Shown here: one piece after another, positions 1 through 64,000 of the stretch
How positions within the stretch are numbered: the first letter of the stretch is position 1
How the letters are laid out: every line of letters begins with the position of its first letter
Virus record (IMG/VR): IMGVR_UViG_3300028549_001457
Span: 214,786 to 278,785 of that record
Origin: a virus
Taxonomy: Duplodnaviria > Caudoviricetes
Direction: 5' to 3' (one strand)
Length of the DNA stretch: 64,000 bases
Notes under the pieces: generated by a model
The model's database searches: none
What the model was told of the DNA's origin: nothing
Seen by the model: the letters and a program-made list of their open reading frames with translations, nothing else
Position numbers and translations under genes: made by a program

Positions 1-204
1 CGACGAATCACCGCGTCACTTTTTGTGAGTGCCGCTACAAACGAATATTGGGGCTTCAACAACGAGGGGAACCTCTGTCGTATGGTTGGCGATGGTGCAG
101 ATGGCGCATTTGCTGATGGTACTATTGATGCTTTTGACCCTAAGATCCACTCCGACCTTGCAAGTGCCTACAGCATGGGTCGCCTTGAAGCTTCTCTATA
201 CTAA
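1..204 (+). CDS. 3' end of an upstream gene (partial, hypothetical)
   Basis: Frame 1 is open from base 1 to TAA 202-204 (RRITASLFVSAATNEYWGFNNEG...EASLY*), followed by RBS AGGAAGG of the next gene. More plausible than the overlapping 29..241 ORF. Confidence 0.6.
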   Translation, partial: RRITASLFVSAATNEYWGFNNEGNLCRMVGDGADGAFADGTIDAFDPKIHSDLASAYSMGRLEASLY

Positions 205-237
205 TCCTTTAAATAGACACTTTAGGAAGGTCCCCCC

Positions 238-3200
238 ATGAGTAAAACAGAAGTAGTTCTCGCTTTTTCCCAACTTCCTGAGGACTGCCAGAACCCATTC
301 AAGAGCCTCTACCCTGAGATTGTCCCTGAGACCCCTGTAGCTATTGTTATAGACCCAGAAGGTCGATCTCTTGACTTTACCGTGGGTGCTCGTGAAATGA
401 CCTTCGGCCCTTCAAATGAGAACTACTCAGTATTCTTACAGGGTTGCTATAGGATGCTATTTTCAGCAGCCCAAAAACAGGGTTGGATGAATCAGTTTCC
501 CACAGACGGTCCAGCAGCTACGGTTGCTGAAGAGGCCGCTCCCGTGGTAGCGTCCTCCCCTGCTCCACCAGCCCCTAAGCAGGCTTCTAATGTCGATATG
601 GAAGCTAGGGTTGCCGCTCTGACAGCCAAACTTGCGAGTCTACCTAAGAGTCCCGAGGTAGAATCTATGAAGGCTAAACTAGCCTCTGTGTCAGGTAAGG
701 TTAAAACTGCCTCCTCTGACCCCAGCCCCAAACCAGAGGACAAACTGTATGTTCGCCCTCTTGATTTTGTTAATACGCTACGAGATGACTGGAACTCCTG
801 GGCCGATGAGCATGGTGGGCAGGAGTCTATGAATAAGCAGGGGGGAATTGATATCCTCGCAAAACATCAGGCTTCCAAGGAAGCCTCTGAGCAATTTGGG
901 TTTACCCATGAAGCTTCTGCCCCTTGGGTAAACCCTAAGGGTCTACTAGTAGCTGATGATAGCAAGCTGGTAGCACAACTTCGAGTCAGGACCGCTGGCC
1001 TTACCACAGACTCCAACGTTAACGGTGAGGCTCAGCTAATGGGGACTACCGAAAATCCCGTGCAAGATGTCGCAAACGGGTCCGTAAAGGAGGTGGCTAC
1101 CGCGAAGTCTGCGAGTAGCCTGGACTTTCGACCTGACGTCACTACTTCTTCGGTAAAAAAAGCATACTCACCCGTAATAGCTCAGGCTGTCAATAAGTAT
1201 GTTGCTGAACATGCTGGGTCCGAGGTTACTCTCCCCGAGTTAAAACAGCAGGTTAAAAGCATTACGTCCTCCTGGAAGGAAATGCTACACTACATGCAGG
1301 ATTTCAGTCTCTTAAAGGCTGTTGGAACTGATAGGGTTGTTATTCTTAATCGTGACTTGGTGGCCGACTTACAAGTTCTTCCCACTAAAATGGCCGCTGC
1401 CAAGACCGCAGAGAGTTTTTATGCTAGAGTTTGGGTCAAACCGGATGGATCTCTTGTTGAAGTTAAAGGTTCTGTTAATGATGGGGTTTATCATTCCACC
1501 GTTGCCTTAGAACAGGGGTTTAATACTCAGGAAGATGCTTTTCTGGCTGGCTGGGTTAGGGCTGGATTCGTGTTTGGAACCAATGGATACATGGAGTTTA
1601 ATGCAGATAAACTGCGTGATGCTCAAGTTCATGCGCTTCAAACTCATTTTAGTTTGAATGGTGCCACTGAGGTGACATTAGAAGACTACAGAGGTGGGAC
1701 TTCTAGTGTATACATTAAGGATTTCTATGAAATGAATGCACAAGCCTGTGTTAAGGAAGTTACCCGAAGAAATGCGTATGCGTCCGTGAAAAAAGCCCGT
1801 AACTGTAATGCCGAGCCTGTCACGACTACATTTGGAACTTTCCCAATTCGTATAGATTGTCCCGCTGGGTGCAAGGTCTCAGGGGTAGACCCCCAGGGGA
1901 ATGCCTGGGAGAGCATTCAGAGTGTTGATTATGGTGAGATCATCGATACCGTTGGTGGAGACGGTGAAGCCATTGACGTCTTCCTAGGGCCTGATACTAA
2001 CGCACCATGGGTATTTATTGTAAACCAGACTAAATATGATGATTCCCAGGATAAGGTTGTCCCCGATGAAATTAAAGTTGGGTTAGGCTTCTGGTCATTA
2101 GAAGATGCTAGGGATGCCTATTTAAGCATGTTTGAGAATGGATGGACTAACTATGACTCAAACATAGTCACTACCTCCACTGATTCACTGCGTGAGTGGC
2201 TTGAGTCTACCCATGGGGCTAAGAATGTAACTGCGGATGACTTTACGCTTACCACAGGAACCCCTGAAGTAGTTCAACCAACTCCTGTTGTGGCTCCGGA
2301 AGTTTTCAGAAGTATCAGCAATGCCCCTATTACTTCTTACGTGGCCTCCGTTGATCATGACATCCCTGCACCTCATCAGGCTGATGTTCTCACCATGTTC
2401 CAAGACCCCTCTGTTAGGCCCATGGATGCTACTTCGGCTAAGGTTGCCACCTTGTTTGCTAAACAGACTGTGGATCATACCAGAGGTCATCAGGCCAGTT
2501 TTGATGCCCATACTCGCGCCTCAATTGAATCTGCTGTTAAGGTTTCCGTGGAGTCTCATAAGGCTAATTTGACTCCTGCTCGGACTTCTTCTAGTCGGAT
2601 TGCTGAGATTATTACCGCTGAACTCAATCTAGGGTATAGCCCTGAAGAGTGCGATCATAGGGCTTCTTTGGTGAGCTACTTTGGGTCCGATCAAAAGACC
2701 TTTAGGCGCACCCTGGCTAAATTGGCTGGTATTGCAGGGAATCTGGTGTTGCAGCCTAACTTCATTAAGAATTCCTGCACGGTTACCCATGCCGCTTTAA
2801 ATGGTCAGCATAAAGCTACTAGGTCCAAGACCCCCTATCATGCAGTGGCTTCTACATCTGCTTGCGCTGGATGCACCAATTATAAGTGCAATTCACAAGG
2901 TGTTAAACATTGTGCTCTTTACAGTAAGCCCATAGTTGCGTCTGTTGAAGAAATGCATAAATTAGCCAATTCTGTCTGGGGTGTTTCCCAGGAAGCTATG
3001 ACTCCTACTGGATTGAGTAAGAGGGCCGCTGCACACCTTGCGTCAAAGAATTCTACGGCTTCCAAGTCTCCACTCCCCACTATAACGGCTGCAGTTGATT
3101 TTGGGGATGGGGCAGAGAGTCGCCCAAGCCCTTCTTTGAAGGCATCGATTCCAACAGCTTCAGTAGCACCCAAGACATATATTGTAGCGGCTTTATCACA

Positions 3201-4167
3201 GGGTCAGACCCCCGCTAGAATTGCCGAAATCCTAGACAGATCTACTGTCCATAGTGCTTCGTTTAAGGAAGCTGCCATGGCTGAGTTGAACGCTCAGAAG
3301 GGTCTAATGGGCTTCCTAACTGTTATGCCTCATTTTGCTGGGTCGTGCAGTGTCACTCATGGGAAACATTTTGCGGCAAATGCTAAGGATAAACGCAAGT
3401 TTCCATTCCATTCTGTAACCAAGATTGCTGCTTGCTCAAAGTGTCAGAATTGCGTTAAGAATGTCTCCGGTGGGGAGCGTTGCTCTCTTTATGGAAAACC
3501 TTTGGTATCCACCCTAGCTGATATGAAGCTGGTTGCAGCGACTGCCTTCCCTGCAATGATTCCCAAGTTGGCCGCTGCCACTAAGGAAGATTTAGCCAAG
3601 GAAGCTCTTCCGTATCTAGCTCAGAGTATTGGTGTCTCCGAGGATCACCCCTCCCTCAAGGCTTTTAACATGCCTTCTGAAAAGGTTGAACCAGAGGAAA
3701 CGGAACTAGAGAATGCTGCGGTAGAAACTGAGAAGGATGTTGTTGAGGGCACTTCCAAGAATGTAATGGATATTGCAATGGAAGCCTCCAAACCTAAGAC
3801 TCAGGATCTCGAAGCCATTACAACCAAGATTAAGGAAGCTTTCGTAGCTAAGAAGACCCCACAGCAAGTCTATGACAGTATGAAGATAGCTTTCAGAGCT
3901 GCCGATAGGCCTCAACTGCAACGTTTAGTTAGTAGAATTGCTGGGCAGACCAATCTAACTCAGAGTCAATCATCTGCAAATGGTGAAGTCTATACCGAAA
4001 TAACTACAAATGACAATGTTTTTGGTGATACCCTTAAGCAATTAGCCGAAGAGCAAATAGCTAAAGAACAGCCCACCTTGACTGATGGGATCGTAGATAT
4101 CAATGAAATGTCGGTTCAGTCAGATACCCCTGAAGAATTCGGCATCCTGCAAGATTACATTAGGTAG
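238..4167 (+). CDS. Large polyvalent, probably virion-associated protein: WxxPDG...GWVR domain, inorganic-pyrophosphatase-like (InPase) domain, two Cys-rich repeats
   Basis: 1309 aa, RBS AGGAAGG. The segment IRIDCPAG..SGVDPQGNAW..DYGEI..GGDGEAIDVFLGP..DEIKVGLGF..ARDAYL (nt ~1813-2145) resembles the InPase domain of phage polyvalent proteins. Duplicated Cys-rich unit at ~2620-2955 and ~3190-3525. Confidence 0.65.
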   Translation: MSKTEVVLAFSQLPEDCQNPFKSLYPEIVPETPVAIVIDPEGRSLDFTVGAREMTFGPSNENYSVFLQGCYRMLFSAAQKQGWMNQFPTDGPAATVAEEAAPVVASSPAPPAPKQASNVDMEARVAALTAKLASLPKSPEVESMKAKLASVSGKVKTASSDPSPKPEDKLYVRPLDFVNTLRDDWNSWADEHGGQESMNKQGGIDILAKHQASKEASEQFGFTHEASAPWVNPKGLLVADDSKLVAQLRVRTAGLTTDSNVNGEAQLMGTTENPVQDVANGSVKEVATAKSASSLDFRPDVTTSSVKKAYSPVIAQAVNKYVAEHAGSEVTLPELKQQVKSITSSWKEMLHYMQDFSLLKAVGTDRVVILNRDLVADLQVLPTKMAAAKTAESFYARVWVKPDGSLVEVKGSVNDGVYHSTVALEQGFNTQEDAFLAGWVRAGFVFGTNGYMEFNADKLRDAQVHALQTHFSLNGATEVTLEDYRGGTSSVYIKDFYEMNAQACVKEVTRRNAYASVKKARNCNAEPVTTTFGTFPIRIDCPAGCKVSGVDPQGNAWESIQSVDYGEIIDTVGGDGEAIDVFLGPDTNAPWVFIVNQTKYDDSQDKVVPDEIKVGLGFWSLEDARDAYLSMFENGWTNYDSNIVTTSTDSLREWLESTHGAKNVTADDFTLTTGTPEVVQPTPVVAPEVFRSISNAPITSYVASVDHDIPAPHQADVLTMFQDPSVRPMDATSAKVATLFAKQTVDHTRGHQASFDAHTRASIESAVKVSVESHKANLTPARTSSSRIAEIITAELNLGYSPEECDHRASLVSYFGSDQKTFRRTLAKLAGIAGNLVLQPNFIKNSCTVTHAALNGQHKATRSKTPYHAVASTSACAGCTNYKCNSQGVKHCALYSKPIVASVEEMHKLANSVWGVSQEAMTPTGLSKRAAAHLASKNSTASKSPLPTITAAVDFGDGAESRPSPSLKASIPTASVAPKTYIVAALSQGQTPARIAEILDRSTVHSASFKEAAMAELNAQKGLMGFLTVMPHFAGSCSVTHGKHFAANAKDKRKFPFHSVTKIAACSKCQNCVKNVSGGERCSLYGKPLVSTLADMKLVAATAFPAMIPKLAAATKEDLAKEALPYLAQSIGVSEDHPSLKAFNMPSEKVEPEETELENAAVETEKDVVEGTSKNVMDIAMEASKPKTQDLEAITTKIKEAFVAKKTPQQVYDSMKIAFRAADRPQLQRLVSRIAGQTNLTQSQSSANGEVYTEITTNDNVFGDTLKQLAEEQIAKEQPTLTDGIVDINEMSVQSDTPEEFGILQDYIR

Positions 4168-4185
4168 CCCTCCGTAAGGACTCAA

Positions 4186-4905
4186 ATGGATGACCCGGCT
4201 CTTCCTCAATCGTCTCTCTCTAGAGTGCTGCCATTAGCTTTAAACGGCCCCTCTAGAGAGAGCTATTCTTCTGCCCCAGGAGTTTCTTTATCTGGGATAC
4301 CCCCAGCTTCCTCACAACCCCCCGAGGTTCATACAAAGTATGCCCTTCCGGATATTGTTGGGTTCCAAGCGTTATTAGATGACCCGAGTGCTGATATCAA
4401 GGATCTCCATGCTCAGTTAACTCGAATGATGGGGGTAATGGCCCTCATTCTAATGCAAGAAGCTGCTGCTAAGGCCCCGTCTTTTAATAGAGCCCAGACG
4501 GGATCCAGAGCGGTGGAAGCTCTTCGCGCTCTATCCATGACGCTGCAAGAGCGTGAAAAATCCCTCTATAAAGATCGGCTCGACTTTGATAGCCCTCGCT
4601 TGCAAGCCTTTATTGATGCTCTTTGGGACCTCATTGAGAATGTCATGAAGGATTGTGGTTTCTCGGAAGATCAAGTTAATAATTTCTTTCTCGTTCTGCA
4701 AAGTAGACTACCTGCATTTGAAGAGAAACAAAAGAAGTTTGTTAACTCAGTTTCTTTTAATGCTTCAAAACACGGTGCGGGTATTGAGCGTTCGGAAGAT
4801 GCAAATCTCATGAATAAAAAACGCGAAAAGGCTATTAAGCATGAAGACCTTGAAGGCGTTGCCATTAAGATTCCGCCCCTCCCCACCGCCGATGATCACG
4901 CCTAG
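4186..4905 (+). CDS. Helical hypothetical protein; positional candidate for terminase small subunit
   Basis: 239 aa, RBS AAGGA, two genes upstream of terL. No diagnostic motif. Confidence 0.3.
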   Translation: MDDPALPQSSLSRVLPLALNGPSRESYSSAPGVSLSGIPPASSQPPEVHTKYALPDIVGFQALLDDPSADIKDLHAQLTRMMGVMALILMQEAAAKAPSFNRAQTGSRAVEALRALSMTLQEREKSLYKDRLDFDSPRLQAFIDALWDLIENVMKDCGFSEDQVNNFFLVLQSRLPAFEEKQKKFVNSVSFNASKHGAGIERSEDANLMNKKREKAIKHEDLEGVAIKIPPLPTADDHA

Positions 4906-4914
4906 GTAAAGTGT

Positions 4915-5592
4915 ATGTTAAGAGTGTCTCGCCTGTTTTTAGCTGATTCTAACCCAAGATATAAGTATCCTAGAACGTTTCATATTCCGGGGAGCCCTGG
5001 GGCTACCTCAGATGATAAAATATTAAGTAGTATGGATCATTTTAAAGGACAAGAGGTCGTAATAACTGAGAAAATGGATGGGGAAAATACAACCATTTAC
5101 CCTGACTATTTGCATTCTCGATCACTAGATAGTAATAACCATCCCTCAAGGAATTGGGTGAAACGACTCCAGAGTGAGATTGGTTATAAGATACCTGATG
5201 GAATGCGGATCTGTGGGGAGAATGTTTTCGCCCAGCATTCACTCGGGTATGATAAGCTTCCCAGTTATTTCTTAGTGTTTAGTGTATGGGAGGGAGATAC
5301 GTGTTTGTCCTGGGATGACACGGTTCTAATTTGCAATGAACTCAATTTAAAAACAGTTCCAATTCTCTATAAAGGACCCTTTGTGGAGGATAACCTAGAG
5401 AAGAAATTTTTCTCGGGGACCTCTTCTTTTGGGGGTGGGCAGGAGGGTTTTGTAGTTAGGTTGGCTAGGGCGTTTAACCGTGCGGAATTCTCAAAAGCAC
5501 TCGCTAAATGGGTGCGGCCAAATCATGTCCAAACTGAGACACACTGGACACAACAGCCAATAGTTCCTAATAAGCTAGAAGAGGGGGACTAG
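4915..5592 (+). CDS. ATP-dependent RNA ligase (Rnl2-like family)
   Basis: KYPRTFHIPGSPG start, motif I ITEKMDGEN, ICGENVFAQHS, EGFVVR, KWVRPNHVQT. Confidence 0.85.
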   Translation: MLRVSRLFLADSNPRYKYPRTFHIPGSPGATSDDKILSSMDHFKGQEVVITEKMDGENTTIYPDYLHSRSLDSNNHPSRNWVKRLQSEIGYKIPDGMRICGENVFAQHSLGYDKLPSYFLVFSVWEGDTCLSWDDTVLICNELNLKTVPILYKGPFVEDNLEKKFFSGTSSFGGGQEGFVVRLARAFNRAEFSKALAKWVRPNHVQTETHWTQQPIVPNKLEEGD

Positions 5593-5597
5593 GTTTT

Positions 5598-5608
5598 CCT
5601 TTTAGTGA
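5598..5608 (+). promoter_or_regulatory. Putative late-promoter motif YCTTTTRGTRR (also 23128, 25690, 28050, 31430)
   Basis: Five intergenic copies, 10-45 nt upstream of starts in the late region. Confidence 0.5.
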
Positions 5609-5639
5609 TGCCCCTGGAGCATCCAAATGGAGTTCATAA

Positions 5640-8600
5640 ATGTCTTTACTTGCTAATTCACTAAATAAGCGTGTTAAGCGTAATCTGGTTTCAATTTTAG
5701 ACTTTGCAGAAGCAGCGTGGGGGCCTCAAATTGAGCTAACCCCGGCACAAAGATTCTCGGTCAAGTTAATTTATAAGATACCCTTGGATGACAAGGCAAA
5801 AGTCATCCGAGTATGGGATAAGTTCAAAGAGAACTTGCTCTACACCCTTACTGAGACTGAATATCGAAAATATTTAAACGAAGAAGTTGGTAGATTAAAT
5901 CTCACCCATGATATGGCTCACATAGAGGGTAACTTCAGCACTTTCATTCGCTGTTGGGGCAGGAGGTCGGGCAAAACGTGCCTACATTCCACGCTAATTA
6001 ATACACACGATAATGGACTAGTTAAAATAAGTGATCTTTGGCCTCTAGAGGATAAGGTTAAGGATAACTATATGCCTCTAATTTCCCCGACTTTTGTCAT
6101 GACTGATCGAGGATGGAAACAGGCTACTGAGATTTACTACGGAGGGGTTAAGAAACTCTTAAAACTGAAGCTAAGCAACGGAATCTCAGTGGAGCCTTCC
6201 CCAGAACATAAATTCAGGACCCTTGATCTTGAAGGGGCCTATGTCTGGAAATTGGCTGGGGATTTCGTGGTGGGGGATACGTTTTGTTTACTGGCTGAAA
6301 CACCTATAAGTGAAGCTCCCACTTCTAAGGACACACTAGAATCAGCTCTTTTCCTTGGGATGCTCTATGGGGATGGTTGGTGGGGTGATGAGTATTCCCT
6401 GGGTTTATGCAGTCATAAATCTGAGTGGGGGTTGGTTAACTTTGTGGATAGTTTTTTAACAACGCATGAACTTTCTCACCGTAAAAGTGTCTACACAACA
6501 AATAGCAACGTATGGGCTTGGACTATCCATGCATCTTCAGGAAGACCCTTCAAAAGGACGTGGGGTCTCACGTCATACCAGGAGAGTCAAAAAAGAGTTT
6601 CTGAAAAAATATTGGCCTTTCCCCCTGAAGCCCGTAAAGCCTTCCTCTCAGGATTGCTTGCAACAGATGGGCATGTAACTAAAGATTTAGGTCATTTTGA
6701 AATTACCCTAAAGCCTAAAGGCCTCATCGAGGATATTCAGCAGTTATTTCTCTCATTAGGTGTGCATTCAACCATCCACCAGAAAGTTGTAAAGCCTAAG
6801 CCAGGGAACCAGGGTGGAACCTATTGGAAACTTACCACGGTAGGCGCAAACACAAATAAGCTTCTGGACATCTTTAAGTATTGCCCACTAAAGCGTAAGA
6901 CAGAAGAGCTATTGACCAAGCAAGCCAAGCATTCTTATAAGTCTTCTTTCGGCGCTTACGACAATCTGCTGCCTAGATTCGAACGTATTTTCTCACAGCA
7001 TTCCTTCGGCTATCACACTGATCGCACCAAGTCATTTAAAATCACCCCTAAGGGCTTCAATGATTACTATGCCTATTATCAAAAATATCTTGAAGTCTAT
7101 GCTCATGCACATACACTGAGTGCTAGTGACCTCCTTCATTTCCAAAAAGCTAATAACCGCAGAACTACAGGGCTTGAGATTGGCAGAGCTATTTCTAAGG
7201 CTATTGCTGATTATAGGAAGGATTCTCAAGACTCTCAGATTGGACAATCACTTCCTTCACCGGAGTTTACTAAAGAACTGGAAGAACTTAAGTGGATTTT
7301 TGATACAATAATCCCGCTTGAGATTGTCTCCATTGAAGAGTCCGAGGGAGAAGTTTACGACTTACATGTTCCTGATGGGAACACCTACCTAGCAAATGGT
7401 ATAGTTTCTCATAATTCTGAGATCACCGCATTGGATATGGCATATGGGATCTACTTACTCCTTGAGAAGTATAACCCCCATGATTATTACCATATGCCAC
7501 CCAACACCGAAATCTTTATCCCTGTGCTGGGAACCTCTCAGGATTCATCTAAACGAACTTTCCGCAAAGTTCGCAATATGTTGTCAAGCTCTGGATACTT
7601 CACAAACTACTGCAACAAAGAAGATCTGCAGGAACTATTCTGTAAAATATACACACCGTTCCAGCGTGAGCAAAATGCACAGTTCCCGTCTATTATTGTT
7701 CAAGCGTTCCCTCTATCTGAATCCCAGGTTCGTGGCCCTGCATCTTACAGGTCTGTTTGCGATGAGATCGCTCACTGGCCGCATAGGGGTGCGGTATCAG
7801 ATCTAGAGGTGCTGAAGGCTATTGAACCTTCGTTAGCCACATTTAAAACTTCAGAAGACTCCCACTCTGAAGCTATGATTTTCCTGATCTCTAACGCGGG
7901 GGTGCGCTCGGGCCAGTTCTTTGAAATGATTGAAAAGGCTAAAAAAGAGGGGGATAATGCATCAGCCATTGTGTATCAGGCACCTACCTGCGAATTAAAC
8001 CCTACACGAATTAGTTCTCATGAACTTTTAGCTTACTTCAATAGGTATGGTGACACCGCTTACCGTACCGAGTATCAGTCTGAATTTGTGGATTCGATCT
8101 CTCAGTGGCTCTCCATGGAAGAGTTAAATGAGATGTTCAATCAATCCAGATCCAATAATACTATTAGACAGAATAACCCCACACTTGCATACCAGTATTT
8201 CCCTAAAGCTATCTGGCCTCAATACTTTTATGGTTTCGACTTGGGGTTGAAGAATGACGCTGCTGCGGTAGCTATTTGCCATTGGGAAACTAATGAGTTG
8301 CTGGCAACCCGTAAATTGGTCTTTGATTATGTAGATCGTAGAAAAGCTGGAGAAGGCCAGTATGCACATAAGAAAGAGCTAACCGGGGATGATATCGTTG
8401 AATGGCTCTACCAGTTATCTCAAGTATACCCCATTGCAGATGGTGTTTATGACCAATGGTCTGGGACTCTTTTTGGGCAAATGTTAGCCAAAAAGGGCAT
8501 TAAGGGCCTTAGAATGGAATCTTTCACTGAGTCAACCAATTCCCTCGTATACCTATCCTTTCGTGCATTATCATTAAATCAAGAGCTAAATATCCCCACG

Positions 8601-8933
8601 CTTAACAATAAAGATCTTGAGAACGAAATTCAGCTTCTGCAATGTGAGTTGCGTCCTGGGAATCGAATTAAGGTTGAGGCCCCCCACGGAGACGAATACC
8701 ACGATGATAGAGCTGACGCTATCGCAAGAGCTTGCTGGGTGGCCATGGGCTTCCTAGAGTCACGAGGGTCAGGAAAGGCTCCAGCTCAGCAGGTAACTCG
8801 TATGGGGACCGTCTCGGGTAACCCTGGGTATATGACCGACAGGGGTGCAGTTTCTCGCTACCGAGCAAGTGCCGCTAGTGACCCTAGATCCTTTGCTCGG
8901 ATGATGGCTATCAAGCAGAGTAAGAAGAGATAA
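5640..8933 (+). CDS. terL: Terminase large subunit, intein-containing
   Basis: Walker A GRRSGK(T/S) interrupted by an intein, Walker B VCDEIAHW, nuclease motifs YGFDLG, YDQWS, HDDRADA. Upstream of the portal gene. Confidence 0.9.
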   Translation: MSLLANSLNKRVKRNLVSILDFAEAAWGPQIELTPAQRFSVKLIYKIPLDDKAKVIRVWDKFKENLLYTLTETEYRKYLNEEVGRLNLTHDMAHIEGNFSTFIRCWGRRSGKTCLHSTLINTHDNGLVKISDLWPLEDKVKDNYMPLISPTFVMTDRGWKQATEIYYGGVKKLLKLKLSNGISVEPSPEHKFRTLDLEGAYVWKLAGDFVVGDTFCLLAETPISEAPTSKDTLESALFLGMLYGDGWWGDEYSLGLCSHKSEWGLVNFVDSFLTTHELSHRKSVYTTNSNVWAWTIHASSGRPFKRTWGLTSYQESQKRVSEKILAFPPEARKAFLSGLLATDGHVTKDLGHFEITLKPKGLIEDIQQLFLSLGVHSTIHQKVVKPKPGNQGGTYWKLTTVGANTNKLLDIFKYCPLKRKTEELLTKQAKHSYKSSFGAYDNLLPRFERIFSQHSFGYHTDRTKSFKITPKGFNDYYAYYQKYLEVYAHAHTLSASDLLHFQKANNRRTTGLEIGRAISKAIADYRKDSQDSQIGQSLPSPEFTKELEELKWIFDTIIPLEIVSIEESEGEVYDLHVPDGNTYLANGIVSHNSEITALDMAYGIYLLLEKYNPHDYYHMPPNTEIFIPVLGTSQDSSKRTFRKVRNMLSSSGYFTNYCNKEDLQELFCKIYTPFQREQNAQFPSIIVQAFPLSESQVRGPASYRSVCDEIAHWPHRGAVSDLEVLKAIEPSLATFKTSEDSHSEAMIFLISNAGVRSGQFFEMIEKAKKEGDNASAIVYQAPTCELNPTRISSHELLAYFNRYGDTAYRTEYQSEFVDSISQWLSMEELNEMFNQSRSNNTIRQNNPTLAYQYFPKAIWPQYFYGFDLGLKNDAAAVAICHWETNELLATRKLVFDYVDRRKAGEGQYAHKKELTGDDIVEWLYQLSQVYPIADGVYDQWSGTLFGQMLAKKGIKGLRMESFTESTNSLVYLSFRALSLNQELNIPTLNNKDLENEIQLLQCELRPGNRIKVEAPHGDEYHDDRADAIARACWVAMGFLESRGSGKAPAQQVTRMGTVSGNPGYMTDRGAVSRYRASAASDPRSFARMMAIKQSKKR
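5976..7415 (+). mobile_element. Intein with LAGLIDADG homing endonuclease in the TerL P-loop (~480 aa; starts at 5976 Thr or 5979 Cys)
   Basis: (T)CLHSTLINT..., block B SPEH, LAGLIDADG blocks FLGMLYGDG and FLSGLLATDG, block F VYDLHV, block G GIVSHN followed by +1 Ser. Confidence 0.92.
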
Positions 8934-8935
8934 TC

Positions 8936-9433
8936 ATGGCGAACTGTGTGGCTGGGGGCACGTATATCATAACAGAGTCAGGATTCCATAAATTGAAGGA
9001 TCTTTGGCCAGAGGAACTTCCGCTTATTCCTGACACACTCCACACATTTCCCAAGCCTGTTAAAATAGCGACTGATTTGGGGCCTGGGGACGCTACCGAA
9101 ATGTACTATGGAGGTCCCAGAAAAGTTCTTGTTATAAGCTTTTCAAGTGGGATAACTCTGTCCATGACGCCAGAGCACATCCTGAAAGTACCTTCTATTA
9201 CAGAGGACCTCCATGAGGTTGCTGTCTGGAAGTATGGGTGTGACTTAAGGGAGGGCGATCAGGTTTACTGGGTTGGGTTGTATGATCTTAGCCAGGAAAA
9301 TACTGATGAAATGTATCTTGTTGACCATACTTCAATTGTATCTATTTCAGATGGCCTAGAGGATGTTTACGACATTAGAGTCCCAATAATTTGCACATAT
9401 ATAACCAATGGGGTTGTCTCTCATAACAGCTAA
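8936..9433 (+). CDS. Free-standing mini-intein (Hint domain) with 3-aa N-extein (MAN) and 1-aa C-extein (S)
   Basis: MAN|CVAGGTYIITESG...TPEH...VYDIRV...GVVSHN|S-stop. The intein part is 8945-9427 (161 aa). No endonuclease domain. Confidence 0.88.
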   Translation: MANCVAGGTYIITESGFHKLKDLWPEELPLIPDTLHTFPKPVKIATDLGPGDATEMYYGGPRKVLVISFSSGITLSMTPEHILKVPSITEDLHEVAVWKYGCDLREGDQVYWVGLYDLSQENTDEMYLVDHTSIVSISDGLEDVYDIRVPIICTYITNGVVSHNS

Positions 9434-9483
9434 CCCCCAAAGTCACTTTAATTGGACTCTGATATATTTTAGAGGTAGCATAC

Positions 9484-12180
9484 ATGACAAAGAAAAAAGT
9501 TGCCGCAGCAAAGCCCACAAGTATCCCAGCTTCATTTAGTGGGAGTTCTGTGACTACCTCCGTTTCTCTAGGTGTCCCTAAGTATTCTCAATCCATGTCT
9601 TCTGTGGAGAGAATGGATAATCTGCGTCAGATGCGTAGCCAAAAAACAGCCTCGTCCCACACGGCTCTTTTTGGGGTTGGTGGTGGTATGGGTGGGGCTA
9701 CTGGATCTCTCAATCCTTCAAATTACACTAACCCTTATACCCATAACTTCCCGGTAGATATTCTTGAACGTCCGCAAAGTAGGCAGGAGCAGATCGAGTG
9801 GAACGTCAGATGGTACCGTGAGAACCCCATTGTTAGGCGGGTAATTGATCTTCATTCTCAGCTACCGCTGTCTAAAATGACTATCACAAAACCTGCTTCG
9901 TCTTCACAGGCATTTAGCAATTATGTCCATAAATTCTTCTTGGACATGGCTAAGAATATGAAGCTGATACCTAAATTGAGAAGCAACCTGGGGAAGGCAT
10001 ATTGGCTTCATGGGGATGATTTCATCTTCCTAGAAGACCAGAAATTAGACCCTAATGCTACGAATGATAGTGAGTATCAAACAGTTCCAAGTGAATACGA
10101 TAACCAAGCTAGAACAAACTTCTTTGACGTCCACCGGCATATACATACGTCATCCCAAAAAGATTGGGACGTCAAATACGCGAAAATGCTAGCAAATCCC
10201 CTGTTTGCACTGGTCCCCCAATTGCGAGAGCAGGCCCTTCAGGGGTCAACCCCTCGTCCCTCGGGGCCTTTCTTAGATGAGTGTGAATTTAAAGATGTTT
10301 TTGGTAATGACGCAAACTCGTTTCTACAAGTAATCCATACACTTAAAAATGCGGCTTACGAGTTGAAGAAATTTGCTGATACCATTAATGGTAAGCGTAA
10401 AGCGGATATTTCTCGTCTAAATCCCTTGGTGCTTGCTAAGTTAGGTCCTGAGTTTTTATCGTATAAACATCACAGTGCGTATGTAGCCTACAAAAGTGGA
10501 TCTGTTAAGACTGCAGAAGTTAAGGTTGCGGCTGAGGATTCTGAGGGTCCCAATGATGTAGATATGGCACTTGATCCATCCAAACGTCCGGTGTTTAAGC
10601 TCATCGGGTTGGACCCCATTAATGTCCAGAATATCCCAAGAAATGAACGCTCTGTTAGCCCCACGCCAAACCTTGATTTTCAGAAGTTCTTGCAGGATAA
10701 CCCGACTATTCAGAAGGCGCTTTCGGAGCTACCTAATCCAAATGAGCCCGTTCAAATCAATAAAACTGAGGAGGATGTCAGTGTAATGGTGTATGGACCC
10801 GATGGGGTTACGCCGTTGCGAGAGGATGATACTTTTGCGAAAACCCCAGAGGAAGATTCAGACATGGGTATGGGGGATATAGCCGACTTAGACATGGGGC
10901 CACTCCCAGATGACATTATGGCCTCCCCCGAAAATGACCCTGAATATATTGAAAATCTTGAAATCTATAATAAAAACTTAGTTCGCAAGAAGGAGCTTCT
11001 TGAAAAACTAATAGATGAATTAACGTCTAAAGCAACCGACTATAGATGCTTTGCTAATATTAAATATCCTAAATATAAGGGTTGGCAAGCTATGCGGTCC
11101 TTGCCTCCCCATCAAATTGAGGTGGCAAGAAAATCCAATTCAGATGTTAAAGAAATATTTTATATCCCATCTGAAGAAGAAGCCGCAACTATCCAAGCCA
11201 ATTTTGATGATTTATCTGAGGAGGCTCAAGGCTACTGGAAGGCTAAAAAGCGGCTGTTGTTATCGTCTGAAACATCAAATGAGCCCAGTCTAACCAATAA
11301 GGACCTTCCCGCAGACGGGTCTTACTGTGTCCAAGTATCTAACGCCCGTTCTGACTTTGAGTTGTATGGGCATGGATTAGTAGAGCCCTGTTTACGTGAC
11401 TTGATTCACGATGATAAAATTGGGCAGGTAAAGAGCCAAACTTTCGCTAGGAATATGCAGCCTAAGAGACTCGTGGTGGCGGAGGGAGTCGATGACGCTA
11501 CGTTGGCCAAACTACAGGATATGGTGGATGCTTCCACGGTAGACCCAGACGTCTCTATTATTACTAATTATCCAGTTACTTGGCAAGAAATGGGTGTTGG
11601 AGACCGCATTCAGAGTTTTGAAGGTGAGTATTCTCATATTCTTACCAATTTAACTGCTGGATTAGCGTTCTTCCAGGAGTTTATTACTGGACAGATCTCC
11701 TATGGTGGGTCTAAGACTCCACAGGAAATCATGAACACTATGTATTTAGCCTTCAGAGAAGACATTTCATTTTTTATCCAGGAGTGCATCTTTAGACCTG
11801 TTGCAGAACGTAAAGGTTTTTATGATGTGGATGAATTTGGGCAGAAAATCCTTATATACCCAAATATATCATTCTCCAGATTGGCTATCCGTGATGCCGG
11901 TGATACCTATGACATGCTAATAAATCTCTACCTTAAGGGTTCCGTATCTATTTCTAGAATTTATGAGATCCTGAATATTGATGAAGAAGAGGAAACCCAG
12001 AAACTTGAGGATGAACTCTTTACTATTAAGGACCCCAAATTCACAGAGCTTCTTGCGGGTATCTACCAGAATGTTGCACAGACCCTCGTTGAACGAACTA
12101 ACATAACTGAAATGTTAGCCAAGAATATGGGTTTGACATATGAAGAACCCTCAGATGATGGTGGAGGCCCTCCTCTATAA
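9484..12180 (+). CDS. Portal protein with a long insertion
   Basis: 898 aa, RBS GAGGT, follows terL. Portal-like segments WYRENPIVRRVIDLHSQLPLSKM, YWLHGDDF, YGHGLVEPCLRDL, NLTAGL, ECIFRPVAERKGF. Confidence 0.7.
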   Translation: MTKKKVAAAKPTSIPASFSGSSVTTSVSLGVPKYSQSMSSVERMDNLRQMRSQKTASSHTALFGVGGGMGGATGSLNPSNYTNPYTHNFPVDILERPQSRQEQIEWNVRWYRENPIVRRVIDLHSQLPLSKMTITKPASSSQAFSNYVHKFFLDMAKNMKLIPKLRSNLGKAYWLHGDDFIFLEDQKLDPNATNDSEYQTVPSEYDNQARTNFFDVHRHIHTSSQKDWDVKYAKMLANPLFALVPQLREQALQGSTPRPSGPFLDECEFKDVFGNDANSFLQVIHTLKNAAYELKKFADTINGKRKADISRLNPLVLAKLGPEFLSYKHHSAYVAYKSGSVKTAEVKVAAEDSEGPNDVDMALDPSKRPVFKLIGLDPINVQNIPRNERSVSPTPNLDFQKFLQDNPTIQKALSELPNPNEPVQINKTEEDVSVMVYGPDGVTPLREDDTFAKTPEEDSDMGMGDIADLDMGPLPDDIMASPENDPEYIENLEIYNKNLVRKKELLEKLIDELTSKATDYRCFANIKYPKYKGWQAMRSLPPHQIEVARKSNSDVKEIFYIPSEEEAATIQANFDDLSEEAQGYWKAKKRLLLSSETSNEPSLTNKDLPADGSYCVQVSNARSDFELYGHGLVEPCLRDLIHDDKIGQVKSQTFARNMQPKRLVVAEGVDDATLAKLQDMVDASTVDPDVSIITNYPVTWQEMGVGDRIQSFEGEYSHILTNLTAGLAFFQEFITGQISYGGSKTPQEIMNTMYLAFREDISFFIQECIFRPVAERKGFYDVDEFGQKILIYPNISFSRLAIRDAGDTYDMLINLYLKGSVSISRIYEILNIDEEEETQKLEDELFTIKDPKFTELLAGIYQNVAQTLVERTNITEMLAKNMGLTYEEPSDDGGGPPL

Positions 12181-13580
12181 TGACCAAGTCTTGCCTTGAT
12201 CTATTAAGGGATAATTTTGAGACCCTCCGTAAGGGTGGGACCATCCCACTTGAGGGTCTTTCACCTGAGTGTAGTGAATTTGTCTCTATGCTAAATGATC
12301 TCGCAAAACCTTGGGATTCTGAGCGTAAAAGACTAGCTAAAGATCGTCTTTTTATTAGCAGTATCCTGGATTCAATCCCCCAGGGGGTGTTTTGGAAGGA
12401 CACAGATAGTGTGTTCCTGGGGTGCAACCGCCCTTTCGCGGATATGAATAAACTATCTATGGATAAAGTTATAGGAAAAACTGACTACGAACTGGTGGAT
12501 AGTAGTTTAGCGCTACACTTCAGATCAGAGGATCTTGAGGTGTTGACAACTTTGAAAAGAGTCTACTCCTTGAGTCCACCCTCGGATAGTAAACAACGCT
12601 ACACACTTACCACAAAATGTCCTTTAATAGTTAATGATGTTCCTACTGGAGTTATCGGAGTTTCAGAAGATATCACGGATAGAAAAATTGCGGAGCTTCA
12701 GCTCAGCTTAAGTGAGGTTAAGTTTAGAACGCTAACAGAATCTCTAACTGACATTGTATGGATGATGGACCAATCTTTTAATATGTCTTATGTAAACCCT
12801 GCTGTGACTAGGTATACCGGGTTTACCGTGGATGAGATTTTAAAGCTACCTTTAGAAAAACGATACGCCCCTGGAACGGTTAAAACTATCCAAAAACGCC
12901 TTCGCTTTTTAGATGACCCTACGTATATAGGGGACTCAGTAGAGGCAGAGGTCTACCGTAAGGATGGGTCTACGATTTGGATGCTGACTAGATATACTGT
13001 GCTGAGGGGTGCTAAGGGGGAGGTATTTGGGTTTGTCGGCGTGTCTACAGATATCACTGCTCAGAAGAAAAAAGAGTCTATCCTCACGGATTTTGCAACT
13101 CTGGATGGGCTTACTGGTGTGATTAACCGTAGATATTTTATGGAACGGTTGAATGATGAGATGGATCGAGCTTTTAAATATAAAATACCTCTATCCGTGG
13201 CTATGCTAGACATAGATTACTTCAAGAAAATTAATGATACATATGGGCACCCAGCCGGGGACTCAGCTCTGCTCCAATTTGTGGGTGTCATTCAGGGGTG
13301 TCTACGCCAATCAGATTTCCTAGGTAGATTGGGAGGTGAGGAGTTTGCAGTGGTTCTTCAGGGAACTTCTGTAGATGCCACAAAGATTCTCGTGGAGAGA
13401 ATTAGACAATCTGTGTCTGAAACAGTTGTTTCACATGGGGCACTTTCGTTTAACATGACTGTCTCATCCGGTATTACTGGATTAAAAATGACTGATACGG
13501 CAGAGGCTATTATGGCTCGGGTAGATCAGGCCCTTTACGATGCTAAGGGATCCGGGCGAAATTGCTACCGAGTTATTTGA
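12180..13580 (+). CDS. PAS-PAS-GGDEF diguanylate cyclase
   Basis: Two PAS/PAC units (ILDSIPQGVFWKD...DITDRK; LTESLTDIVW...DITAQK), DGLTGVINRR, DIDYFKKINDTYGHPAGD, I-site RQSD, A-site GGEEF. ATG overlaps the portal TAA. Confidence 0.95.
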   Translation: MTKSCLDLLRDNFETLRKGGTIPLEGLSPECSEFVSMLNDLAKPWDSERKRLAKDRLFISSILDSIPQGVFWKDTDSVFLGCNRPFADMNKLSMDKVIGKTDYELVDSSLALHFRSEDLEVLTTLKRVYSLSPPSDSKQRYTLTTKCPLIVNDVPTGVIGVSEDITDRKIAELQLSLSEVKFRTLTESLTDIVWMMDQSFNMSYVNPAVTRYTGFTVDEILKLPLEKRYAPGTVKTIQKRLRFLDDPTYIGDSVEAEVYRKDGSTIWMLTRYTVLRGAKGEVFGFVGVSTDITAQKKKESILTDFATLDGLTGVINRRYFMERLNDEMDRAFKYKIPLSVAMLDIDYFKKINDTYGHPAGDSALLQFVGVIQGCLRQSDFLGRLGGEEFAVVLQGTSVDATKILVERIRQSVSETVVSHGALSFNMTVSSGITGLKMTDTAEAIMARVDQALYDAKGSGRNCYRVI

Positions 13581-13663
13581 ATTAAGTGCAATATCCATCT
13601 AGACTCTCACGCTAAGTTAGAGGTACTATTATAGGAATTCTCTTTCTATGAAGGAGTCTTGCA

Positions 13664-14491
13664 ATGGGCATATCTGATCGTATTAGGCGTCAACTTTTTG
13701 ACGGGGTAAACTTCACTCCGCAGTCTGAAATTATTGATACACCCTCGCATCTGTATATGGATTCAGATCAGCAGCTCCGCATGGGTTTAGACAGCGGTGT
13801 TGGTGTTGTCCCCAATGTGGTGGCACCTCAGGATTCCCAGGTTCCTCTTTATGATGCTACCCTTAAACTTTGGAAGGCAACTGCCATCTCCAAGGCTAAT
13901 GTTCTTTCCGGGTCGTTTCTAGCAGATGACTGGACGGTTGATGGTGACATCGCCTCTTTTACCATCTCGCATACTCTGAGCACACAGTCTGTTGATGTGA
14001 CCGTTTTTGACATATCCTCTGGAACCCCTACAGAAACATATGTAGAAGTTCAGCCCATTAACAATGGGACGGTAAAACTCAACGTAGCTGCCTCCGCTAC
14101 TTTTCCAGGCATATTCCTTCTAACCTCCATTACAGGGGTGGGTGCCGTTGGATCTTTTGGTGGGAGCACTGCAGTTCTGATTACTACTATGGGCAATGTC
14201 TTTGGAGCAACCACAATTAATTGGGGTCCTACGCGCTTTGCTTCAGTTATTCTCACGGGTGAAACTGTGTTATCCCTATCAGACCTAGGTAGCACGGTCT
14301 GTGATAAGGTTGTCGTTAAGGTATCTCAGGATGCCACTGGGGGCCGATACTTATACTGGGGGTCTAATGTAGCGTGGCCAAATGGTTATCAACCTGAGGG
14401 TTCTTTAACAGCAAATGCTACTGACTACTTTGAGTTCCTGTGGGACGGGTCTATATATACCTGCACCAATCTCATTCAGAATGCCAGCTAA
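13664..14491 (+). CDS. Virion structural protein (fibre-associated type)
   Basis: RBS AAGGAG. C-terminal SQDATGGRYLYWGSNVAWPNG..PEGSLTANATDYFEF motif typical of fibre/baseplate accessory proteins. Confidence 0.55.
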   Translation: MGISDRIRRQLFDGVNFTPQSEIIDTPSHLYMDSDQQLRMGLDSGVGVVPNVVAPQDSQVPLYDATLKLWKATAISKANVLSGSFLADDWTVDGDIASFTISHTLSTQSVDVTVFDISSGTPTETYVEVQPINNGTVKLNVAASATFPGIFLLTSITGVGAVGSFGGSTAVLITTMGNVFGATTINWGPTRFASVILTGETVLSLSDLGSTVCDKVVVKVSQDATGGRYLYWGSNVAWPNGYQPEGSLTANATDYFEFLWDGSIYTCTNLIQNAS

Positions 14492-14508
14492 CACCCGTTA
14501 TTTAGGGT

Positions 14509-14769
14509 CCTTTCTTGTGAGAACTATATATGGCTAGTCCACTCATACCTACTACGGTTGATTCCCGTGCTTACAAAGCACCCATTTCAAATCCTACCAG
14601 ACAATCCAAACTAATTATTGCTGCAACAGCAGTAGGTCTCTGGGAAGGTAAAGACCATCACATCGCCACCTGGACAGGGTCCTCCTGGAAGTTTATTAAG
14701 CCTATCCAGGGGGTCTCTACCTGGATTGTTGATGAGGGAGTTGAGGCTACTTGGGATGGATCTGCATGG
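14509..14769 (+). repeat. 261-bp direct repeat, copy 1 (upstream region plus N-terminal DUF2793-like module)
   Basis: Matches 15648-15908 with 8 mismatches counted by eye. Confidence 0.92.
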
Positions 14770-15567
14770 GTGGTTCCTTCTGGTGGAAGCGGCGGAGGTG
14801 AATCTCGTGAAATCCTTCATGCTGATCGGATCTATTACGTCAGGACAGACGGTAATGACAGCAATACCGGCCTAGTCAATGATGCTAGTGGAGCTTTCCT
14901 CACTATCCAGAAAGCAGTCAATGTTGTTAGCTTAGACATAGACATGAATATATTCCAGGTGACCATCAAGGTCGCAGATGGAACTTACAACACGAGCGGG
15001 ACCAATTTGTTATTGGGTGAATATGTCGGGAACTGGAAGCCCCCAATCATTGAGGGGAACATCACAACACCATCAAACTGTATAATATCGAATACGTCCA
15101 GCCCGTTGGTTAATTGCATGAGATCACAGTGGACTATTCGAGGGTTTAGGGTTATCGCAAATGGCTCGCTAGCTTTGTTCGCGCAACTGGGAGCATACCT
15201 TACTATTTCGGATATCTCTTTTGGATATGCACACGATCAGCATATGTGGGCTAGAAGCTCTGTAATCCAGATCATTGGGAATTACTCTATTGATGGCCCC
15301 GCTATCCATCACATTATCGCGGAAGACGGGGGATACGTTGGCACCATGGGGTATTCGATAGCAGTATTTATTGCATCAGCCTATACGATAAGCATCATGG
15401 CCTATGCAATAAATGGGTCTACGATTAGGCTCAAACCAGCCACGTTCACTGGGGCACAGCCTGTTGGTATCAGGTATGTCGGTGAGGCTCTATCGGTGAT
15501 TATTGCGAACAACGCAATACCCGGAACCGTTGGGGGTAATGTAACTGGCGGAAGTGTGAAACTATAA
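14530..15567 (+). CDS. Fibre/spike protein: DUF2793-like N-terminus plus beta-helix-like C-terminus
   Basis: GLWEGKDHHIATWTGSSWKFIKP (DUF2793-like); YYVRTDGNDSNTG..FLTIQKAV...IKVADGTY, typical of the start of pectin-lyase-like beta helices. Confidence 0.6.
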   Translation: MASPLIPTTVDSRAYKAPISNPTRQSKLIIAATAVGLWEGKDHHIATWTGSSWKFIKPIQGVSTWIVDEGVEATWDGSAWVVPSGGSGGGESREILHADRIYYVRTDGNDSNTGLVNDASGAFLTIQKAVNVVSLDIDMNIFQVTIKVADGTYNTSGTNLLLGEYVGNWKPPIIEGNITTPSNCIISNTSSPLVNCMRSQWTIRGFRVIANGSLALFAQLGAYLTISDISFGYAHDQHMWARSSVIQIIGNYSIDGPAIHHIIAEDGGYVGTMGYSIAVFIASAYTISIMAYAINGSTIRLKPATFTGAQPVGIRYVGEALSVIIANNAIPGTVGGNVTGGSVKL

Positions 15568-15647
15568 GGTGGTTTAGTTCCTAACAGCTCAAGAGCCCAA
15601 GATCATATCATAACAACATACCCATCTACTACACTCCTCATGGACCC

Positions 15648-15908
15648 CCTTTCTTGTGAGAACTATATATGGCTAGCCCCCTCATTCCTACTACGGTTGA
15701 TTCCCGTGCTTACAAAGCACCCGTTTCAAATCCTACCAGACAATCCAAACTGATTATTGCTGCAACAGCAGTAGGTCTCTGGGAAGGTAAAGACCATCAC
15801 ATCGCCACCTGGACAGGGTCCTCCTGGAAGTTTATTAAGCCCATCCAGGGGGTCTCTACCTGGATTGTTGACGAGGGAGTTGAGGTTACTTGGGATGGAT
15901 CTGCATGG
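15648..15908 (+). repeat. 261-bp direct repeat, copy 2
   Basis: Offset 1139 nt from copy 1. Confidence 0.92.
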
Positions 15909-16370
15909 AATACCCCTGTTGTTACAGCTACCTACATTGGATTAGACAATGTAAATAATACTTCTGACATGGATAAACCCGTGTCAACAGCTACGCAGAT
16001 TGCTCTGACGTCATTGGCACTACGGGCACCTTTTCGCTGGTTTTATGAAACTCCTCTTAATATCCTAGATCGCCAGCCTGTGTATCGCGTGGAAACACTA
16101 TCGAATTTAAAGGCAATTCGCTGGTTTAGAAATACCCTTACTGCTGTGTCCGGAGTGGCTTCCATAGCTATTTATAAAAATAGTAGCTCAACAGCACTCT
16201 ACACAGTTACGATCCCAGATAATGCCTCCGGTAAATTGTGGGTTGATGCCCTTACGGGATTAAGTTCCCCTCTTGTAGTCGGTGATTATCTTGAGGTGGT
16301 TGTGACCGCAGGCAACGCCACCCTAGATAATCTTACTGTTCAATTAGATATTGAGCAGGCTGTCTACTAG
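15669..16370 (+). CDS. DUF2793-like fibre protein paralog
   Basis: First ~80 aa nearly identical to 14530; C-terminal domain (FRWFYETPLNILDRQPVY...) paralogous to the C-terminus of 23151. Confidence 0.65.
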   Translation: MASPLIPTTVDSRAYKAPVSNPTRQSKLIIAATAVGLWEGKDHHIATWTGSSWKFIKPIQGVSTWIVDEGVEVTWDGSAWNTPVVTATYIGLDNVNNTSDMDKPVSTATQIALTSLALRAPFRWFYETPLNILDRQPVYRVETLSNLKAIRWFRNTLTAVSGVASIAIYKNSSSTALYTVTIPDNASGKLWVDALTGLSSPLVVGDYLEVVVTAGNATLDNLTVQLDIEQAVY

Positions 16371-16378
16371 GATCTTAA

Positions 16379-17650
16379 ATGGCCTTCAAAAGTCCGCATG
16401 TGTTAGTTGAACTCGATGGAGTCGCATATAGATACTTCCCTTTACATCTTTGTCTTGTAGATGCTGGGGAGAGTCTTGTTGAGTTTGAAAGGCCCCCAAA
16501 AACACCTAGAGATTTCCAGGAATTTGACCCTAAGGATCTAAGGTCTATTAACATATCTTTAACATCCAAGTGTAACTTTGCCTGTAAATACTGTTATGCA
16601 GCAGACGCACACGCTAATAATGAGCCGGATATGTCCCCTGAGATGGTGTCCGCCATTATATCACTTGTATCCCAAGTTAATGGGACCGTAAAGGTCTCCT
16701 TCCTACCTCAGGGGGAGTCCCTCACAACTGAGAGTTCTCTCTTTGAACTCTGTGAAAAGCTTCTCGCTACGGGGAAGGTGCATTCATTCTCATTAACCAC
16801 CAATTTATCTTTAATAACTAATAGAAATATCCATCTTATTAAGAAGTATTTCTCTAGGGTTTCCGCATCATTTGATGGAAGTGAATATATCCAGAATTTC
16901 CAGAGACCTTTCTTAGGGGGACAGGATACCTTTGACATAGTTAAACAAGCTTTGTTGCTACTCATTGAGAATAGGATTCCCTTTGGGATTCGAGGGACTA
17001 TTACTGATCCAATGCTAGATTATATAACAACAATTGCTGACTTTTTAGATACCCTCCAAGAACATCCGGGTTATACGGATATGTTTAAAGAACCTATTCG
17101 AGTTGTTTTACAGCCTTATGTAGGAAGTGTGTCCGACCCGTTAACATGTCAAGATCATCTGCGTTTTTTGGGAGCGTTTGAAAGGCTTAAACAACGACAG
17201 ATGGGTAAGCTATGGCATGTTTCCTATGGGGATATGGAAGAGTCTGAATATCTTCCTATTAAGTTTGTTGGGTGTGGATTAACCAACCCACATACCTCTT
17301 TAACCTTCATGAATAACGGGCTAGTGGCAACTTGCCATAGAAAGTCAACCCCAGAGAGTTCCGCGTTAGATCCTCTTTTTGTGGGTAGGTTTGATTCAAC
17401 ACAGGGCAACTATGTATTTAACTTTGACAAGCTATCCAAATTTACTTCAGTTGTTGGAGATTGCGTTTCTTGTGTAGCTAGATTTTCTTGTGCTGGAGGT
17501 TGTTTTATAACTAATCAGGATGCAGATGCCAAGAGATTTAGATGCAACTTGGTTAGACACGATCTTTTAAGTCACCTGAGAAAATCTAAGATAGCTTTAC
17601 TTCAGCGAGGCTCCACAATACCTTTTTTAGGAGTAGAAAATGGCGATTGA
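16379..17650 (+). CDS. Radical SAM/SPASM-domain enzyme
   Basis: CNFACKYC (CxxxCxxC), TTNLS, SFDG, RGTIT. SPASM cysteines CG...CH...CVSCVARFSCAGGC...RC (CX2CX5CX3C...C). Confidence 0.93.
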   Translation: MAFKSPHVLVELDGVAYRYFPLHLCLVDAGESLVEFERPPKTPRDFQEFDPKDLRSINISLTSKCNFACKYCYAADAHANNEPDMSPEMVSAIISLVSQVNGTVKVSFLPQGESLTTESSLFELCEKLLATGKVHSFSLTTNLSLITNRNIHLIKKYFSRVSASFDGSEYIQNFQRPFLGGQDTFDIVKQALLLLIENRIPFGIRGTITDPMLDYITTIADFLDTLQEHPGYTDMFKEPIRVVLQPYVGSVSDPLTCQDHLRFLGAFERLKQRQMGKLWHVSYGDMEESEYLPIKFVGCGLTNPHTSLTFMNNGLVATCHRKSTPESSALDPLFVGRFDSTQGNYVFNFDKLSKFTSVVGDCVSCVARFSCAGGCFITNQDADAKRFRCNLVRHDLLSHLRKSKIALLQRGSTIPFLGVENGD

Positions 17651-18104
17651 TATATTAAGACCATCTTCATGGGACACTACCGCTAGCATATCCACCCCAG
17701 CATATGCTTATGATGGCAATACCACGACAGTAGCAACTGTAACCAACAATACTACGGGGCTTTCCATAACAAGGAATCTACAAGGATTCTCTGCGGCTCA
17801 ACATACGTATACTACGCTAACGCTAAAGATAGATCTGATGCCCGATGTCTTTACAGAGCAAGCTGGGTCCAGGGTTACTGTCCAAGTAAGCACCGATGCT
17901 ACGAATTATGCCACCATATTTATAGGAGACGATAGTAATAAAATGCTTCGTCAGACAATCTCCTATGCACTCCCTGTAGGTACTAACATGGCTAATGTTC
18001 GTGTTAAATTTATTCTTCTAGCTGACGAGTCTTTTGTGTGTAATGTAAAGGATGGAGTGTTGTGTTCCTTTGGTGACTGTATTTACCCTGATGCACCTGT
18101 GTAA
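17640..18104 (+). CDS. Virion-type beta-sandwich protein ending in three C-x3-D motifs
   Basis: RBS AGGAG, start overlaps the rSAM 3' end. C-terminus CNVKD-GVL-CSFGD-CIYPD-APV*. Body resembles 57723 (AYDG...VRF). Confidence 0.75.
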   Translation: MAIDILRPSSWDTTASISTPAYAYDGNTTTVATVTNNTTGLSITRNLQGFSAAQHTYTTLTLKIDLMPDVFTEQAGSRVTVQVSTDATNYATIFIGDDSNKMLRQTISYALPVGTNMANVRVKFILLADESFVCNVKDGVLCSFGDCIYPDAPV

Positions 18105-18153
18105 TACCTAATAAATTGATATGTAATGACAAATATATAAATTGAGGTGATAC

Positions 18154-18780
18154 ATGAGTTATGCTATTGCATATGTATATGATGCGTGGATAGAGGGTAA
18201 CTGGACCACCCCTCCCCCTACAGTTTCTTCATGGTCTGGGTCAGCCACAATTGGATCAACTATAACCGTAACAGGCGCTAATTTTACGGGAGCAACTGCG
18301 GTTAAGATAGGTTCTAATTCGGTATCCTCATACACCGTTGTATCTGCATCTTCCATTACATTTACGCTTACCACGGCTCACCAAGGGTGGTCGGGGGTTC
18401 TTTCAGTTACAACTGCTAGTGGGACTGGATCTGGGGGTTCAACGTTAACCGTCCCAACAATCTCCGTTGGGGCTCCTACTCCTGGTGGTCAGTATACTTC
18501 TGTGGGGTATACACGACAGTTCACAAGCGGGGGGGTTTCGGGGGCTGTTAACACCTCCGTAACATGGTCAACCAACGGCGGGTCCATTACCGGATCTGGA
18601 CTCTACACCGCCCCTGGTACCTCAGGCACATACACTATTTGGAATACTTCAGTTGCGGATTCTTCCAAGAGTAATAGCTGCACTGTGTATATAGTTGCTC
18701 TCCCAACAGCTAGCCTTTCCGCCACTAGGGGAACCATCACCGCTGGTCAATCCACTACAATAACACCAATATTTACTTAA
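18154..18780 (+). CDS. IPT/TIG plus Ig-like repeat protein
   Basis: RBS GAGGTG. GSTITVTGANFTGATAVKIG...VVSASSITFT (IPT/TIG) and VNTSVTWSTNGGSITGSGLYTAP (Ig-like). Confidence 0.75.
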   Translation: MSYAIAYVYDAWIEGNWTTPPPTVSSWSGSATIGSTITVTGANFTGATAVKIGSNSVSSYTVVSASSITFTLTTAHQGWSGVLSVTTASGTGSGGSTLTVPTISVGAPTPGGQYTSVGYTRQFTSGGVSGAVNTSVTWSTNGGSITGSGLYTAPGTSGTYTIWNTSVADSSKSNSCTVYIVALPTASLSATRGTITAGQSTTITPIFT

Positions 18781-18792
18781 AGGGGACATGGA

Positions 18793-21700
18793 ATGAGCGG
18801 TTCAATTGATCAAGGTATTGGTGTAGTAACTAGCGGTCAAGCTTATAGCACTGGGGCACTCTCCGCCTCCAGAACGTATACCCTTACATCTACTAACGCT
18901 GCAGGGCAGAGTGCAACTTCCCAGGTAACTGTGAATGTTGTCGCGGCTACCATTATTAATAGTTTTGTGGGGGCTACAACTGTAACTGCTGGAACTAGCA
19001 CCACGCTATCCTGGAATGTTTCTAATGCTACTTCTGTAAATATCTCCCCTACAGTAGGTGGGGTGATGGCGTCTGGTAGCACCTCAGTAACTCCCTCGGC
19101 TTCTCAGACATACACTCTTACAGCAACAAATGCAGCGGGGGATTCCACCACCTCTTCCCAAACAGTTACTGTAGTCCCAGCGCCAATCATCTCAAGTTTT
19201 ACTGGCCAGAAGACAATCACTGCTGGACTCTCGACAACTTTATCTTGGGTAGCTTCTAATGGAACTAGTTATTCTATTTCACCTACCGTTGGGTCTGTAG
19301 CTGCTTCTGGAACAACTGGGGCACTGTCTCCAGGGGCCTCTCAGACGTATACATTAACAGTAACTAACGCTGCAGGAACTTCCGTAACGGCTACGCAAAC
19401 GATCTATGTAGTAGCGGCACCTTCTATTACATCGTTCACGGCTTCTAATACAAATCCGTTATATGGTGCATCCGTTACAATTACACCAACGTTCTCAAAT
19501 GGATCCGGTAGTATTACCGGAGTGGGAGCTGTTGCAAGTGGCACCGCTTATGGGACGGGAGCTGTCACCTCTACGCTAGCGTATACTTTAACGGTGTCCA
19601 ATGGGGCCACAACCCCTGCGACTACAACCGCAGGGGTCTCAATCACACCCCAGACTGTATCGGTTTCAGCGATTTCTCCCGCAGCGCCTACAAAGTCTGT
19701 AAATACCCAGACTACATTTAGTTCCTCTGTAAGTGGAGCGATTAATTCCACAATCAACTGGACTTGCACAGGTGGATCTATCACATCCGGGGGTATATGG
19801 ACTGCACCAGCAACTCCTGGTAATTACACCATTACAGCAACATCTGCCGCTGATGGGTCTAAATTTACATCTACTGCAGTTAACTTAGTTGCCCTTCCAA
19901 TTGCTACTAGTTTAGTTCCAGCCACTTCTAATCCTCTATACGGAGCTACGGTAGACATTACTGCCACCTTCTCAGATGGGTCTGCTATCGTTGATAATGG
20001 CGTGGGCGGTATCGGTTCTTCACCCAAAGCTTTTACTACTTCAGCTATTACTTCAGCTCAAACCTATACTTTGACCGTAACAAATTTGGCTGGGGCTACG
20101 GCCACTACTTCTACAACTGTGATTCCCCAGACTGTGTCTGTTTCGGCTATTTCTCCAGCGGCTCCTACAAAGTCTATAAATACCCAGACTACATTTAGTT
20201 CCTCTGTAAGTGGAGCGCTTAATTCCACAATTAATTGGACTTGCACAGGAGGGTCCATTACCGCAGGAGGGGTTTGGACTGCTCCTGCAACTCCTGGAAA
20301 TTACACCATTACAGCAACATCTGCCGCTGATGCAACAAAGGTGGCAACTACATCTGTAACGTTAGTAGCTTTACCAACCATTTCTAATTTTGTAACTGCG
20401 CTAGCAAATATCACCACTGGGGATTCTACAACAATTACCCCCACATTTACAGGCACTTCTGCCAGGATTGGCACCACTGGGTCGGGTTCTTCGGATATTA
20501 ACCCTTCCGTGTCTAGTGGAACTGGTGTTCTAGTAACACCTAACTCCAATAAAACATACACATTAACCGTGTATAACACTGCGGGGGATTTTACTACTGC
20601 TAGTGTTGGTGTAAATGTATACGCCGTTCCCACAATTTCCCTAGTTCTAACGGAAGCTAGTGGAACTTCCAATGATGGTATTATTACAGAGGGTGCCTCG
20701 GTAACACTTACCCCCACGTTCACGGGTGGGACCGCTACCTTAGGAACTACCGGGTCCGGTTCATCTAATACGTCTGCAAGCTGCACTAGCGGTGTGGGGG
20801 TGGTCTCTACATTAGGTTCCTCACAGACTTATACCGCCACAGTTACAAATCCAGCGGGTAGGGTTGTAACAGCTACGGCCTCTGTCATTAGTTATGCCGC
20901 TCCTAGTATCTCCAGCTTTACAGTAGCTAGTAATCCCATTGATAGAGGCGCTATAGGGACACTGTCGTATGTGTTTGCAAACGGTGTCGGGGTCATTAAC
21001 AACGGGATTGGTTCGGTTGCCAGTGGCCTCACTTCGGATACTCCAGCTCTTACCGTGGGCACTACTTACACACTTACCGTCACCAACCCCGCTGGGACAT
21101 CAGCCCAGGCTACTGCAACGGTTAACGTAAATGCTGTTGCAGTCTCTCTAGCATCCCCAGGAAGTCCTGGCAACCAAACAACTTCTCGCTACAGAGCAAC
21201 AAGCTACGCAGTTCCCCACACGGGGGGTTCCTTATTAGGGACTCCAGGTAATCTCATAGATGCAAACCCTAGCTCATATACCACCGGGACTGCCAATCCC
21301 GCTGGACTGTATGGGATGCAGATTTATAATTTCCCCAGCATTTCAGATATAACCTCCTTATCAATCCCTTCTATAGCTTTTGCTGGTGGGTCTGGAGCAC
21401 TCTCTACCTCATGTTGGATTAGCCTAGATAATGGTGCAAGTTGGATATCGTCTCCTACCCTTGTCCCCAATGGGGCAGGGTTAACTTTGACCCCTGCTCA
21501 AGTCCAAACTCTCGGGAACTTGAGTAATCTACGCCTATCAATTCAATTTAACATATCGGCCAATGGGTTCTTTTGGGTTTCTGATTTCCCCGTGGACGTA
21601 ACCTACTTAAATGCTGCTAGCATTACGAAATCAGTTGGAAGTCAGGTTCAATACTACGCTACCGTTACAGGGGCTGTAAATACTGCAGTTACTTGGACAT

Positions 21701-23079
21701 GCTCAGGTGGCTCCATAACTTCTAGCGGGTTATATACCGCCCCAGCAACTATTGGGACATACACAGTTACTGCAACTAGCCAGTCAGATAATACCAAGTC
21801 ACGTACACATACCGTAACAACTGTTGCGATGCCAACTGCTTCACTAACTGCTTCTTCGAATCCAGTCCCCTATGGATCTGCAGCATTTCTAACTCCAACC
21901 TTTACTAATGGAGTGGGGGTTCTCAGTGGGTTTGGGACCGTTACGTCAGGCCAAGCTAACTTGAGCACGGGGGCTATGGTAGGGACTCCAAAATCCTATA
22001 CGCTAACAGTTACGAACGCTGCAGGCGACTCCGCTATAGCTTCTATTACCATTACTAATACTGAAGTAACACTTACCCCCATTACGGTTTCAAACGCTAT
22101 TACAACTGTAGGGACTATTGAACAATTCTATGCAACTGCGGCTGGGGCGGCTTTCAATCTCATTACTTGGACAGCATCTGGCCCAGGTGGGGGTGGGTCC
22201 TGGACGGGGAGTTCCTGGACGTCCCCTGGGACCCCCGGAACCTATACTATTACAGCAACTGCTCAAGCTGATGGGGTCACCTCTCGGAGCTTTACGGAAA
22301 CTGTGGTAGCTGCCGCCACCGCAAATCTAGTAGCTGATACCACAAACCCTCTTGTTGGAGCCACTGTAGCCCTAACTCCAACGTTCACGGGTGGGACTGC
22401 GATACTTGGGACTTCTGCAGGGTCCAATAATGTATCTGCGAGTGCTATCTCTGGTCAGGAGATCTTGGTATCCAGTGCTGCTAATACATACACGCTACGT
22501 GTGACCAATGCGGCGAGTGACTTTGTGGATAGCTCTGTTTTGGTAGCTCCACAGATAGTTGTAGTGAATACTCCATCGCAGGAGTTGGGATTTACATATC
22601 AGACCATTAACACCAGTAGAGCATATACCGCAGAAGTTACTGGGGCGGTAGACACCTCAGTTGCGTGGTCTACCACGGGGTCTGGTATTGGTATTTGGGA
22701 TTCTAACTATTGGACTTCTGAGGCAACAGGTGCCTTTACAATAACAGCAACGTCTGTGGTAGATCCCGCTAAGTCCAATTCAAGAGTTATACAAGTCTTA
22801 GCGGCCCCAAGCTTAAGTATTGAAGGGGACTCATCAGTACTTCATGGTGGCACTGTAGCTATCACTCCTACTTTCTCGGTAGACGGGGGTGCTGCTTCTG
22901 TGAGTTTAGATCACGGTATTGGGTTTGTAACTAATGGGCAGGCAATCCAAGTAACCCCCTCCGAAGACATTACTTATACATTAACGATAACCAATCTAGC
23001 AGGGGACACCTTTACCGTAAGTAAGCTTATTACTGTTGATATCCCTAAGTCGGGTAAAAAATCTGCAGCAGCAAGTTAA
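18793..23079 (+). CDS. Large Ser/Thr-rich Ig-like repeat protein (virion surface or fibre)
   Basis: 1428 aa of recurring TYTLTVTNAAG, TPTF.NG and W.C.GGSIT..G..TAPA repeats. Confidence 0.8.
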   Translation: MSGSIDQGIGVVTSGQAYSTGALSASRTYTLTSTNAAGQSATSQVTVNVVAATIINSFVGATTVTAGTSTTLSWNVSNATSVNISPTVGGVMASGSTSVTPSASQTYTLTATNAAGDSTTSSQTVTVVPAPIISSFTGQKTITAGLSTTLSWVASNGTSYSISPTVGSVAASGTTGALSPGASQTYTLTVTNAAGTSVTATQTIYVVAAPSITSFTASNTNPLYGASVTITPTFSNGSGSITGVGAVASGTAYGTGAVTSTLAYTLTVSNGATTPATTTAGVSITPQTVSVSAISPAAPTKSVNTQTTFSSSVSGAINSTINWTCTGGSITSGGIWTAPATPGNYTITATSAADGSKFTSTAVNLVALPIATSLVPATSNPLYGATVDITATFSDGSAIVDNGVGGIGSSPKAFTTSAITSAQTYTLTVTNLAGATATTSTTVIPQTVSVSAISPAAPTKSINTQTTFSSSVSGALNSTINWTCTGGSITAGGVWTAPATPGNYTITATSAADATKVATTSVTLVALPTISNFVTALANITTGDSTTITPTFTGTSARIGTTGSGSSDINPSVSSGTGVLVTPNSNKTYTLTVYNTAGDFTTASVGVNVYAVPTISLVLTEASGTSNDGIITEGASVTLTPTFTGGTATLGTTGSGSSNTSASCTSGVGVVSTLGSSQTYTATVTNPAGRVVTATASVISYAAPSISSFTVASNPIDRGAIGTLSYVFANGVGVINNGIGSVASGLTSDTPALTVGTTYTLTVTNPAGTSAQATATVNVNAVAVSLASPGSPGNQTTSRYRATSYAVPHTGGSLLGTPGNLIDANPSSYTTGTANPAGLYGMQIYNFPSISDITSLSIPSIAFAGGSGALSTSCWISLDNGASWISSPTLVPNGAGLTLTPAQVQTLGNLSNLRLSIQFNISANGFFWVSDFPVDVTYLNAASITKSVGSQVQYYATVTGAVNTAVTWTCSGGSITSSGLYTAPATIGTYTVTATSQSDNTKSRTHTVTTVAMPTASLTASSNPVPYGSAAFLTPTFTNGVGVLSGFGTVTSGQANLSTGAMVGTPKSYTLTVTNAAGDSAIASITITNTEVTLTPITVSNAITTVGTIEQFYATAAGAAFNLITWTASGPGGGGSWTGSSWTSPGTPGTYTITATAQADGVTSRSFTETVVAAATANLVADTTNPLVGATVALTPTFTGGTAILGTSAGSNNVSASAISGQEILVSSAANTYTLRVTNAASDFVDSSVLVAPQIVVVNTPSQELGFTYQTINTSRAYTAEVTGAVDTSVAWSTTGSGIGIWDSNYWTSEATGAFTITATSVVDPAKSNSRVIQVLAAPSLSIEGDSSVLHGGTVAITPTFSVDGGAASVSLDHGIGFVTNGQAIQVTPSEDITYTLTITNLAGDTFTVSKLITVDIPKSGKKSAAAS
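19648..20332 (+). repeat. Internal 208-bp direct repeat (19648-19855 and 20125-20332) in the Ig-repeat gene
   Basis: PQTVSVSAISPAAPTKS.NTQTTFSSSVSGA.NSTINWTCTGGSIT...TATSAAD is duplicated at an offset of 477 nt with high DNA identity. Confidence 0.85.
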
Positions 23080-23098
23080 TCATAGAAATAGCATAGTC

Positions 23099-23134
23099 TA
23101 AAAGAAAGAGGTCTTCTATGGCCTCTTTCTTTTA
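23099..23134. terminator. Intrinsic terminator-like hairpin (possibly bidirectional)
   Basis: Perfect 13-bp inverted repeat TAAAAGAAAGAGG / CCTCTTTCTTTTA with a 10-nt loop, just after the 23079 stop. Confidence 0.75.
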
Positions 23135-23150
23135 GTAGGTGGTCTAACCT

Positions 23151-25631
23151 ATGGCAACAATATATATCCCAACCACAGTTAACTCACGCAGTATCTCTGC
23201 CCCTCCAGAGACTCCTGTTCGTGGCTCTAGATACATCGTTGCTGAAAACCCTAGTGGGGTTTGGGCATCCCACGCCATGCAAATAACCACCTGGGATGGC
23301 AGTAGGTGGAAATTTATCATCCCAACAATAGGTGTCTCAACTTGGGTGCTTGATGAGGCTCTTGAAGTCACGTTTGATGGATCTTTATGGAAAACCTCTG
23401 CGGATATAAACTCTGCTATATTTGACGAATCTTCTATAACTACCACATGCTTCCCCACATGGGTGCTTGGGAGTGGTCCCCAGGCGATTAGTATATCATC
23501 GTCAAAGTTGTCCTTTACCCCAAATACGGGCAACTTAGCCTCTAGTGTCTTTACAGGATCGGGGGCTGGGCTCACTGAGATCCCCAATGGTGCGCTAGTG
23601 AACTCATCCTTGCGCCTAGGGACGTCCATAGTAGCGTTGGGAGAAGAAACTCTCTCGCTGGCAGGCTTGGTGTCTATTGCAGCTACAACTTTTTTAGGGG
23701 CACTTTCCGGGAATGCTTCATCAGCCACGGTAGCTACTAACCTAGCGGGGGGCAACTCGGGGTATATCCCATATCAAACTGGGGTGGGAGGGACTAGTTT
23801 TATCCCGTCAGGGGTTGGGGTGCTAGTTGGGGGTGCGGTTCCAAGCTTCACACAAACCCCCTCTTTACAGGGGTTGCATTTCTCAGGGATTCCAGGGTCC
23901 GCTATTTCTAGTAGCGTAAGCTCTGCCATTGCCACAGGTATTACTGATTCTAATGAGTCATTCAATACGGTTTACCCAACATGGGTTTCTGAGGCTAATG
24001 GGGAATCCTCCCATAAGGTATCTAGCTCCAAACTTACATTTATCCCTGCTACTGGAGTGTTATACGCAACAGGTTTTAGTGGCTCAGGGGCGCTTCTAAC
24101 AGATTTGCCGAATGGGTCCCTAAGCAACTCAAGTATTATGATAGGCTCTACCAGTATTTCTTTAGGTGAATCCACGAGTAGCCTGTCTAATTTAACCTCT
24201 GTTAGTGCGTCTACATTTGTTGGAAATTTATCGGGAACGGCTTCTGCTGCTACCTCCACTATTAACTTAAGTGGGGGTAGCCCTGGAGCTGTTCCATTCC
24301 AAAGTTCCGAGGGGATTACTTCATTTGCATCAGGCGCAGGGGTCCTAGTAGGTGGACTTGCCCCTAGTTTTTCAACGTCTCCAGCTATTCAAGGGTTCCA
24401 CATTACGGATATTCCCGGTTCAGCTATTTCTAGCGCAGTTGCTTCTGCGGATACTGCCACTAAGTTAGTTATCTCCAGCGATACTTGGACGAGCACTCCT
24501 GTTTACCCTATCTGGGCGGGGGCTATTGGGGAGGCTCCTTTACGAGCAACCGAGTCATCTTTATCGTTTATACCTTCAACAGGGGTGCTCTCAGCTATAC
24601 AATTTGAGGGGTCAGGGGCTGGTTTATCGGGTATCCCTAATAGTTCTCTTGTGAATTCCACTGTTAGTATTGGAACCACTACGTTATCTCTTGGGGGCTC
24701 CGTAGATACTCTTGAAGGATTGACGTCTGTGGCTGCTACCACCTTCGTTGGGGATCTTACCGGGAATGCCGCTACTGTATCTACAAACGCTAATTTATTA
24801 GGTGATGTATCCTCACTGGGTAATGTCACACAGATAGGGGTTAATAAAGTCACCCTGCCTCATTTAGCTTTGGTGGGAAGTGCTACATTTTTGGGGAGGT
24901 CTTCTGAGTCTACTGGAAATGTTGAAGAGCTATCCGCAACTCAAGCAACTTCTCTATTAAACGTTTTTGGGACTTCAAAGGGCCTCGTTCCGGGGGTCAC
25001 ACCTAATGCGTCTCAATTTTTATGTGCGGATGGGACTTTCTCAACTCCAACGGGGACGGGTGTTGCATCTATTTCAGCTACGCTCCCGATTCTTTCAAGT
25101 GGCGGGACTTCCCCTGTAATCTCAATACCCGCCGCAATAAGTGGGGTGGATGGGTATATGTCAGGGGACCAAGCAAGTAAGCTTGCCCTTTTAGAGGCCC
25201 ACCCTTTAACGCACCCACCCTCCATAATTGAGCAGGACTCTCTAAATAGGTTTGTGACTGATGCTGAAAAGACTTCCTGGAATACCCAACAGTTTAGATT
25301 TAAATGGTTTTTTGAAACACCCCTAACTGTTGTAGATCGTCAGCCTGTCTATTTAATAGAAGTCGCATCTACGCTTAAAACTATTAAGTTATTTAGAAAT
25401 AGTCTAACTATATTATCTGGTGTAGCTCAGTTAGCTATCTATAAGAATAGCGAAACCACAGCTTTGTATACCTTAAACTTGGATGACACCCTTCCAGGCA
25501 ACTCCTGGGTTACACTTTTCTCAAATCTATCAGAGACTCTTCAGGCAGATGACTTTCTTCAAATAAAAGTTATCGAGGGGAACCCAACATTTGAAAACCT
25601 AACTTTTCAACTTAATATTGACTCAAATTGA
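23151..25631 (+). CDS. Long fibre protein: DUF2793-like N-terminus, three tandem internal repeats, C-terminus shared with 15669
   Basis: Three units of (F/Y)PTW...LSF.P.TG.L....F.GSGA.L..IPN..L.NS....G.....LG......L.S..A.TF.G.L.G.A; C-terminal FKWFFETPLTVVDRQPVY. Confidence 0.7.
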   Translation: MATIYIPTTVNSRSISAPPETPVRGSRYIVAENPSGVWASHAMQITTWDGSRWKFIIPTIGVSTWVLDEALEVTFDGSLWKTSADINSAIFDESSITTTCFPTWVLGSGPQAISISSSKLSFTPNTGNLASSVFTGSGAGLTEIPNGALVNSSLRLGTSIVALGEETLSLAGLVSIAATTFLGALSGNASSATVATNLAGGNSGYIPYQTGVGGTSFIPSGVGVLVGGAVPSFTQTPSLQGLHFSGIPGSAISSSVSSAIATGITDSNESFNTVYPTWVSEANGESSHKVSSSKLTFIPATGVLYATGFSGSGALLTDLPNGSLSNSSIMIGSTSISLGESTSSLSNLTSVSASTFVGNLSGTASAATSTINLSGGSPGAVPFQSSEGITSFASGAGVLVGGLAPSFSTSPAIQGFHITDIPGSAISSAVASADTATKLVISSDTWTSTPVYPIWAGAIGEAPLRATESSLSFIPSTGVLSAIQFEGSGAGLSGIPNSSLVNSTVSIGTTTLSLGGSVDTLEGLTSVAATTFVGDLTGNAATVSTNANLLGDVSSLGNVTQIGVNKVTLPHLALVGSATFLGRSSESTGNVEELSATQATSLLNVFGTSKGLVPGVTPNASQFLCADGTFSTPTGTGVASISATLPILSSGGTSPVISIPAAISGVDGYMSGDQASKLALLEAHPLTHPPSIIEQDSLNRFVTDAEKTSWNTQQFRFKWFFETPLTVVDRQPVYLIEVASTLKTIKLFRNSLTILSGVAQLAIYKNSETTALYTLNLDDTLPGNSWVTLFSNLSETLQADDFLQIKVIEGNPTFENLTFQLNIDSN

Positions 25632-25727
25632 TGTAAACCGCATAATAACGTAGATACACGCAGTTCATACCAGAAAACATGGTTGTATTCCTTTTGGTGA
25701 GATGTAGTTCTTAGCTGAGGATTCGTT

Positions 25728-28028
25728 TTGATATATTCCGCTGGGCTTTTTAGACATACTGCGGCATCTACTAAGGTTTATGATCGCACAAGACCCAACC
25801 TAGATTTGGTTAGGAAACTTTTAGACCAAATTGAGCATACGTCCCTACACCCTCAGGTAGGGGCTCTAAAGGCTACCCTACAGGATTTCGTATCCGGTGC
25901 TCCAGCTAGGATGCTTGTTTTAGCTAAGGATTCTGGGGGTAAACTTCTTGGTGCGTTAACATATGTTGATGCCAAAGATGAGCAAGAAATAAAAAGCTTG
26001 GGGGTAGTTTCTGGGGATGCTACGGCCCGGTCTTTGATCAGGACCCTCAACCACCAAAAGACTCTCACGGTGTCCGCGCAAACGGCTGACCATGAATTAT
26101 ATGACCAAATGGGGTTCCAACATAGCGAGGAGCTTGAGGATGGAGAACCTTCCTTGATGGTAAAATTACCCCCAGGGCATCAAGCCTCCACGATTCTATC
26201 AAAGGCGAGGGAATTCGCAGCAAAAGCTCATGAAAATGCTGGACAACTACGGAAATATACGAATGAACCCTATATTATACATCCTGAGGGGGTTGTAAAG
26301 ATTCTTCAGGAAAATGGGGTGCTCTCTCCTAATGTATTGGCTGCTGCCTATCTACATGATACCGTTGAGGATACAGCGGTTACTTTGGAAGACATTAAGC
26401 AGGAATTCGGGGATGAGATTGCCGGGTTAGTTGCCATGCTTACGGATGTGGCAAAACCTGAGGATGGGAACCGTGCCGTTAGGATGTCTATTAATAAAGA
26501 CCATGCTGCTCAGGCATCTCCAGATGGTCAAAATATTAAACTAGCAGATTTAATCCATAATGTTCGAGACATAGCTACGAATGACCCGAAGTTTGCAGCC
26601 AGGGTCTACTTACCCGAAAAAGAGGCTGTCTTAAATGTATTAACCAATGCAGACCCAAAGTTGATAGCCCTGGCTTGGGAAGAACTCAATAAGGCAAAAG
26701 AAATGTCTTCGCATAAAAAAGCATTTAAATTAACCGAGTCCCACGCCTCAACTATTTTTTTTCATGGGACTGACTCAGAATCTTCCGCTCAGAGCATCAT
26801 TCAAAATGGTATCCAACCCAGGGATGTTGTGAACCCAGAGTATCGTGGACGCGGGTGGATGGCCCCTCCTAAGGGTAGGGTCTACATTACGCCAAGTCTT
26901 GGGTATGCAGCTATCTATGCTCTAGGTGGGGATATATTCGGGTCCTCAAGCATTACTAATTTTGTGGCTAACAAAGACCCCCATGGGTTCATATTTGAAG
27001 TGTCGGGGAAGGATCTTGCCGGGGATGTCCAGCCAGATGAGGATTATATTGGGAGAACCCTTTGGGTTGCTTGGACATATTCAGATGCATTGAAAAGATT
27101 AGCTAATATTGAAAATGGGTCCCAACCAAGGTCTGGGAGTGAGTTGGATAATCTTAAAGATCGTGTGGATGAAATGGGTAGGGAACCCATTAATAACCCA
27201 GTTAATGAGTCGATTCGTCTTGAACTACTCGCCCTAGCCAAGAATAAGTTGACGGATGGGCAAATCAAACGAGTGAGGCATGGTGAATATGCTGAATGGG
27301 CGAGATCCGGTAAGAAACTACAAAAAGTCTTGCCAGATTCAATCACTCAAGCAATGCTAGCCTGGGGTGCCCACGTAAGCCATTCAGGGACCGTTATGCC
27401 TACAAGGGCTTGGAAATTTAAGAAAGAAGATGCAATGTCAATAAAATCCGGGGCTGAGATCATGCAAATTTGCACTGAGGTATCGTTAAAACCTAAGATG
27501 AATGTGGCATCCAGAATCCTCACTGCTCATTTTAAGCGTAAGGTAGCTACGGATATGTCCCAACTTTTTTGTCCAAACCCAGATTGTGCTGACTTTGAAA
27601 AGGTTGACCATGGTAATCTCTCGCAGGAGTTTGCCTATGGAGTCAATTCAGATAGACATATGATTTACTGTTCAACCTGTAAAACTCGCTTTTCCGAGAC
27701 CAAATGCACTGAATTCTTTGGGGCCAAGCTATCTGGAGAAGAAATTGGAGATATCTTAGATAAGACAGTTGAAGGCAAAAGTATTCGGGATATTGCTGAC
27801 GAGCTTGACCTAAATAAGGATTCTGTTAACAATGTTCTACTTAAGGCTAAGGAAATCTGTGAAGACTACATTGGGAATAAAGAAAATACCAAGGTGACCA
27901 CGGAGATAATGACTGATATGAAGCTTCCCAAGAGCCAGAAAAGCAGTGTGAGAGAGTTCATTGATGAGATTGTTATTCCTGGTATTCATGACGAAAAATC
28001 CGACGATAAAAAAGACTCCGAAGCATAG
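25728..28028 (+). CDS. Polyvalent protein: GNAT-like, HD (RelA/SpoT-hydrolase/Mesh1-like), ART-like and InsA-like Zn-ribbon/HTH domains
   Basis: TTG start with RBS GAGGA. HD: FAAKAH..QLRKYTNEPYIIHP..AAYLHDTVEDT..KLADLIHN. ART-like: FFHGT..IIQNGI..VYITPSLGYAAIYA. C-terminus: CPNPDC..YCSTCKTRFSET..GKSIRDIADELDLNKDSV. Confidence 0.75.
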   Translation: MIYSAGLFRHTAASTKVYDRTRPNLDLVRKLLDQIEHTSLHPQVGALKATLQDFVSGAPARMLVLAKDSGGKLLGALTYVDAKDEQEIKSLGVVSGDATARSLIRTLNHQKTLTVSAQTADHELYDQMGFQHSEELEDGEPSLMVKLPPGHQASTILSKAREFAAKAHENAGQLRKYTNEPYIIHPEGVVKILQENGVLSPNVLAAAYLHDTVEDTAVTLEDIKQEFGDEIAGLVAMLTDVAKPEDGNRAVRMSINKDHAAQASPDGQNIKLADLIHNVRDIATNDPKFAARVYLPEKEAVLNVLTNADPKLIALAWEELNKAKEMSSHKKAFKLTESHASTIFFHGTDSESSAQSIIQNGIQPRDVVNPEYRGRGWMAPPKGRVYITPSLGYAAIYALGGDIFGSSSITNFVANKDPHGFIFEVSGKDLAGDVQPDEDYIGRTLWVAWTYSDALKRLANIENGSQPRSGSELDNLKDRVDEMGREPINNPVNESIRLELLALAKNKLTDGQIKRVRHGEYAEWARSGKKLQKVLPDSITQAMLAWGAHVSHSGTVMPTRAWKFKKEDAMSIKSGAEIMQICTEVSLKPKMNVASRILTAHFKRKVATDMSQLFCPNPDCADFEKVDHGNLSQEFAYGVNSDRHMIYCSTCKTRFSETKCTEFFGAKLSGEEIGDILDKTVEGKSIRDIADELDLNKDSVNNVLLKAKEICEDYIGNKENTKVTTEIMTDMKLPKSQKSSVREFIDEIVIPGIHDEKSDDKKDSEA

Positions 28029-28070
28029 CTTCATGTATCTAGTTTGCAACCTTTTGGTAAGGTTCCACCC

Positions 28071-28643
28071 ATGCGAGTTATGACCCCCTCTCAGCATAAA
28101 ACTGCCCTCCGCCATTTTGCGGATAGGGATTCCTCACGAGTTTTGTTTGATACGGAGTGGTTGCAACTCAAAGAAGTTGATGGGTATGTGTATAGCCACG
28201 AAATTAGGTGTAATGGGAGTATTGTAGTAGTGCTTCCATACCGTAGAGTTGGGAAGGACGCATGGGAGTTTCTTTTACGAGACGAAGTTACCCCTTGTTG
28301 GGGGGGTGATAAACCAACCAGAAGTGCTATCACAGGTGGCGTAGAAAACGGAGAACCCCTTGAGGATGCTGTTAGAGAACTAAAAGAGGAGGCTGGGTAT
28401 ACCATAGCTCCAGATAAGTTCGAATTTTTAGGGAAATGTCGAGGGACAAAATCTTCAGATACATACTACTTCTTGTATGCGGTTGATCTTGCAGGGCAGA
28501 CCCCTACGAAGGCTCTTGGAGATGGGTCAAAGGGAGATCTAGCCCCCGCTGTTTGGGTGTATGGGTCTGATGTTTGTGCCCTTGAGGATGCTCAGGCCAT
28601 TACCGCATATAGTAAAGCTCGGCTTAAACTAGGGATCTACTGA
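28071..28643 (+). CDS. Nudix hydrolase
   Basis: Nudix box GGVENGEPLEDAVRELKEEAGY. ATG 28071 preferred over the upstream TTG at 28044. Confidence 0.85.
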   Translation: MRVMTPSQHKTALRHFADRDSSRVLFDTEWLQLKEVDGYVYSHEIRCNGSIVVVLPYRRVGKDAWEFLLRDEVTPCWGGDKPTRSAITGGVENGEPLEDAVRELKEEAGYTIAPDKFEFLGKCRGTKSSDTYYFLYAVDLAGQTPTKALGDGSKGDLAPAVWVYGSDVCALEDAQAITAYSKARLKLGIY

Positions 28644-29467
28644 TGGATTTAATTTTAACCAACGCACATCCTGGTGGGTTGAGCTTTACAATTGCTACGT
28701 TTAGTAGCACTGGGCTTAATGCAACCATATCCATTGGACTCATGCATTCCGTAAAAACTGGTGAGTTTTTTAAGGAACTCCCGTCTGAGACAGCTTCTGA
28801 AATAGAAGCGAGACGCAAGTATGGGTGGACTAGGGCGGAGGTAGCCCTCCTTGGAGATTATAGAGCTACCATGGCCGCGTTAACTCAAACGCATTTGGCC
28901 ACTCTAGGACAACAAGGTCGCACCACAAATCTAACAAGTCAAAATTTATTTAACTGGCTTGTGTCTATCTGGCCATCTATTCGTACCTACTTTGTAAATA
29001 GTGTTAGACGAGGCGTTCCATACACGATATCTCTGGCCTGCCCAAACTTAGCCCCACCATCATTAGTAGCTGAGTTCTCGGATCTAACCGTCCCAGAGAT
29101 TGCCCCTGCGTATATACCAGCGCTGCAGGTTCATGTACCCCCATCGATTCCGTTCTCTGAGTTAGAAATAGTTGACCTAAATCAGTTCCATAAAACACAT
29201 GCTAAGGCAGCAATTCTTTACCCGACTCCTGGGACCCAGGTTTTATCTGGGAGCCCCGTAATGTTGAGTGCAGACCAGGGGCTTCAAGCCACAACTACGC
29301 ACAGGTTCACTTGGTATATACCTGATAATCCAGTGTTATCGGGTATCCAGGTTGTGACCACGTTTACCTCTACCGTTAGTATGGTTGTCCCGGTTACCTT
29401 AATGGTAACCAATATTGCTACGGGTATCTCTGATGCTATTGTTACTTACGTAAATGTAGAGCCTTAA
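28643..29467 (+). CDS. Hypothetical protein, PKD-like beta-rich C-terminus
   Basis: Translationally coupled (TGATG); C-terminal HRFTWYIPD..LSG..V.TTF..T....VTL.V.N. Confidence 0.45.
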   Translation: MDLILTNAHPGGLSFTIATFSSTGLNATISIGLMHSVKTGEFFKELPSETASEIEARRKYGWTRAEVALLGDYRATMAALTQTHLATLGQQGRTTNLTSQNLFNWLVSIWPSIRTYFVNSVRRGVPYTISLACPNLAPPSLVAEFSDLTVPEIAPAYIPALQVHVPPSIPFSELEIVDLNQFHKTHAKAAILYPTPGTQVLSGSPVMLSADQGLQATTTHRFTWYIPDNPVLSGIQVVTTFTSTVSMVVPVTLMVTNIATGISDAIVTYVNVEP

Positions 29468-31318
29468 ATGACACACACATTTGGATCAACTCATTCAACC
29501 CCTCTTTGGGTCACTACTCGTGAGACTAACGGGACCTTGATGGGGGCACCATCCTTTGAGGTGGATCTGTCTCTAAAAATAGGCGGTGGGCCATCTGTGT
29601 CGGTTGTCTGGGATGAAGGCCCTGGATTGGGTGTGTGTAGCTACCCTCTTACCACTGAAATTTGCGGTATGCCCATGTCCTTAAGTATCGAGGCAGATGG
29701 GTTCGTATCCCCAGAGGGCCTCCCCCTATCCCCAGCTTCAACACACCCTTCATCTATTCTAGGGATCCTACCTAATACCATAGTCCCCCTGAGCAATTTT
29801 GTGACTAGTCAAACATGTTTCCATTTTATTAGCTTGCATCCTATCACGAAGCTATTAGCTCTGGGATCATATGCTCCTATGGACCCATCACTCCTAACAT
29901 GGTCTATGTTGCCTTCGGTGGTCGCAGACGCATTGAGTTTCCAAATAACCTTGGCAGAGAATAAACTCCTTGTAAATGCTCGACTTGAATCCGATATCCT
30001 GTCGTTTGTATGCCCCATCCCTGATGTTACCAATAGCTCTTTAGCATCTGTTAGTTTTACTCAGTTTGCAGGGGGGACACCAGGGTACTCCAGGGATATT
30101 TTAGCTTCCTCGCTATTAAACGGGAGGCCTTTGCTTGTATGCAAAGAGCTTTATGGTGCGTCCGTGTGGCTCCCATCCCAAGGTTCTCTCCTAGGTGTCA
30201 ATGAGGTCATTAACGGATTAGAGAGTGATGTTGATATTTCAAAAGCAGTAGTAATTGGGAACCCAACAACTATATGGCTTTTAGGCATTACAAGTGGACT
30301 CCCAGAATTAATAAAATATGACCTTTTAGACACCCCTCACTATTATGGATGCGCCAATTATTCTGATCTAGAGTGGTCAGATATATCTGTAACCCCCAGT
30401 GGCGTGTTTCTAACCTCGCAATCTGGCTTGTGGAAGTTTAACGGAAGTGGATCTGATGGGGGTAGCACCTGGGAAGGTTTCGGGGGGCCTCCTGCACTGG
30501 GGGTGTTGCCTGTTGTTTGGTCGGATGGTGACCCTCTCGACCCCTCAACCAATACGTCTATTATTGGGGTCCATGTTCTTACAAATACTCAGTATCCCCT
30601 AGAAGCTTCTTCAGAGACTCTCAGCCTAATTACAACTGAGTTCTTTAGGTTTGCTAGTCTAGAAGAAACTCCTTCGTGGGCTTCTTCTATTAATATCCAA
30701 CCCGTGGCCTTAGATACCCCTAGGTGGGATGATAGAATTGTATATAATGCCCCGGAGGTTGTGAAACCCACCCCCGGAAACACTAACCTAAGGTTGTTAG
30801 CAACCCCCCCATTCACTACGTCAGGTCCTTTGAACAGACTAGACCCCACCGGGTCCTACATTGTTAGTCAGAATGTTCCCCCCACCCCCAACCCAGTATC
30901 GGTCCAGGGGCTCTTAGTTGCTACCTCATCTCAGATATATCAGGCCCCTCACCCTGATGTTAAATTGGGGTATTCTTTATTGAAAATATCAGCCCCCGAA
31001 CCTGCCTTGGCTAAGTTGGAAGCTACCTACTTCCCTTTGCAGCTACCTCAGTCAGAGCTAGGAGTCATAATAGATCCCGCGTTAGTTACTACTTTTAAGG
31101 CTATTCTAACCACATCCAATACTCTCAAAGTAAGCCTGATTGCGCTAAACACTGCATTTATTCATTTGGGTTCTGACAAGACTGAGCTGCCCCCCGTTCT
31201 AATTGACTATGAAATCCCCTACCCCAGTGGTCTCGAAGAACTCTCAGCAACCCTACATAATACTGACCATGTAACGACTGTTTTTACATCTGTTTACAAT
31301 AGTTTAGGTGCCTTTTAA
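29468..31318 (+). CDS. Hypothetical beta-rich protein (probably structural)
   Basis: 616-aa ORF abutting the previous gene; no recognised motif. Confidence 0.45.
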   Translation: MTHTFGSTHSTPLWVTTRETNGTLMGAPSFEVDLSLKIGGGPSVSVVWDEGPGLGVCSYPLTTEICGMPMSLSIEADGFVSPEGLPLSPASTHPSSILGILPNTIVPLSNFVTSQTCFHFISLHPITKLLALGSYAPMDPSLLTWSMLPSVVADALSFQITLAENKLLVNARLESDILSFVCPIPDVTNSSLASVSFTQFAGGTPGYSRDILASSLLNGRPLLVCKELYGASVWLPSQGSLLGVNEVINGLESDVDISKAVVIGNPTTIWLLGITSGLPELIKYDLLDTPHYYGCANYSDLEWSDISVTPSGVFLTSQSGLWKFNGSGSDGGSTWEGFGGPPALGVLPVVWSDGDPLDPSTNTSIIGVHVLTNTQYPLEASSETLSLITTEFFRFASLEETPSWASSINIQPVALDTPRWDDRIVYNAPEVVKPTPGNTNLRLLATPPFTTSGPLNRLDPTGSYIVSQNVPPTPNPVSVQGLLVATSSQIYQAPHPDVKLGYSLLKISAPEPALAKLEATYFPLQLPQSELGVIIDPALVTTFKAILTTSNTLKVSLIALNTAFIHLGSDKTELPPVLIDYEIPYPSGLEELSATLHNTDHVTTVFTSVYNSLGAF

Positions 31319-31345
31319 GGCTAGATCTATTGTATAGCTTCACCT

Positions 31346-31388
31346 AATCCTAGGGACGTTCTTAATTGAGCCGACCTAGGATTTTTTC
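31346..31388 (+). terminator. Intrinsic terminator-like hairpin closing the late region
   Basis: AATCCTAGG (31346-54) / CCTAGGATT (31375-83) followed by a T-run. Confidence 0.6.
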
Positions 31389-31482
31389 TATAGGTGAACT
31401 GACTTAAGGTAGACCTCTGATTAATACTCTCTTTTAGTAGTGTAGGACTTCTGATTAGACTTGCACACTCCCAGGCCATATT

Positions 31483-32154
31483 ATGGAGCAACTCATGCCA
31501 CAAAACCTATGGACTTCCGACATTTTAAAGCGTTCTGGCCACCAAATGAATCAGGACATTTTACGAGCCTTTCATGAATACTGTTCTGGGGGTAAAAAAC
31601 CCCTCCCTATAAACCTCTTATCAGCGGCAACCTTCTCTGCATTAGTGTTAGCCAACTTAAATCCAGACACGAAGAAGAGGGATCTTATGTATTATCTTCT
31701 TCAGCAAGCCGCCCATCCCAAAACGTATAAGAAACTTAAAGTTTTTAAATGGACCCCGGTTCAGTCTATTCTGGGTGCCTACGCCGATTTGAAAACTAAG
31801 GACTATAACCCATCTTTGTCTAGACTAGTGGATCTTCAAAAAGAGCGCCTATCTTTAGTTAGCCCATCATGGGGGTCTCTGGTTCCGGATAAAATTTATG
31901 CCCTAGCTCAGTTTGGAGGACTACCTACAGCACATCTAGACAAGCTTATTCTACCGTTTAGTCGCCAAACTCAGCTTGCATTTGCTGTGTATACAGGTGT
32001 TGAGATTAAGGGTCAGCCCAAGCTTATACATCATGAGTATCTCCGTCAGTTCTGTGCTTCGTGGGGCCATAATACGGGAACGCCAGATGCCAGCCCTCTC
32101 GACGTCAATTCAGGCCTGCATATCTATGGGGAGTCCGAGTTACGGGAAGAATAG
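31483..32154 (+). CDS. Hypothetical protein
   Basis: 223-aa ORF preceded by the TCTTTTAGTAG motif. Confidence 0.55.
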   Translation: MEQLMPQNLWTSDILKRSGHQMNQDILRAFHEYCSGGKKPLPINLLSAATFSALVLANLNPDTKKRDLMYYLLQQAAHPKTYKKLKVFKWTPVQSILGAYADLKTKDYNPSLSRLVDLQKERLSLVSPSWGSLVPDKIYALAQFGGLPTAHLDKLILPFSRQTQLAFAVYTGVEIKGQPKLIHHEYLRQFCASWGHNTGTPDASPLDVNSGLHIYGESELREE

Positions 32155-32210
32155 TTAGATTTTTCCATTAAACCCAACGTATCTTGGGTGTCCACAGTTT
32201 TGGAGATTCC

Positions 32211-32471
32211 ATGAAGCATCATCCTGATTGTTTTTCTACTGATGAAGATGGTCCACCCTGCACCTGTGGGTTGGATAGCCTCCACCTCCGTATTGCAGAA
32301 CTTGAGGCGGCTGGGACACAAACCGCAATCAACCTGATCTCCCAACTTGAAACCAATAACCAGGAACTCATCGCTCACAACGCTAAGTTGGAGTCTTTGC
32401 TTCTTACTATTCAGCGAAATTGTGCGCTACCTTCACCACTTTCGGCTCAAATCTACAAGCTAATACCTTAA
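32211..32471 (+). CDS. Small coiled-coil hypothetical protein
   Basis: RBS GGAG before ATG 32211; HHPDC..CTCG followed by heptad repeats. Confidence 0.5.
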   Translation: MKHHPDCFSTDEDGPPCTCGLDSLHLRIAELEAAGTQTAINLISQLETNNQELIAHNAKLESLLLTIQRNCALPSPLSAQIYKLIP

Positions 32472-32636
32472 GTCCTAAATTTATAATATCTACCCGGTGA
32501 CGAACCGCATGTCATCCATAGCCGCAGAGCCGGGGTCGAACAGATTGAGCGGGGGGTGTGACGGGCGGGAACAGACCGCCGAACGTTTCTGGGCAAAAGC
32601 CAGAGTCCCCACCATTTTCATAAGTTTGGAGTTCTC

Positions 32637-33305
32637 ATGAGTGTAATCTGTCCAGTTTGCCTAGGCAACATTGATTCTCCAGGGGTAGATCTCCCCCAAG
32701 ATCGCTGCACCTGTGGCCCTAAAGTAGTCGCCCTGATTAGGGAGAAGGACGCAGCCATTAAGAGGCATGATGAACTAGTTGAAATTATGCAGAAAACACA
32801 TAATAAAAATGAATCAATTCGTAGAAAACTCATGGAACTGCAAGCATACACACCCATCCAAAAGTTTAATATTGGTATAATTAGACAGGGAGCCCCTATA
32901 GTCAATACGAATAATGTTGATATTATCCGCCAAGGGGCTGGGTTCATTGCCGTAGAAATTGATATGCATACCAAGTGGTGTTTTATAGACTCGACTTTTT
33001 CAGGCAGCGAAGGTCAATTGGGGTTTTCTATCAGTGCAACAGATAGAAGCTGCCATCTTCAAGAAAATACAGATAAAGAGGATTGGACTGAAGTGGTCAT
33101 TGAAGACTTCAAATCCAGTGAATGGGCCATCTTCACTGTAGATTGTTGTAGGTATACTGTTAGATTGGTCCTTCTCCAATACCCTCAAGTGGTGAAACCA
33201 GAACTAGAAGACATTCGCAAAATATTCAATACATCAATGGATTCGGCTGTTGATTCAGTCCGAAGAATATTCGATATTATCCATCAACCAGAGGGGGAAC
33301 TGTGA
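32637..33305 (+). CDS. Hypothetical protein
   Basis: RBS GGAG; N-terminal CPVC..CTC, then a coiled coil. Confidence 0.55.
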   Translation: MSVICPVCLGNIDSPGVDLPQDRCTCGPKVVALIREKDAAIKRHDELVEIMQKTHNKNESIRRKLMELQAYTPIQKFNIGIIRQGAPIVNTNNVDIIRQGAGFIAVEIDMHTKWCFIDSTFSGSEGQLGFSISATDRSCHLQENTDKEDWTEVVIEDFKSSEWAIFTVDCCRYTVRLVLLQYPQVVKPELEDIRKIFNTSMDSAVDSVRRIFDIIHQPEGEL

Positions 33306-33473
33306 GTATCTCAAGTTCTAGTTATGCAAGTTACTCAGAGAGCGTCCGTGTTAAATGGGCTAAAGAATTGCGTGATGCATACATTTTGCGAGATTGGGCT
33401 GCTGTTGAAGCGCTCCTCACCAAACTTGAAACCCCGACATTTAGTGAATAAATACCCATAGTAGGGACTTATA

Positions 33474-33641
33474 ATGAAACGCATCTGGCAATGGATTCTG
33501 TTCGGGACGATCACGGAACACATCACAGCCCACGTAGCTGATCACGTTGTCTCTGAAATCGAATACCGAGGACGCGGAGGGAAGGTGGTGGGCTATTGGG
33601 CTTACGGATCTTTCGATCCTAATTATCCGTATCAAGGATGA
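33474..33641 (+). CDS. Small hypothetical protein (55 aa, below the ORF-track cutoff)
   Basis: RBS AGGGA; MKRIWQWILFG...YPYQG*; ATGA overlap with the next gene. Confidence 0.5.
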   Translation: MKRIWQWILFGTITEHITAHVADHVVSEIEYRGRGGKVVGYWAYGSFDPNYPYQG

Positions 33642-33934
33642 CCATGACTACGAAACGATATAGACCCCACCCATTTAAACCCGGCGTCCTGGAGGTCTAT
33701 TGGGGCGTGATGAAATATGAACCTGAGCCCACCATCATATACCATCGGGGGGATGGGTGTGCAAGACCAGACGGGCACCTTCTAGCTTCTGTGTTTGGGT
33801 GCAAGCGAGAGCGCATGGATTGGGGGCTTGGGCATACCGTCCATGATCCCAGCTTCCTGGAGGAACTAGAAGCGAGGGGCTATGACTTGACTACACTTAA
33901 ATTCAGCATTAAGAAGAAGCAATCCCCCGAGTGA
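33638..33934 (+). CDS. Hypothetical phage protein
   Basis: 98 aa, coupled start; FLEELEARGYDLTTLKFSI. Confidence 0.6.
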   Translation: MTMTTKRYRPHPFKPGVLEVYWGVMKYEPEPTIIYHRGDGCARPDGHLLASVFGCKRERMDWGLGHTVHDPSFLEELEARGYDLTTLKFSIKKKQSPE

Positions 33935-34111
33935 GGCCATGATAGCTGCATATATCTACCAGACCACTGTGCCAATTCGGATCACTCCAGAGGATGCCTT
34001 CCGCGCAGGTAAACTATTGGGGAAATCCCCTCTATATTTCTTACACTTACTTGAACATTACCCCATCACCACGACACCCTTACCCTATTATGGTGCCTAG
34101 GGAGGTAGCTA

Positions 34112-34327
34112 ATGATTGCTAAAGAGTCCTGTCCAAATGAATCCTGTAGAGGAACTTTGCACAAGTTCCATACTACTGATTGGTGGGAGTGTGATCACTG
34201 TCATTGGAAGGGGACCACTTCCGAAATTTTGGTTGTGAAAGCTCCCCCAATTTCTAAGCAGAAGCCATTGTCATTGGATTTTTTGGATAGCCCACCCGTA
34301 TCTAGGGCATGGGGGACCAGTGACTAA
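34112..34327 (+). CDS. Small Zn-ribbon protein
   Basis: RBS GGAGGT; CPNESC...WECDHC. Confidence 0.55.
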   Translation: MIAKESCPNESCRGTLHKFHTTDWWECDHCHWKGTTSEILVVKAPPISKQKPLSLDFLDSPPVSRAWGTSD

Positions 34328-36869
34328 CTCCGTAGAACGTATCCTGGCTGTGACCGATATGATGGCATCAGTTCAGGCGGCTTCCCCTGGGGAGAAGGAT
34401 GCAACGGGTTTCAGTAATGCTGATTTTCCGCTTGGAATGGTTCTATCCGTGACAGGGGACGTAGAGAAATCTGCGGCCCTGCTTTGGCTCTACACGGGTC
34501 AGGCTGAGGGGCACGGGATCTTGAAAGCGGATCTTTTGGAGCATTTGCCGGAAGATTTCGATGGGAGTAGGGCTTCCGCTAGAACCATTCTCAATGATGC
34601 CCGAACTAATCTTGAGGGCAAGCTAGGCTTCGTTGCTACTGAGTCTGGGGTGATTTTTAATGGGGTTCGTCTTGGCCTTGAGACCACTCGTTCCTTGAAA
34701 CGGCTGGGTGCTACCAGAACCTCTACGGGATGGTTGCTAGCTAACTCTCGGGTGCAGGAGGCTACCCGTGTCCTTGGTGCAACCATTCTCCATGCTGAAG
34801 CTCTGGAATCAATTATTGAGTCTTGCCCTCAGATGGTTATCCCTACTGGATCTCTTCCAGAAAAACAGAAGAATGGTATCACCTTTACTGTCTCAGAGAA
34901 TACTGTCAGTTGGACGTATTCTAGTGCCAACCCCCTGTTTGGACAGATTAAGGATATCGTGAAGAGTATTGGAGCGCGATACAATGGTGCGGGGGGTTGG
35001 GAAATGAAACCCGAGAATCTTTCCGTGCTAGCTCTGACCATGCTTGACCTCAACCTGGATAAGGTGGACACCTCTGCTCTGGAACCTTTTGTCACTTCGG
35101 ACCCTGAAATTCAGGCTCTGAAAGAAGAAATTGCAACTAACTCTTTGCGCGTCAAGCTTACCAAGGTTGGTGAGAACAAGGTTAAGCTCTCCATTCGTAA
35201 GTATCAGGAGAATTTCATCAGCGTTTGTCGCAACGCACAGGGACGTTATGATGGTGCGGGTGGATGGGTGGTTGATCAAACCTCTATCCCAGCTATTGCG
35301 GCGTCTCTCGCAACCAATCCTCAGTTTGATACCTCTGCGCTGGATGCTTTCCTGCCTTCGGAAGCTGATCTTGAGCATCGCCTTGCTTCGGATTCTGCCA
35401 TCCCCACCAAGACTCCCACAGGGTTTAGTCTTTTCCCCCATCAGGTTGATGATGTGGCCTTTTTGATCAAACCTGCGGCTGATGCCAAGGGCTGTTCCAA
35501 GTTGCTTGGCAATGACATGGGGACGGGCAAGACCCTGTCAAGTCTAGTGGCTGCAAACTTTAAATGCCCAACCGGGCGTTTCCTGGTGGTCGTTCCTGCT
35601 GTAGCCAAGCTTAACTGGGCTAAGGAAATCAAGAAGTGGATTGGTGCAGAGGAGAAGATTCAGGTGGTCGTTGGTCGCAGTGCGACACTGGACCCTGCGG
35701 CTCGTTGGACCATCATCAATTATGACATCATCAGCTATTACAAAGACGCTCTTATGAGCGCAAAGTTTGATATCGCTATCCTTGATGAGTGCCATCAGAT
35801 TAAGACCTATTCAACCCAGAGAGCGGCTGCACTGATTCCTACGTTTAATCGCACCACGCAGACCATGGATAAGGCAATTCTTTCGAATATTCCTAATGTC
35901 TGGACGATGACCGGAACCTTCATTATGAATAGAATGAAGGAACTCTTTACCACCCTTCGTGCTGTTGACCACCGATTGGGTCGGTCTAAGCGTCAATTTG
36001 AAGAACGCTACTGTGGCGGTGAGTCTCGCTATGTTGGTCATGGGCGCACGGTTTGGATGGCTAATGGTGCCTCCAACCTTCCCGAGTTGGCTTCTAAGTT
36101 GGCCCCCATCTATCGTAAAGTTATGAAGGTGGATGTTCTTAAGGACCTCCCCAATAAAATGCGTGATGACTTCCAGGTCGAAGTTTCCAACAAGGATTTG
36201 ATGGAAATCCGTAGACTGGAACGGGCTATTGAACTGGCCTTGGAAGGTGCTGACGAAGAGGACGAGGCTCCCTGCATCCTGCCTTACATTACGGAAATGA
36301 AGATTGCTACAGCTAGAATGAAGGTGGAAGCTACTCTGGCTGAGGCTGATGCTGTAGTTGACGCTGGGAACAAGGTGATTATTTTCACTGAGTATACTGA
36401 TGTTTTGCAGAGTATCCTTGAGCACTTCGGTGAAAAAGCTGTATATATTGATGGCTCCATCACGGGGGCTAAGCGGGAAGCTTCGGTAGAAGCCTTCCAA
36501 GACAACCCGGAAATCCGTGTTCTAGTAGGTAATATCAAGGCTTGCGGTGTGGCTATTACTCTGACTGCTGCCAGCCATGTTATCTTCAATGATAAGCCTT
36601 GGAACCCTGCTTTGGCTGCTCAGGCTGAAGATAGGGCCTACCGCATTGGTCAAACTAAGAGTGTTAACATCATTTATATGACCGCTCCTGGAACCTACGA
36701 TGAGCAACTCTCTGCCAAACTCCTCGAAAAGTCCACTCTAGTCACTAACTGGGAGTCCATGACCGAGGCGGAAGTTCAAGCTTTGAACCCTCGCTCTGAA
36801 ATGGAAGAGATTATTACTTATATTCGTAGTAAGAGAGTTGGACTTCCTATATATTCTCACCGTATCTAG
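34320..36869 (+). CDS. SNF2-family helicase/translocase with duplicated N-terminal HARP-like modules
   Basis: NDMGTGKT, LDECHQIK, MTGT, KVIIFT, ITLTAASHVIF, QAEDRAYRIGQ. N-terminal repeats GARYNGAGGW and GRYDGAGGW. Confidence 0.9.
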   Translation: MTNSVERILAVTDMMASVQAASPGEKDATGFSNADFPLGMVLSVTGDVEKSAALLWLYTGQAEGHGILKADLLEHLPEDFDGSRASARTILNDARTNLEGKLGFVATESGVIFNGVRLGLETTRSLKRLGATRTSTGWLLANSRVQEATRVLGATILHAEALESIIESCPQMVIPTGSLPEKQKNGITFTVSENTVSWTYSSANPLFGQIKDIVKSIGARYNGAGGWEMKPENLSVLALTMLDLNLDKVDTSALEPFVTSDPEIQALKEEIATNSLRVKLTKVGENKVKLSIRKYQENFISVCRNAQGRYDGAGGWVVDQTSIPAIAASLATNPQFDTSALDAFLPSEADLEHRLASDSAIPTKTPTGFSLFPHQVDDVAFLIKPAADAKGCSKLLGNDMGTGKTLSSLVAANFKCPTGRFLVVVPAVAKLNWAKEIKKWIGAEEKIQVVVGRSATLDPAARWTIINYDIISYYKDALMSAKFDIAILDECHQIKTYSTQRAAALIPTFNRTTQTMDKAILSNIPNVWTMTGTFIMNRMKELFTTLRAVDHRLGRSKRQFEERYCGGESRYVGHGRTVWMANGASNLPELASKLAPIYRKVMKVDVLKDLPNKMRDDFQVEVSNKDLMEIRRLERAIELALEGADEEDEAPCILPYITEMKIATARMKVEATLAEADAVVDAGNKVIIFTEYTDVLQSILEHFGEKAVYIDGSITGAKREASVEAFQDNPEIRVLVGNIKACGVAITLTAASHVIFNDKPWNPALAAQAEDRAYRIGQTKSVNIIYMTAPGTYDEQLSAKLLEKSTLVTNWESMTEAEVQALNPRSEMEEIITYIRSKRVGLPIYSHRI

Positions 36870-36903
36870 GTTAACGTAGAATTTGGCGGTAAAAGGAACT
36901 AGG

Positions 36904-37263
36904 ATGAAACTTAGGTATGTATCAAAATTCAAAAATATGCGCCGACCTTACTATGGGGTGGTTAGGCTGAATGGTCCTAGTGCCACCCTCTTCCTATTCA
37001 GTCTGCGGGTATCTCGACAATTGGATCGCGGAAAGATTGATCCCTCTACCCTCATGAACTTTCGCCGGGCTCTCATGCGAATTGTGGGTGCTGAAAAAGA
37101 ATATGACGGGTATATCTATTATCCTCTAGATTCTTTCAAGACTCTTGAGGATCTCGCGGGTCAGATCCATTATTGTTCTGACAGATGGTGCGCGGGGAGG
37201 GCTGCTTCGGTTATTGCAGCCATCAACCACCTTCTCGAAAAGGGGGCGTTTAGTGCTAATTGA
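36904..37263 (+). CDS. Hypothetical protein
   Basis: ATG 36904 within the 36883..37263 ORF, downstream of a CGTATCTAG motif. Confidence 0.5.
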   Translation: MKLRYVSKFKNMRRPYYGVVRLNGPSATLFLFSLRVSRQLDRGKIDPSTLMNFRRALMRIVGAEKEYDGYIYYPLDSFKTLEDLAGQIHYCSDRWCAGRAASVIAAINHLLEKGAFSAN

Positions 37264-37408
37264 GGGTCTATGTCCTTCCGTGGAGATTTTTGGGGGTGGA
37301 TCTATTCAAAGTGGTCGGGTAGACCCCTGGAGATTCCCCCCGCAAACCCACTTCCGCACACTCACCCTGTGCGCGGGTCTCACCACCTAAACAGTGGTGA
37401 GTGGATTG

Positions 37409-37434
37409 AAACAAACAAACAAACAAACAAACAA
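37409..37434. repeat. (AAAC)6.5 simple-sequence tract
   Basis: Read directly from the sequence; intergenic. Confidence 0.95.
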
Positions 37435-37468
37435 GCATCTTGAAACTACCCTCTAACAGGGAGGATCT

Positions 37469-37786
37469 GTGAATTCAATTACAACTCCAACGCTCAAGGA
37501 TCTACCCCCACCTCCTGAAAAGAAACACCTCAGACAGTTCTCGATCTGGTCTGAAGGGTATATGGCTTCAGGGGATAGAGCCACCGCTCAATACCTTGGC
37601 ACCTCCTGGGGAGAAACTTTTGAGGAAGCTTGTCAAAATTTTGCAACTCCAGAAGTCCAAAAACACTATGGGAGCTTCACCCCAAATCCCCCTGCACTTT
37701 GGGGGTGTAGGCTCTATGATAATGAAGTAGATGCTAGGCGATTTGAGCATCGGTATGGGTTCTCAGAAGATAAATCTGGCTGGTAG
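37469..37786 (+). CDS. Hypothetical protein
   Basis: RBS GGGAGGA, GTG start; IWSEGY..SG...WGCRLYDNE.DAR. Confidence 0.6.
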   Translation: MNSITTPTLKDLPPPPEKKHLRQFSIWSEGYMASGDRATAQYLGTSWGETFEEACQNFATPEVQKHYGSFTPNPPALWGCRLYDNEVDARRFEHRYGFSEDKSGW

Positions 37787-38158
37787 GTGGCTCAAAAAAA
37801 GGAGACCTGATGACACTGTTTATTAGAGATTCCAAGAACAAAACTCTAATAGAGTTCGAAGCTATCAAGAGGGAAGGAGAACTCGAACCCTCTGCCTGTT
37901 TGGACGTTACAGGTTATTCCCGCTTCCTAATCCTCCATTCTCCTAGGGAGCAAGATAAGATTATAGAAATATTTAATAACCTAGATGAAATTCGAGGATG
38001 GTATTACGAATGGTATCTTACAAATAGATCCAGACCGAGACCAGAAAACAAAGACGAAATGAAAATCCTTATTAGTTCTTTCCTCCTAGATTCTGGAGTA
38101 TATGAACTAGACGGTGTACACTTAGTAGAAGATTAGGATAAATCTGGCTGGTAGGTGG
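37769..38158 (+). repeat. 22-bp direct repeat GATAAATCTGGCTGGTAGGTGG at 37769-37790 and 38137-38158, flanking ORF 37810
   Basis: Two exact copies read from the sequence. Confidence 0.92.
37810..38136 (+). CDS. Hypothetical protein bounded by direct repeats
   Basis: RBS AAGGAG; 108 aa. Confidence 0.6.
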   Translation: MTLFIRDSKNKTLIEFEAIKREGELEPSACLDVTGYSRFLILHSPREQDKIIEIFNNLDEIRGWYYEWYLTNRSRPRPENKDEMKILISSFLLDSGVYELDGVHLVED

Positions 38159-38171
38159 ATCTTTTTCTGAG

Positions 38172-39044
38172 TTAGGTAGAATGCTTTTGTGTGCATCCTA
38201 GGGACCAACCCTCTTGTATGGCTTTTTTACTTTCGGAAATAGTTACCATCCTGTTCTGGATCCCGTTAGTGACCCATACCCTCCCTTTACTATGAACATT
38301 TGTAATAAAATTCCCTTTAAGCCTTCCGGGGGACCATCCCAGAGTCACCATTTCCTCAACTTGATCAGGCGGTATTAATTTATCTTTTCCATTAAAGTTC
38401 ATCCATTGATGACCTTTAGAAGAACTAAACTTAAAAATACGGCCAAGGGACCATCCTAAACTTAAATACTTGGGGACATCCCCCTCAGGGACCCCTTTCT
38501 CAACCCCGTCCTTATTAATTCTAACTTTATTCACCATATTTTTTGGCCCTGCACCCACAGGTTTAAGCTCTTTCCGGAGTAACCTAGGATCATTACTTTG
38601 GACTCTCATACAGTTATTAGTAGCATCACGGACCACTAGTGTGCCTTTTATACTAGGATTCGGGCTACCCACTGATTTTTTGAGAATCTCAGTTCTTATA
38701 TCCGCATACTTACTTGAAAAAATACGCGCTTCTGCTTCGGATAACGTAACTGAGTGTCGGGATAACATAAACCATAATCCATATGCGACTCCTCTATTAG
38801 TCGGGAATGCCCTGTAAAGATAGTAATGTGCCATGAAATGATTTTGTAGAGATAAACAAACCCTATTCCAAGGATTCTTACTTAATTTAGAAAACTCGGG
38901 CCACATACATCGTGGGAGAATATGGTGTTGTTCCCCCCCAGTTTCATAGTGTAGTTGAGTGGTAACTAAATTAATATATTTAGCCACCCAAACTACCTCA
39001 TCTGAAGTATTAAGCAATAAGGCCTCTAATTCCTGATTTGTCAT
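38172..39044 (-). CDS. HNH homing endonuclease with C-terminal W..NG...GW..G DNA-binding repeats
   Basis: QHHILPR..W...NRVCLS..NHFMAH; three repeats ending LGWSLGR, LGWSPGR, EGWSLG. Antisense to its neighbours. Confidence 0.8.
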   Translation of the reverse strand: MTNQELEALLLNTSDEVVWVAKYINLVTTQLHYETGGEQHHILPRCMWPEFSKLSKNPWNRVCLSLQNHFMAHYYLYRAFPTNRGVAYGLWFMLSRHSVTLSEAEARIFSSKYADIRTEILKKSVGSPNPSIKGTLVVRDATNNCMRVQSNDPRLLRKELKPVGAGPKNMVNKVRINKDGVEKGVPEGDVPKYLSLGWSLGRIFKFSSSKGHQWMNFNGKDKLIPPDQVEEMVTLGWSPGRLKGNFITNVHSKGRVWVTNGIQNRMVTISESKKAIQEGWSLGCTQKHST

Positions 39045-39122
39045 GAAGCACCCCCTAAAGGGAAAATGGGACTTGCTGTATCTTTGTGGGGATCTGATCG
39101 TATCTTAACTTTGGAGGTTACT

Positions 39123-39779
39123 ATGAACCCTACGATCAAGATTCCTTATGAATCCTGGCAATTTTTGTATCCCCCTCGTCCAGAAACAGCCGTATCTCCC
39201 GATGTTTTAACTGATATGGAACTCAAGGGTTGGATTGGGACCTATAAGATGAACGGAACTTGTAGTTTGATTGGGGTTAGCCCAACGGGTACTGTTCATA
39301 CGCTCACGCGACATAACACTCCCCATAAGATGTGGAGCCTTGGGAACAAGACCAAGGCTATTGCTGAGTTTGGGACCAGGGGCAAGTGGACCGTTTTTCT
39401 GGCTGAACTCCTGAATGACAAGACCCCGCTTATCAAGGATACTCTGTATATTTTTGATATCCTGGTCAGTGATTCCATTCAACTCATCGGGACTACGTTT
39501 GATGAACGGCAGGAGTTCCTTAGGTCTATTCTCCCCCCTATGGAGAATAACGCACCCTCTCATACTGTGGTGGCCCCTGGGATCTGGCTTGCTAAAACTC
39601 TTAATGAAGGGTTCGCGGAGACATTTAGAGGCATCAAAGAGGCTGGGGATAAAGCTGTTGAGGGCCTCGTTTTGAAAAATCCCAAGGGCGCTCTTGACCT
39701 AATGTTTAGGACAGGGAATAATCAAGGTTGGAATCTTAAGGTGAGGGTTCCCTTACCACATAGCCATCAAGGTTTCTAA
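39123..39779 (+). CDS. Minimal ATP-dependent ligase (nucleotidyltransferase domain only)
   Basis: RBS GGAGGT; motif I YKMNG, motif III AELL, IIIa YIFDIL, IV EGLVLK, V LKVR. No OB-fold extension seen. Confidence 0.7.
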   Translation: MNPTIKIPYESWQFLYPPRPETAVSPDVLTDMELKGWIGTYKMNGTCSLIGVSPTGTVHTLTRHNTPHKMWSLGNKTKAIAEFGTRGKWTVFLAELLNDKTPLIKDTLYIFDILVSDSIQLIGTTFDERQEFLRSILPPMENNAPSHTVVAPGIWLAKTLNEGFAETFRGIKEAGDKAVEGLVLKNPKGALDLMFRTGNNQGWNLKVRVPLPHSHQGF

Positions 39780-39812
39780 AATTTAGTTTGTATATATTAT
39801 CTGAGGAAGTAA

Positions 39813-40485
39813 ATGTGTAGCGTAAAAAAAGAATCGTGGGTAATCGTTCCGTCTGAGTGGGTCATTGCTAAGCCCACTAGAGGGCCTGATTTTGACACTG
39901 GGGATGAAGTTATTTTCCCATATACCCGAGAGCGTGGATACTTCTTGTGTGGATTCAGTGATGCAACTAAGGCTAAGTTGCATGAATATGGCCCCTTTAA
40001 CTCTCTAAAAGACGTTGAAATTTTTGCAAGTTCCCATAATATATCTATCCAGGCAACTAGATGTTATTAACCCACAAATGGTAGCAGGAGTCCCTATGTT
40101 TCTTTGGGTCATCGAAATGTTTAATGCAGACAAGGCGCAATGGGAGCCCACTAACTGGGTTCATTGTAGTAGGACCCTGGCTAGGGAAGATAAGATAACT
40201 ATTGATAACGAGAACCCAAGATTTAAGTTCCGTATTCGAAAGTATATCGCAGAGTAGCCTATGGACCCCCAGGAAAAAGCCATTTTTACTGAGTATTTCC
40301 TTACACATCCCTATGACTGTGCCTTTGATTGCCAATATGAGGGCAGGCATCCTAGTTGTAAAGAATGCCAATTAATGGATAAAATCGTCCAAATTTTGGA
40401 GTTGCCACCTGAAGTGGTGCATGGGTATAAGTATCCCAACGTTTCAAGTGGAACTCCCGTTATCACAAAACTACACAAAATTTAA
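39813..40485 (+). CDS. Three small hypothetical proteins (39813-40070, ~40015-40257, 40261-40485)
   Basis: Tightly packed ORFs in the track; no motifs recognised. Confidence 0.45.
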
Positions 40486-40553
40486 GAGTCCTGTATTTTT
40501 ATCTTTGAGGGGCCGTATTTAGATTAGGCCAATTGCCTGATCTTGGAGCCCCG

Positions 40554-42782
40554 ATGATTATTAACACCCATCTGCATAAGGTTGAGTCTGCTGGAGTTCT
40601 TGATAAGTCTAGTTTTAGCATGGCTAATAATGCACATGCTTTCCAGACTATGTCTGATAGGCTCTACAGCGATAAGGTTACGGCTGTAATCAGGGAAGTT
40701 ACCATTAATGCAGTGGACGCTCATATTGAATCAGGTGAGCCTGACCGCCCGGTAGAACTGCACCTTCCAACTGCCCTTGAACCCTATTTTCATGTCCGTG
40801 ACTTTGGCCCTGGCCTTTGTCATGAGGATATGATGTATCTATATACAACGTATTTTGCGTCCACCAAGACTGGGGATAACTCTAATACGGGTGGATTTGG
40901 CTTGGGGTGTAAAGCACCTTTTGCGTATACTTCAACCTTTTCAGTTGAGTCTACGCATCTAGGTGTCACTAGGGTTTATAGCGCCCTTAAAGGTGAAGAT
41001 GGTAAACCTGAAATGAACCTTCTTCTGGAAGAAGACCTTGGGAATGCAGATGGCCTTCTTGTTTCTTTGCCTGTAAGGTCTTGGGACCATTCGGAATTTT
41101 ATCGAAAAGCTGCTAAAGTTCTTGAGTTGATTCCAGCCTTCACGACTAACCTTTCTGAGTTTACTGCCGCCAAAACTACATATGTGTCTAAGAATTCTAC
41201 GTGGGGTCTGCGGGACCCACACGCGAATGACCATGTAGGGCATTCCAGGCCTCGCGTTATTATGGGGAAAGTGGCCTACCCTGTATCTATGGATGAGTCC
41301 AAACTTACAGATGCAGAAAAAAGCATTCTTAAGCTCCCTGTGGACCTCTTCTTTGATATCGGGGAGGTGTCAGTAACACCTTCCCGAGAGTCCCTAGATA
41401 TGAGAAAGGATACGTTTGCGGCTATTGCAACCCGCCTTTCGGAAGTTCATACCCATATCATCACAAGTGTAAAGGATGAAATTGAGGGGGCTAGATCTGT
41501 TTGGTATGCTAAGTTAGCTCTAAGAGATAGGCTTGTTGATTCCAGCCCTTACAAGCCCATTATTAAGACTGCCATTCGCCAGTATTTTGGGAAATATTCC
41601 AACTTTCTCCTGGATGGTCTGTCTACCGATTTGGATATGCGCGGGTTTGCAACACTTTCCCTGGCTTCTAGAAGATACACCATTCGAAATAATAAGCTTT
41701 GTAAACTAGTTATGGAAGAGGACCGGAGATCCATTGTTGTCGAAACTTCAGAGGCATCTATCTTCTACCTCCATGATGGGCCTGAACAGCCTTCGCGTAT
41801 TTCCAAGCGTATCATGGATATGCTCCACACTATCCACCCAAGTTATAACATAACTCTATATCTTATTATCCCAGAGGGGACTGCTAATCAGGCCACCAGG
41901 GACAGGGAATTAATGTCTCTAGTGGATGCTCTAGGGAACCCCGATATCTTCCTTACTTCGGAGTTACCCCCTGTGCCTAAGAAGCCCAGGGCTCCCCGTG
42001 CCCCAAGTGATACTTGTAAATTTGCGTGGTCTTATAGAGGGGATCGTTTTGCGTCCCCCCAGGCTAACGTAGCTATGTGGGCCAAGGTGCCTCAAGGTGA
42101 GTTTGATGGTGACGGGCCTTTTTATTATGTCCCCCTGGACCACCTGGAGTGTCTCATCCCAACCCTTAATACTCAGACACTTTTTAATGTCTGGAAGGCC
42201 CTGAGACTTCTCCGGGTCCCCCTTGGCGATGACGAGTATACGGTTGACTCTAGCAGTGTTCTTTATGGCCTTAACAGACAGGGTGTTCAGCGGATTCAGA
42301 ACAACTCTTCATGGATTAATATTTTTGAATTACTCAAGGCAACCTCTTTTGAGCCCCCAGGTTCCTACCTGCAATATAGAGCCTCGATGGGCTTACGGCA
42401 GATTTCCTCTGGTATGCCCAATATTTTCCAGGGGTATGTTCAGAGTAAACTTAGAGGACCCCTCCGCGCCCATATCAAGGGGACTAGGTTCCACCATCAG
42501 GCTGTTATCCTGCGGAGACTCAACCAATTGATCTCACGATTGGTTACTCCAACTCCTGTCAATACCGCTTGGACCCACCTGCTTGGGTTCACAGGCCAGG
42601 AGATTACCCAGATGGGGGTTCCGCAGTCTATTAAAACTCTTATGGATGCCTTGACCCTGGGAGAACTCACTACGTGGTATCCCATGATCTCTCTGGCAGA
42701 TCGCTATTATGGTCATCAAGATGCGACTTATCATGCAATTCTGGGTAGGTATATCTCTGACCAGGATAGGAATCTAGGCTAA
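40554..42782 (+). CDS. rIIA: rIIA-like protein (GHKL ATPase N-terminus)
   Basis: LYSDKVTAVIREVTINAVDAH, VRDFGPGL, YFASTK, GGFGLGCKAPFAY. ATG 40554 with RBS GGAG. Confidence 0.8.
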   Translation: MIINTHLHKVESAGVLDKSSFSMANNAHAFQTMSDRLYSDKVTAVIREVTINAVDAHIESGEPDRPVELHLPTALEPYFHVRDFGPGLCHEDMMYLYTTYFASTKTGDNSNTGGFGLGCKAPFAYTSTFSVESTHLGVTRVYSALKGEDGKPEMNLLLEEDLGNADGLLVSLPVRSWDHSEFYRKAAKVLELIPAFTTNLSEFTAAKTTYVSKNSTWGLRDPHANDHVGHSRPRVIMGKVAYPVSMDESKLTDAEKSILKLPVDLFFDIGEVSVTPSRESLDMRKDTFAAIATRLSEVHTHIITSVKDEIEGARSVWYAKLALRDRLVDSSPYKPIIKTAIRQYFGKYSNFLLDGLSTDLDMRGFATLSLASRRYTIRNNKLCKLVMEEDRRSIVVETSEASIFYLHDGPEQPSRISKRIMDMLHTIHPSYNITLYLIIPEGTANQATRDRELMSLVDALGNPDIFLTSELPPVPKKPRAPRAPSDTCKFAWSYRGDRFASPQANVAMWAKVPQGEFDGDGPFYYVPLDHLECLIPTLNTQTLFNVWKALRLLRVPLGDDEYTVDSSSVLYGLNRQGVQRIQNNSSWINIFELLKATSFEPPGSYLQYRASMGLRQISSGMPNIFQGYVQSKLRGPLRAHIKGTRFHHQAVILRRLNQLISRLVTPTPVNTAWTHLLGFTGQEITQMGVPQSIKTLMDALTLGELTTWYPMISLADRYYGHQDATYHAILGRYISDQDRNLG

Positions 42783-42806
42783 TATGGATACTTTAAGTAA
42801 TTCACC

Positions 42807-42818
42807 CGTATCTATACT
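42807..42818 (+). promoter_or_regulatory. Putative early/middle promoter motif CGTATY-TAnnnn (also 34297, 36861, 40514, 46203, 60017, 61601, 62329)
   Basis: Recurrent CGTAT(C/T)TA directly upstream of RBSs in the right half, e.g. CGTATCTATACT, CGTATCTAGACT, CGTATTTAGATT. Confidence 0.55.
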
Positions 42819-42832
42819 AGGAGGTTAAAATT

Positions 42833-43417
42833 ATGTCTAGTTTGACTAGCTCTGCTATGAGATCTATTCCTTGGACATTGGTAGATGGCCTATTAACACT
42901 ACGTCTTAGGGGATCTAGTATATGTATAACTGAAGATCACCCAAACCATGCTAGAATCTTAGATTATCTAAAACAGCGTAAGTTCAGAGTTGTGGAAGCC
43001 CTCGTTTACAGACAGGATACGCTGAGGTCATTTGATCAAATTATGGAAAGTGTGGGTTCTAGTGACACATCGAACCGTGTAATTCTTGCAGATTCCCCAA
43101 AAGTTGAGGGTTCACTCCCAATTGTCTACATGGAACTTCCTGAGACTTCCGTGTCAGATGCTAGGCTTCCCACGGTTATAATTGATCCCATTGAGGACCG
43201 GGAACAAATGATGCGACAGCTTTACATTAGAGCTTTGCAGACTAATAAAGACACATTTGCATACCAAAGTATTGAAGAGAAGTTCCCAGGTGATATAAAG
43301 GTAAGTCCAACTGGGTTTGTGTTTGAATACTGTGCGGCTGATAAAAACTGGAGTGTCATCTGTCAGATTAAAGCCGTTAGCTTTCATCTAGTTGAACATT
43401 CTCAGCAAACGGACTAA
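42833..43417 (+). CDS. Divergent rIIB-like protein
   Basis: Directly follows rIIA; N-terminal W.L.DG.L.L.....I..DHPN..RI..L pattern resembles rIIB N-termini, but the core is poorly conserved. Confidence 0.35.
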   Translation: MSSLTSSAMRSIPWTLVDGLLTLRLRGSSICITEDHPNHARILDYLKQRKFRVVEALVYRQDTLRSFDQIMESVGSSDTSNRVILADSPKVEGSLPIVYMELPETSVSDARLPTVIIDPIEDREQMMRQLYIRALQTNKDTFAYQSIEEKFPGDIKVSPTGFVFEYCAADKNWSVICQIKAVSFHLVEHSQQTD

Positions 43418-43450
43418 TTAAACTAGTATTTACGCAACCCGAGATCAACT

Positions 43451-44846
43451 ATGCACCCATTAAATACACAAGCCCTAATTGAATGTAGTGAAGGTTCAAG
43501 GCTGGTATTCTCCACATTTTATAATGATAAGTATGATGTAGTTACAGTGCCAGTTGTTTTAACAGACTTAGATTTATACCGGGGATTCTATCTTCTCATT
43601 CAGGATGGGTTTCCTACGGCTCTAGAAGCTGATGAATATATGCGTATGAATGGGTTTTTATTCACCCCACTTATGTAAACTGTTTTTTACCTAAAAGGCC
43701 CACCCAATGCATAAAGACCCCGAACATGGTAGAAGCCACGAGCCTGAATGCTGGGTTCAAACCTTAACTCCTGCAGGATTGCTAGAGAACGAAACCTGCT
43801 TGTGGGCTTCAGACGGTAATGGTGTGTGGACATCTGATTGCCACAGAACCAACGGAGATGGACCATCGTTCGCTTTCGATGATGGGGGTCCAGTTGAAAA
43901 TGGTTTCTCTTTTTGCCCATATTGTGGTAAGCCACTTCTAGCTTCACGGTTCCCCGGTGTGACTCATGTTGAATGAACGAGCTAAAGTGGTGAACGAGTG
44001 TCACGACTACGGCGAAGGCTACAGCCAAACCCGATTCGGAATCTGCATTGGGGACCGCATCTTCATGGTCGGGATGGAAGGCTACGGCTACGACCCTAAG
44101 GTTTCAGAAGCTGACCGCGCCCTATGCAACGCCATTGTCTCCAGATGGAACAATGGCCTAACCACCACCTAGACTGGAGACCACATGGCTAAACACTCTA
44201 AACGTAAAGTAGTTTCTGAGTCCGGGTCCATCATGTTCACAAAACATGAGGATGATGCTAAGGTCTTTTATGAGGGTGAATTTGAGGGCTACATCGTCTC
44301 AATTCATCGGTTGTATACCTGGGACCCAAAGCCGCCCACCAAAAAGCAGAGTGGTTTTGCTACGTATACCCGCCCTATTGGTTCGCCTGTCCTACGGGTT
44401 GCACCTATGTTCTCGAAGGATCTTAGGTCAGCTACAGAATCGGGGATTCAACGTGTAAGGTTTCACAATACCCAGATCGTAACTCCGACTATTCAGGTCG
44501 AAGAACCTGTAGTCGTGCCTAATACCCCTAGATCGAGGACTCGCCGCAGCCGAGAAGTTGTTCCATCAGTAACTGACTCAAACGGGCAGTTGATTGGGCA
44601 TGTTGCCAGTATTGATAGTTCTGGTTATACGATTGATTCTAGTGGTTCAACCTGGGAGTTTTAATGAATTCTAACTTGGTATTTTACCCCCTGATGGAGT
44701 ATTCAGACGGTATTGGGATGTGGGTAGTTGAGTGGACCAATGGCGGAGAACCGTTCAAAAAAGCGTTCCCCTCTAACTTTAAGGGGAAAGAGGCTGCTAG
44801 GAGCTTCATGGATCAGCTTGAGGTATCCATGGAAGTTGCTAGTTAA
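43451..44846 (+). CDS. Cluster of small hypothetical proteins (43451-43678, 43707-43976, 43966-44172, 44185-44664, 44664-44846)
   Basis: Consecutive, often overlapping + strand ORFs; 43707 has HxxxC and FCPYCG. Confidence 0.5.
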
Positions 44847-44857
44847 CTGGAGAACAT

Positions 44858-45442
44858 ATGCACCATACAATCCAACTCACGCCATTTTATTTAGAACATC
44901 AGCTTAACAAAGAAGTTGAGCAGGGTCTTAACCTAGATACGTGGAGGGGGATCCTTCTAAATTCCTTCATGAAGGGTGATTTCCGTAAAGGGTATCGAGA
45001 GGGTGTAAAAATCCTACCCCTTCACCTGGAGGGGACTGGGGTTTCCATTAAGCATAAAACGGTAACCATCCAGCCCACGGATACTCTTAAAGCTGCTTTT
45101 GCGTCTAGGATTGAAGGGGAAACCCCCCGCAAAAAGATTTTTATTGACCGGACTCATGCTGAGCTAGAAGATGCGAAGTATGTTTTTGCGGTCCTTTATA
45201 ATAAGAGCGTTCTTGCTGAAGATGGGGACTTCATTGAATCCGATTGGGGGGTTGTAACCCACCTTACATCAATGACAGATGAAGTTGAACCCATGCAACC
45301 AGAAACTCTTATTGCTAACCACTTTCAGTTGGACGGGGGGACCTCCACCAAGATGAACCCTAGATATTTTGAGGAAATGCTTGACATTTCTGTAAACTTC
45401 TGGAAAGATAAAGTTATCGCAAATATTCTGGAAGTATCCTAA
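44858..45442 (+). CDS. Conserved hypothetical protein (DUF3228-like)
   Basis: F..GYREGV...R.EGE.PRK...VLY...L.E...DW.V...EPM.P.T...N....GGT, recognised from memory. Confidence 0.4.
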   Translation: MHHTIQLTPFYLEHQLNKEVEQGLNLDTWRGILLNSFMKGDFRKGYREGVKILPLHLEGTGVSIKHKTVTIQPTDTLKAAFASRIEGETPRKKIFIDRTHAELEDAKYVFAVLYNKSVLAEDGDFIESDWGVVTHLTSMTDEVEPMQPETLIANHFQLDGGTSTKMNPRYFEEMLDISVNFWKDKVIANILEVS

Positions 45443-45578
45443 CATTTACTCGTATTTGTATTGAAGGCATACCCCCTGGCTGAGAACCGCACATGGGTTA
45501 CACCCCACCCTGGTAGGTGGGGGTGACTGCAGGGAGGTCAGGGGGAAGTCCTTCGTATATCGTATACCAGGAGATTAA

Positions 45579-45968
45579 ATGAGTCGCCATAACATCTGGA
45601 ATTTCAAGCTGGAACGCTTTGACTTCACTATTGACTTGGCTGAAATTAAGCGGTTGAGCATCAAGATGCGCGTCACGGGTGTGGTTTCCAAGAAAGTTCT
45701 CAAAAAATGGCGTAAACGAGAACGCAAAAACATACATAAGGGGATGTGTGATAAGTGTTCCTGGCTACCGGATGTAGTTGTATATGGTAAAAAAGCTCTG
45801 GAATTCCATACAGATACCTCTATGTGGTGGGCCTGCCGTAAGTGCCACTGTGTCACCGCATGGGTTTGGGAGGATGAGGTTTCTGAGCCCATGCGTAGCG
45901 CCTATAAAGAGTTTACTAAGAAGCGTGGGGATTCGACACCGCAGGGTATTGAGTATGACCTGGACTAA
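45579..45968 (+). CDS. Basic Cys-containing hypothetical protein
   Basis: RBS CAGGAG; CDKC...CRKC. Confidence 0.55.
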   Translation: MSRHNIWNFKLERFDFTIDLAEIKRLSIKMRVTGVVSKKVLKKWRKRERKNIHKGMCDKCSWLPDVVVYGKKALEFHTDTSMWWACRKCHCVTAWVWEDEVSEPMRSAYKEFTKKRGDSTPQGIEYDLD

Positions 45969-46225
45969 ATGGGCGCTACTTGAACTAGCTCGTTTCAGGT
46001 GGTCCTTTATGCGGCAGTGGCATAGCTGGCGAAGAAGGCACTACCGTAAAGGTAGCGAACCCTGGAAATACCACCTACGGGCTCAAATAACCAGCAGCCA
46101 TATGTGGGGCGAAGTTGGTATGATATCCGATGAGTAATATGGAAATCTAAGACCATTTTTTACGGCAAAGACCCTTTTTGTGGACTTAATTTAAAATCCT
46201 TTCGTATCTAGACTCAGGAGATTAA

Positions 46226-46867
46226 ATGAAGCCCAAGTCTGTAGGCTGGAAAAATGGGGTCAAATGGGTCCAGCTCTGGCACGTATCCCCCACTAGACTG
46301 AGCTGCTTGAAGGCTCGGTCCACGTTTTGGGGTGCGTCAGGCCTCTATGTTTCACCCAGTTACGGGTCGTTAATCCATGACTGGTGTTCTGTAGTGCTCA
46401 ATAGAAAGGGTGGTAAGCATCCTTTTAAGGCTCTATATGATACCGCATATAACCGTTACTGGGCTCTCCATGATAGGGAGGCCGCAGGGGAACTCCTGAC
46501 CCCTGACGAGCTTCTTGAAAAGGCTCGATGGAGTGAGATTCGGGATCGAGCAGCCGTGCGAGAGTTTCCAGAAGAACGCTATTCCAAGATTTATATTCAT
46601 GAATTGCACTGCCCTTTAGCCGTTTATGAAGAAGCACAAGAACATTATCACACCACCCTTGACGCAAAGTTTCGTGAGGAGCACTTTGGTTTTTGGTTCT
46701 GGGGGCTTCAGGTCTTCCTTAAGAATTCCAGGCTTCCCGAGGTAGCGATTCACAAAACTACCCAGATGAGCTATGGGGATTACCTTGATGAGTATGCTAA
46801 TTACCAGCGTTCTGCATATTATCGGGACTTCCACTTCATGAAACAGGAGATTAAACGATGGCGGTAA
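46226..46867 (+). CDS. Hypothetical protein, weak ART-fold-like N-terminus
   Basis: RBS CAGGAG; LWHVS...GLYVSPS. Confidence 0.45.
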   Translation: MKPKSVGWKNGVKWVQLWHVSPTRLSCLKARSTFWGASGLYVSPSYGSLIHDWCSVVLNRKGGKHPFKALYDTAYNRYWALHDREAAGELLTPDELLEKARWSEIRDRAAVREFPEERYSKIYIHELHCPLAVYEEAQEHYHTTLDAKFREEHFGFWFWGLQVFLKNSRLPEVAIHKTTQMSYGDYLDEYANYQRSAYYRDFHFMKQEIKRWR

Positions 46868-47322
46868 CAATTGCGTCCTTACCTGAGGCAAAGCAAATCT
46901 GCGGTGCGTTTGATTATATCATAAGTATAACTGACCCCAACGTTAAACTACCTAGCCTAGGCCCAAATCATATCCATGTTAGGTTTCTGGATGCGGAACA
47001 TCCAGATGAGCGAACATACACAGCTATGGTAGCGGGTGTCACCAGGATTCTTTCCTGGGTAAGGGAGCATAACCTTACGGGCAAAGAAAAAATTCTTGTG
47101 CATTGTCATGCGGGGGTCTCTAGGAGTGCTGCAATTGCATGGGCTCTTTTGGTTATGTTTGGTGAGGATTATGAGACAGCATACCAAGCATTGCATACCG
47201 CAAGACCCATTATCTGGCCCAACTTGAATGTAGTTCAACTTGCGGACTCATTTTTAGGATGTGATGGTGCGTTTCTGCGTGTCGCTAGGTCAGTAGATTT
47301 TAGATCTAACTCAATTTTTTAA
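46858..47322 (+). CDS. Cys-based (tyrosine/dual-specificity-like) phosphatase
   Basis: P-loop ILVHCHAGVSRSAA; IISITDP, FLDAE, WPNLNVVQLAD. Confidence 0.85.
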   Translation: MAVTIASLPEAKQICGAFDYIISITDPNVKLPSLGPNHIHVRFLDAEHPDERTYTAMVAGVTRILSWVREHNLTGKEKILVHCHAGVSRSAAIAWALLVMFGEDYETAYQALHTARPIIWPNLNVVQLADSFLGCDGAFLRVARSVDFRSNSIF

Positions 47323-47341
47323 GAAAAAGGATAAGATAAAT

Positions 47342-47545
47342 ATGCTACCTGATAGTTTTATTGAAAAATATAAATCAAAAGGTGCGGCCACTCTTGTCTT
47401 CGGTGAACCTATTGTAGATTTTACTAGAGACGAACTCTTTGCTGTGTTAGGTCTTATGTGTGAGCGAGAAGAACAGGCTCAGAAAGCACACGCTCAAGAA
47501 CGTCGAATGACTGAGATGTTCAGAAAAGCTAAAGAATTCTATTGA
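47342..47545 (+). CDS. Small hypothetical protein
   Basis: 67-aa ORF with an AG-rich RBS. Confidence 0.45.
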   Translation: MLPDSFIEKYKSKGAATLVFGEPIVDFTRDELFAVLGLMCEREEQAQKAHAQERRMTEMFRKAKEFY

Positions 47546-47592
47546 AAATTTATCCAGTAGTTGCTATGCGGCATACCTAAACGGAGAAAAGT

Positions 47593-48702
47593 ATGAATAT
47601 CCCGCCAATGGATTTCTGCGAATTCCCAAAAATTTCAAGACTTTCTCGTGAAATGATCATTAGCGAGAAGATCGATGGCACTAACAGCACAATCTATATC
47701 ACGGATAATCTAGAGATTTATGCTGGATCTAGAAATAGGTGGATCACTCCCGAGGATGACAATTACGGGTTTGCTAGGTGGGTTCAGGATCATGAGGATG
47801 ACCTAGTCTCGCTAGGTCCAGGCCTCCACCGAGGTGAATGGTGGGGGTGCCTAGCCAGTGAAGTTTCCATAACCTTAGCAGATGGTTCTACAGAAAAAAT
47901 TGGTAAAATAGTCAATAACAGACTACCCGTTACTGTGCTGAGCTACAACTTTGATACGCACAAGATAGAACCAAAGAAAGTAATTGGTTGGAAACGAGGC
48001 CCTTCAACAAATGATTGGTTGACCATACGGGTTAGACGAAAGTGGAAGGGGGGAAAACAAACTTGTGTCAATTTAACTCCTAACCATATTGTTTTTAGAA
48101 AAAACAGTTCGGGACAACAAGAAGAGTGCCCAGCAGGAGAGTTACACATAGGCGATATCCTTTACATAAACTCTGAAGTTCAGGATATTAAATACTCAGA
48201 GTTACAAAATTTAGCGGGGGCTGAAATTGTAGAAATTGACCGTGCTTTTGCTAACTCGCGGAGGTCAAAATATAGGTTTGATCTGGAAATCGAGGATAAC
48301 CATAACTTTTTTGCGAACAATATTTTGGTTCACAACAGCGGAATCCAGAGGAAATATGGTCTCAGTGAGAAAAGGTTCAGTCTGTTCAATACATCTAGAT
48401 GGTGTCTGTGGAACGCCGAACCCATGAGTTACCCCACAGCCGATCCTCGTATTATAAATACCCAGGAACGGCTACCTGAGTGCTGCCACTTGGTCCCGGA
48501 ACTCTATCGAGGACTTTTTGATACAGCTACCATTGATCAGGTTTTGGAGAAGCTCAAAACTGGAGGTAGTGTTGCAGCCCCTGGGTTTATGAAACCAGAG
48601 GGAATTGTTATTTTTCATGTGGCTGCAAATACTGGGTTTAAGAAAACTATTGAGAAGGATGAAGAGCCTAAATCTAGAAACAAAAACTCTGATATTCACT
48701 AA
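47593..48702 (+). CDS. Rnl2-like RNA ligase split by a mini-intein
   Basis: FPKISRL, SEKIDGTN, GSRNRWITP..DNYGFARWV, GEWWG|intein|SGIQRKY, FSLFN, PELYRG, PEGIVIFH, FKKT. Confidence 0.88.
   Translation: MNIPPMDFCEFPKISRLSREMIISEKIDGTNSTIYITDNLEIYAGSRNRWITPEDDNYGFARWVQDHEDDLVSLGPGLHRGEWWGCLASEVSITLADGSTEKIGKIVNNRLPVTVLSYNFDTHKIEPKKVIGWKRGPSTNDWLTIRVRRKWKGGKQTCVNLTPNHIVFRKNSSGQQEECPAGELHIGDILYINSEVQDIKYSELQNLAGAEIVEIDRAFANSRRSKYRFDLEIEDNHNFFANNILVHNSGIQRKYGLSEKRFSLFNTSRWCLWNAEPMSYPTADPRIINTQERLPECCHLVPELYRGLFDTATIDQVLEKLKTGGSVAAPGFMKPEGIVIFHVAANTGFKKTIEKDEEPKSRNKNSDIH
47848..48336 (+). other. Mini-intein (163 aa, no endonuclease)
   Basis: CLASEVSITLADG...LTPNH...RFDLEIEDNHNFFANNILVHN followed by +1 Ser; removal restores GEWWGSGIQR. 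Confidence 0.92.
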
Positions 48703-48752
48703 ACTTGGAGTGTATAGATATTGGGGCCAACATCCTAGGGAGTTCCGTATAT

Positions 48753-48971
48753 ATGCCGTATACTCTTTATAAAATTTTTCTATTCTATGGATTGATGGGG
48801 GTTGCAACTGCTATCTGGGTGGCTAGCACCCTTCATAAAGACCCAAATGTTGCTCCAGAGGATCGAACACTAGCACGAATTCTTGCGATTCCGTGGTGCC
48901 TGTGTTTGTGGCCCGTTGAGTTCTTTTCTTTTGTAGTGTTCTTTCTAAGAAAGGTCTTCCGCAATGCTTAA
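48753..48971 (+). CDS. Small two-TM membrane protein (holin candidate)
   Basis: RBS GGGAG; two hydrophobic segments; overlaps the endolysin start. Confidence 0.4.
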   Translation: MPYTLYKIFLFYGLMGVATAIWVASTLHKDPNVAPEDRTLARILAIPWCLCLWPVEFFSFVVFFLRKVFRNA

Positions 48972-49674
48972 GCCTATCGTAGTTGCCTCCATTTACAATA
49001 ACAAACCCATGCCTTCTCGTATGGCTCTCTGCACATCTGATATGATTGATGGCATTAAGGCCCTTGAGGAGGCCCTGGCTGCTAAGGGCGCTAAACTGAT
49101 ACTTTCGGACCTATTTAGATCTTATGACATGCAGTTTCAAGCTCATTTGGATTACACAAGCGGGAAAAAGAAGGCTTTTTCTCCAGCCCCAGGCGGGTCT
49201 ATGCATGAAGCTGGACGAGCTATGGATATCTCCCTGGAAGCTATCTCCCCGTTATCTTTGCAGGAGTTCTGGGATATCGCCAAGCCTATTGGGTTTATGC
49301 CTATTATTGATAAACCCAAAATGGGAGCCTCTGAGTCCTGGCATTTTGACTTTAGGGGTAGCTTTCAGAAAGTTTATGACTATGCAAAGGCCCACTCCCC
49401 TAGTTGGAAGCCCTACCAGATTATGGCCGCGTTAGCCATTCTTGAACAGGGTATTGAGGTGGATGTTCTTAAGGAAAACCGTCAGGGGTTCGTCATTCAA
49501 AGTGCTCTGGTTCGCCTTGGAGCTACTTTTGGGGCAATTGATGGGCAGATTGGCCCTCAATGTCAGAAAGCTATCAAGGATATGGGGTATACTGGATCGT
49601 CCGATCTGGGGGCTGTTTATGCCTTTCTGAATGCCAAAGTCCGGGAAGCTTTCCCAAATGAATACCAAGCGTAA
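48964..49674 (+). CDS. Endolysin, M15/VanY-like Zn peptidase with C-terminal peptidoglycan-binding-like domain
   Basis: SDLFRSY..Q, PGGSMHEAGRAMD, ESWHFD; C-terminal IQSAL..LG....IDG.IGP....AI. Confidence 0.8.
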   Translation: MLKPIVVASIYNNKPMPSRMALCTSDMIDGIKALEEALAAKGAKLILSDLFRSYDMQFQAHLDYTSGKKKAFSPAPGGSMHEAGRAMDISLEAISPLSLQEFWDIAKPIGFMPIIDKPKMGASESWHFDFRGSFQKVYDYAKAHSPSWKPYQIMAALAILEQGIEVDVLKENRQGFVIQSALVRLGATFGAIDGQIGPQCQKAIKDMGYTGSSDLGAVYAFLNAKVREAFPNEYQA

Positions 49675-51217
49675 ATTAGTTCGCAAATTTGATTACTGGA
49701 CTCGTAAGAAACGTAGGCAGCTTGTGTATTTTATATGTTGGCTTACAGGGGGGCATCAGTGGTCTCCCTGGAAACCCACGGCTGCATATTCTCTTGGAGA
49801 AACCAGATCTGTAAACAATATCCGAGAATGTCTATGTTGTGAAAAGCAAGAAAGCACCCCCTTAGATCCAACTATAAAGGCGCATGAACCTCAGTATTTT
49901 TAAATCTTGGGAGACCCAAATGTTCGACAACTATGTTAAAAGTGGCCCCTCTCATATGTCCGTAACGACAACTGTTCACGAACATAGAGCACCCACCGAT
50001 GATAGTGTTAAACTGCTCCGAGAGATGGAGACGAAGGCGGAAGAACAAATTCGAAAAGCCTTCCCTCTCAATCTAAATACTCTAGAGGGCACAGCCTTTT
50101 TAAACAGAGATTGTATCGGATATCGCCATGTTCTAATTATTCGATATGTTCTCAATGGTGTGGCCCATGAGTTCAAGGGCATCCTACCATGGGAACTTAA
50201 ACTGACAGATCAGGTGGTAGCTGAATTAAAATCTCAGTTTGCCGCCCACCTAACTGAAACATTCCTTTCTGACCTTACAAAGGCAATTGTCCCTGCTTTT
50301 GAGTCGCAGGGGAGGTTCTAGATGAGTTGTTTTGATACCGTTAAGTTTAGTTGCCCTACCTGCACAACCGCAATTCTAATACAGACTAAGTCTGGCCCGT
50401 GTGCATTAAAGACTTACAGAGGCTCCCGAGCCCCTTTGTCTGTAGCTGGAGGGGTCCTGGGAGAAACCGTCTCGTGCCCCAAATGTTCAGCATCTTGGAA
50501 GATTACGGGGCCTAGAGTAATTCAATTGGGCCTTGAGCCGCTTGACGAAGATGATGACTGCGAGGATTACGACTAATGACTGCACCATCTGATTTTGAAT
50601 ATGCAGTTCATATGGGTTTCACGAACAAGGATAGATGGGGGGAGGGGACCCCTCACCACCCACAATCGTTGCGCCTAATGGAGTTTATCAAAGAACATGA
50701 CTTTCAAGACTATGGTGACCATTTCTGCTGGAAGACTGGTGGGGATGGGGATAATGGTGAATCGTTAATGTATCAGATGGATGCATACTTTGAGACATTA
50801 GATCAAATAGCACTGGATAATCAGTAATCAGTAGAGGTTCTTATGCCAAACAAGTTGCCCGTTGAGGGTAGGTGGGTTCGGTGGCGATTGGATGAATGTC
50901 CCCACTGTGGAGACTGGCTTTTTTGTGATGGAACCCGATTGTTTTGCGACTGCGGGAAGGAATTTCCGCTTACCTCGCTTAAAGCTAAAGCAGACCTGGA
51001 TGCTGAACTCACACGTTTACAGGCTTTAGAACCTTCAGCATACATCAGGAACCCCCTGAAACCACCCTTGGGCGTCCCACCTACCTATGTCTGGATTGAG
51101 CTTAGAAAAGCCGATTTAGAACGGGCTATTAGTGAATATACAAAAGAAGGGTTCCCTGTTAGACCAGAATGGGAAATAGAACTGGCTGAGATAAACTCAA
51201 GGGAGGAGACCAAGTGA
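49631..51217 (+). CDS. Cluster of small hypothetical proteins (49631-49903, 49884-50321, 50322-50576, 50576-50827, 50843-51217)
   Basis: Coupled + strand ORFs, several with CxxC pairs. Confidence 0.5.
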
Positions 51218-51407
51218 ACGAATTTATGATTACTCGATACAACCCCTATAATACTTACCAGCGAATTGAGCATACCACCGTGCAGGGGACGGATATTAAT
51301 GCAGCTATGGTTAACTCTGGGTGGCAACCCTCCGAAATTATTGCCATTCGATTAGTAACATCCCCACCCTATGTTACCTAAAGTATGATTCTTCTTTTTA
51401 GGAAGCT

Positions 51408-51725
51408 GTGATGAGTGGATTGAAAATGATTAAAGTGAGCCGAATACTTGTATCCAAAGGTCGTATTGAAGAAAAATATAGTAGATCTTCAATTATCGAT
51501 GCTCTGAAAGAATACATTATGGAAGTTCTATCTAAGATAGAGCCCATTAATGAATTCAAGGTTTATGTAGCTCAGAATTTTGGACCTACATATCATCTCT
51601 TAGATGACTTTGAGCTGGATGAGGGACTTTGGTCGGCTGCAATTAATGGACTTAAAGGGTCTCATCAAATCGAGGAACTCGAAGCCATTCAACCACACAC
51701 GGCTAGTTTCAGAAAATTAGTTTGA
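51408..51725 (+). CDS. Hypothetical protein with MIKVSRIL segment (possible start 51411 or 51426)
   Basis: Preceded by TCTTTTTAGGAAG at 51393-51405. Confidence 0.6.
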   Translation: MMSGLKMIKVSRILVSKGRIEEKYSRSSIIDALKEYIMEVLSKIEPINEFKVYVAQNFGPTYHLLDDFELDEGLWSAAINGLKGSHQIEELEAIQPHTASFRKLV

Positions 51726-51813
51726 TAGTAAATAAAGTTGTTTAGTATCTATATTGTGCCCGTGACCCACACACAACCGTATTAAATCAAATACGGTCTG
51801 CAGGGAGGGCATA

Positions 51814-51846
51814 AACAAAGAACCCACCATTGGTGGGCTTTTTGTT
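51814..51846. terminator. Bidirectional terminator between convergent genes
   Basis: AACAAAGAACCCACC-ATT-GGTGGGCTTTTTGTT hairpin with A- and T-tails. Confidence 0.8.
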
Positions 51847-52246
51847 ATGTGATCGAGTATGGCCTGAGTTCCCCAGATTTATTTAGACTCAGGAAGTCCT
51901 GGAGAGGCACCGCATAGCTTCTACCTCCCGAGTCTAGGAGCACCTCGTCAATGCGGAAGGTTTTGGACTCTTCCTGGACCATTCGCTGAATATAATTAAA
52001 GATAGATCCAACTAGCGAGTTAGCCTCAAATCCAGCCATACCAGATTGGAAGAAACCCCTAACCCACCCCTTATTAAATGCTTCTTCATAGGTAGCCTCG
52101 GGGCCGAGTCTTTCTTCGAGGATTTCTTGGTGGGACTCTTCCCCAGGGTAGATTTGTCTATCGGGGGTTATCCAGAACCCATACCAATTGGCAGCTTTCT
52201 TATAATTCCTAGTGCTATGCTTCAGCACTCTAGATACTTTAATCAT
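51845..52246 (-). CDS. Small WITPD...GWVR-domain protein with MIKVSRVL leader
   Basis: ATG at 52246 with RBS AGGAAGAGGT; KKAANWYGFWITPD..H.....EEAFNKGWVR. Confidence 0.7.
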   Translation of the reverse strand: MIKVSRVLKHSTRNYKKAANWYGFWITPDRQIYPGEESHQEILEERLGPEATYEEAFNKGWVRGFFQSGMAGFEANSLVGSIFNYIQRMVQEESKTFRIDEVLLDSGGRSYAVPLQDFLSLNKSGELRPYSIT

Positions 52247-52445
52247 ATATGACCTCTTCCTAAAAAGACGATCCTGACTCATTTGGACCTCATTTTCTGT
52301 TAACAAAACACCCACATATTTTTAACTGACTTCAACATAGAAGCGTAGCGACTTTTACTGCGCCCATGCTAACACATCAGTCACTAAAATACGTGTCAAT
52401 GCCTAAAATAATCTAGTGTATCTAACATGAACCGAGGATCCGAAC

Positions 52446-53198
52446 ATGAAATATATTTTCTTAGACACAGAGACAGGTGGGCTTGACCCCTCCAAAAATG
52501 CCCTGCTTACTGTGGGGATGGTGGTTCAAGGTGATGATGGTGATATTTTGGGGACACTCCATCTTAATATCCATCCAGAGGACTTTATTGTTGAGGCAGA
52601 TGCCCTATTAATCAATAAAATAAACATGATGGATCACCTAGAAAAAGCTCTCAGCCGAAAGGATGCTGCACGGAGTATCTCCGCATGGGTATCCCACTAT
52701 TTCGGTGAAAAGAAACCTCATGTAGTTGGGCATAATACCTCTTTTGACCTAGGGTTCTTGGATCAACTCTTCAGAGAAACCAACACCCCTATCCCATATT
52801 CTTATCGTAGTTTAGATACCATGGGGAATGCCCTGTTTATAAAATCCTTGGGGGTTTCTGTAGGGGATAAGCTTGGGCTTGAAGCTTTAATGTCTTTCTA
52901 TGGCATCCATTTGCCTGATCATGAGACTCTACATAACGCACTAACAGATGCTAAGATGACCCGATTAGTCTTTTTGGCCCAACAGTCACAATTATCATCA
53001 CTTTTATCTAAGAATCCCTTGAGGTGGGTCCTGAACTTCTTCAAAAAAGGAGGGTCTCACAATACTTCTTGTCTTAAATGTGCGTTAAAGGATGACGAGC
53101 TTATTCGCTATAAAACAGCTCTAGGTGGGATTGCCCAGAGTGTCCATTATGGTGATTCTCAGATTGCTAAACAAGCCCTTGGCTTGATCTCCAAGTAG
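52446..53198 (+). CDS. DEDDh 3'-5' exonuclease (DnaQ-like)
   Basis: FLDTETGGL, GHNTSFDLGFL, HNALTDA. Confidence 0.9.
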   Translation: MKYIFLDTETGGLDPSKNALLTVGMVVQGDDGDILGTLHLNIHPEDFIVEADALLINKINMMDHLEKALSRKDAARSISAWVSHYFGEKKPHVVGHNTSFDLGFLDQLFRETNTPIPYSYRSLDTMGNALFIKSLGVSVGDKLGLEALMSFYGIHLPDHETLHNALTDAKMTRLVFLAQQSQLSSLLSKNPLRWVLNFFKKGGSHNTSCLKCALKDDELIRYKTALGGIAQSVHYGDSQIAKQALGLISK

Positions 53199-53205
53199 GA
53201 GCTAC

Positions 53206-53547
53206 ATGTCGATACAGAATTTGCAATCCATGCTAGCCACTGCCCTCGCATGGACTCCCAAAGACCCACAGGAAGCTCTCCAGCTTGCGGAAAGTATGGC
53301 AAAGGGCTTTGTTAAATCTGAGATTATTGAAGAGGTCTCCCTAGATTCTAGGTGCGTTACCGTGTATCCATGTCCTAAGTGTGGGTGCCCAGATGCGGAT
53401 TCTCGGACATACCATGATGGTATTATTGAAGAAAGAGAACGTATTGTTAGGCTTGTAGAGGGGATGGGACATGTGTTTGCTTCTAAGTCTGGTGCAGAAG
53501 CCTTTGTAGAAGAACTTTGGAATAATGAGGACCATTATAATGATTAA
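53206..53547 (+). CDS. Hypothetical protein
   Basis: RBS AGGAG; CPKCGC. Confidence 0.5.
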   Translation: MSIQNLQSMLATALAWTPKDPQEALQLAESMAKGFVKSEIIEEVSLDSRCVTVYPCPKCGCPDADSRTYHDGIIEERERIVRLVEGMGHVFASKSGAEAFVEELWNNEDHYND

Positions 53548-54529
53548 AGCAAGAATCCTTCTAGACTCTATTGGAATTGGTGTAAGTGCCCCCAGGTTAA
53601 CTACATGGTTGTTAACCATGCCCAGGTTCATCCTTGCCGAATTTAACACGCACAGAGCCATTTCTAAAAATTGCCCGTCATCCCGTGCTATCCCAGTCGA
53701 AAAGAGAATTCGGATGGCCCTAGAGGAACCAGTAGTTCCCATTGAGTGGGGGATGAATAGCGAAAATATGCAATCGCATGTGATCGCAGATGAAGCAACG
53801 GCAAGTGCAGCAAAATTTGCATGGCTGGAAGCTAGAGATGCTGCCGTAAATGCTGCAAAAGATATGGTTGAACTTGGAATCCATAAGCAAATTGCAAACC
53901 GTCTGCTTGAACCTTTCATTACCGTAACAGTTCTAGCAACGGGTACCCAGGATGGTTGGGAGAATTTCTTTGCGTTGAGGGCTGAAAGTGCTGCAGATCC
54001 TCACATTCAGAAGTTAGCCTATGAGATGCTTGATGCATATAACGCATCAACCCCTCAAGTCTTGAATCCAGGTGACTGGCATATCCCTTTCGGAGACGAT
54101 ATGCCAGACGGACTCTCCTGGGACGATATGATTAAGGTTGCGGTAGCTAGATCTGCCCGAGTTTCATACAATAACTTTGACGGTTCCAGAGACGTTCAGA
54201 AAGACTTCAAGCTTCATGATCGCCTAGCTGCGTCAGGGCATTGGAGTGCCTTTGAGCATATTGCCCAGGTCCCTGACATCATAAACCTATTGGCAAAGGT
54301 TGCTCCAGAGGTCCCTGTAGAAGAGCTGCAAGCACTACGGGATCATTTGGAGAATGCCAAACGGGATCCTGACTACTCTATTGTTTGCAACTACAATGTG
54401 GATTGTGTTAATTTAGGACCTGTTATGAATAACCCCCTCTCAGGGAACCTCGTGGGATGGTCGCAACTTCGTAAAACCTACCCTAATGAGTCTAGAAAAG
54501 ATCCTAGAGTTCTTGGTAGTGGTTGCTAG
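53525..54529 (+). CDS. thyX: Flavin-dependent thymidylate synthase (phage-type ThyX/Thy1)
   Basis: RFILAEFNTHRAISKNCPSSRAIP, HKQIANRLLEPF, ARSARVSY, GHWSAFEH. Confidence 0.88.
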   Translation: MRTIIMIKARILLDSIGIGVSAPRLTTWLLTMPRFILAEFNTHRAISKNCPSSRAIPVEKRIRMALEEPVVPIEWGMNSENMQSHVIADEATASAAKFAWLEARDAAVNAAKDMVELGIHKQIANRLLEPFITVTVLATGTQDGWENFFALRAESAADPHIQKLAYEMLDAYNASTPQVLNPGDWHIPFGDDMPDGLSWDDMIKVAVARSARVSYNNFDGSRDVQKDFKLHDRLAASGHWSAFEHIAQVPDIINLLAKVAPEVPVEELQALRDHLENAKRDPDYSIVCNYNVDCVNLGPVMNNPLSGNLVGWSQLRKTYPNESRKDPRVLGSGC

Positions 54530-54530
54530 C

Positions 54531-54704
54531 ATGGAAACCCAGTATATAGCAATTGTTTGTAGGGGGGTTGGTCAAGACACACGGAGGGTTGTCTGTAGAT
54601 CTACAGCAGCCTCTATAGGGGAAGCTCTGGCAATCATTGAAGATAGCTTCACAGAAGAGGCCCACGTTATGTGTATTGGGGAATCTGATATCTGTGTGGA
54701 GTAG
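54531..54704 (+). CDS. Small hypothetical protein
   Basis: ATG immediately after the thyX stop. Confidence 0.4.
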   Translation: METQYIAIVCRGVGQDTRRVVCRSTAASIGEALAIIEDSFTEEAHVMCIGESDICVE

Positions 54705-54764
54705 CACTCCCCCAACCAACCTTATTTGGTGAGCCCTTCTTTTTCTTTTGGGGAGGGCGGTCAA

Positions 54765-56672
54765 ATGGACAAGAAGGGTATCGAACAAAGATCCGCGATG
54801 GATTTTAATCAAATACCGTTTATTCAAGCGGTTATGGAGAACCTAGCCTCGCACCCTACAGAGGTTACTGGGGATTCTGGAAGCCTTGCCGTGGGAAGGT
54901 TTTATTATAATACTACCGACCAACTCCCTTATATCTATGGGTCTGCAGGATGGTCTGTTTTTGGTGGGTCCTCTATAACTACTACTGTTGTAGGTTTGCT
55001 CAAGGGGAACGGATCTAGTGTAGTAGCTGCCGTGGCTGGGGTAGATTTCCAGGAGCCCCTAACTGGGACTGGTTTTGTAAAATCTACGGCTGGGGTCATC
55101 AATTATGATACGTCTACGTATTCATTAGATTCACATAACCATGCCTCAGTATATCAGCCGCTTGATGGTGACTTAACGGCTATTGCAGAGTTATCTGGAA
55201 CTACGGGTCTTCTAAAGAAAACAGCGGAAAACACTTGGAGTGTGGATACCTCAACGTATATCACATCCATATCCTCAGGGGACGTCACAACAGCCCTAGG
55301 GTTTACCCCATACAATGCTACGAATCCTTCAGGATATACCTCAAACACCGGAACCGTAGTCTCGGTATCCGTAGCTTCTGCAAATGGATTTGGGGGTAGC
55401 GTAGCTAACTCAACTACAACCCCAGCTATTACTTTAACTACTACAATTTCAGGGATTCTGAAGGGAAGTGCTTCTGCATTGGTTGCGGCCACAGCAGGAT
55501 CTGATTATGTAGCCCCAGGTGGGGCGTTGGGCACCCCATCCAGTGGGAACCTTACTAACTGCACATTCCCTGTCTTGAATCAATCCACTACTGGAAATGC
55601 AGCTACCGCAACTACCGCACTAGCCGCTGATGCCGCCACCCTGAATCTAGGAACATCAACAGCTTCAGCAATCAATCTTGGAACAGCTTCTACTACCCAA
55701 ACAATCAACATAGGAACAGGATCAGGAACCACTACCATTAATCTTGGTGGTGCTGGAGACACTGTAGCCATAGCTGGAACACTAGCTACAATCAATACTA
55801 CTAACATTGCAGTATCAGATAAGCTAATAACACTTAATAAGAATGGTGTAGCTTCTTCTGGTGCTGTTTCTGGCTTAGAGATTGAAGAGGCTTCAGCTAT
55901 CTCTGGATACTTCAGAACAACAGGAGACAGGACAGGCTTTGAAATGAAAGCTCCTGGTACTGCTGGAATCCTTACCTTCACTCCTGGAGCTACAAACACT
56001 TCTGTAATACTCTCCAGTGATTCTAGACTGACTAACTCTAGACCTGCATCAGATGTTTCAGCATGGGCTAAAGCTGCTACAAAGCCTTCTTATGCTCTGA
56101 ATGAAATAACATCAGCAGCTTTAACAGCCACTACAGGAACATTCACTAGCTCGATTCAAGCTTCTTGTTTACTTGTAAATGGGTCTACTAATAGTGCTGC
56201 TGGAAGTATTTTATGGACTCCTTCTCAGGGCTTATTGTTATGGCCTAAGACCGGATCAACCTATGATTTTTCTTTAGTTAATGCTGCTAATACCGCCTAT
56301 GTAATGACGTTACCAACTGGAACTAATAATGTCAACTTCCACGGTAATATAACGGCTAATGGTTCCATTAACGCTCTCTCAGGATCTTTCACTGGTACCT
56401 TCGCCGCAGGAGTTAGCACTCTTACAGATTCGTCAGCGGTGTCAACAAAACCCCTGGTGATCACTAATAACTATGGTACCTCAATGGATCAAGTGGTTTG
56501 TGGTATTACCATGGGTAGATCCGCAGGTATTGCTTTTGGTGGTGTCTATGGAGCAGGTTGCAAACGACTACGGCCACGGCTGTTTGTACTTCAAGACCAA
56601 GACATCAGACGCCCTTGGATTAGAAACAAAACTAACCATTGCTGCTACTGGCCTTGCCACTTTTACAGGTGA
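54765..56672 (+). CDS. Fibre protein, N-terminal part (frameshifted near 56547)
   Basis: RBS GGGAGGG; Gly/Ser/Thr-rich fibre repeats; composition degrades after GIAFGGV. Confidence 0.7.
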   Translation: MDKKGIEQRSAMDFNQIPFIQAVMENLASHPTEVTGDSGSLAVGRFYYNTTDQLPYIYGSAGWSVFGGSSITTTVVGLLKGNGSSVVAAVAGVDFQEPLTGTGFVKSTAGVINYDTSTYSLDSHNHASVYQPLDGDLTAIAELSGTTGLLKKTAENTWSVDTSTYITSISSGDVTTALGFTPYNATNPSGYTSNTGTVVSVSVASANGFGGSVANSTTTPAITLTTTISGILKGSASALVAATAGSDYVAPGGALGTPSSGNLTNCTFPVLNQSTTGNAATATTALAADAATLNLGTSTASAINLGTASTTQTINIGTGSGTTTINLGGAGDTVAIAGTLATINTTNIAVSDKLITLNKNGVASSGAVSGLEIEEASAISGYFRTTGDRTGFEMKAPGTAGILTFTPGATNTSVILSSDSRLTNSRPASDVSAWAKAATKPSYALNEITSAALTATTGTFTSSIQASCLLVNGSTNSAAGSILWTPSQGLLLWPKTGSTYDFSLVNAANTAYVMTLPTGTNNVNFHGNITANGSINALSGSFTGTFAAGVSTLTDSSAVSTKPLVITNNYGTSMDQVVCGITMGRSAGIAFGGVYGAGCKRLRPRLFVLQDQDIRRPWIRNKTNHCCYWPCHFYR

Positions 56673-57723
56673 TATAGACTTACCAAAAACAAATAACTGG
56701 AGCTATTTAATGAATAGCTCTTCTCAGGGTGGTTTAAAACTGCAAACCGCAGGAACAGATTGTTTATCCTTATCTAGTGGTGGAAACTATGTGCAGGCTC
56801 ACTTACCCTTTATCGGTACTTCCGGTGGATTTACTGATACAGTAAGTGTTTCTCATCCATCTTCTACAAGTATTTTCAGAGTAAATGCTGTAGCAGGGCA
56901 AATAGGTGGATATCAGTTTGGTGTAGCAGGTCAAACCAGAGCAGCTTTGTATTGTGATGCTAATAATGTTTCTTTTAGCTCTTGGAATAGTAGCGGTGTT
57001 TGGATTGATCAACCTTTGGTCATTCCTAATAGTGCTGGCGGAACTATTTTAATGTATAGACCTTTAACCTCTACTGGTCAAATCATCGGTTCTAGTATTA
57101 AATCTCAAACCGGCTCTGCTTACAATCTATTAGTCAATAACCAACCTACGGGTGCTTATAATCCAGCAGTACAAGAAGGTGATAATGTTCTTGTATTTAC
57201 CAATGGAACTTCAGGCCAGGGCTCTTTAACTATCGGTGCTTGGAATGGTACGGGTGGTGTAAGAATCAATAGTGCTGGTGTGATCACTGCTCCATCTTTC
57301 AATGGTTCTTTAGCCTGGAAAGGTATTTATACAGCAGCCGCGCCAGGAACCACTAGGGGTACAGATGGATTAAACTTCTATGGATGTTATTCTGGGGATG
57401 GTTATCCTACCTCTTATGGTAATGTTCTTCATATGAGAGGTGGGGGTGCAAATCAACTCTTACTAGGTTGGTCTGGTTCTGATGGCTCTCACGCTGATAA
57501 CTACATAAGGTCGAAGAGAGATAATGATACTGGTGCTTGGTCGCCATGGGCTAAGATTATTACTGATGTAAACATTGGTTCCACTGGCGCTGCTATTGGA
57601 GGTACTCAATTTGAGGCTACAAATAATGGCACTGCAGGCGGTATTATAATGCGTAATCCTTCAGGTACTCGCTTCAGGTTATCTATTAACGCCAGCAATC
57701 AGCTACAACTGGATCCAATCTAA
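56473..57723 (+). CDS. Fibre protein, C-terminal part with knob-like domain (+1 frame)
   Basis: Becomes protein-like from MEQVANDYGHGCLYFKT (56548); GYPTSYGNVLH..QLLLGW...YIRSKRD...WSPWAKI is a typical fibre-knob segment. Confidence 0.7.
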   Translation: MVPQWIKWFVVLPWVDPQVLLLVVSMEQVANDYGHGCLYFKTKTSDALGLETKLTIAATGLATFTGDIDLPKTNNWSYLMNSSSQGGLKLQTAGTDCLSLSSGGNYVQAHLPFIGTSGGFTDTVSVSHPSSTSIFRVNAVAGQIGGYQFGVAGQTRAALYCDANNVSFSSWNSSGVWIDQPLVIPNSAGGTILMYRPLTSTGQIIGSSIKSQTGSAYNLLVNNQPTGAYNPAVQEGDNVLVFTNGTSGQGSLTIGAWNGTGGVRINSAGVITAPSFNGSLAWKGIYTAAAPGTTRGTDGLNFYGCYSGDGYPTSYGNVLHMRGGGANQLLLGWSGSDGSHADNYIRSKRDNDTGAWSPWAKIITDVNIGSTGAAIGGTQFEATNNGTAGGIIMRNPSGTRFRLSINASNQLQLDPI

Positions 57724-58385
57724 TGCCCTATAGATTCTCAGCTACTACCGGAAATATCGTTCGGCCTATTGAAGCATCCTGCTTAAATACAACAACGGGG
57801 GCGTTAATAACACCCCTGAAGTATGGACCTGCTGGATCAGCTATAACAATGTGGAACGGTGTAATTGAAAGCTATAGCTTAAATGTTTTTGCAAAACCTT
57901 CTGCAAGAGCAGGTTCAGCGACAGGTTATGCTAGTGCATATGATGGTGCTGGAACACCGGGAACTACTACAACCTATGCTTCATTGCAGAGTGGTTTTGC
58001 TAACAGTGTAACAGTTTATGAAACATACTCTTTTTCTGGTTCTACTACATATACAAAATACAAGCTGTATTTAACATATGATTGGAGTGCTACAATACAA
58101 GAAGATCAAGAGACGTTTGAACCTGTGCAAGCTGCCCTAACAATACAGTATTCAATAAATGGAACAGTCTGGACAAGTGTATTTATCACCAATGTATCTT
58201 CAAATAATGGTAGTAGAACCTATACAACACCATTTGATTTAGGTACTTTACCTTCTACATCTTTAGATAACTTTAAAGTAAGATTTACAGCAAAATCTAA
58301 TCCATATAAAAATGCCCTTTTAAAAACCATGTATGCCTCAGGAAGCTTTTACATTAAAGATGTTTATATAGAAGCAGAGAATTAA
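57723..58385 (+). CDS. Virion-type beta-sandwich protein, paralog of 17640
   Basis: Coupled start; KPS...AYDG...IQYSINGTVW...KVRF...FYIKDVYIE. Confidence 0.6.
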   Translation: MPYRFSATTGNIVRPIEASCLNTTTGALITPLKYGPAGSAITMWNGVIESYSLNVFAKPSARAGSATGYASAYDGAGTPGTTTTYASLQSGFANSVTVYETYSFSGSTTYTKYKLYLTYDWSATIQEDQETFEPVQAALTIQYSINGTVWTSVFITNVSSNNGSRTYTTPFDLGTLPSTSLDNFKVRFTAKSNPYKNALLKTMYASGSFYIKDVYIEAEN

Positions 58386-58459
58386 GGTAGGGCATTTAAT
58401 TGGTTTAAAGTTTCGTAAACTCTCGTCAGGATGTTTCTAGTCTGTATTAAGATATTGAT

Positions 58460-58829
58460 ATGGATAAGCTGCTTTATATAACTAAATGTTCGGACCCCCT
58501 GATGTGGTATGCACCCCTGGTGGGTACCACCGTCCCATTTTTAGGTGTCTGGACTGAAGGGTTTAAGAGTAGAGAACCCTCCGGGTATATCAATATCGTT
58601 AAAAAAACAGACTGTTACATCCTTGAGGAGCCTCAGAGTGTCAGACCAAATACTCTCTAATGAAATTAAACCAAACAACATCGTTTTTCATACTCAAGAG
58701 AATAATGAGATCCTAAAGATTGGTCCAGATGGTTTCTGGGTCCGTGGGGTTGCTGTTGAGCAGGGTCCAGGTGAGGCTAGAGAGGTCTACAACGCCTTCT
58801 TGGAATTTTTGAATGGTGCGGGGCACTAG
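58460..58829 (+). CDS. Two small hypothetical proteins (58460-58660; GTG 58638-58829)
   Basis: The second has RBS GAGGAG. Confidence 0.45.
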
Positions 58830-58839
58830 AGAGCTTTCG

Positions 58840-59427
58840 ATGCGTATAAAGCATTCTACGCCCTCTATTGTGGCTCTCTATAATGAGAACCCCTCAATAG
58901 AGGGCGTTAAGCTTATCTCAAAGAACCTAGGTATCTCTGTTCGAGCTATCATGGCTAGACTTTATAGAGCACGAGTTATTCAAACCCCTAGAGTAGCTAT
59001 GTATGTTTCGGACGCAGATATTCAGAAGTCTTTCTCGAAATTAAATTCGAGGTTGGCGGTATCCGAAACCTTGGGGGTGAGTTTCTATACAGTTACTGCC
59101 GCCTTGGATAGATTGGGCATACCTTATAAAACTAGATCTAATACCGTCAAGCAGGACCCAACGATCAAGACATATTATTTTTGGCCTTGCCGATATCGAG
59201 AAGATGTTCTTAAAGATATCCAGTATATCGTGGGCGGGAGACCCAATGATTGCTATATGGGAACTATCCGAGCTAGAAATATGTCTGAAGCCCTTCAAGG
59301 TGCCCCTGGACGTTCCATAAGTAAAAAGCAACTAGATACATACAATAAAACTAGAACTCCAGCTCTCATGGAAAAACTTCTACATGAAATCGAACCTATG
59401 GTATCTCTACCTCCTGTTGTGCGGTGA
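58840..59427 (+). CDS. Hypothetical HTH-like protein
   Basis: ISKNLGISVRAIMARL and VSETLGVSFYTVTAALDRLGI resemble HTH motifs. Confidence 0.5.
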   Translation: MRIKHSTPSIVALYNENPSIEGVKLISKNLGISVRAIMARLYRARVIQTPRVAMYVSDADIQKSFSKLNSRLAVSETLGVSFYTVTAALDRLGIPYKTRSNTVKQDPTIKTYYFWPCRYREDVLKDIQYIVGGRPNDCYMGTIRARNMSEALQGAPGRSISKKQLDTYNKTRTPALMEKLLHEIEPMVSLPPVVR

Positions 59428-59992
59428 CGGTTCAATTTATACAGGGATCTCCCCAGATCCATTTAAAAGACTACGGGCACATCAGGCGGGGAAGGGTGCT
59501 AAATATACCAGAGGGCGCGGTCCTATACAGTTAATCTTTTTAGTAAAGGCCGGAAATAAATCTGAAGCGCTTAAGCGAGAACTTCAGGTTAAGAAATTGA
59601 CCCACGGGGGTAAATTGGCCATGAGAAATGTAAAAGTGTTATTCATAGATGACAATGATTTATTGCTTGAAGCTGGTGTGAGTCTTTTAACTACTCTCGG
59701 GTATGAGGTAGCCACCGCACAAAGTGGGGAGGAAAGTCTCGCGCTTATTCAGGGGGGGCTCAAGCCAGATATTATTATCCTAGACATGCGGATGCCTGGG
59801 CTAGGTGGAGCGGGGACCCTCCCACGCCTACGTGATTTATTAGCAACTACACCCATAATTTTAGCCAGTGGAGTCATTGACGAGGTTGCACAACTCCTTG
59901 CGTCCACGTATGTTGGGGTAACTCTTCTAGCTAAACCATATGGAATACGTAGACTGGAAGAAATTCTGATGACAATTGCCCCAGAAATTTAA
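59384..59992 (+). CDS. GIY-YIG nuclease fused in frame to a response-regulator receiver domain
   Basis: WYLYLLLCGDGSIYTG...RL.AH..GKGAKYTRGR...ALKRE; REC: LFIDDND, ILDMRMPG, ILASG, LAKPY. Confidence 0.88.
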   Translation: MKSNLWYLYLLLCGDGSIYTGISPDPFKRLRAHQAGKGAKYTRGRGPIQLIFLVKAGNKSEALKRELQVKKLTHGGKLAMRNVKVLFIDDNDLLLEAGVSLLTTLGYEVATAQSGEESLALIQGGLKPDIIILDMRMPGLGGAGTLPRLRDLLATTPIILASGVIDEVAQLLASTYVGVTLLAKPYGIRRLEEILMTIAPEI

Positions 59993-60039
59993 GATGGATC
60001 TTTTGAGTAAAGCTCCCGTATTTATAGCGAGGAGATATT

Positions 60040-61164
60040 ATGCTCAAGGTTCAAGAATATCTGCGAGGCGGTAAGAGTCTTGAGGATCTCAAGGCCGAGT
60101 TTGGTATTGGGTTTCGAGTCAACTCGGACCTTAATGTGGTGTGCCTGAACTACTCTCAGTTTGAGTCCCCCATAAGCCACCCTCTAGTTCAGGAGTGCCG
60201 TTCTTTAACCCTAGAATTAGATAGCTGGGATATTAAGGCGTGGGCATTCCCCCGCTTCTTTAACTATGGGGAGGGGCATATCCCCGCAGATTTTGATTGG
60301 GAGAATTTTAAGACTACCGAAAAGCTTGATGGTTCTCTGATTACTCTCTGGCATCATAACACCGCTGGTTGGCAAGTTTCGACTCGTTCGGTTCCAGACG
60401 GTTCGACTCCTGTTGGGGATTTTGGTATGACTTTCTACCAACTTGTTCTTCAAGCATTGAGCGACATGGGGACCTCCTGGGAAGCTTTGCAGACCCACTT
60501 GGATCCTAATTATTGTTATGTATGTGAGTTGCTCTGCGAAGAAAATCAGGTTGTTGTCCGTCACAGTGGCCGCAATTTGGTTCTTCTGGCTATTCGAGAC
60601 CTGTGCTCTAACACGGAGTTAGATGTCCAGAGTTGGTCGTTGGAGCATCCCGAGTTTCCTCTTCCCATCGTTAAGCTCTATGAAAAGTTCTCTCAGGAGG
60701 CTATTCGAGAGTTTGTTCAGACTCGACACCCTCTTCAGTATGAAGGTTTTGTGTTGATGGACTCTAAGTTTAACCGTGTAAAGCTGAAGAGTGACGCATA
60801 CTGCCTCATTTCTCATCAGGTTGATGGTTTGGGGCGTAGCAACCGATCCCGTCTAGAACTTCTCCTTAGCGGTAAGACTGATGATGTCCTGTCGGTTCTC
60901 CCTAAGATTCTACAGTCTCGTATTGTAGACCTCCAAGGTAAATTGCTTGAATTGGTCTCTGAAATTAACCTTGTATATAGTAAGCTTAAGGATATAGAAC
61001 TCCAGAAGGATTTTGCGGGTGTGGCGCTTACGTATAAATACTCTGCAGTTCTTTTTGCTCTTCGTGGGGGACGAATAGATTCGGCAATGGATTGGTTTAA
61101 GACTGCTAGCCCTAAATCTACCCTAGACTGGATGAAAGTTCCACTTGAGGATGTTGAGAACTAA
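60040..61164 (+). CDS. T4 Rnl1/RnlA-like RNA ligase
   Basis: LNYSQ..S....LVQECRSL.L....FPRFFNYGE, EKLDGSLI, STRS, ELLC.EN, EGFVL, VKLKS..Y. Confidence 0.88.
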   Translation: MLKVQEYLRGGKSLEDLKAEFGIGFRVNSDLNVVCLNYSQFESPISHPLVQECRSLTLELDSWDIKAWAFPRFFNYGEGHIPADFDWENFKTTEKLDGSLITLWHHNTAGWQVSTRSVPDGSTPVGDFGMTFYQLVLQALSDMGTSWEALQTHLDPNYCYVCELLCEENQVVVRHSGRNLVLLAIRDLCSNTELDVQSWSLEHPEFPLPIVKLYEKFSQEAIREFVQTRHPLQYEGFVLMDSKFNRVKLKSDAYCLISHQVDGLGRSNRSRLELLLSGKTDDVLSVLPKILQSRIVDLQGKLLELVSEINLVYSKLKDIELQKDFAGVALTYKYSAVLFALRGGRIDSAMDWFKTASPKSTLDWMKVPLEDVEN

Positions 61165-63693
61165 ATGTTTACGTGTGCTAGTTGTGGGCACGAAATGACA
61201 CCACGGGAACTGTTACCCGTTTACCACACATATCGAGATGGTATTGTCCGTGTGTCGGTTTATAGATGCTGCAAGTGCAGGGGGGACATCTCCCCTGCAC
61301 TCTCGGTTGAACTTATATCTAAATTAAGACAACCCTCTAATTAAGTCTTATATTGGAGGGTTATTTTCATGAGTCCCGCAGAATCCCAAGGTATCGCCCT
61401 AGATGCCCATAATTTAACCTGGAAGCCCATAAATACCCCTTTGGATAATTTACACCCCCATGAGATATCTATTCTGGAGGATGCAGATCATTCCGAAGGG
61501 GTTTGGGTTGTATATCGAGAAGATAATGGAACGCCCCATGGACCCAACCAAGTTTCCATAGACTTATTCTAAAAATACTGGTTTTTCAAATAGTTTATCG
61601 CGTATCTATACGCATGGAGAATATAATGCCAACTACCTGGGGGTATGACCCCACGGCTCCTCTATGGCCGTGGGTCGAGCAATTTTTTACTCTTGACCTA
61701 CTCTATGAATATGAAGGCCTCTTCCCAGACGCAACGCCCCGCCTATGTAGTATGGTGGGTAAGCAACTGCTGCATGAACTTAAAATGAATAGGATAGGAG
61801 TTCCTAGCGGTGTTTAGTCCAAAGAAATACTACGCTTTTAACTTTTGGTATCCCATTTTCCCCTGTGGCTATCGCAGGTTCTGTAGTAGCTGGTGGGCAC
61901 ATTGGTTCACGCCATGGATTTATAAGCAGTTTTTTAAAACTAAGTGGCAGAGAATGGCGCGGGGATATGCCGACTCAGATACTTGGAACTTGAATGATTA
62001 CGCGGCGGATGTGATCTACCACGCCCTTCTTCACTTCAAGAAGTCTACTCATGGGCATCCCTGTGACCTTACAGAGGAATCCTGGAATGACATCCTGGAT
62101 AAAATGATTAATGGCTTTGCCGCTAAGTTGCAACTTCTAGATGATTTGACCTATGGGGAGCATTGCTGGGTCAAGCAGAGTGATAGGGATCTTGTGGGGG
62201 AGTTTGACCCCGAATTGTATGAAGCCTGGAGATCTCCTCTTGAGGCTCAGTGGGCAGAGGGGTCAGCCCTTTTCGTAAAACATTTCGACTCGCTTTGGGA
62301 TTAATTTGAATCTTTCTTGAAAAGGTCCCGTATTTATAGAACGGGAGTCCATATGATCTGCAAGTTTTGCCAGTCAACTAAGATGGTTGCAATTCAGGCA
62401 AAGTGTGAAGATACATTTACAATACAGGACCTCTCATCTGGCAAGACCTTTAGTGGGTATGTCCCCAAAGATCTGGGAATGGGGGGTGGGGATTATATTC
62501 GTTTTAAACTGTGCCTTGCCTGTAAGCGCATACAGTCTCCCATGTTAACTCCCCAAGAAATTGATATTTTGCTGGACAATCTATTTATACGGAGAACTAA
62601 TGGCTAAGATCCTACCCCTGAATGGTAAGTATTATGGCACCAAAGTTGAATTTACAGATGCCCAAGATATGGAGCATGAGATTACTATCTGGACTCCAGA
62701 CCATTATGCGGGTATTTTTGCGTCTGAGCGTGAGATTGCTGGGGGCTGGGAACCCGGTGATGGGCACGACCACGTTGAGGATGTTCAATCATACACAATC
62801 GCCAAACTCATATGTAAAACGCTCACGGAAGCCGGGTATTAAGGAGGACCCCAATGTCCAAGTATGAGAAAGACCTGGGGATTCTTAAGCCCTCTGAGGC
62901 CAAGAGGATCGATCCCAAACCTACTACGGGGCACAAACACCGTAAAAAGGTATATCCCCCTCATTGGCAGATCCGTCCCATGGCTTTTATATGGCCTTCC
63001 AAGAATCTCTCCGAATCCACAGACTGGCACCACGAGCCCATCCTTTATGGAAAGCTTACGTGCTATCAACAGTCACAGGAGTTTAAATATATTAAAGAAC
63101 TTTTCATGGCGGGTAAACTTGATGACGCCCTTGCAATTTATGCGAAGTATCATCCAGAGACTGCTAACTGGCCGGTTAGATTCATAGGGATTCAACCAAT
63201 AGAAACGCTTCGTGAGGTTCTATCTTAGGGGCATTAAAATGTATTTTGAGAAAAGATCTAAAAAGTCTTTTTTGGAACTGTCTATATGGTCCTCCTGGCC
63301 TGATATGCTAGTTGGGCTAGAGTTTAGGCCCAGAGTATCCCCTAACTACTCAATTACCTTTGGGGTTACAGTTTTTTACCGAGTATTATTCTTCATTGAA
63401 TATACTCGATTTAGAAAAAATGTATGATCCCCTGCCCACGCTGCTCTTTCGAGTTAAGTTTTTACCAACAAGAGTGCCCCAGATGTTTGGCGCAAGATAT
63501 CAATATGGCTTCAGATATTATTGACGAGATGTTTCTGGAACTCCCATATGATGATATTAACGACAAACCCACCTGCACACTTTGTGGGTTTATTGCCACT
63601 AGTGGGACACTTCATACCGAGTCATGTCCAATAGCCCCCCTGGAGAATCTTCTTCGTAAACTGCGTCAAACCATAACATATAGGAGCATCTAG
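61165..63693 (+). CDS. Cluster of small hypothetical proteins (61165-61344, 61369-61572, 61614-61817, 61810-62304, 62353-62607, 62600-62842, 62854-63228, 63239-63427, 63424-63693)
   Basis: Consecutive + strand ORFs, most with GGAG-type RBS. Confidence 0.55.
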
Positions 63694-64000
63694 TGTTTTC
63701 AACCACATACATTACTGAGTATCTCTCAAAAAAGAAGGGCTCCCCCGTAACAGTATCTCTTCAAGGGACTAAATTCGTGTCGAACTGCCCGAATCCATCC
63801 CATGAGGATAAACATCCCAGTTGTGTTGGGGACATGGGTACCGGGGCTTATCGGTGTCTTGGGTGTGGCTGTTCTGGGACTATTGATGAGTCTGAACTTA
63901 AGAATGAACCCTGCTGTTCTGATTGTTCTGATTGTTCTGATTGTTCTGATTGTTCTGATTGTTCTGATTGTTCTGATTGTTCTGATTGTTCTGATTGTTC
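63693..64000 (+). CDS. Partial ORF: CHC2-type Zn finger followed by (Cys-Ser-Asp)n
   Basis: GTG 63693 with RBS AGGAG; MFSTTYITEYL...CPNPSHEDKHPSC..GAYRCLGCG...CC(SDC)n. Runs off the window, so it is absent from the ORF track. Confidence 0.7.
   Translation, partial: MFSTTYITEYLSKKKGSPVTVSLQGTKFVSNCPNPSHEDKHPSCVGDMGTGAYRCLGCGCSGTIDESELKNEPCCSDCSDCSDCSDCSDCSDCSDCSDCSDC
63915..64000 (+). repeat. Perfect 9-bp tandem repeat (TGTTCTGAT) x9.5, continuing to the window end
   Basis: Read directly from the sequence. Confidence 0.97.

Follow-up and report, generated by a model that had tools for sequence, protein, structure and literature searches.

The window analysed here, a stretch of 64,000 nt, corresponds to the final 64 kb of a jumbo phage record of 278,785 bp in IMG/VR, and the public runs in which it is contained are microbial-mat metagenomes, with no RNA run listed among them. 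Between the terminase gene terL and the portal gene lies an ORF of 165 codons, for which an earlier reading of the letters alone (the sequence-only reading) had proposed a stand-alone mini-intein gene with near-absent exteins. This description was confirmed, the ORF being composed of the leader MAN, an intein and a single Ser followed by TAA. The features of the region are listed in Table 1, together with those of the relatives used for comparison. The latter were collected by a search with the portal protein, which returned seven homologs; contigs were compared for six of them (labels L005 to L012), the seventh, P0009, having 36% identity.

The window TerL shows remote similarity by tblastn to the annotated terminase of Tunturiibacter phage Tunturi_5 (308 kb). 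The slot 5' of terL, where the window has an RNA ligase gene, is occupied in relatives by an unannotated gene of about 225-240 aa. The diguanylate-cyclase-like PAS-PAS-GGDEF gene that follows the portal gene is also found at this position in L005, L006 and L011; the two closest phages share only about 50% identity in it, and L008 and L009 lack it there.

Table 1. Features of the terL-portal region of the window and features compared in other contigs. Slashes within sequences mark splice junctions; pLDDT refers to the AlphaFold2 model.
Feature	Position	Strand	Remarks
RNA ligase	4915-5592	+	Pfam RNA_ligase, E 4.8e-35; directly 5' of terL
terL, 1097 aa	5640-8933	+	phrog_9; LAGLIDADG intein at Walker-A site, GRRSGK/T...HN/S
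TerL intein	5976-7415 (aa 113-592)	+	both LAGLIDADG motifs intact
terL 3' end, TAA (8931-8933) and 2-nt gap	8919-8935	+	site of the portal Shine-Dalgarno and ATG in relatives
Mini-intein gene, ATG start, 165 aa and TAA (9431-9433)	8936-9433	+	leader MAN, intein Cys4-Asn164, +1 Ser165
Block A, CVAGGTYIITESG, aa 4-16	8945-8983	+	Cys1 nucleophile; from alignments with mini-inteins
Block B, TPEH, aa 78-81	9167-9178	+	H81 invariant; T78 in 12/14; TPDH in L005
Linker at the usual endonuclease position, aa 112-132	9269-9331	+	low pLDDT at aa 121-130
Blocks F and G, VYDIRVPIICTYITNGVVSHN/S, aa 144-165	9365-9430	+	V144-Y-D146, His163, Asn164, +1 Ser165
Spacer, 50 nt	9434-9483	+	GAGG before portal ATG; 3' part homologous to DNA of the L005 'C-extein' SLDLGVC
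Portal, 898 aa	9484-12180	+	phrog_16240
PAS-PAS-GGDEF gene	12180-13580	+	directly 3' of portal
Mini-intein homolog, 169 aa	L005:1120-1629		intact; terL-portal slot
terL, mini-intein ORF and portal in one frame	L005:1111-1632		split only by TAG (+6 nt) and TAA
PAS-PAS-GGDEF gene	L005:4348-5721		after portal
PAS-PAS-GGDEF gene	L006:12790-14193		after portal
PAS-PAS-GGDEF gene	L011:5459-6838		after portal
terL without intein	L008:3223-5073
terL without intein	L009:8151-10001
terL without intein	L012:6155-7981
DUF7487 gene, 672 aa	L012:7983-10001		terL-portal slot; weak YacG-like zinc-finger match
Second DUF7487 gene	L012:12645-14576		directly after portal
ORF with four inteins	L004:2701-8232		IMGVR_UViG_3300037264_004781; at least 3 mini-sized (C...HN/S or T)

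The ORF is not a product of assembly: contigs of run X2, which belongs to another study than the probable source sample, span positions 8400-10000 with 0 differences and 0 indels, and an indel joining the ORF to a longer one was accordingly not found in them. As had been noted from the letters, its frame is distinct from those of terL and portal, the start positions modulo 3 being 0 for terL, 2 for the mini-intein gene and 1 for portal. Upstream of its ATG the mini-intein frame is open for just 4 codons, which makes a longer N-extein impossible. The gene is co-oriented with terL and portal, no promoter or terminator lies in between, and no excess of either was found around it; an Rfam scan of 8500-9800 gave no match. 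The last terL codons and the 2-nt gap are likely to serve as coupling and initiation region for the ORF.

The predicted protein reads MAN/CVAGGTYIITESG...TPEH...VYDIRVPIICTYITNGVVSHN/S, and each of the catalytic motifs named in the sequence-only reading was found: Cys4, T78-P-E-H81, V144-Y-D146, H163-N164 and, just before the stop, Ser165. Block A follows the pattern C-V-x-G-x-T-x-I-x-T; when aligned to other mini-inteins, Cys4 is matched by Cys in 13 out of 14, and T13 and G16 are invariant. The auxiliary His of block F is replaced by Cys153, the other core class-1 positions being canonical. Among family models, TIGR01443 (intein_Cterm) scores 19.4 bits, over its cut-off of 15.6, TIGR01445 (intein_Nterm) 19.9 bits, under its cut-off of 24.5, and PF14890 (Intein_splicing) 21 bits with an E-value of 3e-4, under its cut-off of 35.8. 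The reported absence of an endonuclease was also verified, since the mini-intein matches neither the LAGLIDADG nor the Hom_end models, whereas TerL matches both.

A structure was predicted by AlphaFold2 from an alignment with 14 contiguous mini-inteins, and the resulting model (pLDDT 92, pTM 0.86) is uncertain only at linker residues 121-130. Foldseek compares it, with a probability of 1.00, to more than 40 intein structures, the top ones being the Mxe GyrA, Tvo VMA, Ssp DnaB and Mtu RecA mini-inteins with TM values of 0.7-0.8; as modelled, the protein has the Hint (horseshoe) fold. No features of a split-intein fragment or of an IntC-IntN bridge were found, blocks A, B, F and G being contiguous and in normal order, and TerL being a single uninterrupted ORF. 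The in-frame insertion into a host protein with conserved ligated exteins that marks an intein is missing too, as only MAN and S flank the domain. A possible DNA mimic was considered on account of the net charge of -14 and the pI of 4.5, and was rejected, since ordinary intein splicing domains reach such values too. Judged by its motifs, the ORF encodes a complete class-1 mini-intein that has no endonuclease and is flanked by 3+1 residues.

According to the sequence-only reading the mini-intein is a paralog of the TerL intein, with which it aligns co-linearly. The alignment was reproduced by BLASTP as two segments of 38% identity each, over residues 14-108 (E 5e-13) and 96-165 (E 3e-8). The motifs DLWP, YYGG (ATE.YYGG) and VWK are also found in DnaB, PIF1 and PolA inteins of other genomes, several of which score equal to or above the TerL intein against the mini-intein, and the P-L-[IV]-P-D-T stretch that follows DLWP is closer to the DnaB, PIF1 and PolA inteins than to TerL. 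When 79 splicing domains were placed in a tree, the window protein paired with the one stand-alone homolog described below (SH-aLRT 90). The pair falls into a weakly supported polytomy (SH-aLRT 80) with three TerL inteins and four others, the latter including at least two helicase inteins, P0012 (DnaB) and P0018 (PIF1); by path length, the TerL inteins are the nearest to the pair. In this group the insertion point follows the Walker-A lysine (GK/C...HN/S or T). What stood of the claim is the similarity and the common group, not the sister relation: because motifs and scores are common to DnaB, PIF1 and PolA inteins and the tree group is weak, paralogy to the TerL intein is only possible, and it is safer to regard the mini-intein, on its sequence, as a member of a group of P-loop-site inteins (TerL, DnaB, PIF1).

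The TerL inteins of the phage clade have a peculiarity of their own. When exteins were aligned (GRRSGK/T(C, L or I)...SHN/SEITA versus GRRSGK/SEITA in intein-less proteins), they were found to start with Thr instead of Cys or Ser (/TCLHST in the window, /TLSKST in L006, /TIGKDC in P0015), in contrast to the stand-alone proteins with their canonical Cys1. They are not class 3 inteins, because block F has Asp. Such a Thr1 nucleophile is unusual, and splicing might be slow or conditional. On the portal tree the distribution of the TerL intein is patchy, as it is present in the window, L006 and L011 and absent from L008, L009 and L012. This patchiness, along with the two intact LAGLIDADG motifs, fits an actively homing element.

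The closest relative of the window is L005, whose portal protein has 82% aligned identity and is sister to that of the window with 99/99 support. Its terL-portal slot contains an intact mini-intein ortholog, so that absence or decay of the gene in all relatives, which was looked for, is not the case. The homolog reads MDGLSYT/CVDGSTLITTE...TPDH...VYDLHVPDVHTYIANGVVSYN/SLDLGVC, with a stop codon directly adjoining the portal ATG (TAAATG); it keeps the F-block His, and Tyr replaces the penultimate His. The linker stretches WVGLYDLS and L.DHT are identical in both stand-alone copies and missing from other inteins; WVGLYDLS was discarded as a significant conserved motif, since 8 consecutive identities in a pair that is 48% identical lack significance once all positions are allowed for.

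In five more distant relatives (L006/L007, L008, L009/L010, L011; portal identity 64-68%), the gap between the terL stop and the portal ATG measures 0-6 nt, and the portal Shine-Dalgarno lies within the last terL codons. In L012 (portal identity 52%) the slot holds an unrelated DUF7487 gene. All relatives compared have a complete, alignable TerL C-terminus and portal N-terminus. The ortholog in the same slot of L005, the short gap in the five relatives and the unrelated gene in L012 point to a separate insert some 0.5 kb long, acquired a single time in the lineage from which the window and L005 derive; the terL-portal junction is a site that tolerates insertions. The GC content of the mini-intein gene, 0.44 against 0.43-0.45 for its neighbours, indicates amelioration. 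A target-site duplication was rejected, the two junctions flanking the insert being no more alike than shuffled sequence (p 0.6-0.8), and so was a duplication of the terL intein together with its extein flanks, since the flanks of the stand-alone genes and those of the terL P-loop show no significant similarity (p 0.36-1.0). A second DUF7487 gene of L012 directly follows portal, and the two are possibly mobile genes using the same junctions.

Further carriers were searched for in several collections. When 1.84 billion cluster representatives were searched exhaustively with phmmer, 124 proteins were identified at E<=1e-3. No more than two of them, the query and the L005 protein, are stand-alone; a match of 162 aa is a chimeric piece derived from an RNR intein, and the remaining ones are inteins within proteins of 300-5600 aa, such as RNR, DnaB, PolA, PIF1 and TerL. 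No additional homolog emerged from IMG/VR and JGI metagenome contigs, scanned with the single protein and with a two-sequence profile. The lone IMG/VR match, L004, was set aside as an unrelated protein of 1843 aa from an unrelated virus, with four inteins in a single ORF (Table 1). A word-indexed profile search of proteins of 90-290 aa gave just gene fragments of DnaB and RNR inteins, and tblastn against 50,697 GenBank phages only the RNR mini-inteins of Campylobacter phages. Within the sequence family of the window and L005, as covered by these searches, the stand-alone form is confined to two phages. The ESM Atlas lists viral clusters of 159-220-aa 'Intein splicing/PT-HINT' proteins, which may be more stand-alone Hint genes or fragments, and free-standing Hint genes may extend beyond this family. 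No report of a free-standing intein with a complete catalytic set emerged from phrase searches of the literature.

Selection was estimated from the single pair formed by the window and L005, the two known sequences, for which dS is saturated: in every gene pS is 0.72-0.85 and four-fold-site identity 0.22-0.37. The mini-intein ORF has an amino acid identity of 48%, a pN of 0.325, a pS of 0.72 and a pN/pS of 0.45 (bootstrap 0.35-0.57; NG86 omega 0.19), similar to the adjacent GGDEF gene (50%, pN 0.336, pN/pS 0.41); portal (82%, pN 0.121, pN/pS 0.155) and the C-terminal part of TerL (90%, pN 0.074, pN/pS 0.088) are listed for comparison. Differences per site at codon positions 1, 2 and 3 of the mini-intein amount to 0.31, 0.30 and 0.63. 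In 5000 neutral simulations, in which random changes were introduced up to the same nucleotide divergence, amino acid identity averaged 0.30 and never exceeded 0.39, versus the observed 0.478, and the frame was kept open in just 0.4% of the cases. Codon-position bias and simulations indicate purifying selection on the protein sequence, beyond the open frame. The proposal of selection on an extein-less Hint protein, made in the sequence-only reading from the intact residues, is supported by these results and by the intact ortholog, and from the comparison of the two sequences the mini-intein is very probably a real gene under purifying selection.

The flanks behave differently from the body of the protein. 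The leaders, MAN and MDGLSYT, do not align, and the tails are S in the window and SLDLGVC in L005, where the latter is produced by reading through into DNA homologous to the non-coding pre-portal spacer of the window. The hypothetical ligation products would be MANS and MDGLSYTSLDLGVC, respectively. Because the flanks are not conserved between the copies, what is selected is the Hint body and not a spliced peptide.

These observations are best accommodated, with a probability that we put at about 0.6, by a translated, self-standing class-1 mini-intein gene, acquired in a single insertion, whose Hint domain is kept as an exapted (domesticated) intein. It would descend from inteins located at the Walker-A lysine of phage or bacterial ATPases (TerL, DnaB, PIF1), and would have been inserted once, as a cistron of its own, exactly at the tight terL-stop/portal-start junction of the common ancestor of the window and L005. 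There it would have taken over the initiation context that serves portal in relatives, portal gaining a ribosome-binding site of its own further downstream. Translation would occur by coupling to terL, the ATG being located 2 nt past the terL stop; it may depend on such coupling because the Shine-Dalgarno match 5' of the window ORF is weak, while L005 has AGGTG. Selection would then act on the Hint domain as folded and not on a peptide ligated from the exteins.

The chemistry to be expected is an N-S acyl shift and Asn cyclisation, which would trim a leader of 3-7 residues and a tail of 1-7 residues. Both copies keep Cys1 and TxxH, the Asp of block F, the Asn at the end of the intein and the +1 Ser. 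Retention of all 6 core residues has a p of about 0.01 at 48% identity; when the two assisting His are included it falls to 6 of 8, with a p of about 0.12, and as a sign of preserved chemistry it is only suggestive. As the core nucleophiles survive in both copies, self-processing has an even chance of having been retained. Of the His residues assisting Asn cyclisation each copy has lost a different one, the window having Cys153 and L005 a Tyr instead of the penultimate His; for this reason C-terminal cleavage may be impaired, and the pattern hints at relaxed constraint on the C-terminal step.

Inteins are usually seen as parasites, which stay functional only because the host protein dies without splicing. 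This usual reason, the rescue of an essential host protein, is absent here, as the mini-intein has no host protein. With class-1 mini-inteins at ATPase P-loop sites the gene shares the Hint fold (TM 0.7-0.8), blocks A, B, F and G, Cys1, TxxH, Asp, HN and the +1 Ser; these, however, sit in host proteins, whereas the window gene sits in none, and its exteins, 3+1 residues (7+7 in L005), are not conserved. BIL and Hedgehog Hog/Hint domains also have the Hint fold and use it for autoprocessing instead of splicing a host enzyme; they occur at the C-terminus or in the interior of larger proteins that are secreted or act in signalling, process a real cargo, and often miss the +1 nucleophile. The mini-intein has no cargo and does have the +1 Ser, and BIL/Hog entries appear in the Foldseek list at ranks 23-50, being outranked by inteins in sequence as well as fold searches.

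The published extein-less genes of intein origin that come closest are the stand-alone HO and WHO genes of yeasts, where HO is a domesticated selfish element and WHO genes are placed directly downstream of a conserved host gene; both keep the LAGLIDADG nuclease, add a C-terminal zinc finger, are devoid of block G and act as nucleases (PMC7282813). The mini-intein is the opposite case, as it has no nuclease, keeps all splicing blocks, is borne by a bacteriophage and is only 165 aa long. A survey of actinobacteriophage inteins reports non-canonical endonuclease arrangements, none of them like the window mini-intein (10.1101/2025.01.02.630785). A mini-intein which has no host protein, is fully equipped for splicing and evolves under purifying selection makes selection on the Hint domain separable from selection on exteins; it offers a natural test case for the intein fold acting alone, and a counterpart in a prokaryotic virus to the domestication of HO/WHO in yeast. 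If active, an intein of 161 residues tolerating flanks of 3+1 residues would be a possible scaffold for protein engineering. Its interest to intein and phage biologists is limited by there being two metagenomic carriers.

The strongest alternative to a domesticated Hint domain, still an unlikely one, is a selfish relic: an orphan mini-intein in an insertion hotspot, of no benefit to the phage, which would persist by being included in the co-conversion tract of the TerL intein and by its coupling into portal. The junction is indeed a hotspot, as the DUF7487 gene of L012 indicates, the L005 stop abuts the portal ATG, the TerL intein is as patchy as expected of active homing, just two carriers are known, and the flanks are not conserved. 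Coupling, however, would select for an open frame only, yet pN is well below pS and codon positions 1 and 2 change half as often as position 3; in the window, moreover, the 50-nt spacer and GAGG of portal indicate that coupling is not tight, and hitch-hiking would spread the DNA without preserving a fold.

As regards function, none of the analyses run indicated a partner or an activity, and a complex prediction with TerL residues 1-620 gave no support. As to the domesticated Hint domain, our best guess is that it serves the packaging and head module, with which it is presumably co-transcribed. A more specific and rather improbable form of this guess is that an active intein was freed from its host and recruited as a trans-acting Hint factor of the packaging module, for example in the maturation of the Thr1-intein terminase or at the portal. 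Were it true, a new functional class of viral Hint proteins would be defined, with an intein kept by selection for its own activity and not for rescue of a host protein.

Slightly more doubtful still is a free Hint protein modulating TerL maturation or packaging in trans, which would bind the TerL precursor, with its weak Thr1, or portal, and so tune splicing or packaging. The position next to terL and portal, in the same orientation and with no promoter or terminator between, the membership in the same broad group as the TerL intein and the room that its unusual Thr1 leaves for regulated splicing are in line with it; but L006 and L011 have the TerL intein alone, so the latter does not need the mini-intein. 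No evidence was found for the trans regulator of TerL splicing suggested in the sequence-only reading, nor for the thioester-forming ligation module named beside it, the difference between the N-exteins MAN and MDGLSYT speaking against a role in transferring an N-terminal peptide.

That the gene is an ordinary intein in a tiny host gene, from which splicing releases a micropeptide, is very improbable: the class-1 nucleophiles and the +1 Ser are kept in both copies, as it would require, but the predicted products differ in length and sequence, the C-extein of L005 is a read-through into spacer-homologous DNA, and a product of 4 residues is implausible as a selected function. Scarcely any weight is given to an artefact, in which an indel, recoding (frameshift, read-through or bypass) or a wrong start would hide an intein within TerL or portal; L005, with its three genes in one frame and single stops between them, could be read that way, but the window genes occupy three frames with the mini-intein frame closed 4 codons 5' of the ATG, separate contigs show no indel, TerL C-terminus and portal N-terminus align end to end with insert-less relatives, no slippery heptamer precedes the terL stop, and a gene-60-like hop of 49 nt from AGC to AGC lands outside the portal frame. 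The common frame in L005 is probably a coincidence, because the window does not have it.

Follow-up and report, generated by a model that had tools for sequence, protein, structure and literature searches.

A phage radical SAM/SPASM enzyme gene overlapping the gene for a fiber-module protein with a CX3D tail: possible thioether stapling of a virion-associated protein

RESULTS

A radical SAM/SPASM gene in a tail-fiber module

The window analyzed here is a stretch of 64,000 nucleotides from an uncultivated giant phage of microbial mats with a genome of 278,785 bp; coordinates are those of the window, and the features from 15669 to 23079 lie on the plus strand. The locus falls within a tail-fiber module that includes three DUF2793 fiber-type genes (14530, 15669, and 23151; Pfam and PHROGs), a TIG-domain protein (18154), and a 1,428-aa Ig-repeat protein (18793). 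Directly 5' of the enzyme gene is a DUF2793 tail-fiber-type gene (15669..16370, with Pfam and PHROGs tail-fiber matches), whose product contains zero cysteines and has a C-terminal domain in common with a fiber of the syntenic phage contig L084. It is followed by the gene for a 423-aa radical SAM/SPASM enzyme (gp16379; 16379..17650), by that for the 154-aa candidate substrate (gp17640; 17640..18104), by a short spacer, and by the genes for the TIG-domain protein (gp18154; 18154..18780) and the Ig-repeat protein (gp18793; 18793..23079). An initial reading made from the sequence alone had placed the enzyme gene among fiber and Ig-domain genes, and the DUF2793, TIG, and Ig-repeat neighbors bear this out.

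The enzyme gene is the sole radical SAM gene found across the 278,785-bp genome. Its neighbors other than gp17640 have no Cys cluster, and no protease or exporter gene was found near the locus. A promoter and terminator scan of the region from 13.5 to 23.5 kb yielded nothing beyond shuffled expectation, and no RNA holder for the stretch was found among those listed. Assembly errors can be ruled out for the tail, the stop, and the gene split described below, because a contig from a second, independent microbial-mat study is identical across 16907-18533.

The enzyme resembles PapB but has a short N-terminus

Membership of gp16379 in the radical SAM superfamily is indicated by a CX3CX2C motif, CNFACKYC (16571..16594, residues 65-72), which provides the radical SAM cluster ligands, and by a PF04055 match at 45.3 bits (cut-off, 29.5). 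The SPASM region (17273..17545) contains seven cysteines (C299, C319, C362, C365, C371, C375, and C389) in the subfamily arrangement CX9-15GX4C ... CX2CX5CX3C ... C, here C299-X14-G-X4-C319 (17273-17335) and C362-X2-C-X5-C-X3-C375 (17462-17503), then C389. In the SPASM subfamily this motif serves two auxiliary [4Fe-4S] clusters; here the seven residues and the CX3CX2C cysteines are invariant in an alignment of gp16379 with seven relatives (8 sequences). The Pfam SPASM model PF13186 gave no match at an E value of ≤0.01, and support for the SPASM call therefore comes from the motif together with full-length alignment to models of CteB and PapB. The PF04055 match and the seven-Cys motif thus agree with the sequence-only reading, which had recognized a complete radical SAM plus SPASM gene.

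We placed the enzyme relative to PapB, CteB, and QhpD by HMM score ranking. The top NCBIfam model among 18,950 was that of PapB (NF047865), with 98.6 bits over profile positions 2 to 323 of 330, followed by QhpD (TIGR03906, 76.5 bits); the SCIFF/CteB, nif11, and anaerobic sulfatase maturase (anSME) models matched as well, at 60 to 75 bits. All 8 nearest relatives of gp16379 likewise had PapB as their best-scoring model. However, the enzyme falls inside no curated family cut-off. The PapB score is under one third of the 340 bits set for that family, and transfer of specificity from PapB is therefore weak. QhpD membership would take 453 bits, and the neighboring genes encode fiber, TIG, and Ig proteins; the scores for the CrpC-type model TIGR04463 (39.8 versus 525 bits) and for the anSME model TIGR03942 (60.9 versus 349 bits) were likewise below their cut-offs. 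The link to ranthipeptide-type chemistry proposed from the sequence alone was partly supported in that PapB is the nearest of all models, and weakened in that the PapB cut-off was missed and the N-terminus is short.

CteB, the SCIFF (thermocellin) maturase that acts on CteA, is the best PDB sequence match (5wgg; E value, 1e-15) and hence the closest solved structure by sequence, with an alignment that begins in the radical SAM core and runs on across the SPASM domain. It resembles the gp16379 clade in lacking the upstream eighth SPASM Cys, which is not conserved in our alignment of the clade, and differs in having a 90-residue N-terminal RRE. CteB links Cys to the Cγ of Thr and acts on a 45-mer peptide that contains six cysteines. 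In gp16379 only about 53 residues precede the core, residue 91 of CteB aligns to residue 50, and the helical part of the N-terminus is deleted relative to the related enzymes P0018, P0019, and P0003. Judged from these alignments, the N-terminus is not long enough to contain a full RRE, although a remnant is possible, and this leaves substrate recognition unexplained. The enzyme is one of two members of a divergent branch in which the N-terminus is shortened.

The overlapping gene encodes a protein whose only cysteines form three CX3D motifs

As the initial reading had noted, the enzyme gene overlaps the start of gp17640; the overlap, from the gp17640 ATG to the enzyme stop codon (17648-17650), is 11 nt long, and the ATG is preceded by AGGAG. 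The protein has no Pfam or PHROG match and forms an orphan family of three members. AlphaFold2 (AF2) models of gp17640 alone were poor (pLDDT, 42.6; 48.4 with 3 sequences) and unsuitable for a fold search. The gp17640 model in the ESM Atlas has a pTM of 0.67 and TM scores of 0.58 to 0.67 to predicted models of proteins with F5/8-type-C, cleaved-adhesin, and related beta-sandwich domains, which suggests a jelly-roll or carbohydrate-binding-module-like beta-sandwich without its last strand.

The sole cysteines of gp17640, at residues 134, 142, and 147, form the motifs CNVKD (18039-18053), CSFGD (18063-18077), and CIYPD (18078-18092) in a C-terminal tail (18039..18092), exactly where the sequence-only reading had located them; all three motifs lie within the last 21 residues. 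In 200,000 composition-preserving shuffles of gp17640, three CX3D motifs arose by chance with a probability of 3.4e-4 and three cysteines inside 14 residues with a probability of 0.019; genome-wide, the probability of Asp at Cys+4 is 0.062. Among the 2,289 six-frame ORFs of at least 30 aa in the genome, gp17640 is the only one with three CX3D motifs. A search of the genome for other candidate substrates produced no second ORF of this kind; the one other Cys-rich C-terminus is a (CSD)n repeat that lies 46 kb away, where the contig ends. The tail, encoded next to the enzyme, has the form of a PapB-type substrate, with CX3D motifs whose acceptor is C-terminal to Cys, and the anSME target motif, C/S-x-P/A-x-R, is absent from it.

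The initial reading was not supported on two further points. It had described the Cys segment as a loop; instead, it is a free C-terminal tail, predicted to be disordered (AF2 pLDDT of <50 over residues 129-154), at a break in a domain whose last strand comes from gp18154 in the complex model described below. It had also offered paralogous domains lacking CX3D, in gp57723 and inside gp18793, as an internal control. We rejected this control, as the paralogy is barely or not supported by sequence comparison: gp57723 is a weak match (BLASTP E value, 0.004; hhalign probability, 15%), and relatedness of the internal gp18793 domain is undetectable (hhalign probability, 0.2%).

The Cys tail lies at a predicted domain break

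Between gp17640 and gp18154 is an AT-rich 49-nt spacer (18105..18153) with stops in all three frames and the ribosome-binding site GAGGTG, identical in the independent sample. The three-frame stops and the identical contig rule out read-through, a frameshift, or an assembly error joining the two genes. The protein encoded downstream, gp18154, consists of a TIG/IPT domain (Pfam TIG) plus an Ig-like domain and is 41% identical to the N-terminus of a 1,644-aa protein of L084, in which its homolog is fused with that of gp18793.

The first 18 residues of gp18154 (18154..18207) were modeled as a beta-strand that completes the gp17640 sandwich in trans. The complex prediction gave an ipSAE of 0.90 (best control, 0.00). 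Of 80 solved complexes, 58 attained that mark, as did 2 of 110 mismatched pairs; these counts are a rough guide here, since our own alignments were used. The pLDDT was 90 for the partner and 83 for the gp17640 chain, and 97% of contacts agreed between runs. The modeled strand contacts gp17640 residues 4-6, 57-67, and 126-130, the last of which touch gp18154 residue 4; the tail itself is left unplaced. The strand is kept in L084, as is an acidic residue at strand position 10 (D here, E in L084). The model supports, without showing, that gp18154 residues 1-18 supply the strand missing from the gp17640 beta-sandwich; if they do, the tail sits at a conserved domain break. The domain split and the Cys tail occur together in both phages.

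A second phage contains the same gene pair

The only close homolog of the enzyme is 41% identical to gp16379, and an 87%-identical copy of that homolog is found in L084. There the enzyme gene is followed directly by a gene for a 156-aa gp17640 homolog (BLASTP E value, 5e-12) and then by that for the Ig-repeat protein, which begins with the same strand as gp18154; in each of the two phages the enzyme gene either overlaps or directly adjoins the tail gene. Beyond L084, no close DNA or protein relatives were found in GenBank phages, in IMG/VR with either protein as the query, or in JGI metagenomes with the three-member alignment. Just 5' of the L084 enzyme is a gene for a CxxCxxCC metal-chelating-domain protein, which has no counterpart in the source phage genome.

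The gp17640 homologs, P0166 and P0167 (one in the syntenic contig and one further homolog), share its tail in part. Each of the three family members has three cysteines, all in the tail, and exactly four residues are conserved in all three tails: the three cysteines and the first Asp. Conservation statistics are thin for a family of three in which two members are about 80% identical. The first CX3D is conserved in both homologs despite A/S substitutions within the ring, whereas the other two are not. In the homologs, no carboxylate stands at +4 from the middle Cys, and the last Cys lies four residues ahead of the C-terminal Gly (C-I-N/Q-L-G-COOH). PapB crosslinks leader-CSANG in vitro, which has the same Cys-to-C-terminal geometry (PMC12373016).

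Related enzymes adjoin Cys-rich tails

Distant kin of the enzyme (29 to 32% identity) in loci L003, L004, and L088 adjoin Cys-rich-tailed proteins in tail-fiber-like neighborhoods, and the pairing of a PapB/CteB-like radical SAM/SPASM gene with a fiber-type protein that has a Cys-rich C-terminus was seen in these three loci, in L012, and in others. Among 78 IMG/VR loci with related enzymes, 24 had, no more than 3 kb off, an ORF of at least 100 aa whose last 40 residues include at least 6 Cys. Such ORFs numbered 7.1 per 100 kb at that range versus 1.6 further away, and PapB was the top model for 9 of 10 such enzymes. PHROGs names of the distant Cys-tail proteins are mostly "unknown function." The candidate substrates of the relatives bear other motifs (CxCN, CxCQ, and CxCE), and the enzyme relative in L086 belongs to a classical small-peptide cluster. 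Against these cassettes, the gp17640 tail stands apart in having 3 Cys, PapB-type CX3D rather than CxC motifs, and a position at a break in a domain modeled as completed in trans. The co-occurrence check that accompanied the initial reading thus had a divided outcome: a Cys tail does adjoin the enzyme in L084 and in distant kin, but only the first CX3D is conserved.

DISCUSSION

A candidate thioether staple in a fiber-module protein

We regard thioether stapling of virion-associated gp17640 by gp16379 as the best reading of this locus, with about an even chance of being right; incorporation of gp17640 into the virion is suggested by its gene context. Most likely, the enzyme turns the tail cysteines into intramolecular thioether (ranthionine-type) rings. 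We infer the tail as substrate, the thioether chemistry, and the order of events. By analogy with PapB, CteB, and QhpD, each Cys thiolate would bind the open site of auxiliary cluster I, a 5'-deoxyadenosyl radical would take hydrogen from the carbon beside the carboxylate of the Asp at +4, and the resulting carbon radical would be captured by sulfur. The product would contain up to three CX3D rings, with a mass change of -6 Da. The substrate would then be a predicted tail-fiber-module beta-sandwich without its last strand, not a small RiPP precursor. With the N-terminal 18 residues of gp18154 modeled as that strand, the stapled tail would come to lie where a cap domain meets a long TIG/Ig-repeat fiber or decoration protein. 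In one reading of the split, what was once an inter-strand loop becomes a free end, which could be threaded into the enzyme active site before chain assembly.

SPASM enzymes are known to crosslink proteins as well as peptides, as QhpD does on QhpC and CrpC on CrpA (PMC13692751). The closest chemical parallel is with PapB of Paenibacillus polymyxa, which forms six thioethers in the CXXXD motifs of PapA, the precursor of the ranthipeptide freyrasin, and requires the acceptor to be C-terminal to Cys (PMC12373016). The phage pair shares the radical SAM/SPASM architecture and, in the candidate substrate, CXXXD motifs with that polarity. It differs in that gp16379 is below the family cut-off, with no room for a full RRE; in that three motifs occur in a 154-aa protein with a predicted folded domain, rather than six in a short leader-core peptide; and in that the locus is without export or protease genes. 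QhpD, the SPASM enzyme of quinohemoprotein amine dehydrogenase maturation, introduces three Cys-to-Asp/Glu thioethers into a subunit that stays in a larger assembly (PMC13692751); it uses an RRE and a leader in an enzymatic setting, whereas the phage locus has no dehydrogenase genes and its setting is structural. Ranthionine crosslinks have been experimentally shown for CrpC/CrpA of Methanococcus voltae, where the substrate is a large Cys-rich protein with C-terminal C-X-X-Q/D motifs and recognition is partly domain to domain (PMC13692751). CrpC, however, is archaeal, cellular, and equipped with an RRE, and CrpA has ten 17-residue Cys repeats against the three cysteines of the gp17640 tail.

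Alternative explanations

The tail could be modified by a different chemistry: sactionine formation (S to Cα), links to non-Asp acceptors, conversion to formylglycine as by anSME, or fewer than three links. We consider this unlikely but a serious contender. It would accommodate the single CX3D conserved in the gp17640 family, the CxCN, CxCQ, and CxCE motifs in the relatives' candidate substrates, and the 60- to 75-bit matches to SCIFF/CteB, nif11, and anSME models of an enzyme within no curated cut-off. Set against it are the consistent rank of PapB as top model across the clade, the carboxylate at Cys+4 in two of the three positions when the homologs' C-terminal Gly is counted, and the missing anSME target motif. 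That the four residues kept in all three tails are three Cys and the first Asp could instead point to a metal-binding (Cys3-Asp) or disulfide element, with the enzyme acting elsewhere or on nothing in the locus; the metal-chelating-domain gene 5' of the L084 enzyme fits with this. We think it distinctly improbable, given that the gene for the enzyme overlaps or touches that for the tail protein in both phages, that a second Cys-rich candidate nearby is absent, and that the enzyme clade is strongly associated with Cys-rich tails. An adjacent CC pair is also unusual in a structural Zn site.

The position of the tail raises the prospect of intermolecular thioethers, with tail Cys linked to acidic residues in the gp18154 strand or in a neighboring subunit, which would rejoin the split domain or lock fiber assembly. 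The tail emerges beside the inserted strand in the model, where gp17640 residues 126-130 contact gp18154 residue 4; strand position 10 stays acidic in both phages; and the split and the Cys tail go together. Yet the last strand of such domains often contains an acidic residue, and matching acceptors already exist within the tail. Known SPASM thioether enzymes, moreover, link intramolecularly, to an acceptor C-terminal to the donor Cys (PMC12373016), and we judge this option very unlikely. We give even less credence to gp17640 as a RiPP precursor with an oversized leader, from which a crosslinked 21-residue tail would be cleaved and released as a ranthipeptide directed at the host or at competitors. 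Its layout of leader plus C-terminal core is RiPP-like, and the L086 relative lies in a classical small-peptide cluster, but the locus lies inside a tail-fiber module with no protease or exporter gene nearby, and the "leader" is a predicted fiber-type beta-sandwich that docks, in the model, on the next structural protein.

To intramolecular stapling by gp16379, our preferred reading, we add a speculative extension that we hold to be improbable as a whole, namely, that the Cys tail and the domain split work together as a single device. The split, placed before the last strand of a fiber-cap domain, would let a leaderless enzyme reach the freed tail, and once the gp18154 strand had inserted, the stapled tail would clasp the joint covalently or even be linked to it intermolecularly.

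Significance

Enzymatic thioether crosslinks are known from small RiPP peptides; for proteins, we found two experimental cases, that of QhpC and that of CrpA, which was published in September 2026 (PMC13692751). In the literature searched, we found no report of such crosslinks in a virus particle protein. The locus offers an unusually clean test case, with one enzyme, one 154-aa substrate candidate, and three cysteines in the PapB motif, and from this follows a simple prediction of -2 Da per link. The two homologs, in which one Asp acceptor is apparently replaced by a C-terminal carboxylate, provide a natural comparison set. An enzyme that acts on a protein tail and needs no full RRE would also be useful in protein stapling.

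If the preferred reading is correct, phages would harden part of their host-recognition apparatus against reduction and proteolysis by radical chemistry, a protection that disulfides are unable to give where conditions are reducing or anoxic, as in microbial mats. Should the tail and the split prove to be one device, the locus would represent a redox-insensitive lock that an enzyme installs in a virus particle, and a case of protein-level, RRE-independent substrate recognition for ranthionine synthases.

Sequence features of the enzyme and its neighbor

The radical SAM/SPASM enzyme gp16379 (423 aa; 16379-17650) carries CNFACKYC at residues 65 to 72 and a SPASM motif of textbook form (C299-X14-G-X4-C319, C362-X2-C-X5-C-X3-C375, C389), and these cysteines are invariant across eight aligned relatives. 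It is the sole radical SAM gene of the 278,785-bp genome. Its stop codon lies beyond the ATG of the next gene, an overlap of 11 nt, and that gene encodes the candidate substrate gp17640 (154 aa; 17640-18104). The only three cysteines of gp17640 (134, 142, and 147) each have an Asp at +4 (CNVKD, CSFGD, and CIYPD), all within the final 21 residues. A sequence-only reading had started from these features (the CNFACKYC and SPASM gene, the overlap, and the three C-terminal CX3D motifs) to propose thioether stapling of a virion-type protein, and all of them hold at their coordinates.

Three CX3D motifs arose in 3.4e-4 of shuffles of gp17640, the genome-wide rate of Asp at Cys +4 is 6.2%, and gp17640 stands alone among 2,289 ORFs of the genome in having three such motifs. 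The finding is real and nonrandom. A contig from another study is identical across 16907-18533, which confirms the gp17640 tail, its stop codon, and the start downstream as real. Because the flanking proteins gp15669 and gp18154 contain no Cys and one Cys, respectively, gp17640 holds the sole Cys cluster near the enzyme.

Exhaustive HMMER searching of 1.84 billion representatives with gp16379 gave 6,262 matches, only three of them at E < 1e-30: the enzyme itself, P0017 (41% identity), and P0018 (32%). Among 18,950 NCBIfam models, the top match was PapB, the freyrasin ranthipeptide maturase (98.6 bits, profile positions 2-323 of 330), followed by QhpD (76.5), nif11-type (74.6), SCIFF/CteB (67.5), and anSME (60.9), every score being far under its curated cutoff. 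PapB was also the top model for all eight of the nearest relatives. The solved structure nearest in sequence is CteB (E 1e-15); its residue 91 aligns to residue 50 of gp16379, and therefore only about 53 residues lie ahead of the core. In the alignment, a segment after the first beta-strands is deleted in gp16379 and P0017 relative to the relatives P0018, P0019, and P0003. Judged from the sequence, the N terminus has no room for a full RiPP recognition element (RRE). In anSME an additional, eighth Cys upstream completes auxiliary cluster I; the gp16379 clade does not conserve it, and C257 is without a counterpart in P0017, a pattern that fits an open coordination site for a substrate thiolate, as in CteB.

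Genomic setting

The window is the final 64 kb of an IMG/VR record with 95% completeness (CheckV). Its source is a giant phage; the nearest named phage by portal is Tunturiibacter phage Tunturi_5 (37% identity). At least two studies of microbial mats have the stretch in their metagenomes. The genes around gp16379 and gp17640 are codirectional and tightly packed, and no promoter or terminator signals at the locus exceeded shuffled expectation. As had been proposed, the enzyme gene sits among fiber and Ig-domain genes, with a fiber-tip-like protein (13664) and DUF2793 fiber-type proteins (14530 and 15669) upstream and a TIG-domain protein (18154), a 1,428-aa Ig-repeat protein (18793), and a third DUF2793 protein (23151) downstream.

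Several other features of the window were recorded. gp14530 and gp15669 share a near-identical N-terminal DUF2793 region of ~80 aa (14530-14790 and 15669-15930), which, with differing distal parts, points to recent fiber-gene duplication or cassette exchange. A PAS-PAS-GGDEF diguanylate cyclase gene, apparently intact (12180-13580; GGDEF E 1e-42), lies directly 3' of a portal-like gene. A 1,097-aa ORF (5640-8933) is probably an intein-bearing packaging gene, since it has intein splicing and LAGLIDADG homing endonuclease domains, and a 766-aa ORF in the late region (25728-28028) has an HD_4 (RelA/SpoT-hydrolase-type) domain. In 63693-64000, a zinc-finger segment of CHC2 primase-like type (CPNPSHEDKHPS...CLGCGC) precedes a perfect tandem repeat of 9 nt (TGTTCTGAT x9.6, starting at 63915) that encodes (CSD)n, runs into the contig end, and probably broke the assembly; its putative Cys/Asp repeat product might be a second radical SAM target.

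Conservation of the pair and its tail

A copy of P0017 (87% identical) occurs on a 105-kb IMG/VR contig, L084, in a locus syntenic with that of gp16379. There, a fiber protein sharing its C-terminal domain with gp15669 is followed by a 118-aa CxxCxxCC (PF03692) putative Zn/Fe-chelating protein (7652-8008), the radical SAM enzyme, a 156-aa gp17640 homolog directly after it (P0166; BLASTP E 5e-12), and a 1,644-aa TIG/Ig protein equivalent to a gp18154-gp18793 fusion, with 41% identity in its first 208 residues. The CxxCxxCC protein, which might be an electron donor or helper, has no counterpart in the source phage genome.

gp17640 had no match in Pfam or PHROG, and profile searching across 5.8 billion proteins gave a family of only three members, with the tails FVCNVKDGVLCSFGDCIYPDAPV (source phage), GGCARGDACCINLG (P0166), and GGCSRGDSCCIQLG (P0167). 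All three have exactly three Cys, none outside the tail, with the whole cluster C-terminal, and all keep the first CX3D despite substitutions within the ring. The second and third are not conserved in P0166 and P0167. The pairing of the enzyme with a CX3D neighbor recurs in L084, where one motif is kept, and the three CX3D motifs are not a conserved feature of the family. In both homologs three residues separate the last Cys from a C-terminal Gly. PapB crosslinks leader-CSANG, joining Cys to the alpha-carbon of the C-terminal Gly, and requires of its acceptor only a carboxylate-bearing residue C-terminal to Cys (PMC12373016). Counting the C-terminal Gly, a +4 carboxylate would be retained at two of three Cys in the family, which we offer as a prediction rather than a result.

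A predicted domain break at the gene boundary

The ESM Atlas model of gp17640 (pTM 0.67) resembles predicted structures of F5/8-type-C, cleaved-adhesin, and similar beta-sandwich domain proteins (TM 0.58-0.67). The N terminus of gp18154 (MSYAIAYVYDAWIEG) is similar to the last strand of gp57723 (FYIKDVYIE), and the 1,644-aa L084 protein has the same opening. The cut between gp17640 and gp18154 is conserved in L084; the second cut, between 18154 and 18793, is not. To test whether this strand could complete the gp17640 sandwich, gp17640 was modeled with residues 1-110 of gp18154 (predict_complex) in three runs with three controls: ipSAE was 0.90 in all three runs and 0.00 in the best control, partner pLDDT was 90, and contact agreement between runs was 97%. 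Of solved complexes, 58 of 80 reach this ipSAE mark, as do 2 of 110 mismatched pairs; the counts apply only roughly here because the alignments were shallow and own-built. In the model, gp18154 residues 1-18 pack on gp17640 residues 4-6, 57-67, and 126-130, which supports but does not show binding. Modeled alone, gp17640 is poorly ordered. The Cys segment had been described as a loop; residues 129-154 instead form a C-terminal tail with pLDDT < 50, and, being disordered in the model, the tail is predicted to emerge as a free end at the chain cut. The paralogs suggested as an internal control were not usable.

Cys-tailed proteins beside more distant enzymes

ORFs of at least 100 aa with at least six Cys in the last 40 residues lie within 3 kb of related enzymes at 24 of 78 IMG/VR loci, and their density is 7.1 per 100 kb close to the enzyme versus 1.6 farther off. 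PapB was the best model for 9 of 10 enzymes near such ORFs, and several of these enzymes begin directly at the radical SAM core. P0019 (29% identity; L004) lies downstream of tail-fiber-like genes and of a 232-aa protein that consists almost entirely of CSCNT/CNCQ repeats; P0018 (L003) is preceded by proteins with Cys-repeat tails as C-terminal parts, and P0023 (L088) by a Peptidase_S74 chaperone gene and a fiber-like ORF with CACESNCSCQCTCTCMTTC at its end. P0003, from a bacterial genome, has as neighbors a second radical SAM gene and a CxCNT-tailed WD40 protein, and P0020 lies within a classical small-peptide cluster. Since PHROGs assigns no function to most of these Cys-tail proteins, a virion role is established only where fiber genes flank them. 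Our literature search found no paper on the pairing of such enzymes with Cys-tailed proteins in phages.

Two further arrangements were seen. L088 encodes a radical SAM/SPASM relative (823-2601) with a C-terminal extension of ~150 aa, Ig-like by eye. The IMG/VR phages L012 (10699-13263), L051, L052, L070, and L071 carry tandem paralogous proteins of 190-237 aa that end in (CTCNCNY)n and then an SDE..K..VEYI motif, within 1.5-3.5 kb of an RRE-less PapB-like radical SAM gene.

Proposed mechanism and alternatives

Thioether stapling, the central idea of the sequence-only reading, is the best available explanation. We propose that gp16379 would thread the disordered gp17640 tail into its active site and join Cys-S to Asp-C-beta within the chain, giving at most three thioether rings; gp17640 would dock on the gp18154 N-terminal strand, after or before crosslinking, and the two chains together would cap a long Ig-repeat fiber or decoration protein. 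We put the chance that gp16379 staples the tail by this route at about even. Some other chemistry on the same tail is unlikely. It is rather improbable that the tail is a metal or disulfide site and that the enzyme is unrelated to it. Intermolecular locking through the tail seems very improbable, and a peptide released from gp17640 more improbable still.

Under the stapling reading, PapB/PapA is the closest counterpart of the pair in motif and enzyme type, and QhpD/QhpC and CrpC/CrpA are the closest in that their substrate is a protein, not a peptide (PMC13692751). Curated cutoffs place gp16379 in none of these three enzyme families. The pair differs from all three systems in the lack of a full RRE, in its location in a phage structural module, and in a tail that is modeled at a domain break completed in trans. 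The combination of a minimal PapB-type substrate and a split domain makes the locus a good experimental entry point. On a 5-Mb bacterial contig (L002, 5001-10934), a radical SAM gene lies on either side of an 861-aa WD40 protein, and one of the two encodes a close relative of gp16379. The WD40 protein ends in a Cys-rich tail of CxCNT repeats, and the locus may represent protein-tail modification outside phages.

Follow-up and report, generated by a model that had tools for sequence, protein, structure and literature searches.

A single open reading frame of an uncultured 279-kb jumbo phage encodes a polyvalent protein (P0001) in which a short N-terminal segment is followed by a GNAT fold, a small alarmone hydrolase (SAH), an ADP-ribosyltransferase (ART) fold and a zinc-ribbon/helix-turn-helix (HTH) module, and the borders of these modules are marked by short peptides that generalize to [K/R/H]-x-A-[A/S/T]. 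The motif is conserved at specific positions in homologs and co-occurs with a family of head-maturation proteases outside Pfam, marking the borders of the protease itself. These sequence patterns suggest that P0001 is probably loaded into the capsid and cut at its junctions into separate host-manipulating proteins.

Domain architecture and gene surroundings

Unless marked as genome positions, coordinates refer to the window, the whole 64,000-nt stretch of phage DNA that was analysed. The gene, its modules and its border peptides are arranged as follows.

25717-25721, + strand: ribosome-binding site GAGGA, read from the sequence, 6 nt 5' of the TTG start (25728)
25728-28028, + strand: P0001, polyvalent protein ORF of 766 aa, stop codon included
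25728-25772, + strand: N-terminal propeptide-like segment (aa 1-15), a weak leader copy MIYSAGLFR and then HTAAST (motif 1, aa 10-15)
25764-26177, + strand: GNAT-fold domain (aa 13-150), from VIA-align on the full-length model
26178-26192, + strand: junction motif 2, HQAST (aa 151-155), in the coil that joins the final GNAT strand to HD helix 1
26193-26711, + strand: HD small alarmone hydrolase (RelA/SpoT hydrolase, Mesh1/SAH type; aa 156-328), Pfam HD_4
26712-26753, + strand: junction 3, HKKAFKLTESHAST (aa 329-342)
26754-27497, + strand: ART-fold domain (aa 343-590) with a large helical insert (~aa 438-545), from an AlphaFold2 model
27498-27551, + strand: junction 4, MNVASRILTAHFKRKVA-T (aa 591-608), an internal leader copy MNVASRILTA and then KVAT
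27552-28025, + strand: zinc ribbon, HTH and acidic tail (~aa 608-766), with C615, C620, C648, C651 and C660
28044-28643, + strand: NUDIX hydrolase gene, directly 3' of P0001 (Pfam NUDIX 1.7e-7)

A database look-up showed that a protein identical to P0001 is already on record; a peptide-pattern search found no close relatives in IMG/VR, and cultured phages held no nucleotide-level relatives. The terminase, portal and tail-fibre genes lie upstream of P0001, a gene of the P0001 type stands immediately 3' of the portal gene in two relatives, and the NUDIX gene comes next after the P0001-homologous gene in 3/3 relatives examined. To judge from gene order, these surroundings fit the head/packaging region, as for polyvalent proteins. 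An internal translation start at the ATG at 27498 is unlikely, the closest GAGG lying 17 nt upstream.

The sequence-only reading had placed four unrelated domains in this one ORF and compared the product with phage polyvalent proteins. Models combined with fold and profile searches located each of the four (GNAT, SAH, ART, Zn-ribbon/HTH), all at fold or family level, and the presence of at least two unrelated effector domains in a single phage polypeptide makes P0001 a polyvalent protein.

The GNAT fold was recognized from the model, in which aa 9-153 match GCN5, PCAF, RimI and Ard1 (VIA-align Z 10.0-10.3, 112-132 residues aligned). This part of P0001 also lies nearest GNAT clusters in a protein atlas, Pfam GNAT families score below threshold (Acetyltransf_10 E 0.074, FR47 E 0.24), and a PDB sequence-profile search with the domain returned no GNAT and nothing significant. 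Its acetyl-CoA pyrophosphate-binding stretch reads VVSGDATARSLI and the canonical Q/R-x-x-G-x-G/A is absent; the domain may be divergent or inactive.

The second domain matches Pfam HD_4 (PF13328) at 2.6e-16 (60.2 bits, cut-off 27.2) and Mesh1 at 7e-19 in a PDB sequence search. Its fold superimposes on that of human Mesh1 with Z 24.0 (rmsd 2.2 A, 169 residues aligned, 31% identity; VIA-align) and on the bacterial SAHs PaSAH and RelH with Z 21-22, and aa 157-305 are 49% identical to the alarmone hydrolase of Salmonella phage SSU5. The segments IIHPEG, LHDTVEDT and KLADLIHNVRD align with the HP, HDxxED and KLADxxxN motifs of Mesh1 and Rel, the established catalytic/metal-binding motifs of the Mesh1/SAH family. 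By profile and modelled fold the domain is a Mesh1-type small alarmone hydrolase with intact catalytic motifs and predicted activity on (p)ppGpp, (p)ppApp or NADPH. A conserved HD-to-ART gene pair in Vibrio phages, raised by a long tblastn alignment, was ruled out (hhalign probability 0.2).

The ART-like domain belongs to a family of 560 representatives that sequence searches fail to place: aa 330-600 have no Pfam match even at E <= 10, none of 68 scanned family members (0/68) matches a Pfam ART family including ART-PolyVal (PF18760), and a PDB sequence-profile search returned nothing significant. Here too the fold was recognized from the model (pLDDT 93.8, pTM 0.89). About 30 of the 35 best VIA-align chains are ART enzymes, headed by Tpt1/KptA (Z 8.2, rmsd 2.7 A, 86 aligned; and 7.8) and followed by TreX (7.0), pertussis toxin S1 (6.8) and scabin (6.7), with PARPs, DarT, diphtheria toxin and Arr also on the list. 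Foldseek likewise ranked pertussis toxin S1, DarT1, Tpt1 and Arr best (E 0.02-0.3), with a probability of up to 0.99 for pertussis toxin S1. On the model, aa 343-590 have the ART fold, an assignment in which the Z scores are moderate and the weight lies in the uniform match list. H346 (of the HGT motif), G347, Y386 and D437-E438-D439 are invariant across 68 family members, with H346, Y386 and E438 as candidates for the His, Tyr and Glu of an H-Y-E type NAD+ site; in sequence comparison the HGT strand shows a weak alignment to its Tpt1 counterpart. Two relatives, P0008 and P0010, carry PF18760 labels that may stem from other YHGT modules of these proteins. A genuine PF18760 protein is encoded elsewhere in the phage genome.

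The C-terminal module is a putative four-Cys zinc ribbon with an HTH. Five of its cysteines are unchanged across 5 homologs, four of them spaced as C-x4-C ... C-x2-C. Pfam HTH matches are below threshold (GerE 0.005, Sigma70_r4_2 0.008, HTH_38 0.015), as is IBR, and the protein atlas places the module nearest IS1/InsA-type clusters (score 0.88-0.92). The zinc-ribbon part of the full-length model has pLDDT <50.

Peptides at the domain borders and in other phage proteins

A similar linker had been proposed at every domain boundary, and all four peptides lie where that reading put them, save HKKA, which begins one codon earlier (26712). Its general form stands, in that [KRH]-x-A-[AST] tracks the borders, but the four linkers are not uniform: boundaries 1 and 4 are leader-like, HQAST and SHAST are not, and junction 3 fits the motif loosely (HKKA-F and S-HAST). 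P0001 as a whole is not enriched in the motif (4 copies vs 2.3 expected), and the inter-domain residues, 8.5% of the protein, hold 3/4 copies (p = 0.002). KFAAR (aa 288) is a copy inside the HD domain. The full-length model has pLDDT values of 45 (aa 1-10), 75-77 (aa 131-160), 56 (aa 331-340) and <50 (aa 592-617) at the junctions.

Conservation in homologs is position specific. Ala12 is invariant in 5 homologs and the residues before it vary; the equivalents of junction 2 are HEAS, KVAS, KTAAS, RLAT and KLAS regardless of which domain comes next, and those of junction 4 are KVAS, KVAT, KFAAT and KIAA. In 8 domain-shuffled homologs, which are mutually related so that copies are not independent events, 21/36 copies lie <=10 residues from BLAST breakpoints, a zone comprising 17% of residues (binomial p = 2.8e-8). 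No circular shift reached this count (0/5000), and control motifs were without enrichment. Residue shuffles within the junction windows gave 4.45 copies against the 21 observed, with 0/3000 shuffles reaching 21, and the reversed motif occurred there at chance (4 vs 4.5). Giant relatives carry many more copies (32 vs 10.6 expected in P0019, 22 vs 8.2 in P0031, 10 vs 2.8 in P0025), with a stereotyped K-T-A-[AST] shortly upstream of module starts.

The motif is short and degenerate, and prone to chance scores. ORF 156087-158306 of the genome, high-scoring only through its repeats, is a false positive (a coiled-coil fibre protein), and the 7 copies (vs 2.7 expected) in an SNF2 helicase include none conserved in a relative. 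The narrow H-x-A-S-T was rejected as a genome-wide signal (3 copies vs 0.9 expected), the broader [KRH]-x-A-[AST] being informative instead. A cause at the DNA level, such as a recombination cassette or regulatory repeat, was ruled out: codons differ at every copy, with TCN vs AGY for Ser, which indicates selection at the protein level.

The phage genome also has an N-terminal leader, M-L-K-V-S-R-I-L-x-A. Among 82,306 positions a leader PSSM ranks P0001 aa 1 and aa 591 at 30 and 27, respectively. The idea that all four junctions are leader copies was rejected, as only these two score, and weakly (5-6.5 bits vs 29-34 for true leaders); HQAST and SHAST have no leader PSSM match.

The ART-like domain carries a different signal where it stands alone. 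Of 88 standalone members, 47 have [LIVMF]-x-E|[M/A], in 39 of them exactly 12 residues before the HGT strand (7.2 in shuffles); K-x-A was tried there and occurs in only 4/88, with the T4-type tag in its place. Unrelated genes adjoining the standalone genes have the same decapeptide resembling the T4 capsid-targeting sequence (CTS), which in T4 (sequence in PMC8442874) is processed at positions 8 and 10 (PMC9026906). One alignment column, 12 residues before the FFHGT strand, holds HKK.A in P0001, K.TAAP in polyvalent relatives and a T4-type E|MAAP site in standalone relatives. By these tags, the ART-like domain of other phages appears to be a tagged cargo protein. If the motif is a real site, this large ART-fold family absent from Pfam would bear the cargo tags of two or more protease systems.

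The head-maturation protease of the phage is encoded beyond the window (genome 29910-31115). It has no Pfam family and no PDB sequence match, so that homology gives no guide to its specificity, and the S77/S78 proteases of Pfam (PF03420, PF04586) are absent from the phage genome. Its family numbers 624 homologs, from contigs as long as 400 kb, and conserved His98 and Ser212 suit a Ser/His enzyme. The protease has motif copies at aa 25 (H-T-A-S) and aa 324 (K-A-A-S-A). Across 12 orthologs the variable N-terminus gives way to the invariant core precisely at an invariant H-x-A-[AST], and K-A-A-S-A is conserved ahead of the C-terminal domain. In the wider family the motif lies <=20 residues upstream of the core in 61/117 members, compared with 11.3 in random windows, most commonly as KTAS, KTAA, HTAA or KVAA.

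Other proteins of the phage, expected substrates of the protease, carry the motif as well, among them two encoded in the window.

238-4167, + strand: second polyvalent protein, 1309 aa, with an InPase domain (Pfam InPase 6e-24)
9484-12180, + strand: portal gene (PHROG portal family), with KVAA (aa 5) and Q-KTAS (aa 54)

The InPase polyvalent protein has 22 copies vs 4.85 expected (p = 1e-8), with varying codons and 0 copies inside the InPase domain, and its ortholog in a relative has 13 vs 3.6 expected. In a relative, KKAA (aa 4) and Q-KTAA (aa 60) occupy the portal N-terminus, ahead of an FGVG block conserved between the two portals. K-I-A-A stands at aa 26 of the capsid protein, and a scaffold-like ORF flanked by the protease and capsid genes contains 7 copies vs 1.55 expected.

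The cultured phage Tunturi_5, whose paper reports no mass spectrometry (PMC11924767), encodes a protease of the same family (E 2e-24). Its sites aligned with those of the P0001-phage protease and capsid protein read K-T-A-A and K-L-A-A, respectively; the protein at the scaffold position has 7 copies vs 2.3 expected and the 'DNA ejection protein' 11 vs 3.4, and K-T-A-A comes ahead of three modules of the polyvalent gp205. By sequence, Tunturi_5 appears to be an independent replication of the motif pattern.

Packaging, cleavage and alternative readings

Comparative evidence supports the sequence-only interpretation in part. We lean towards the reading that P0001 is virion cargo, that its border peptides are head-maturation protease sites, and that the fragments are injected and act on the host. 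P0001 would enter the procapsid, where the protease would recognize [K/H]-x-A-[S/T/A] and split the chain at its junctions into separate proteins; cutting after Ala, which the sequence-only reading proposed, and cutting after the basic residue are both possible. The fragments would then enter the host along with the DNA. There the hydrolase would break down alarmones of the (p)ppGpp/(p)ppApp type and so weaken the stringent response or defences based on toxic alarmone synthetases, the ART-like enzyme, with NAD+ as substrate, would modify either a protein or a nucleic acid of the host, and the Zn-ribbon/HTH part would bind DNA. We infer these steps, from packaging and injection to the scissile bond and the substrates, from the domain assignments and the motif pattern.

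P0001 might instead be packaged and injected uncut, the motif copies serving as docking or spacer elements, for example as scaffold-core or capsid-interior contacts that load each module. Some polyvalent proteins are transferred full-length (Iyer et al. 2017, PMC5512222), the genome has a separate leader resembling a targeting tag, so that the short peptides may load rather than cut, and P0001 has just 4-5 motif copies. We consider this unlikely, though credible: the motif sits at the propeptide/core border of the protease and at the N-termini of capsid and portal proteins, which are typical maturation cut sites, it studs the scaffold-like protein, and the aligned position in other lineages is a T4-type CTS ending in a gp21 cut motif.

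P0001 could also be a cytoplasmic multi-domain counter-defence enzyme that stays out of virions, its junctions being N-terminal relics of fused genes kept as flexible linkers. The leader-like boundaries 1 and 4 would suit such an origin, ORF 178917-180257 of the genome, with a complete internal leader whose Met is kept, shows that such fusions happen, and standalone phage SAHs work from the cytoplasm. Met, however, precedes only ~1/20 of the K-T-A-A copies in P0019, the motif is kept while flanking linker residues diverge, and the ordered motif far exceeds expectation from linker composition. Fusion would also leave unexplained why the protease, capsid protein, portal and scaffold-like protein share the motif, and we regard it as distinctly improbable.

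Very little probability attaches to cleavage of the junctions by another agent, whether a host protease after injection or an unrecognized self-cleaving activity. Post-delivery processing was proposed for polyvalent proteins with their own metallopeptidase (Iyer et al., PMC5512222), but Pfam and fold searches found no peptidase domain in P0001, and the motif co-occurs with the protease family in two distant phages and marks the protease's own borders. That the four linkers resemble one another by chance is scarcely credible and strongly disfavoured by the position-specific enrichment and the conservation in homologs and Tunturi_5, even if three copies of AST in P0001 are unremarkable (shuffled sequences have ~4 tripeptides occurring at least three times) and the genome shows no excess of AST (42 vs 45 expected).

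Cleavage of P0001 by the head-maturation protease would have a wider counterpart, to which we give even chances: that a clade of huge phages with this Pfam-uncovered protease uses [K/H]-x-A-[A/S/T] as a universal cut code, that effector polyproteins of 0.7 to >5 thousand residues are dismantled in the capsid, and that effector domains switch lineage by swapping the code alone. If the motif is a real protease site, a sequence rule predicts capsid cargo and mature ends in many uncultured huge phages. It would explain the continual adding and shuffling of counter-defence modules, at the price of a four-residue code per module, and would place an alarmone hydrolase among the proteins acting ahead of all phage gene expression, a sensible position against toxic alarmone-synthetase defences.

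Comparison with known systems

P0001 resembles the polyvalent proteins described by Iyer, Burroughs, Anand, de Souza and Aravind (2017, PMC5512222) in combining unrelated effector domains in one chain, in pairing ART with GNAT and, by gene order, in its apparent head/packaging location. An InPase-type polyvalent protein is also encoded in the window, and delivery with the DNA is the expected role. P0001 differs in having an HD alarmone hydrolase where their set has RelA/SpoT synthetase domains, and an ART-like domain that has no match to Pfam ART-PolyVal. They name no linker motif and describe processing mainly via a built-in metallopeptidase, which P0001 lacks.

The HD domain, with its motifs intact, has counterparts in the standalone SAHs of Salmonella phages SSU5 and PVP-SE1 (Jimmy et al. 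2020, PMC7229694); phage SAHs including the SSU5 enzyme neutralize toxic alarmone synthetases (PMC7229694). Those enzymes are encoded by solitary genes, whereas the P0001 SAH is one module of a four-module chain from the head region.

The T4 capsid-targeting sequence and the gp21 cleavage of internal proteins were reportedly described by Mullaney and Black in 1996. In T4, the internal proteins and Alt carry a CTS and are cleaved by gp21 at L/I-x-E (reviewed in PMC9026906). Both systems place short portable peptides before unrelated cargo enzymes, including an ART, and the T4 protease also trims itself, the scaffold and the capsid protein, as that of the P0001 phage would by its motif positions. 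The motif of the P0001 phage, however, is basic-x-Ala-small rather than aliphatic-x-Glu, its protease is not Pfam S77, and its sites are internal, so that one chain would give several enzymes. The P0001 system may work like that of T4, but is not a member of the T4-type CTS/gp21 system.

In phiKZ and SPN3US, gp175 and gp245 process head/ejection proteins at S/A/G-x-E (PMC5694885, PMC10052503). The P0001 phage is likewise a jumbo phage in which a short motif, shared with protease and scaffold, would direct the processing of many head-internal proteins. The motifs are unrelated, and the P0001-phage protease is distantly related at most. The gp21 and gp175 proteases, cited as precedents in the sequence-only reading, serve as analogies only, the genome having no S77/S78 protease and its own enzyme coming from a family outside Pfam.

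Herpesvirus assemblin cleaves V/L-x-A|S, and HK97 gp4 cleaves gp5 behind Lys103. The P0001 motif would accommodate either pattern, a P1 Ala followed by a P1' Ser or a basic P1 residue. By sequence, the P0001-phage protease has no Pfam or PDB match, and its conserved His98 and Ser212 are in keeping with a Ser/His enzyme.

The polyvalent gene and its four modules

The virus record is 278,785 bp long with an estimated completeness of 95%, and the window is its final 64 kb. Nearly all genes lie on one strand. The polyvalent gene and the genes preceding it are:

25728-28028, + strand: polyvalent ORF encoding P0001, 766 residues; TTG start, with GAGGA six bases 5′
5′ of P0001: InPase-domain 1309-aa protein, large terminase, portal, PAS-PAS-GGDEF gene
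Further genes 5′ of P0001: fibre-like genes, radical SAM enzyme, 1428-aa virion protein, 826-aa fibre protein

The InPase domain of the 1309-aa upstream protein is typical of polyvalent proteins. A NUDIX hydrolase gene directly follows the P0001 gene, and metagenomic relatives conserve the order polyvalent protein, NUDIX, three unnamed genes and SNF2 helicase; in two relatives the portal gene is immediately 5′ of the polyvalent gene. The PAS-PAS-GGDEF diguanylate cyclase gene (12180-13580; Pfam GGDEF, 1.4e-42) starts at the final base of the portal ORF (9484-12180), placing a c-di-GMP synthase gene within the packaging operon.

The sequence-only reading had called four domains in this ORF (GNAT, alarmone hydrolase, ART and Zn ribbon/HTH), and all four are borne out at the fold or family level. 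The AlphaFold2 model of full-length P0001 has a mean pLDDT of 79.5. In structural alignment, residues 9-153 match GCN5, PCAF, RimI and Ard1 (Z 10.0-10.3). Because Pfam matches to GNAT are all sub-threshold and the sequence of this domain shows no obvious canonical acetyl-CoA loop, we call the GNAT fold and not the activity. Residues 151-325 align with human Mesh1 (Z 24.0, rmsd 2.2 Å, 31% identity) and with bacterial small alarmone hydrolases (Z 21-22); this HD domain matches Pfam HD_4 (2.6e-16), has intact HP, HDxxED and KLADxxxN motifs, and is 49% identical to the hydrolase of Salmonella phage SSU5, which neutralised all the toxic small alarmone synthetases it was tested against (PMC7229694).

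Residues 330-600 have no Pfam match. They belong to an ART-like family of 560 representatives (E ≤ 1e-3), many of them standalone proteins of ~230 aa and others embedded in chains of 1,000 to 5,005 residues; none of the 68 members scanned matched any Pfam ART family. A model of the domain built from a 68-sequence alignment (pLDDT 93.8) returned almost only ADP-ribosyltransferase-fold enzymes in an exhaustive structural search, led by Tpt1/KptA (Z 8.2 and 7.8) and followed by TreX, pertussis toxin S1, scabin, PARPs, DarT, diphtheria toxin and Arr, and Foldseek weakly agrees. H346-G347, Y386 and D437-E438-D439 (P0001 numbering) are invariant, and a helical insert of ~110 residues is restricted to the long forms. 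In the final module (residues 608-766) a predicted helix-turn-helix comes after five invariant cysteines, arranged as C-x4-C, C-x2-C and a single further Cys. No Pfam match of this module reaches threshold, and its nearest protein-language-model neighbours are IS1/InsA-type proteins. The homologs P0003, P0004 and P0005 have lost the ART beta-core and keep the insert and Zn-ribbon/HTH alone (aligned with window 27039-27362); because three homologs retain both parts in this way, the pair may form a functional unit of its own.

An ordered motif at module borders

The similar linker peptides that had been noticed ahead of each of the four domains are present where they had been placed, in segments of P0001 where model confidence drops. 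The three AST copies of P0001 mean little alone, and it is the homologs that make the case. P0001 itself is not enriched for the junction motif [K/R/H]-x-A-[A/S/T] (4 copies vs 2.3 expected); one of its copies lies inside the HD fold, and its third junction matches the motif loosely. Across eight relatives the same modules occur in different orders and combinations, and almost every copy of the motif is at a module border. Twenty-one of 36 copies fall within 10 residues of BLAST breakpoints covering 17% of the sequence, an enrichment (binomial p = 2.8e-8, reached by none of 5000 circular shifts) that is to be read with the homologs not being independent. Related control patterns are not enriched at the breakpoints of these eight relatives. 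Since shuffling residues within the junction windows yields 4.45 copies vs the 21 observed, and the reversed motif is at chance there (4 vs 4.5 expected), the junction peptide is an ordered motif and not a by-product of linker composition. Codons vary between copies. Giant relatives have a stereotyped K-T-A-[A/S/T] every 100-300 residues, often directly before the start of a module.

The head protease and its expected substrates

The motif is also concentrated in proteins expected to be substrates of the head-maturation protease of this genome:

Genome 29910-31115, outside the window (L003:2910-4112): head-maturation protease, 401 aa, PHROG 18299
Head module, outside the window: scaffold-like protein, 468 aa, acidic
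Head module, outside the window: major capsid protein, 291 aa

The scaffold-like protein has seven copies vs 1.55 expected, the capsid protein has K-I-A-A at residue 26, the portal has the motif at its N-terminus, and the protease itself has H-T-A-S at residue 25 with P-K-A-A-A and L-K-A-A-S-A around residues 318-328. The InPase protein (window 238-4167) contains 22 copies vs 4.85 expected, clustered at residues 114-384 and 735-1110 with none in the InPase fold, and a relative's ortholog has 13 vs 3.6; this protein, larger than P0001, is probably another polyprotein of its kind. In the tail fibres, terminase, GGDEF protein and NUDIX hydrolase the motif is absent or at chance number. The SNF2-type helicase (window 34320-36869) has seven copies vs 2.7 expected and a relative's ortholog two vs 2.0, an excess that is probably due to chance.

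Sequence searches with the protease gave no Pfam family and no PDB match. Twelve orthologs (63-82% identical) all have H-x-A-[AST] exactly at the point where the invariant core takes over from a variable N-terminus of 24 residues, and they conserve K-A-A-S-A in the linker preceding the C-terminal domain. The wider family comprises at least 624 proteins, spread over many contigs of 200-400 kb and none with a Pfam domain. In 61 of 117 members (11.3 in random windows) a copy of the motif precedes the conserved core by no more than 20 residues, most commonly as KTAS, KTAA, HTAA or KVAA. In the protease of this genome His98 and Ser212 are conserved, and a Cys-rich stretch (C-S-Y-C-G-H ... F-C-x-C) is a possible metal-binding site.

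Tunturiibacter phage Tunturi_5, a cultured myovirus of 309 kb (PMC11924767) whose host is Tunturiibacter psychrotolerans X4BP1, is the only cultured phage with clear homologs of both the ART-like domain and the head protease, and it serves as an independent replicate of the pattern. Its gp205 (853 aa) has K-T-A-A ahead of the ART-like domain, a second YH-type module and a GNAT module, and K-A-A-S after the ART-like domain. K-T-A-A of its protease gp331 aligns with H-T-A-S of the protease described here, and K-L-A-A of its capsid protein gp334 with K-I-A-A. The motif occurs seven times in its scaffold-position protein (2.3 expected) and 11 times in its annotated DNA ejection protein (3.4 expected).

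Alternative tags, leaders and known systems

Standalone ART-like proteins have a different code at the same place. The K-x-A motif is found in just 4 of 88 such members, and 47 have [LIVMF]-x-E with M or A as the next residue; for 39 of the 47 the distance to the HGT strand downstream is exactly 12 residues (shuffles: 7.2). Several open with decapeptides matching the T4 capsid-targeting sequence MKTYQEFIAE (PMC8442874) at six of ten residues, including those at positions 4 (aromatic), 7 (F), 8 (I/L) and 10 (E); in T4, targeting is directed by positions 4 and 7 and processing by 8 and 10 (PMC9026906). On those contigs unrelated neighbouring genes start with the same decapeptide as the ART-like gene, as in the T4 internal-protein locus. 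Such arrays, found on unrelated metagenomic phage contigs (L018:1524-3629, L017:5305-8813, L010:433-1080 and L009:40-693) and opening with decapeptides such as MKSFKSFIAE and MITFKQFLAE, look like T4 internal-protein-type cargo genes in phages without obvious likeness to T4. The T4-type E↓MAAP...YYHGT falls in the same alignment columns as K.TAAP...FYHGT of polyvalent relatives and HKK.AFKLTESHASTI-FFHGT of P0001, and because of this correspondence the ART-like fold appears to be preceded at one place by the short code that fits the protease system of the phage concerned. We take this as evidence from several lineages that the border is probably a site of maturation.

At least 12 unrelated proteins of this genome open with a leader, M-[LI]-[KR]-[VI]-S-[RK]-[LIV]-[LF]-x-small. 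With a position matrix made from 12 leaders and 82,306 positions ranked, P0001 positions 591 (MNVASRILTAHF) and 1 rank 27 and 30; we regard both copies as weak because their scores are low (5-6.5 bits). By the same scoring, HQAST and SHAST, two of the P0001 linker peptides, have no resemblance to the leader. A 446-aa protein outside the window (genome 178917-180257; L007:3917-5254) has two full leader copies, one N-terminal and the second at residue 160, with its Met retained, before an ART-PolyVal domain (PF18760, 9e-15). With a complete leader in mid-chain, this protein is clearly the product of two leader-tagged genes, so such genes do fuse. The homologs P0002 (aa 920-966) and P0003 (aa 620-636) have an extra leader copy beyond the Zn-ribbon/HTH (MLKVSKILTAGLL; IIKASRIFKH) with at most a short tail after it, which looks like a leftover or the beginning of a further module.

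The motif marks module borders and the borders of protease substrates; every later step we infer. The most economical reading of these sequences would have four steps: P0001 would be procapsid cargo, the head protease would cut it at the junctions, the pieces would enter the host with the DNA, and there the hydrolase would remove alarmones, the ART-like enzyme would modify a host target with NAD+ and the Zn-ribbon/HTH would bind DNA. Earlier work has established polyvalent proteins, capsid-targeting tags and internal head proteins processed by a protease (PMC5512222, PMC9026906, PMC5694885). In the papers that could be searched, neither the junction motif nor the specificity of this protease family is described, nor is any alarmone hydrolase among the modules of polyvalent proteins. 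Assemblin cuts V/L-x-A↓S, and a cut with Ala at P1, as proposed in the sequence-only reading, would parallel it. HK97 gp4 cuts after Lys and would be paralleled by a cut after the basic residue, the position suggested by the alignment of the motif with the T4-type E↓ site.
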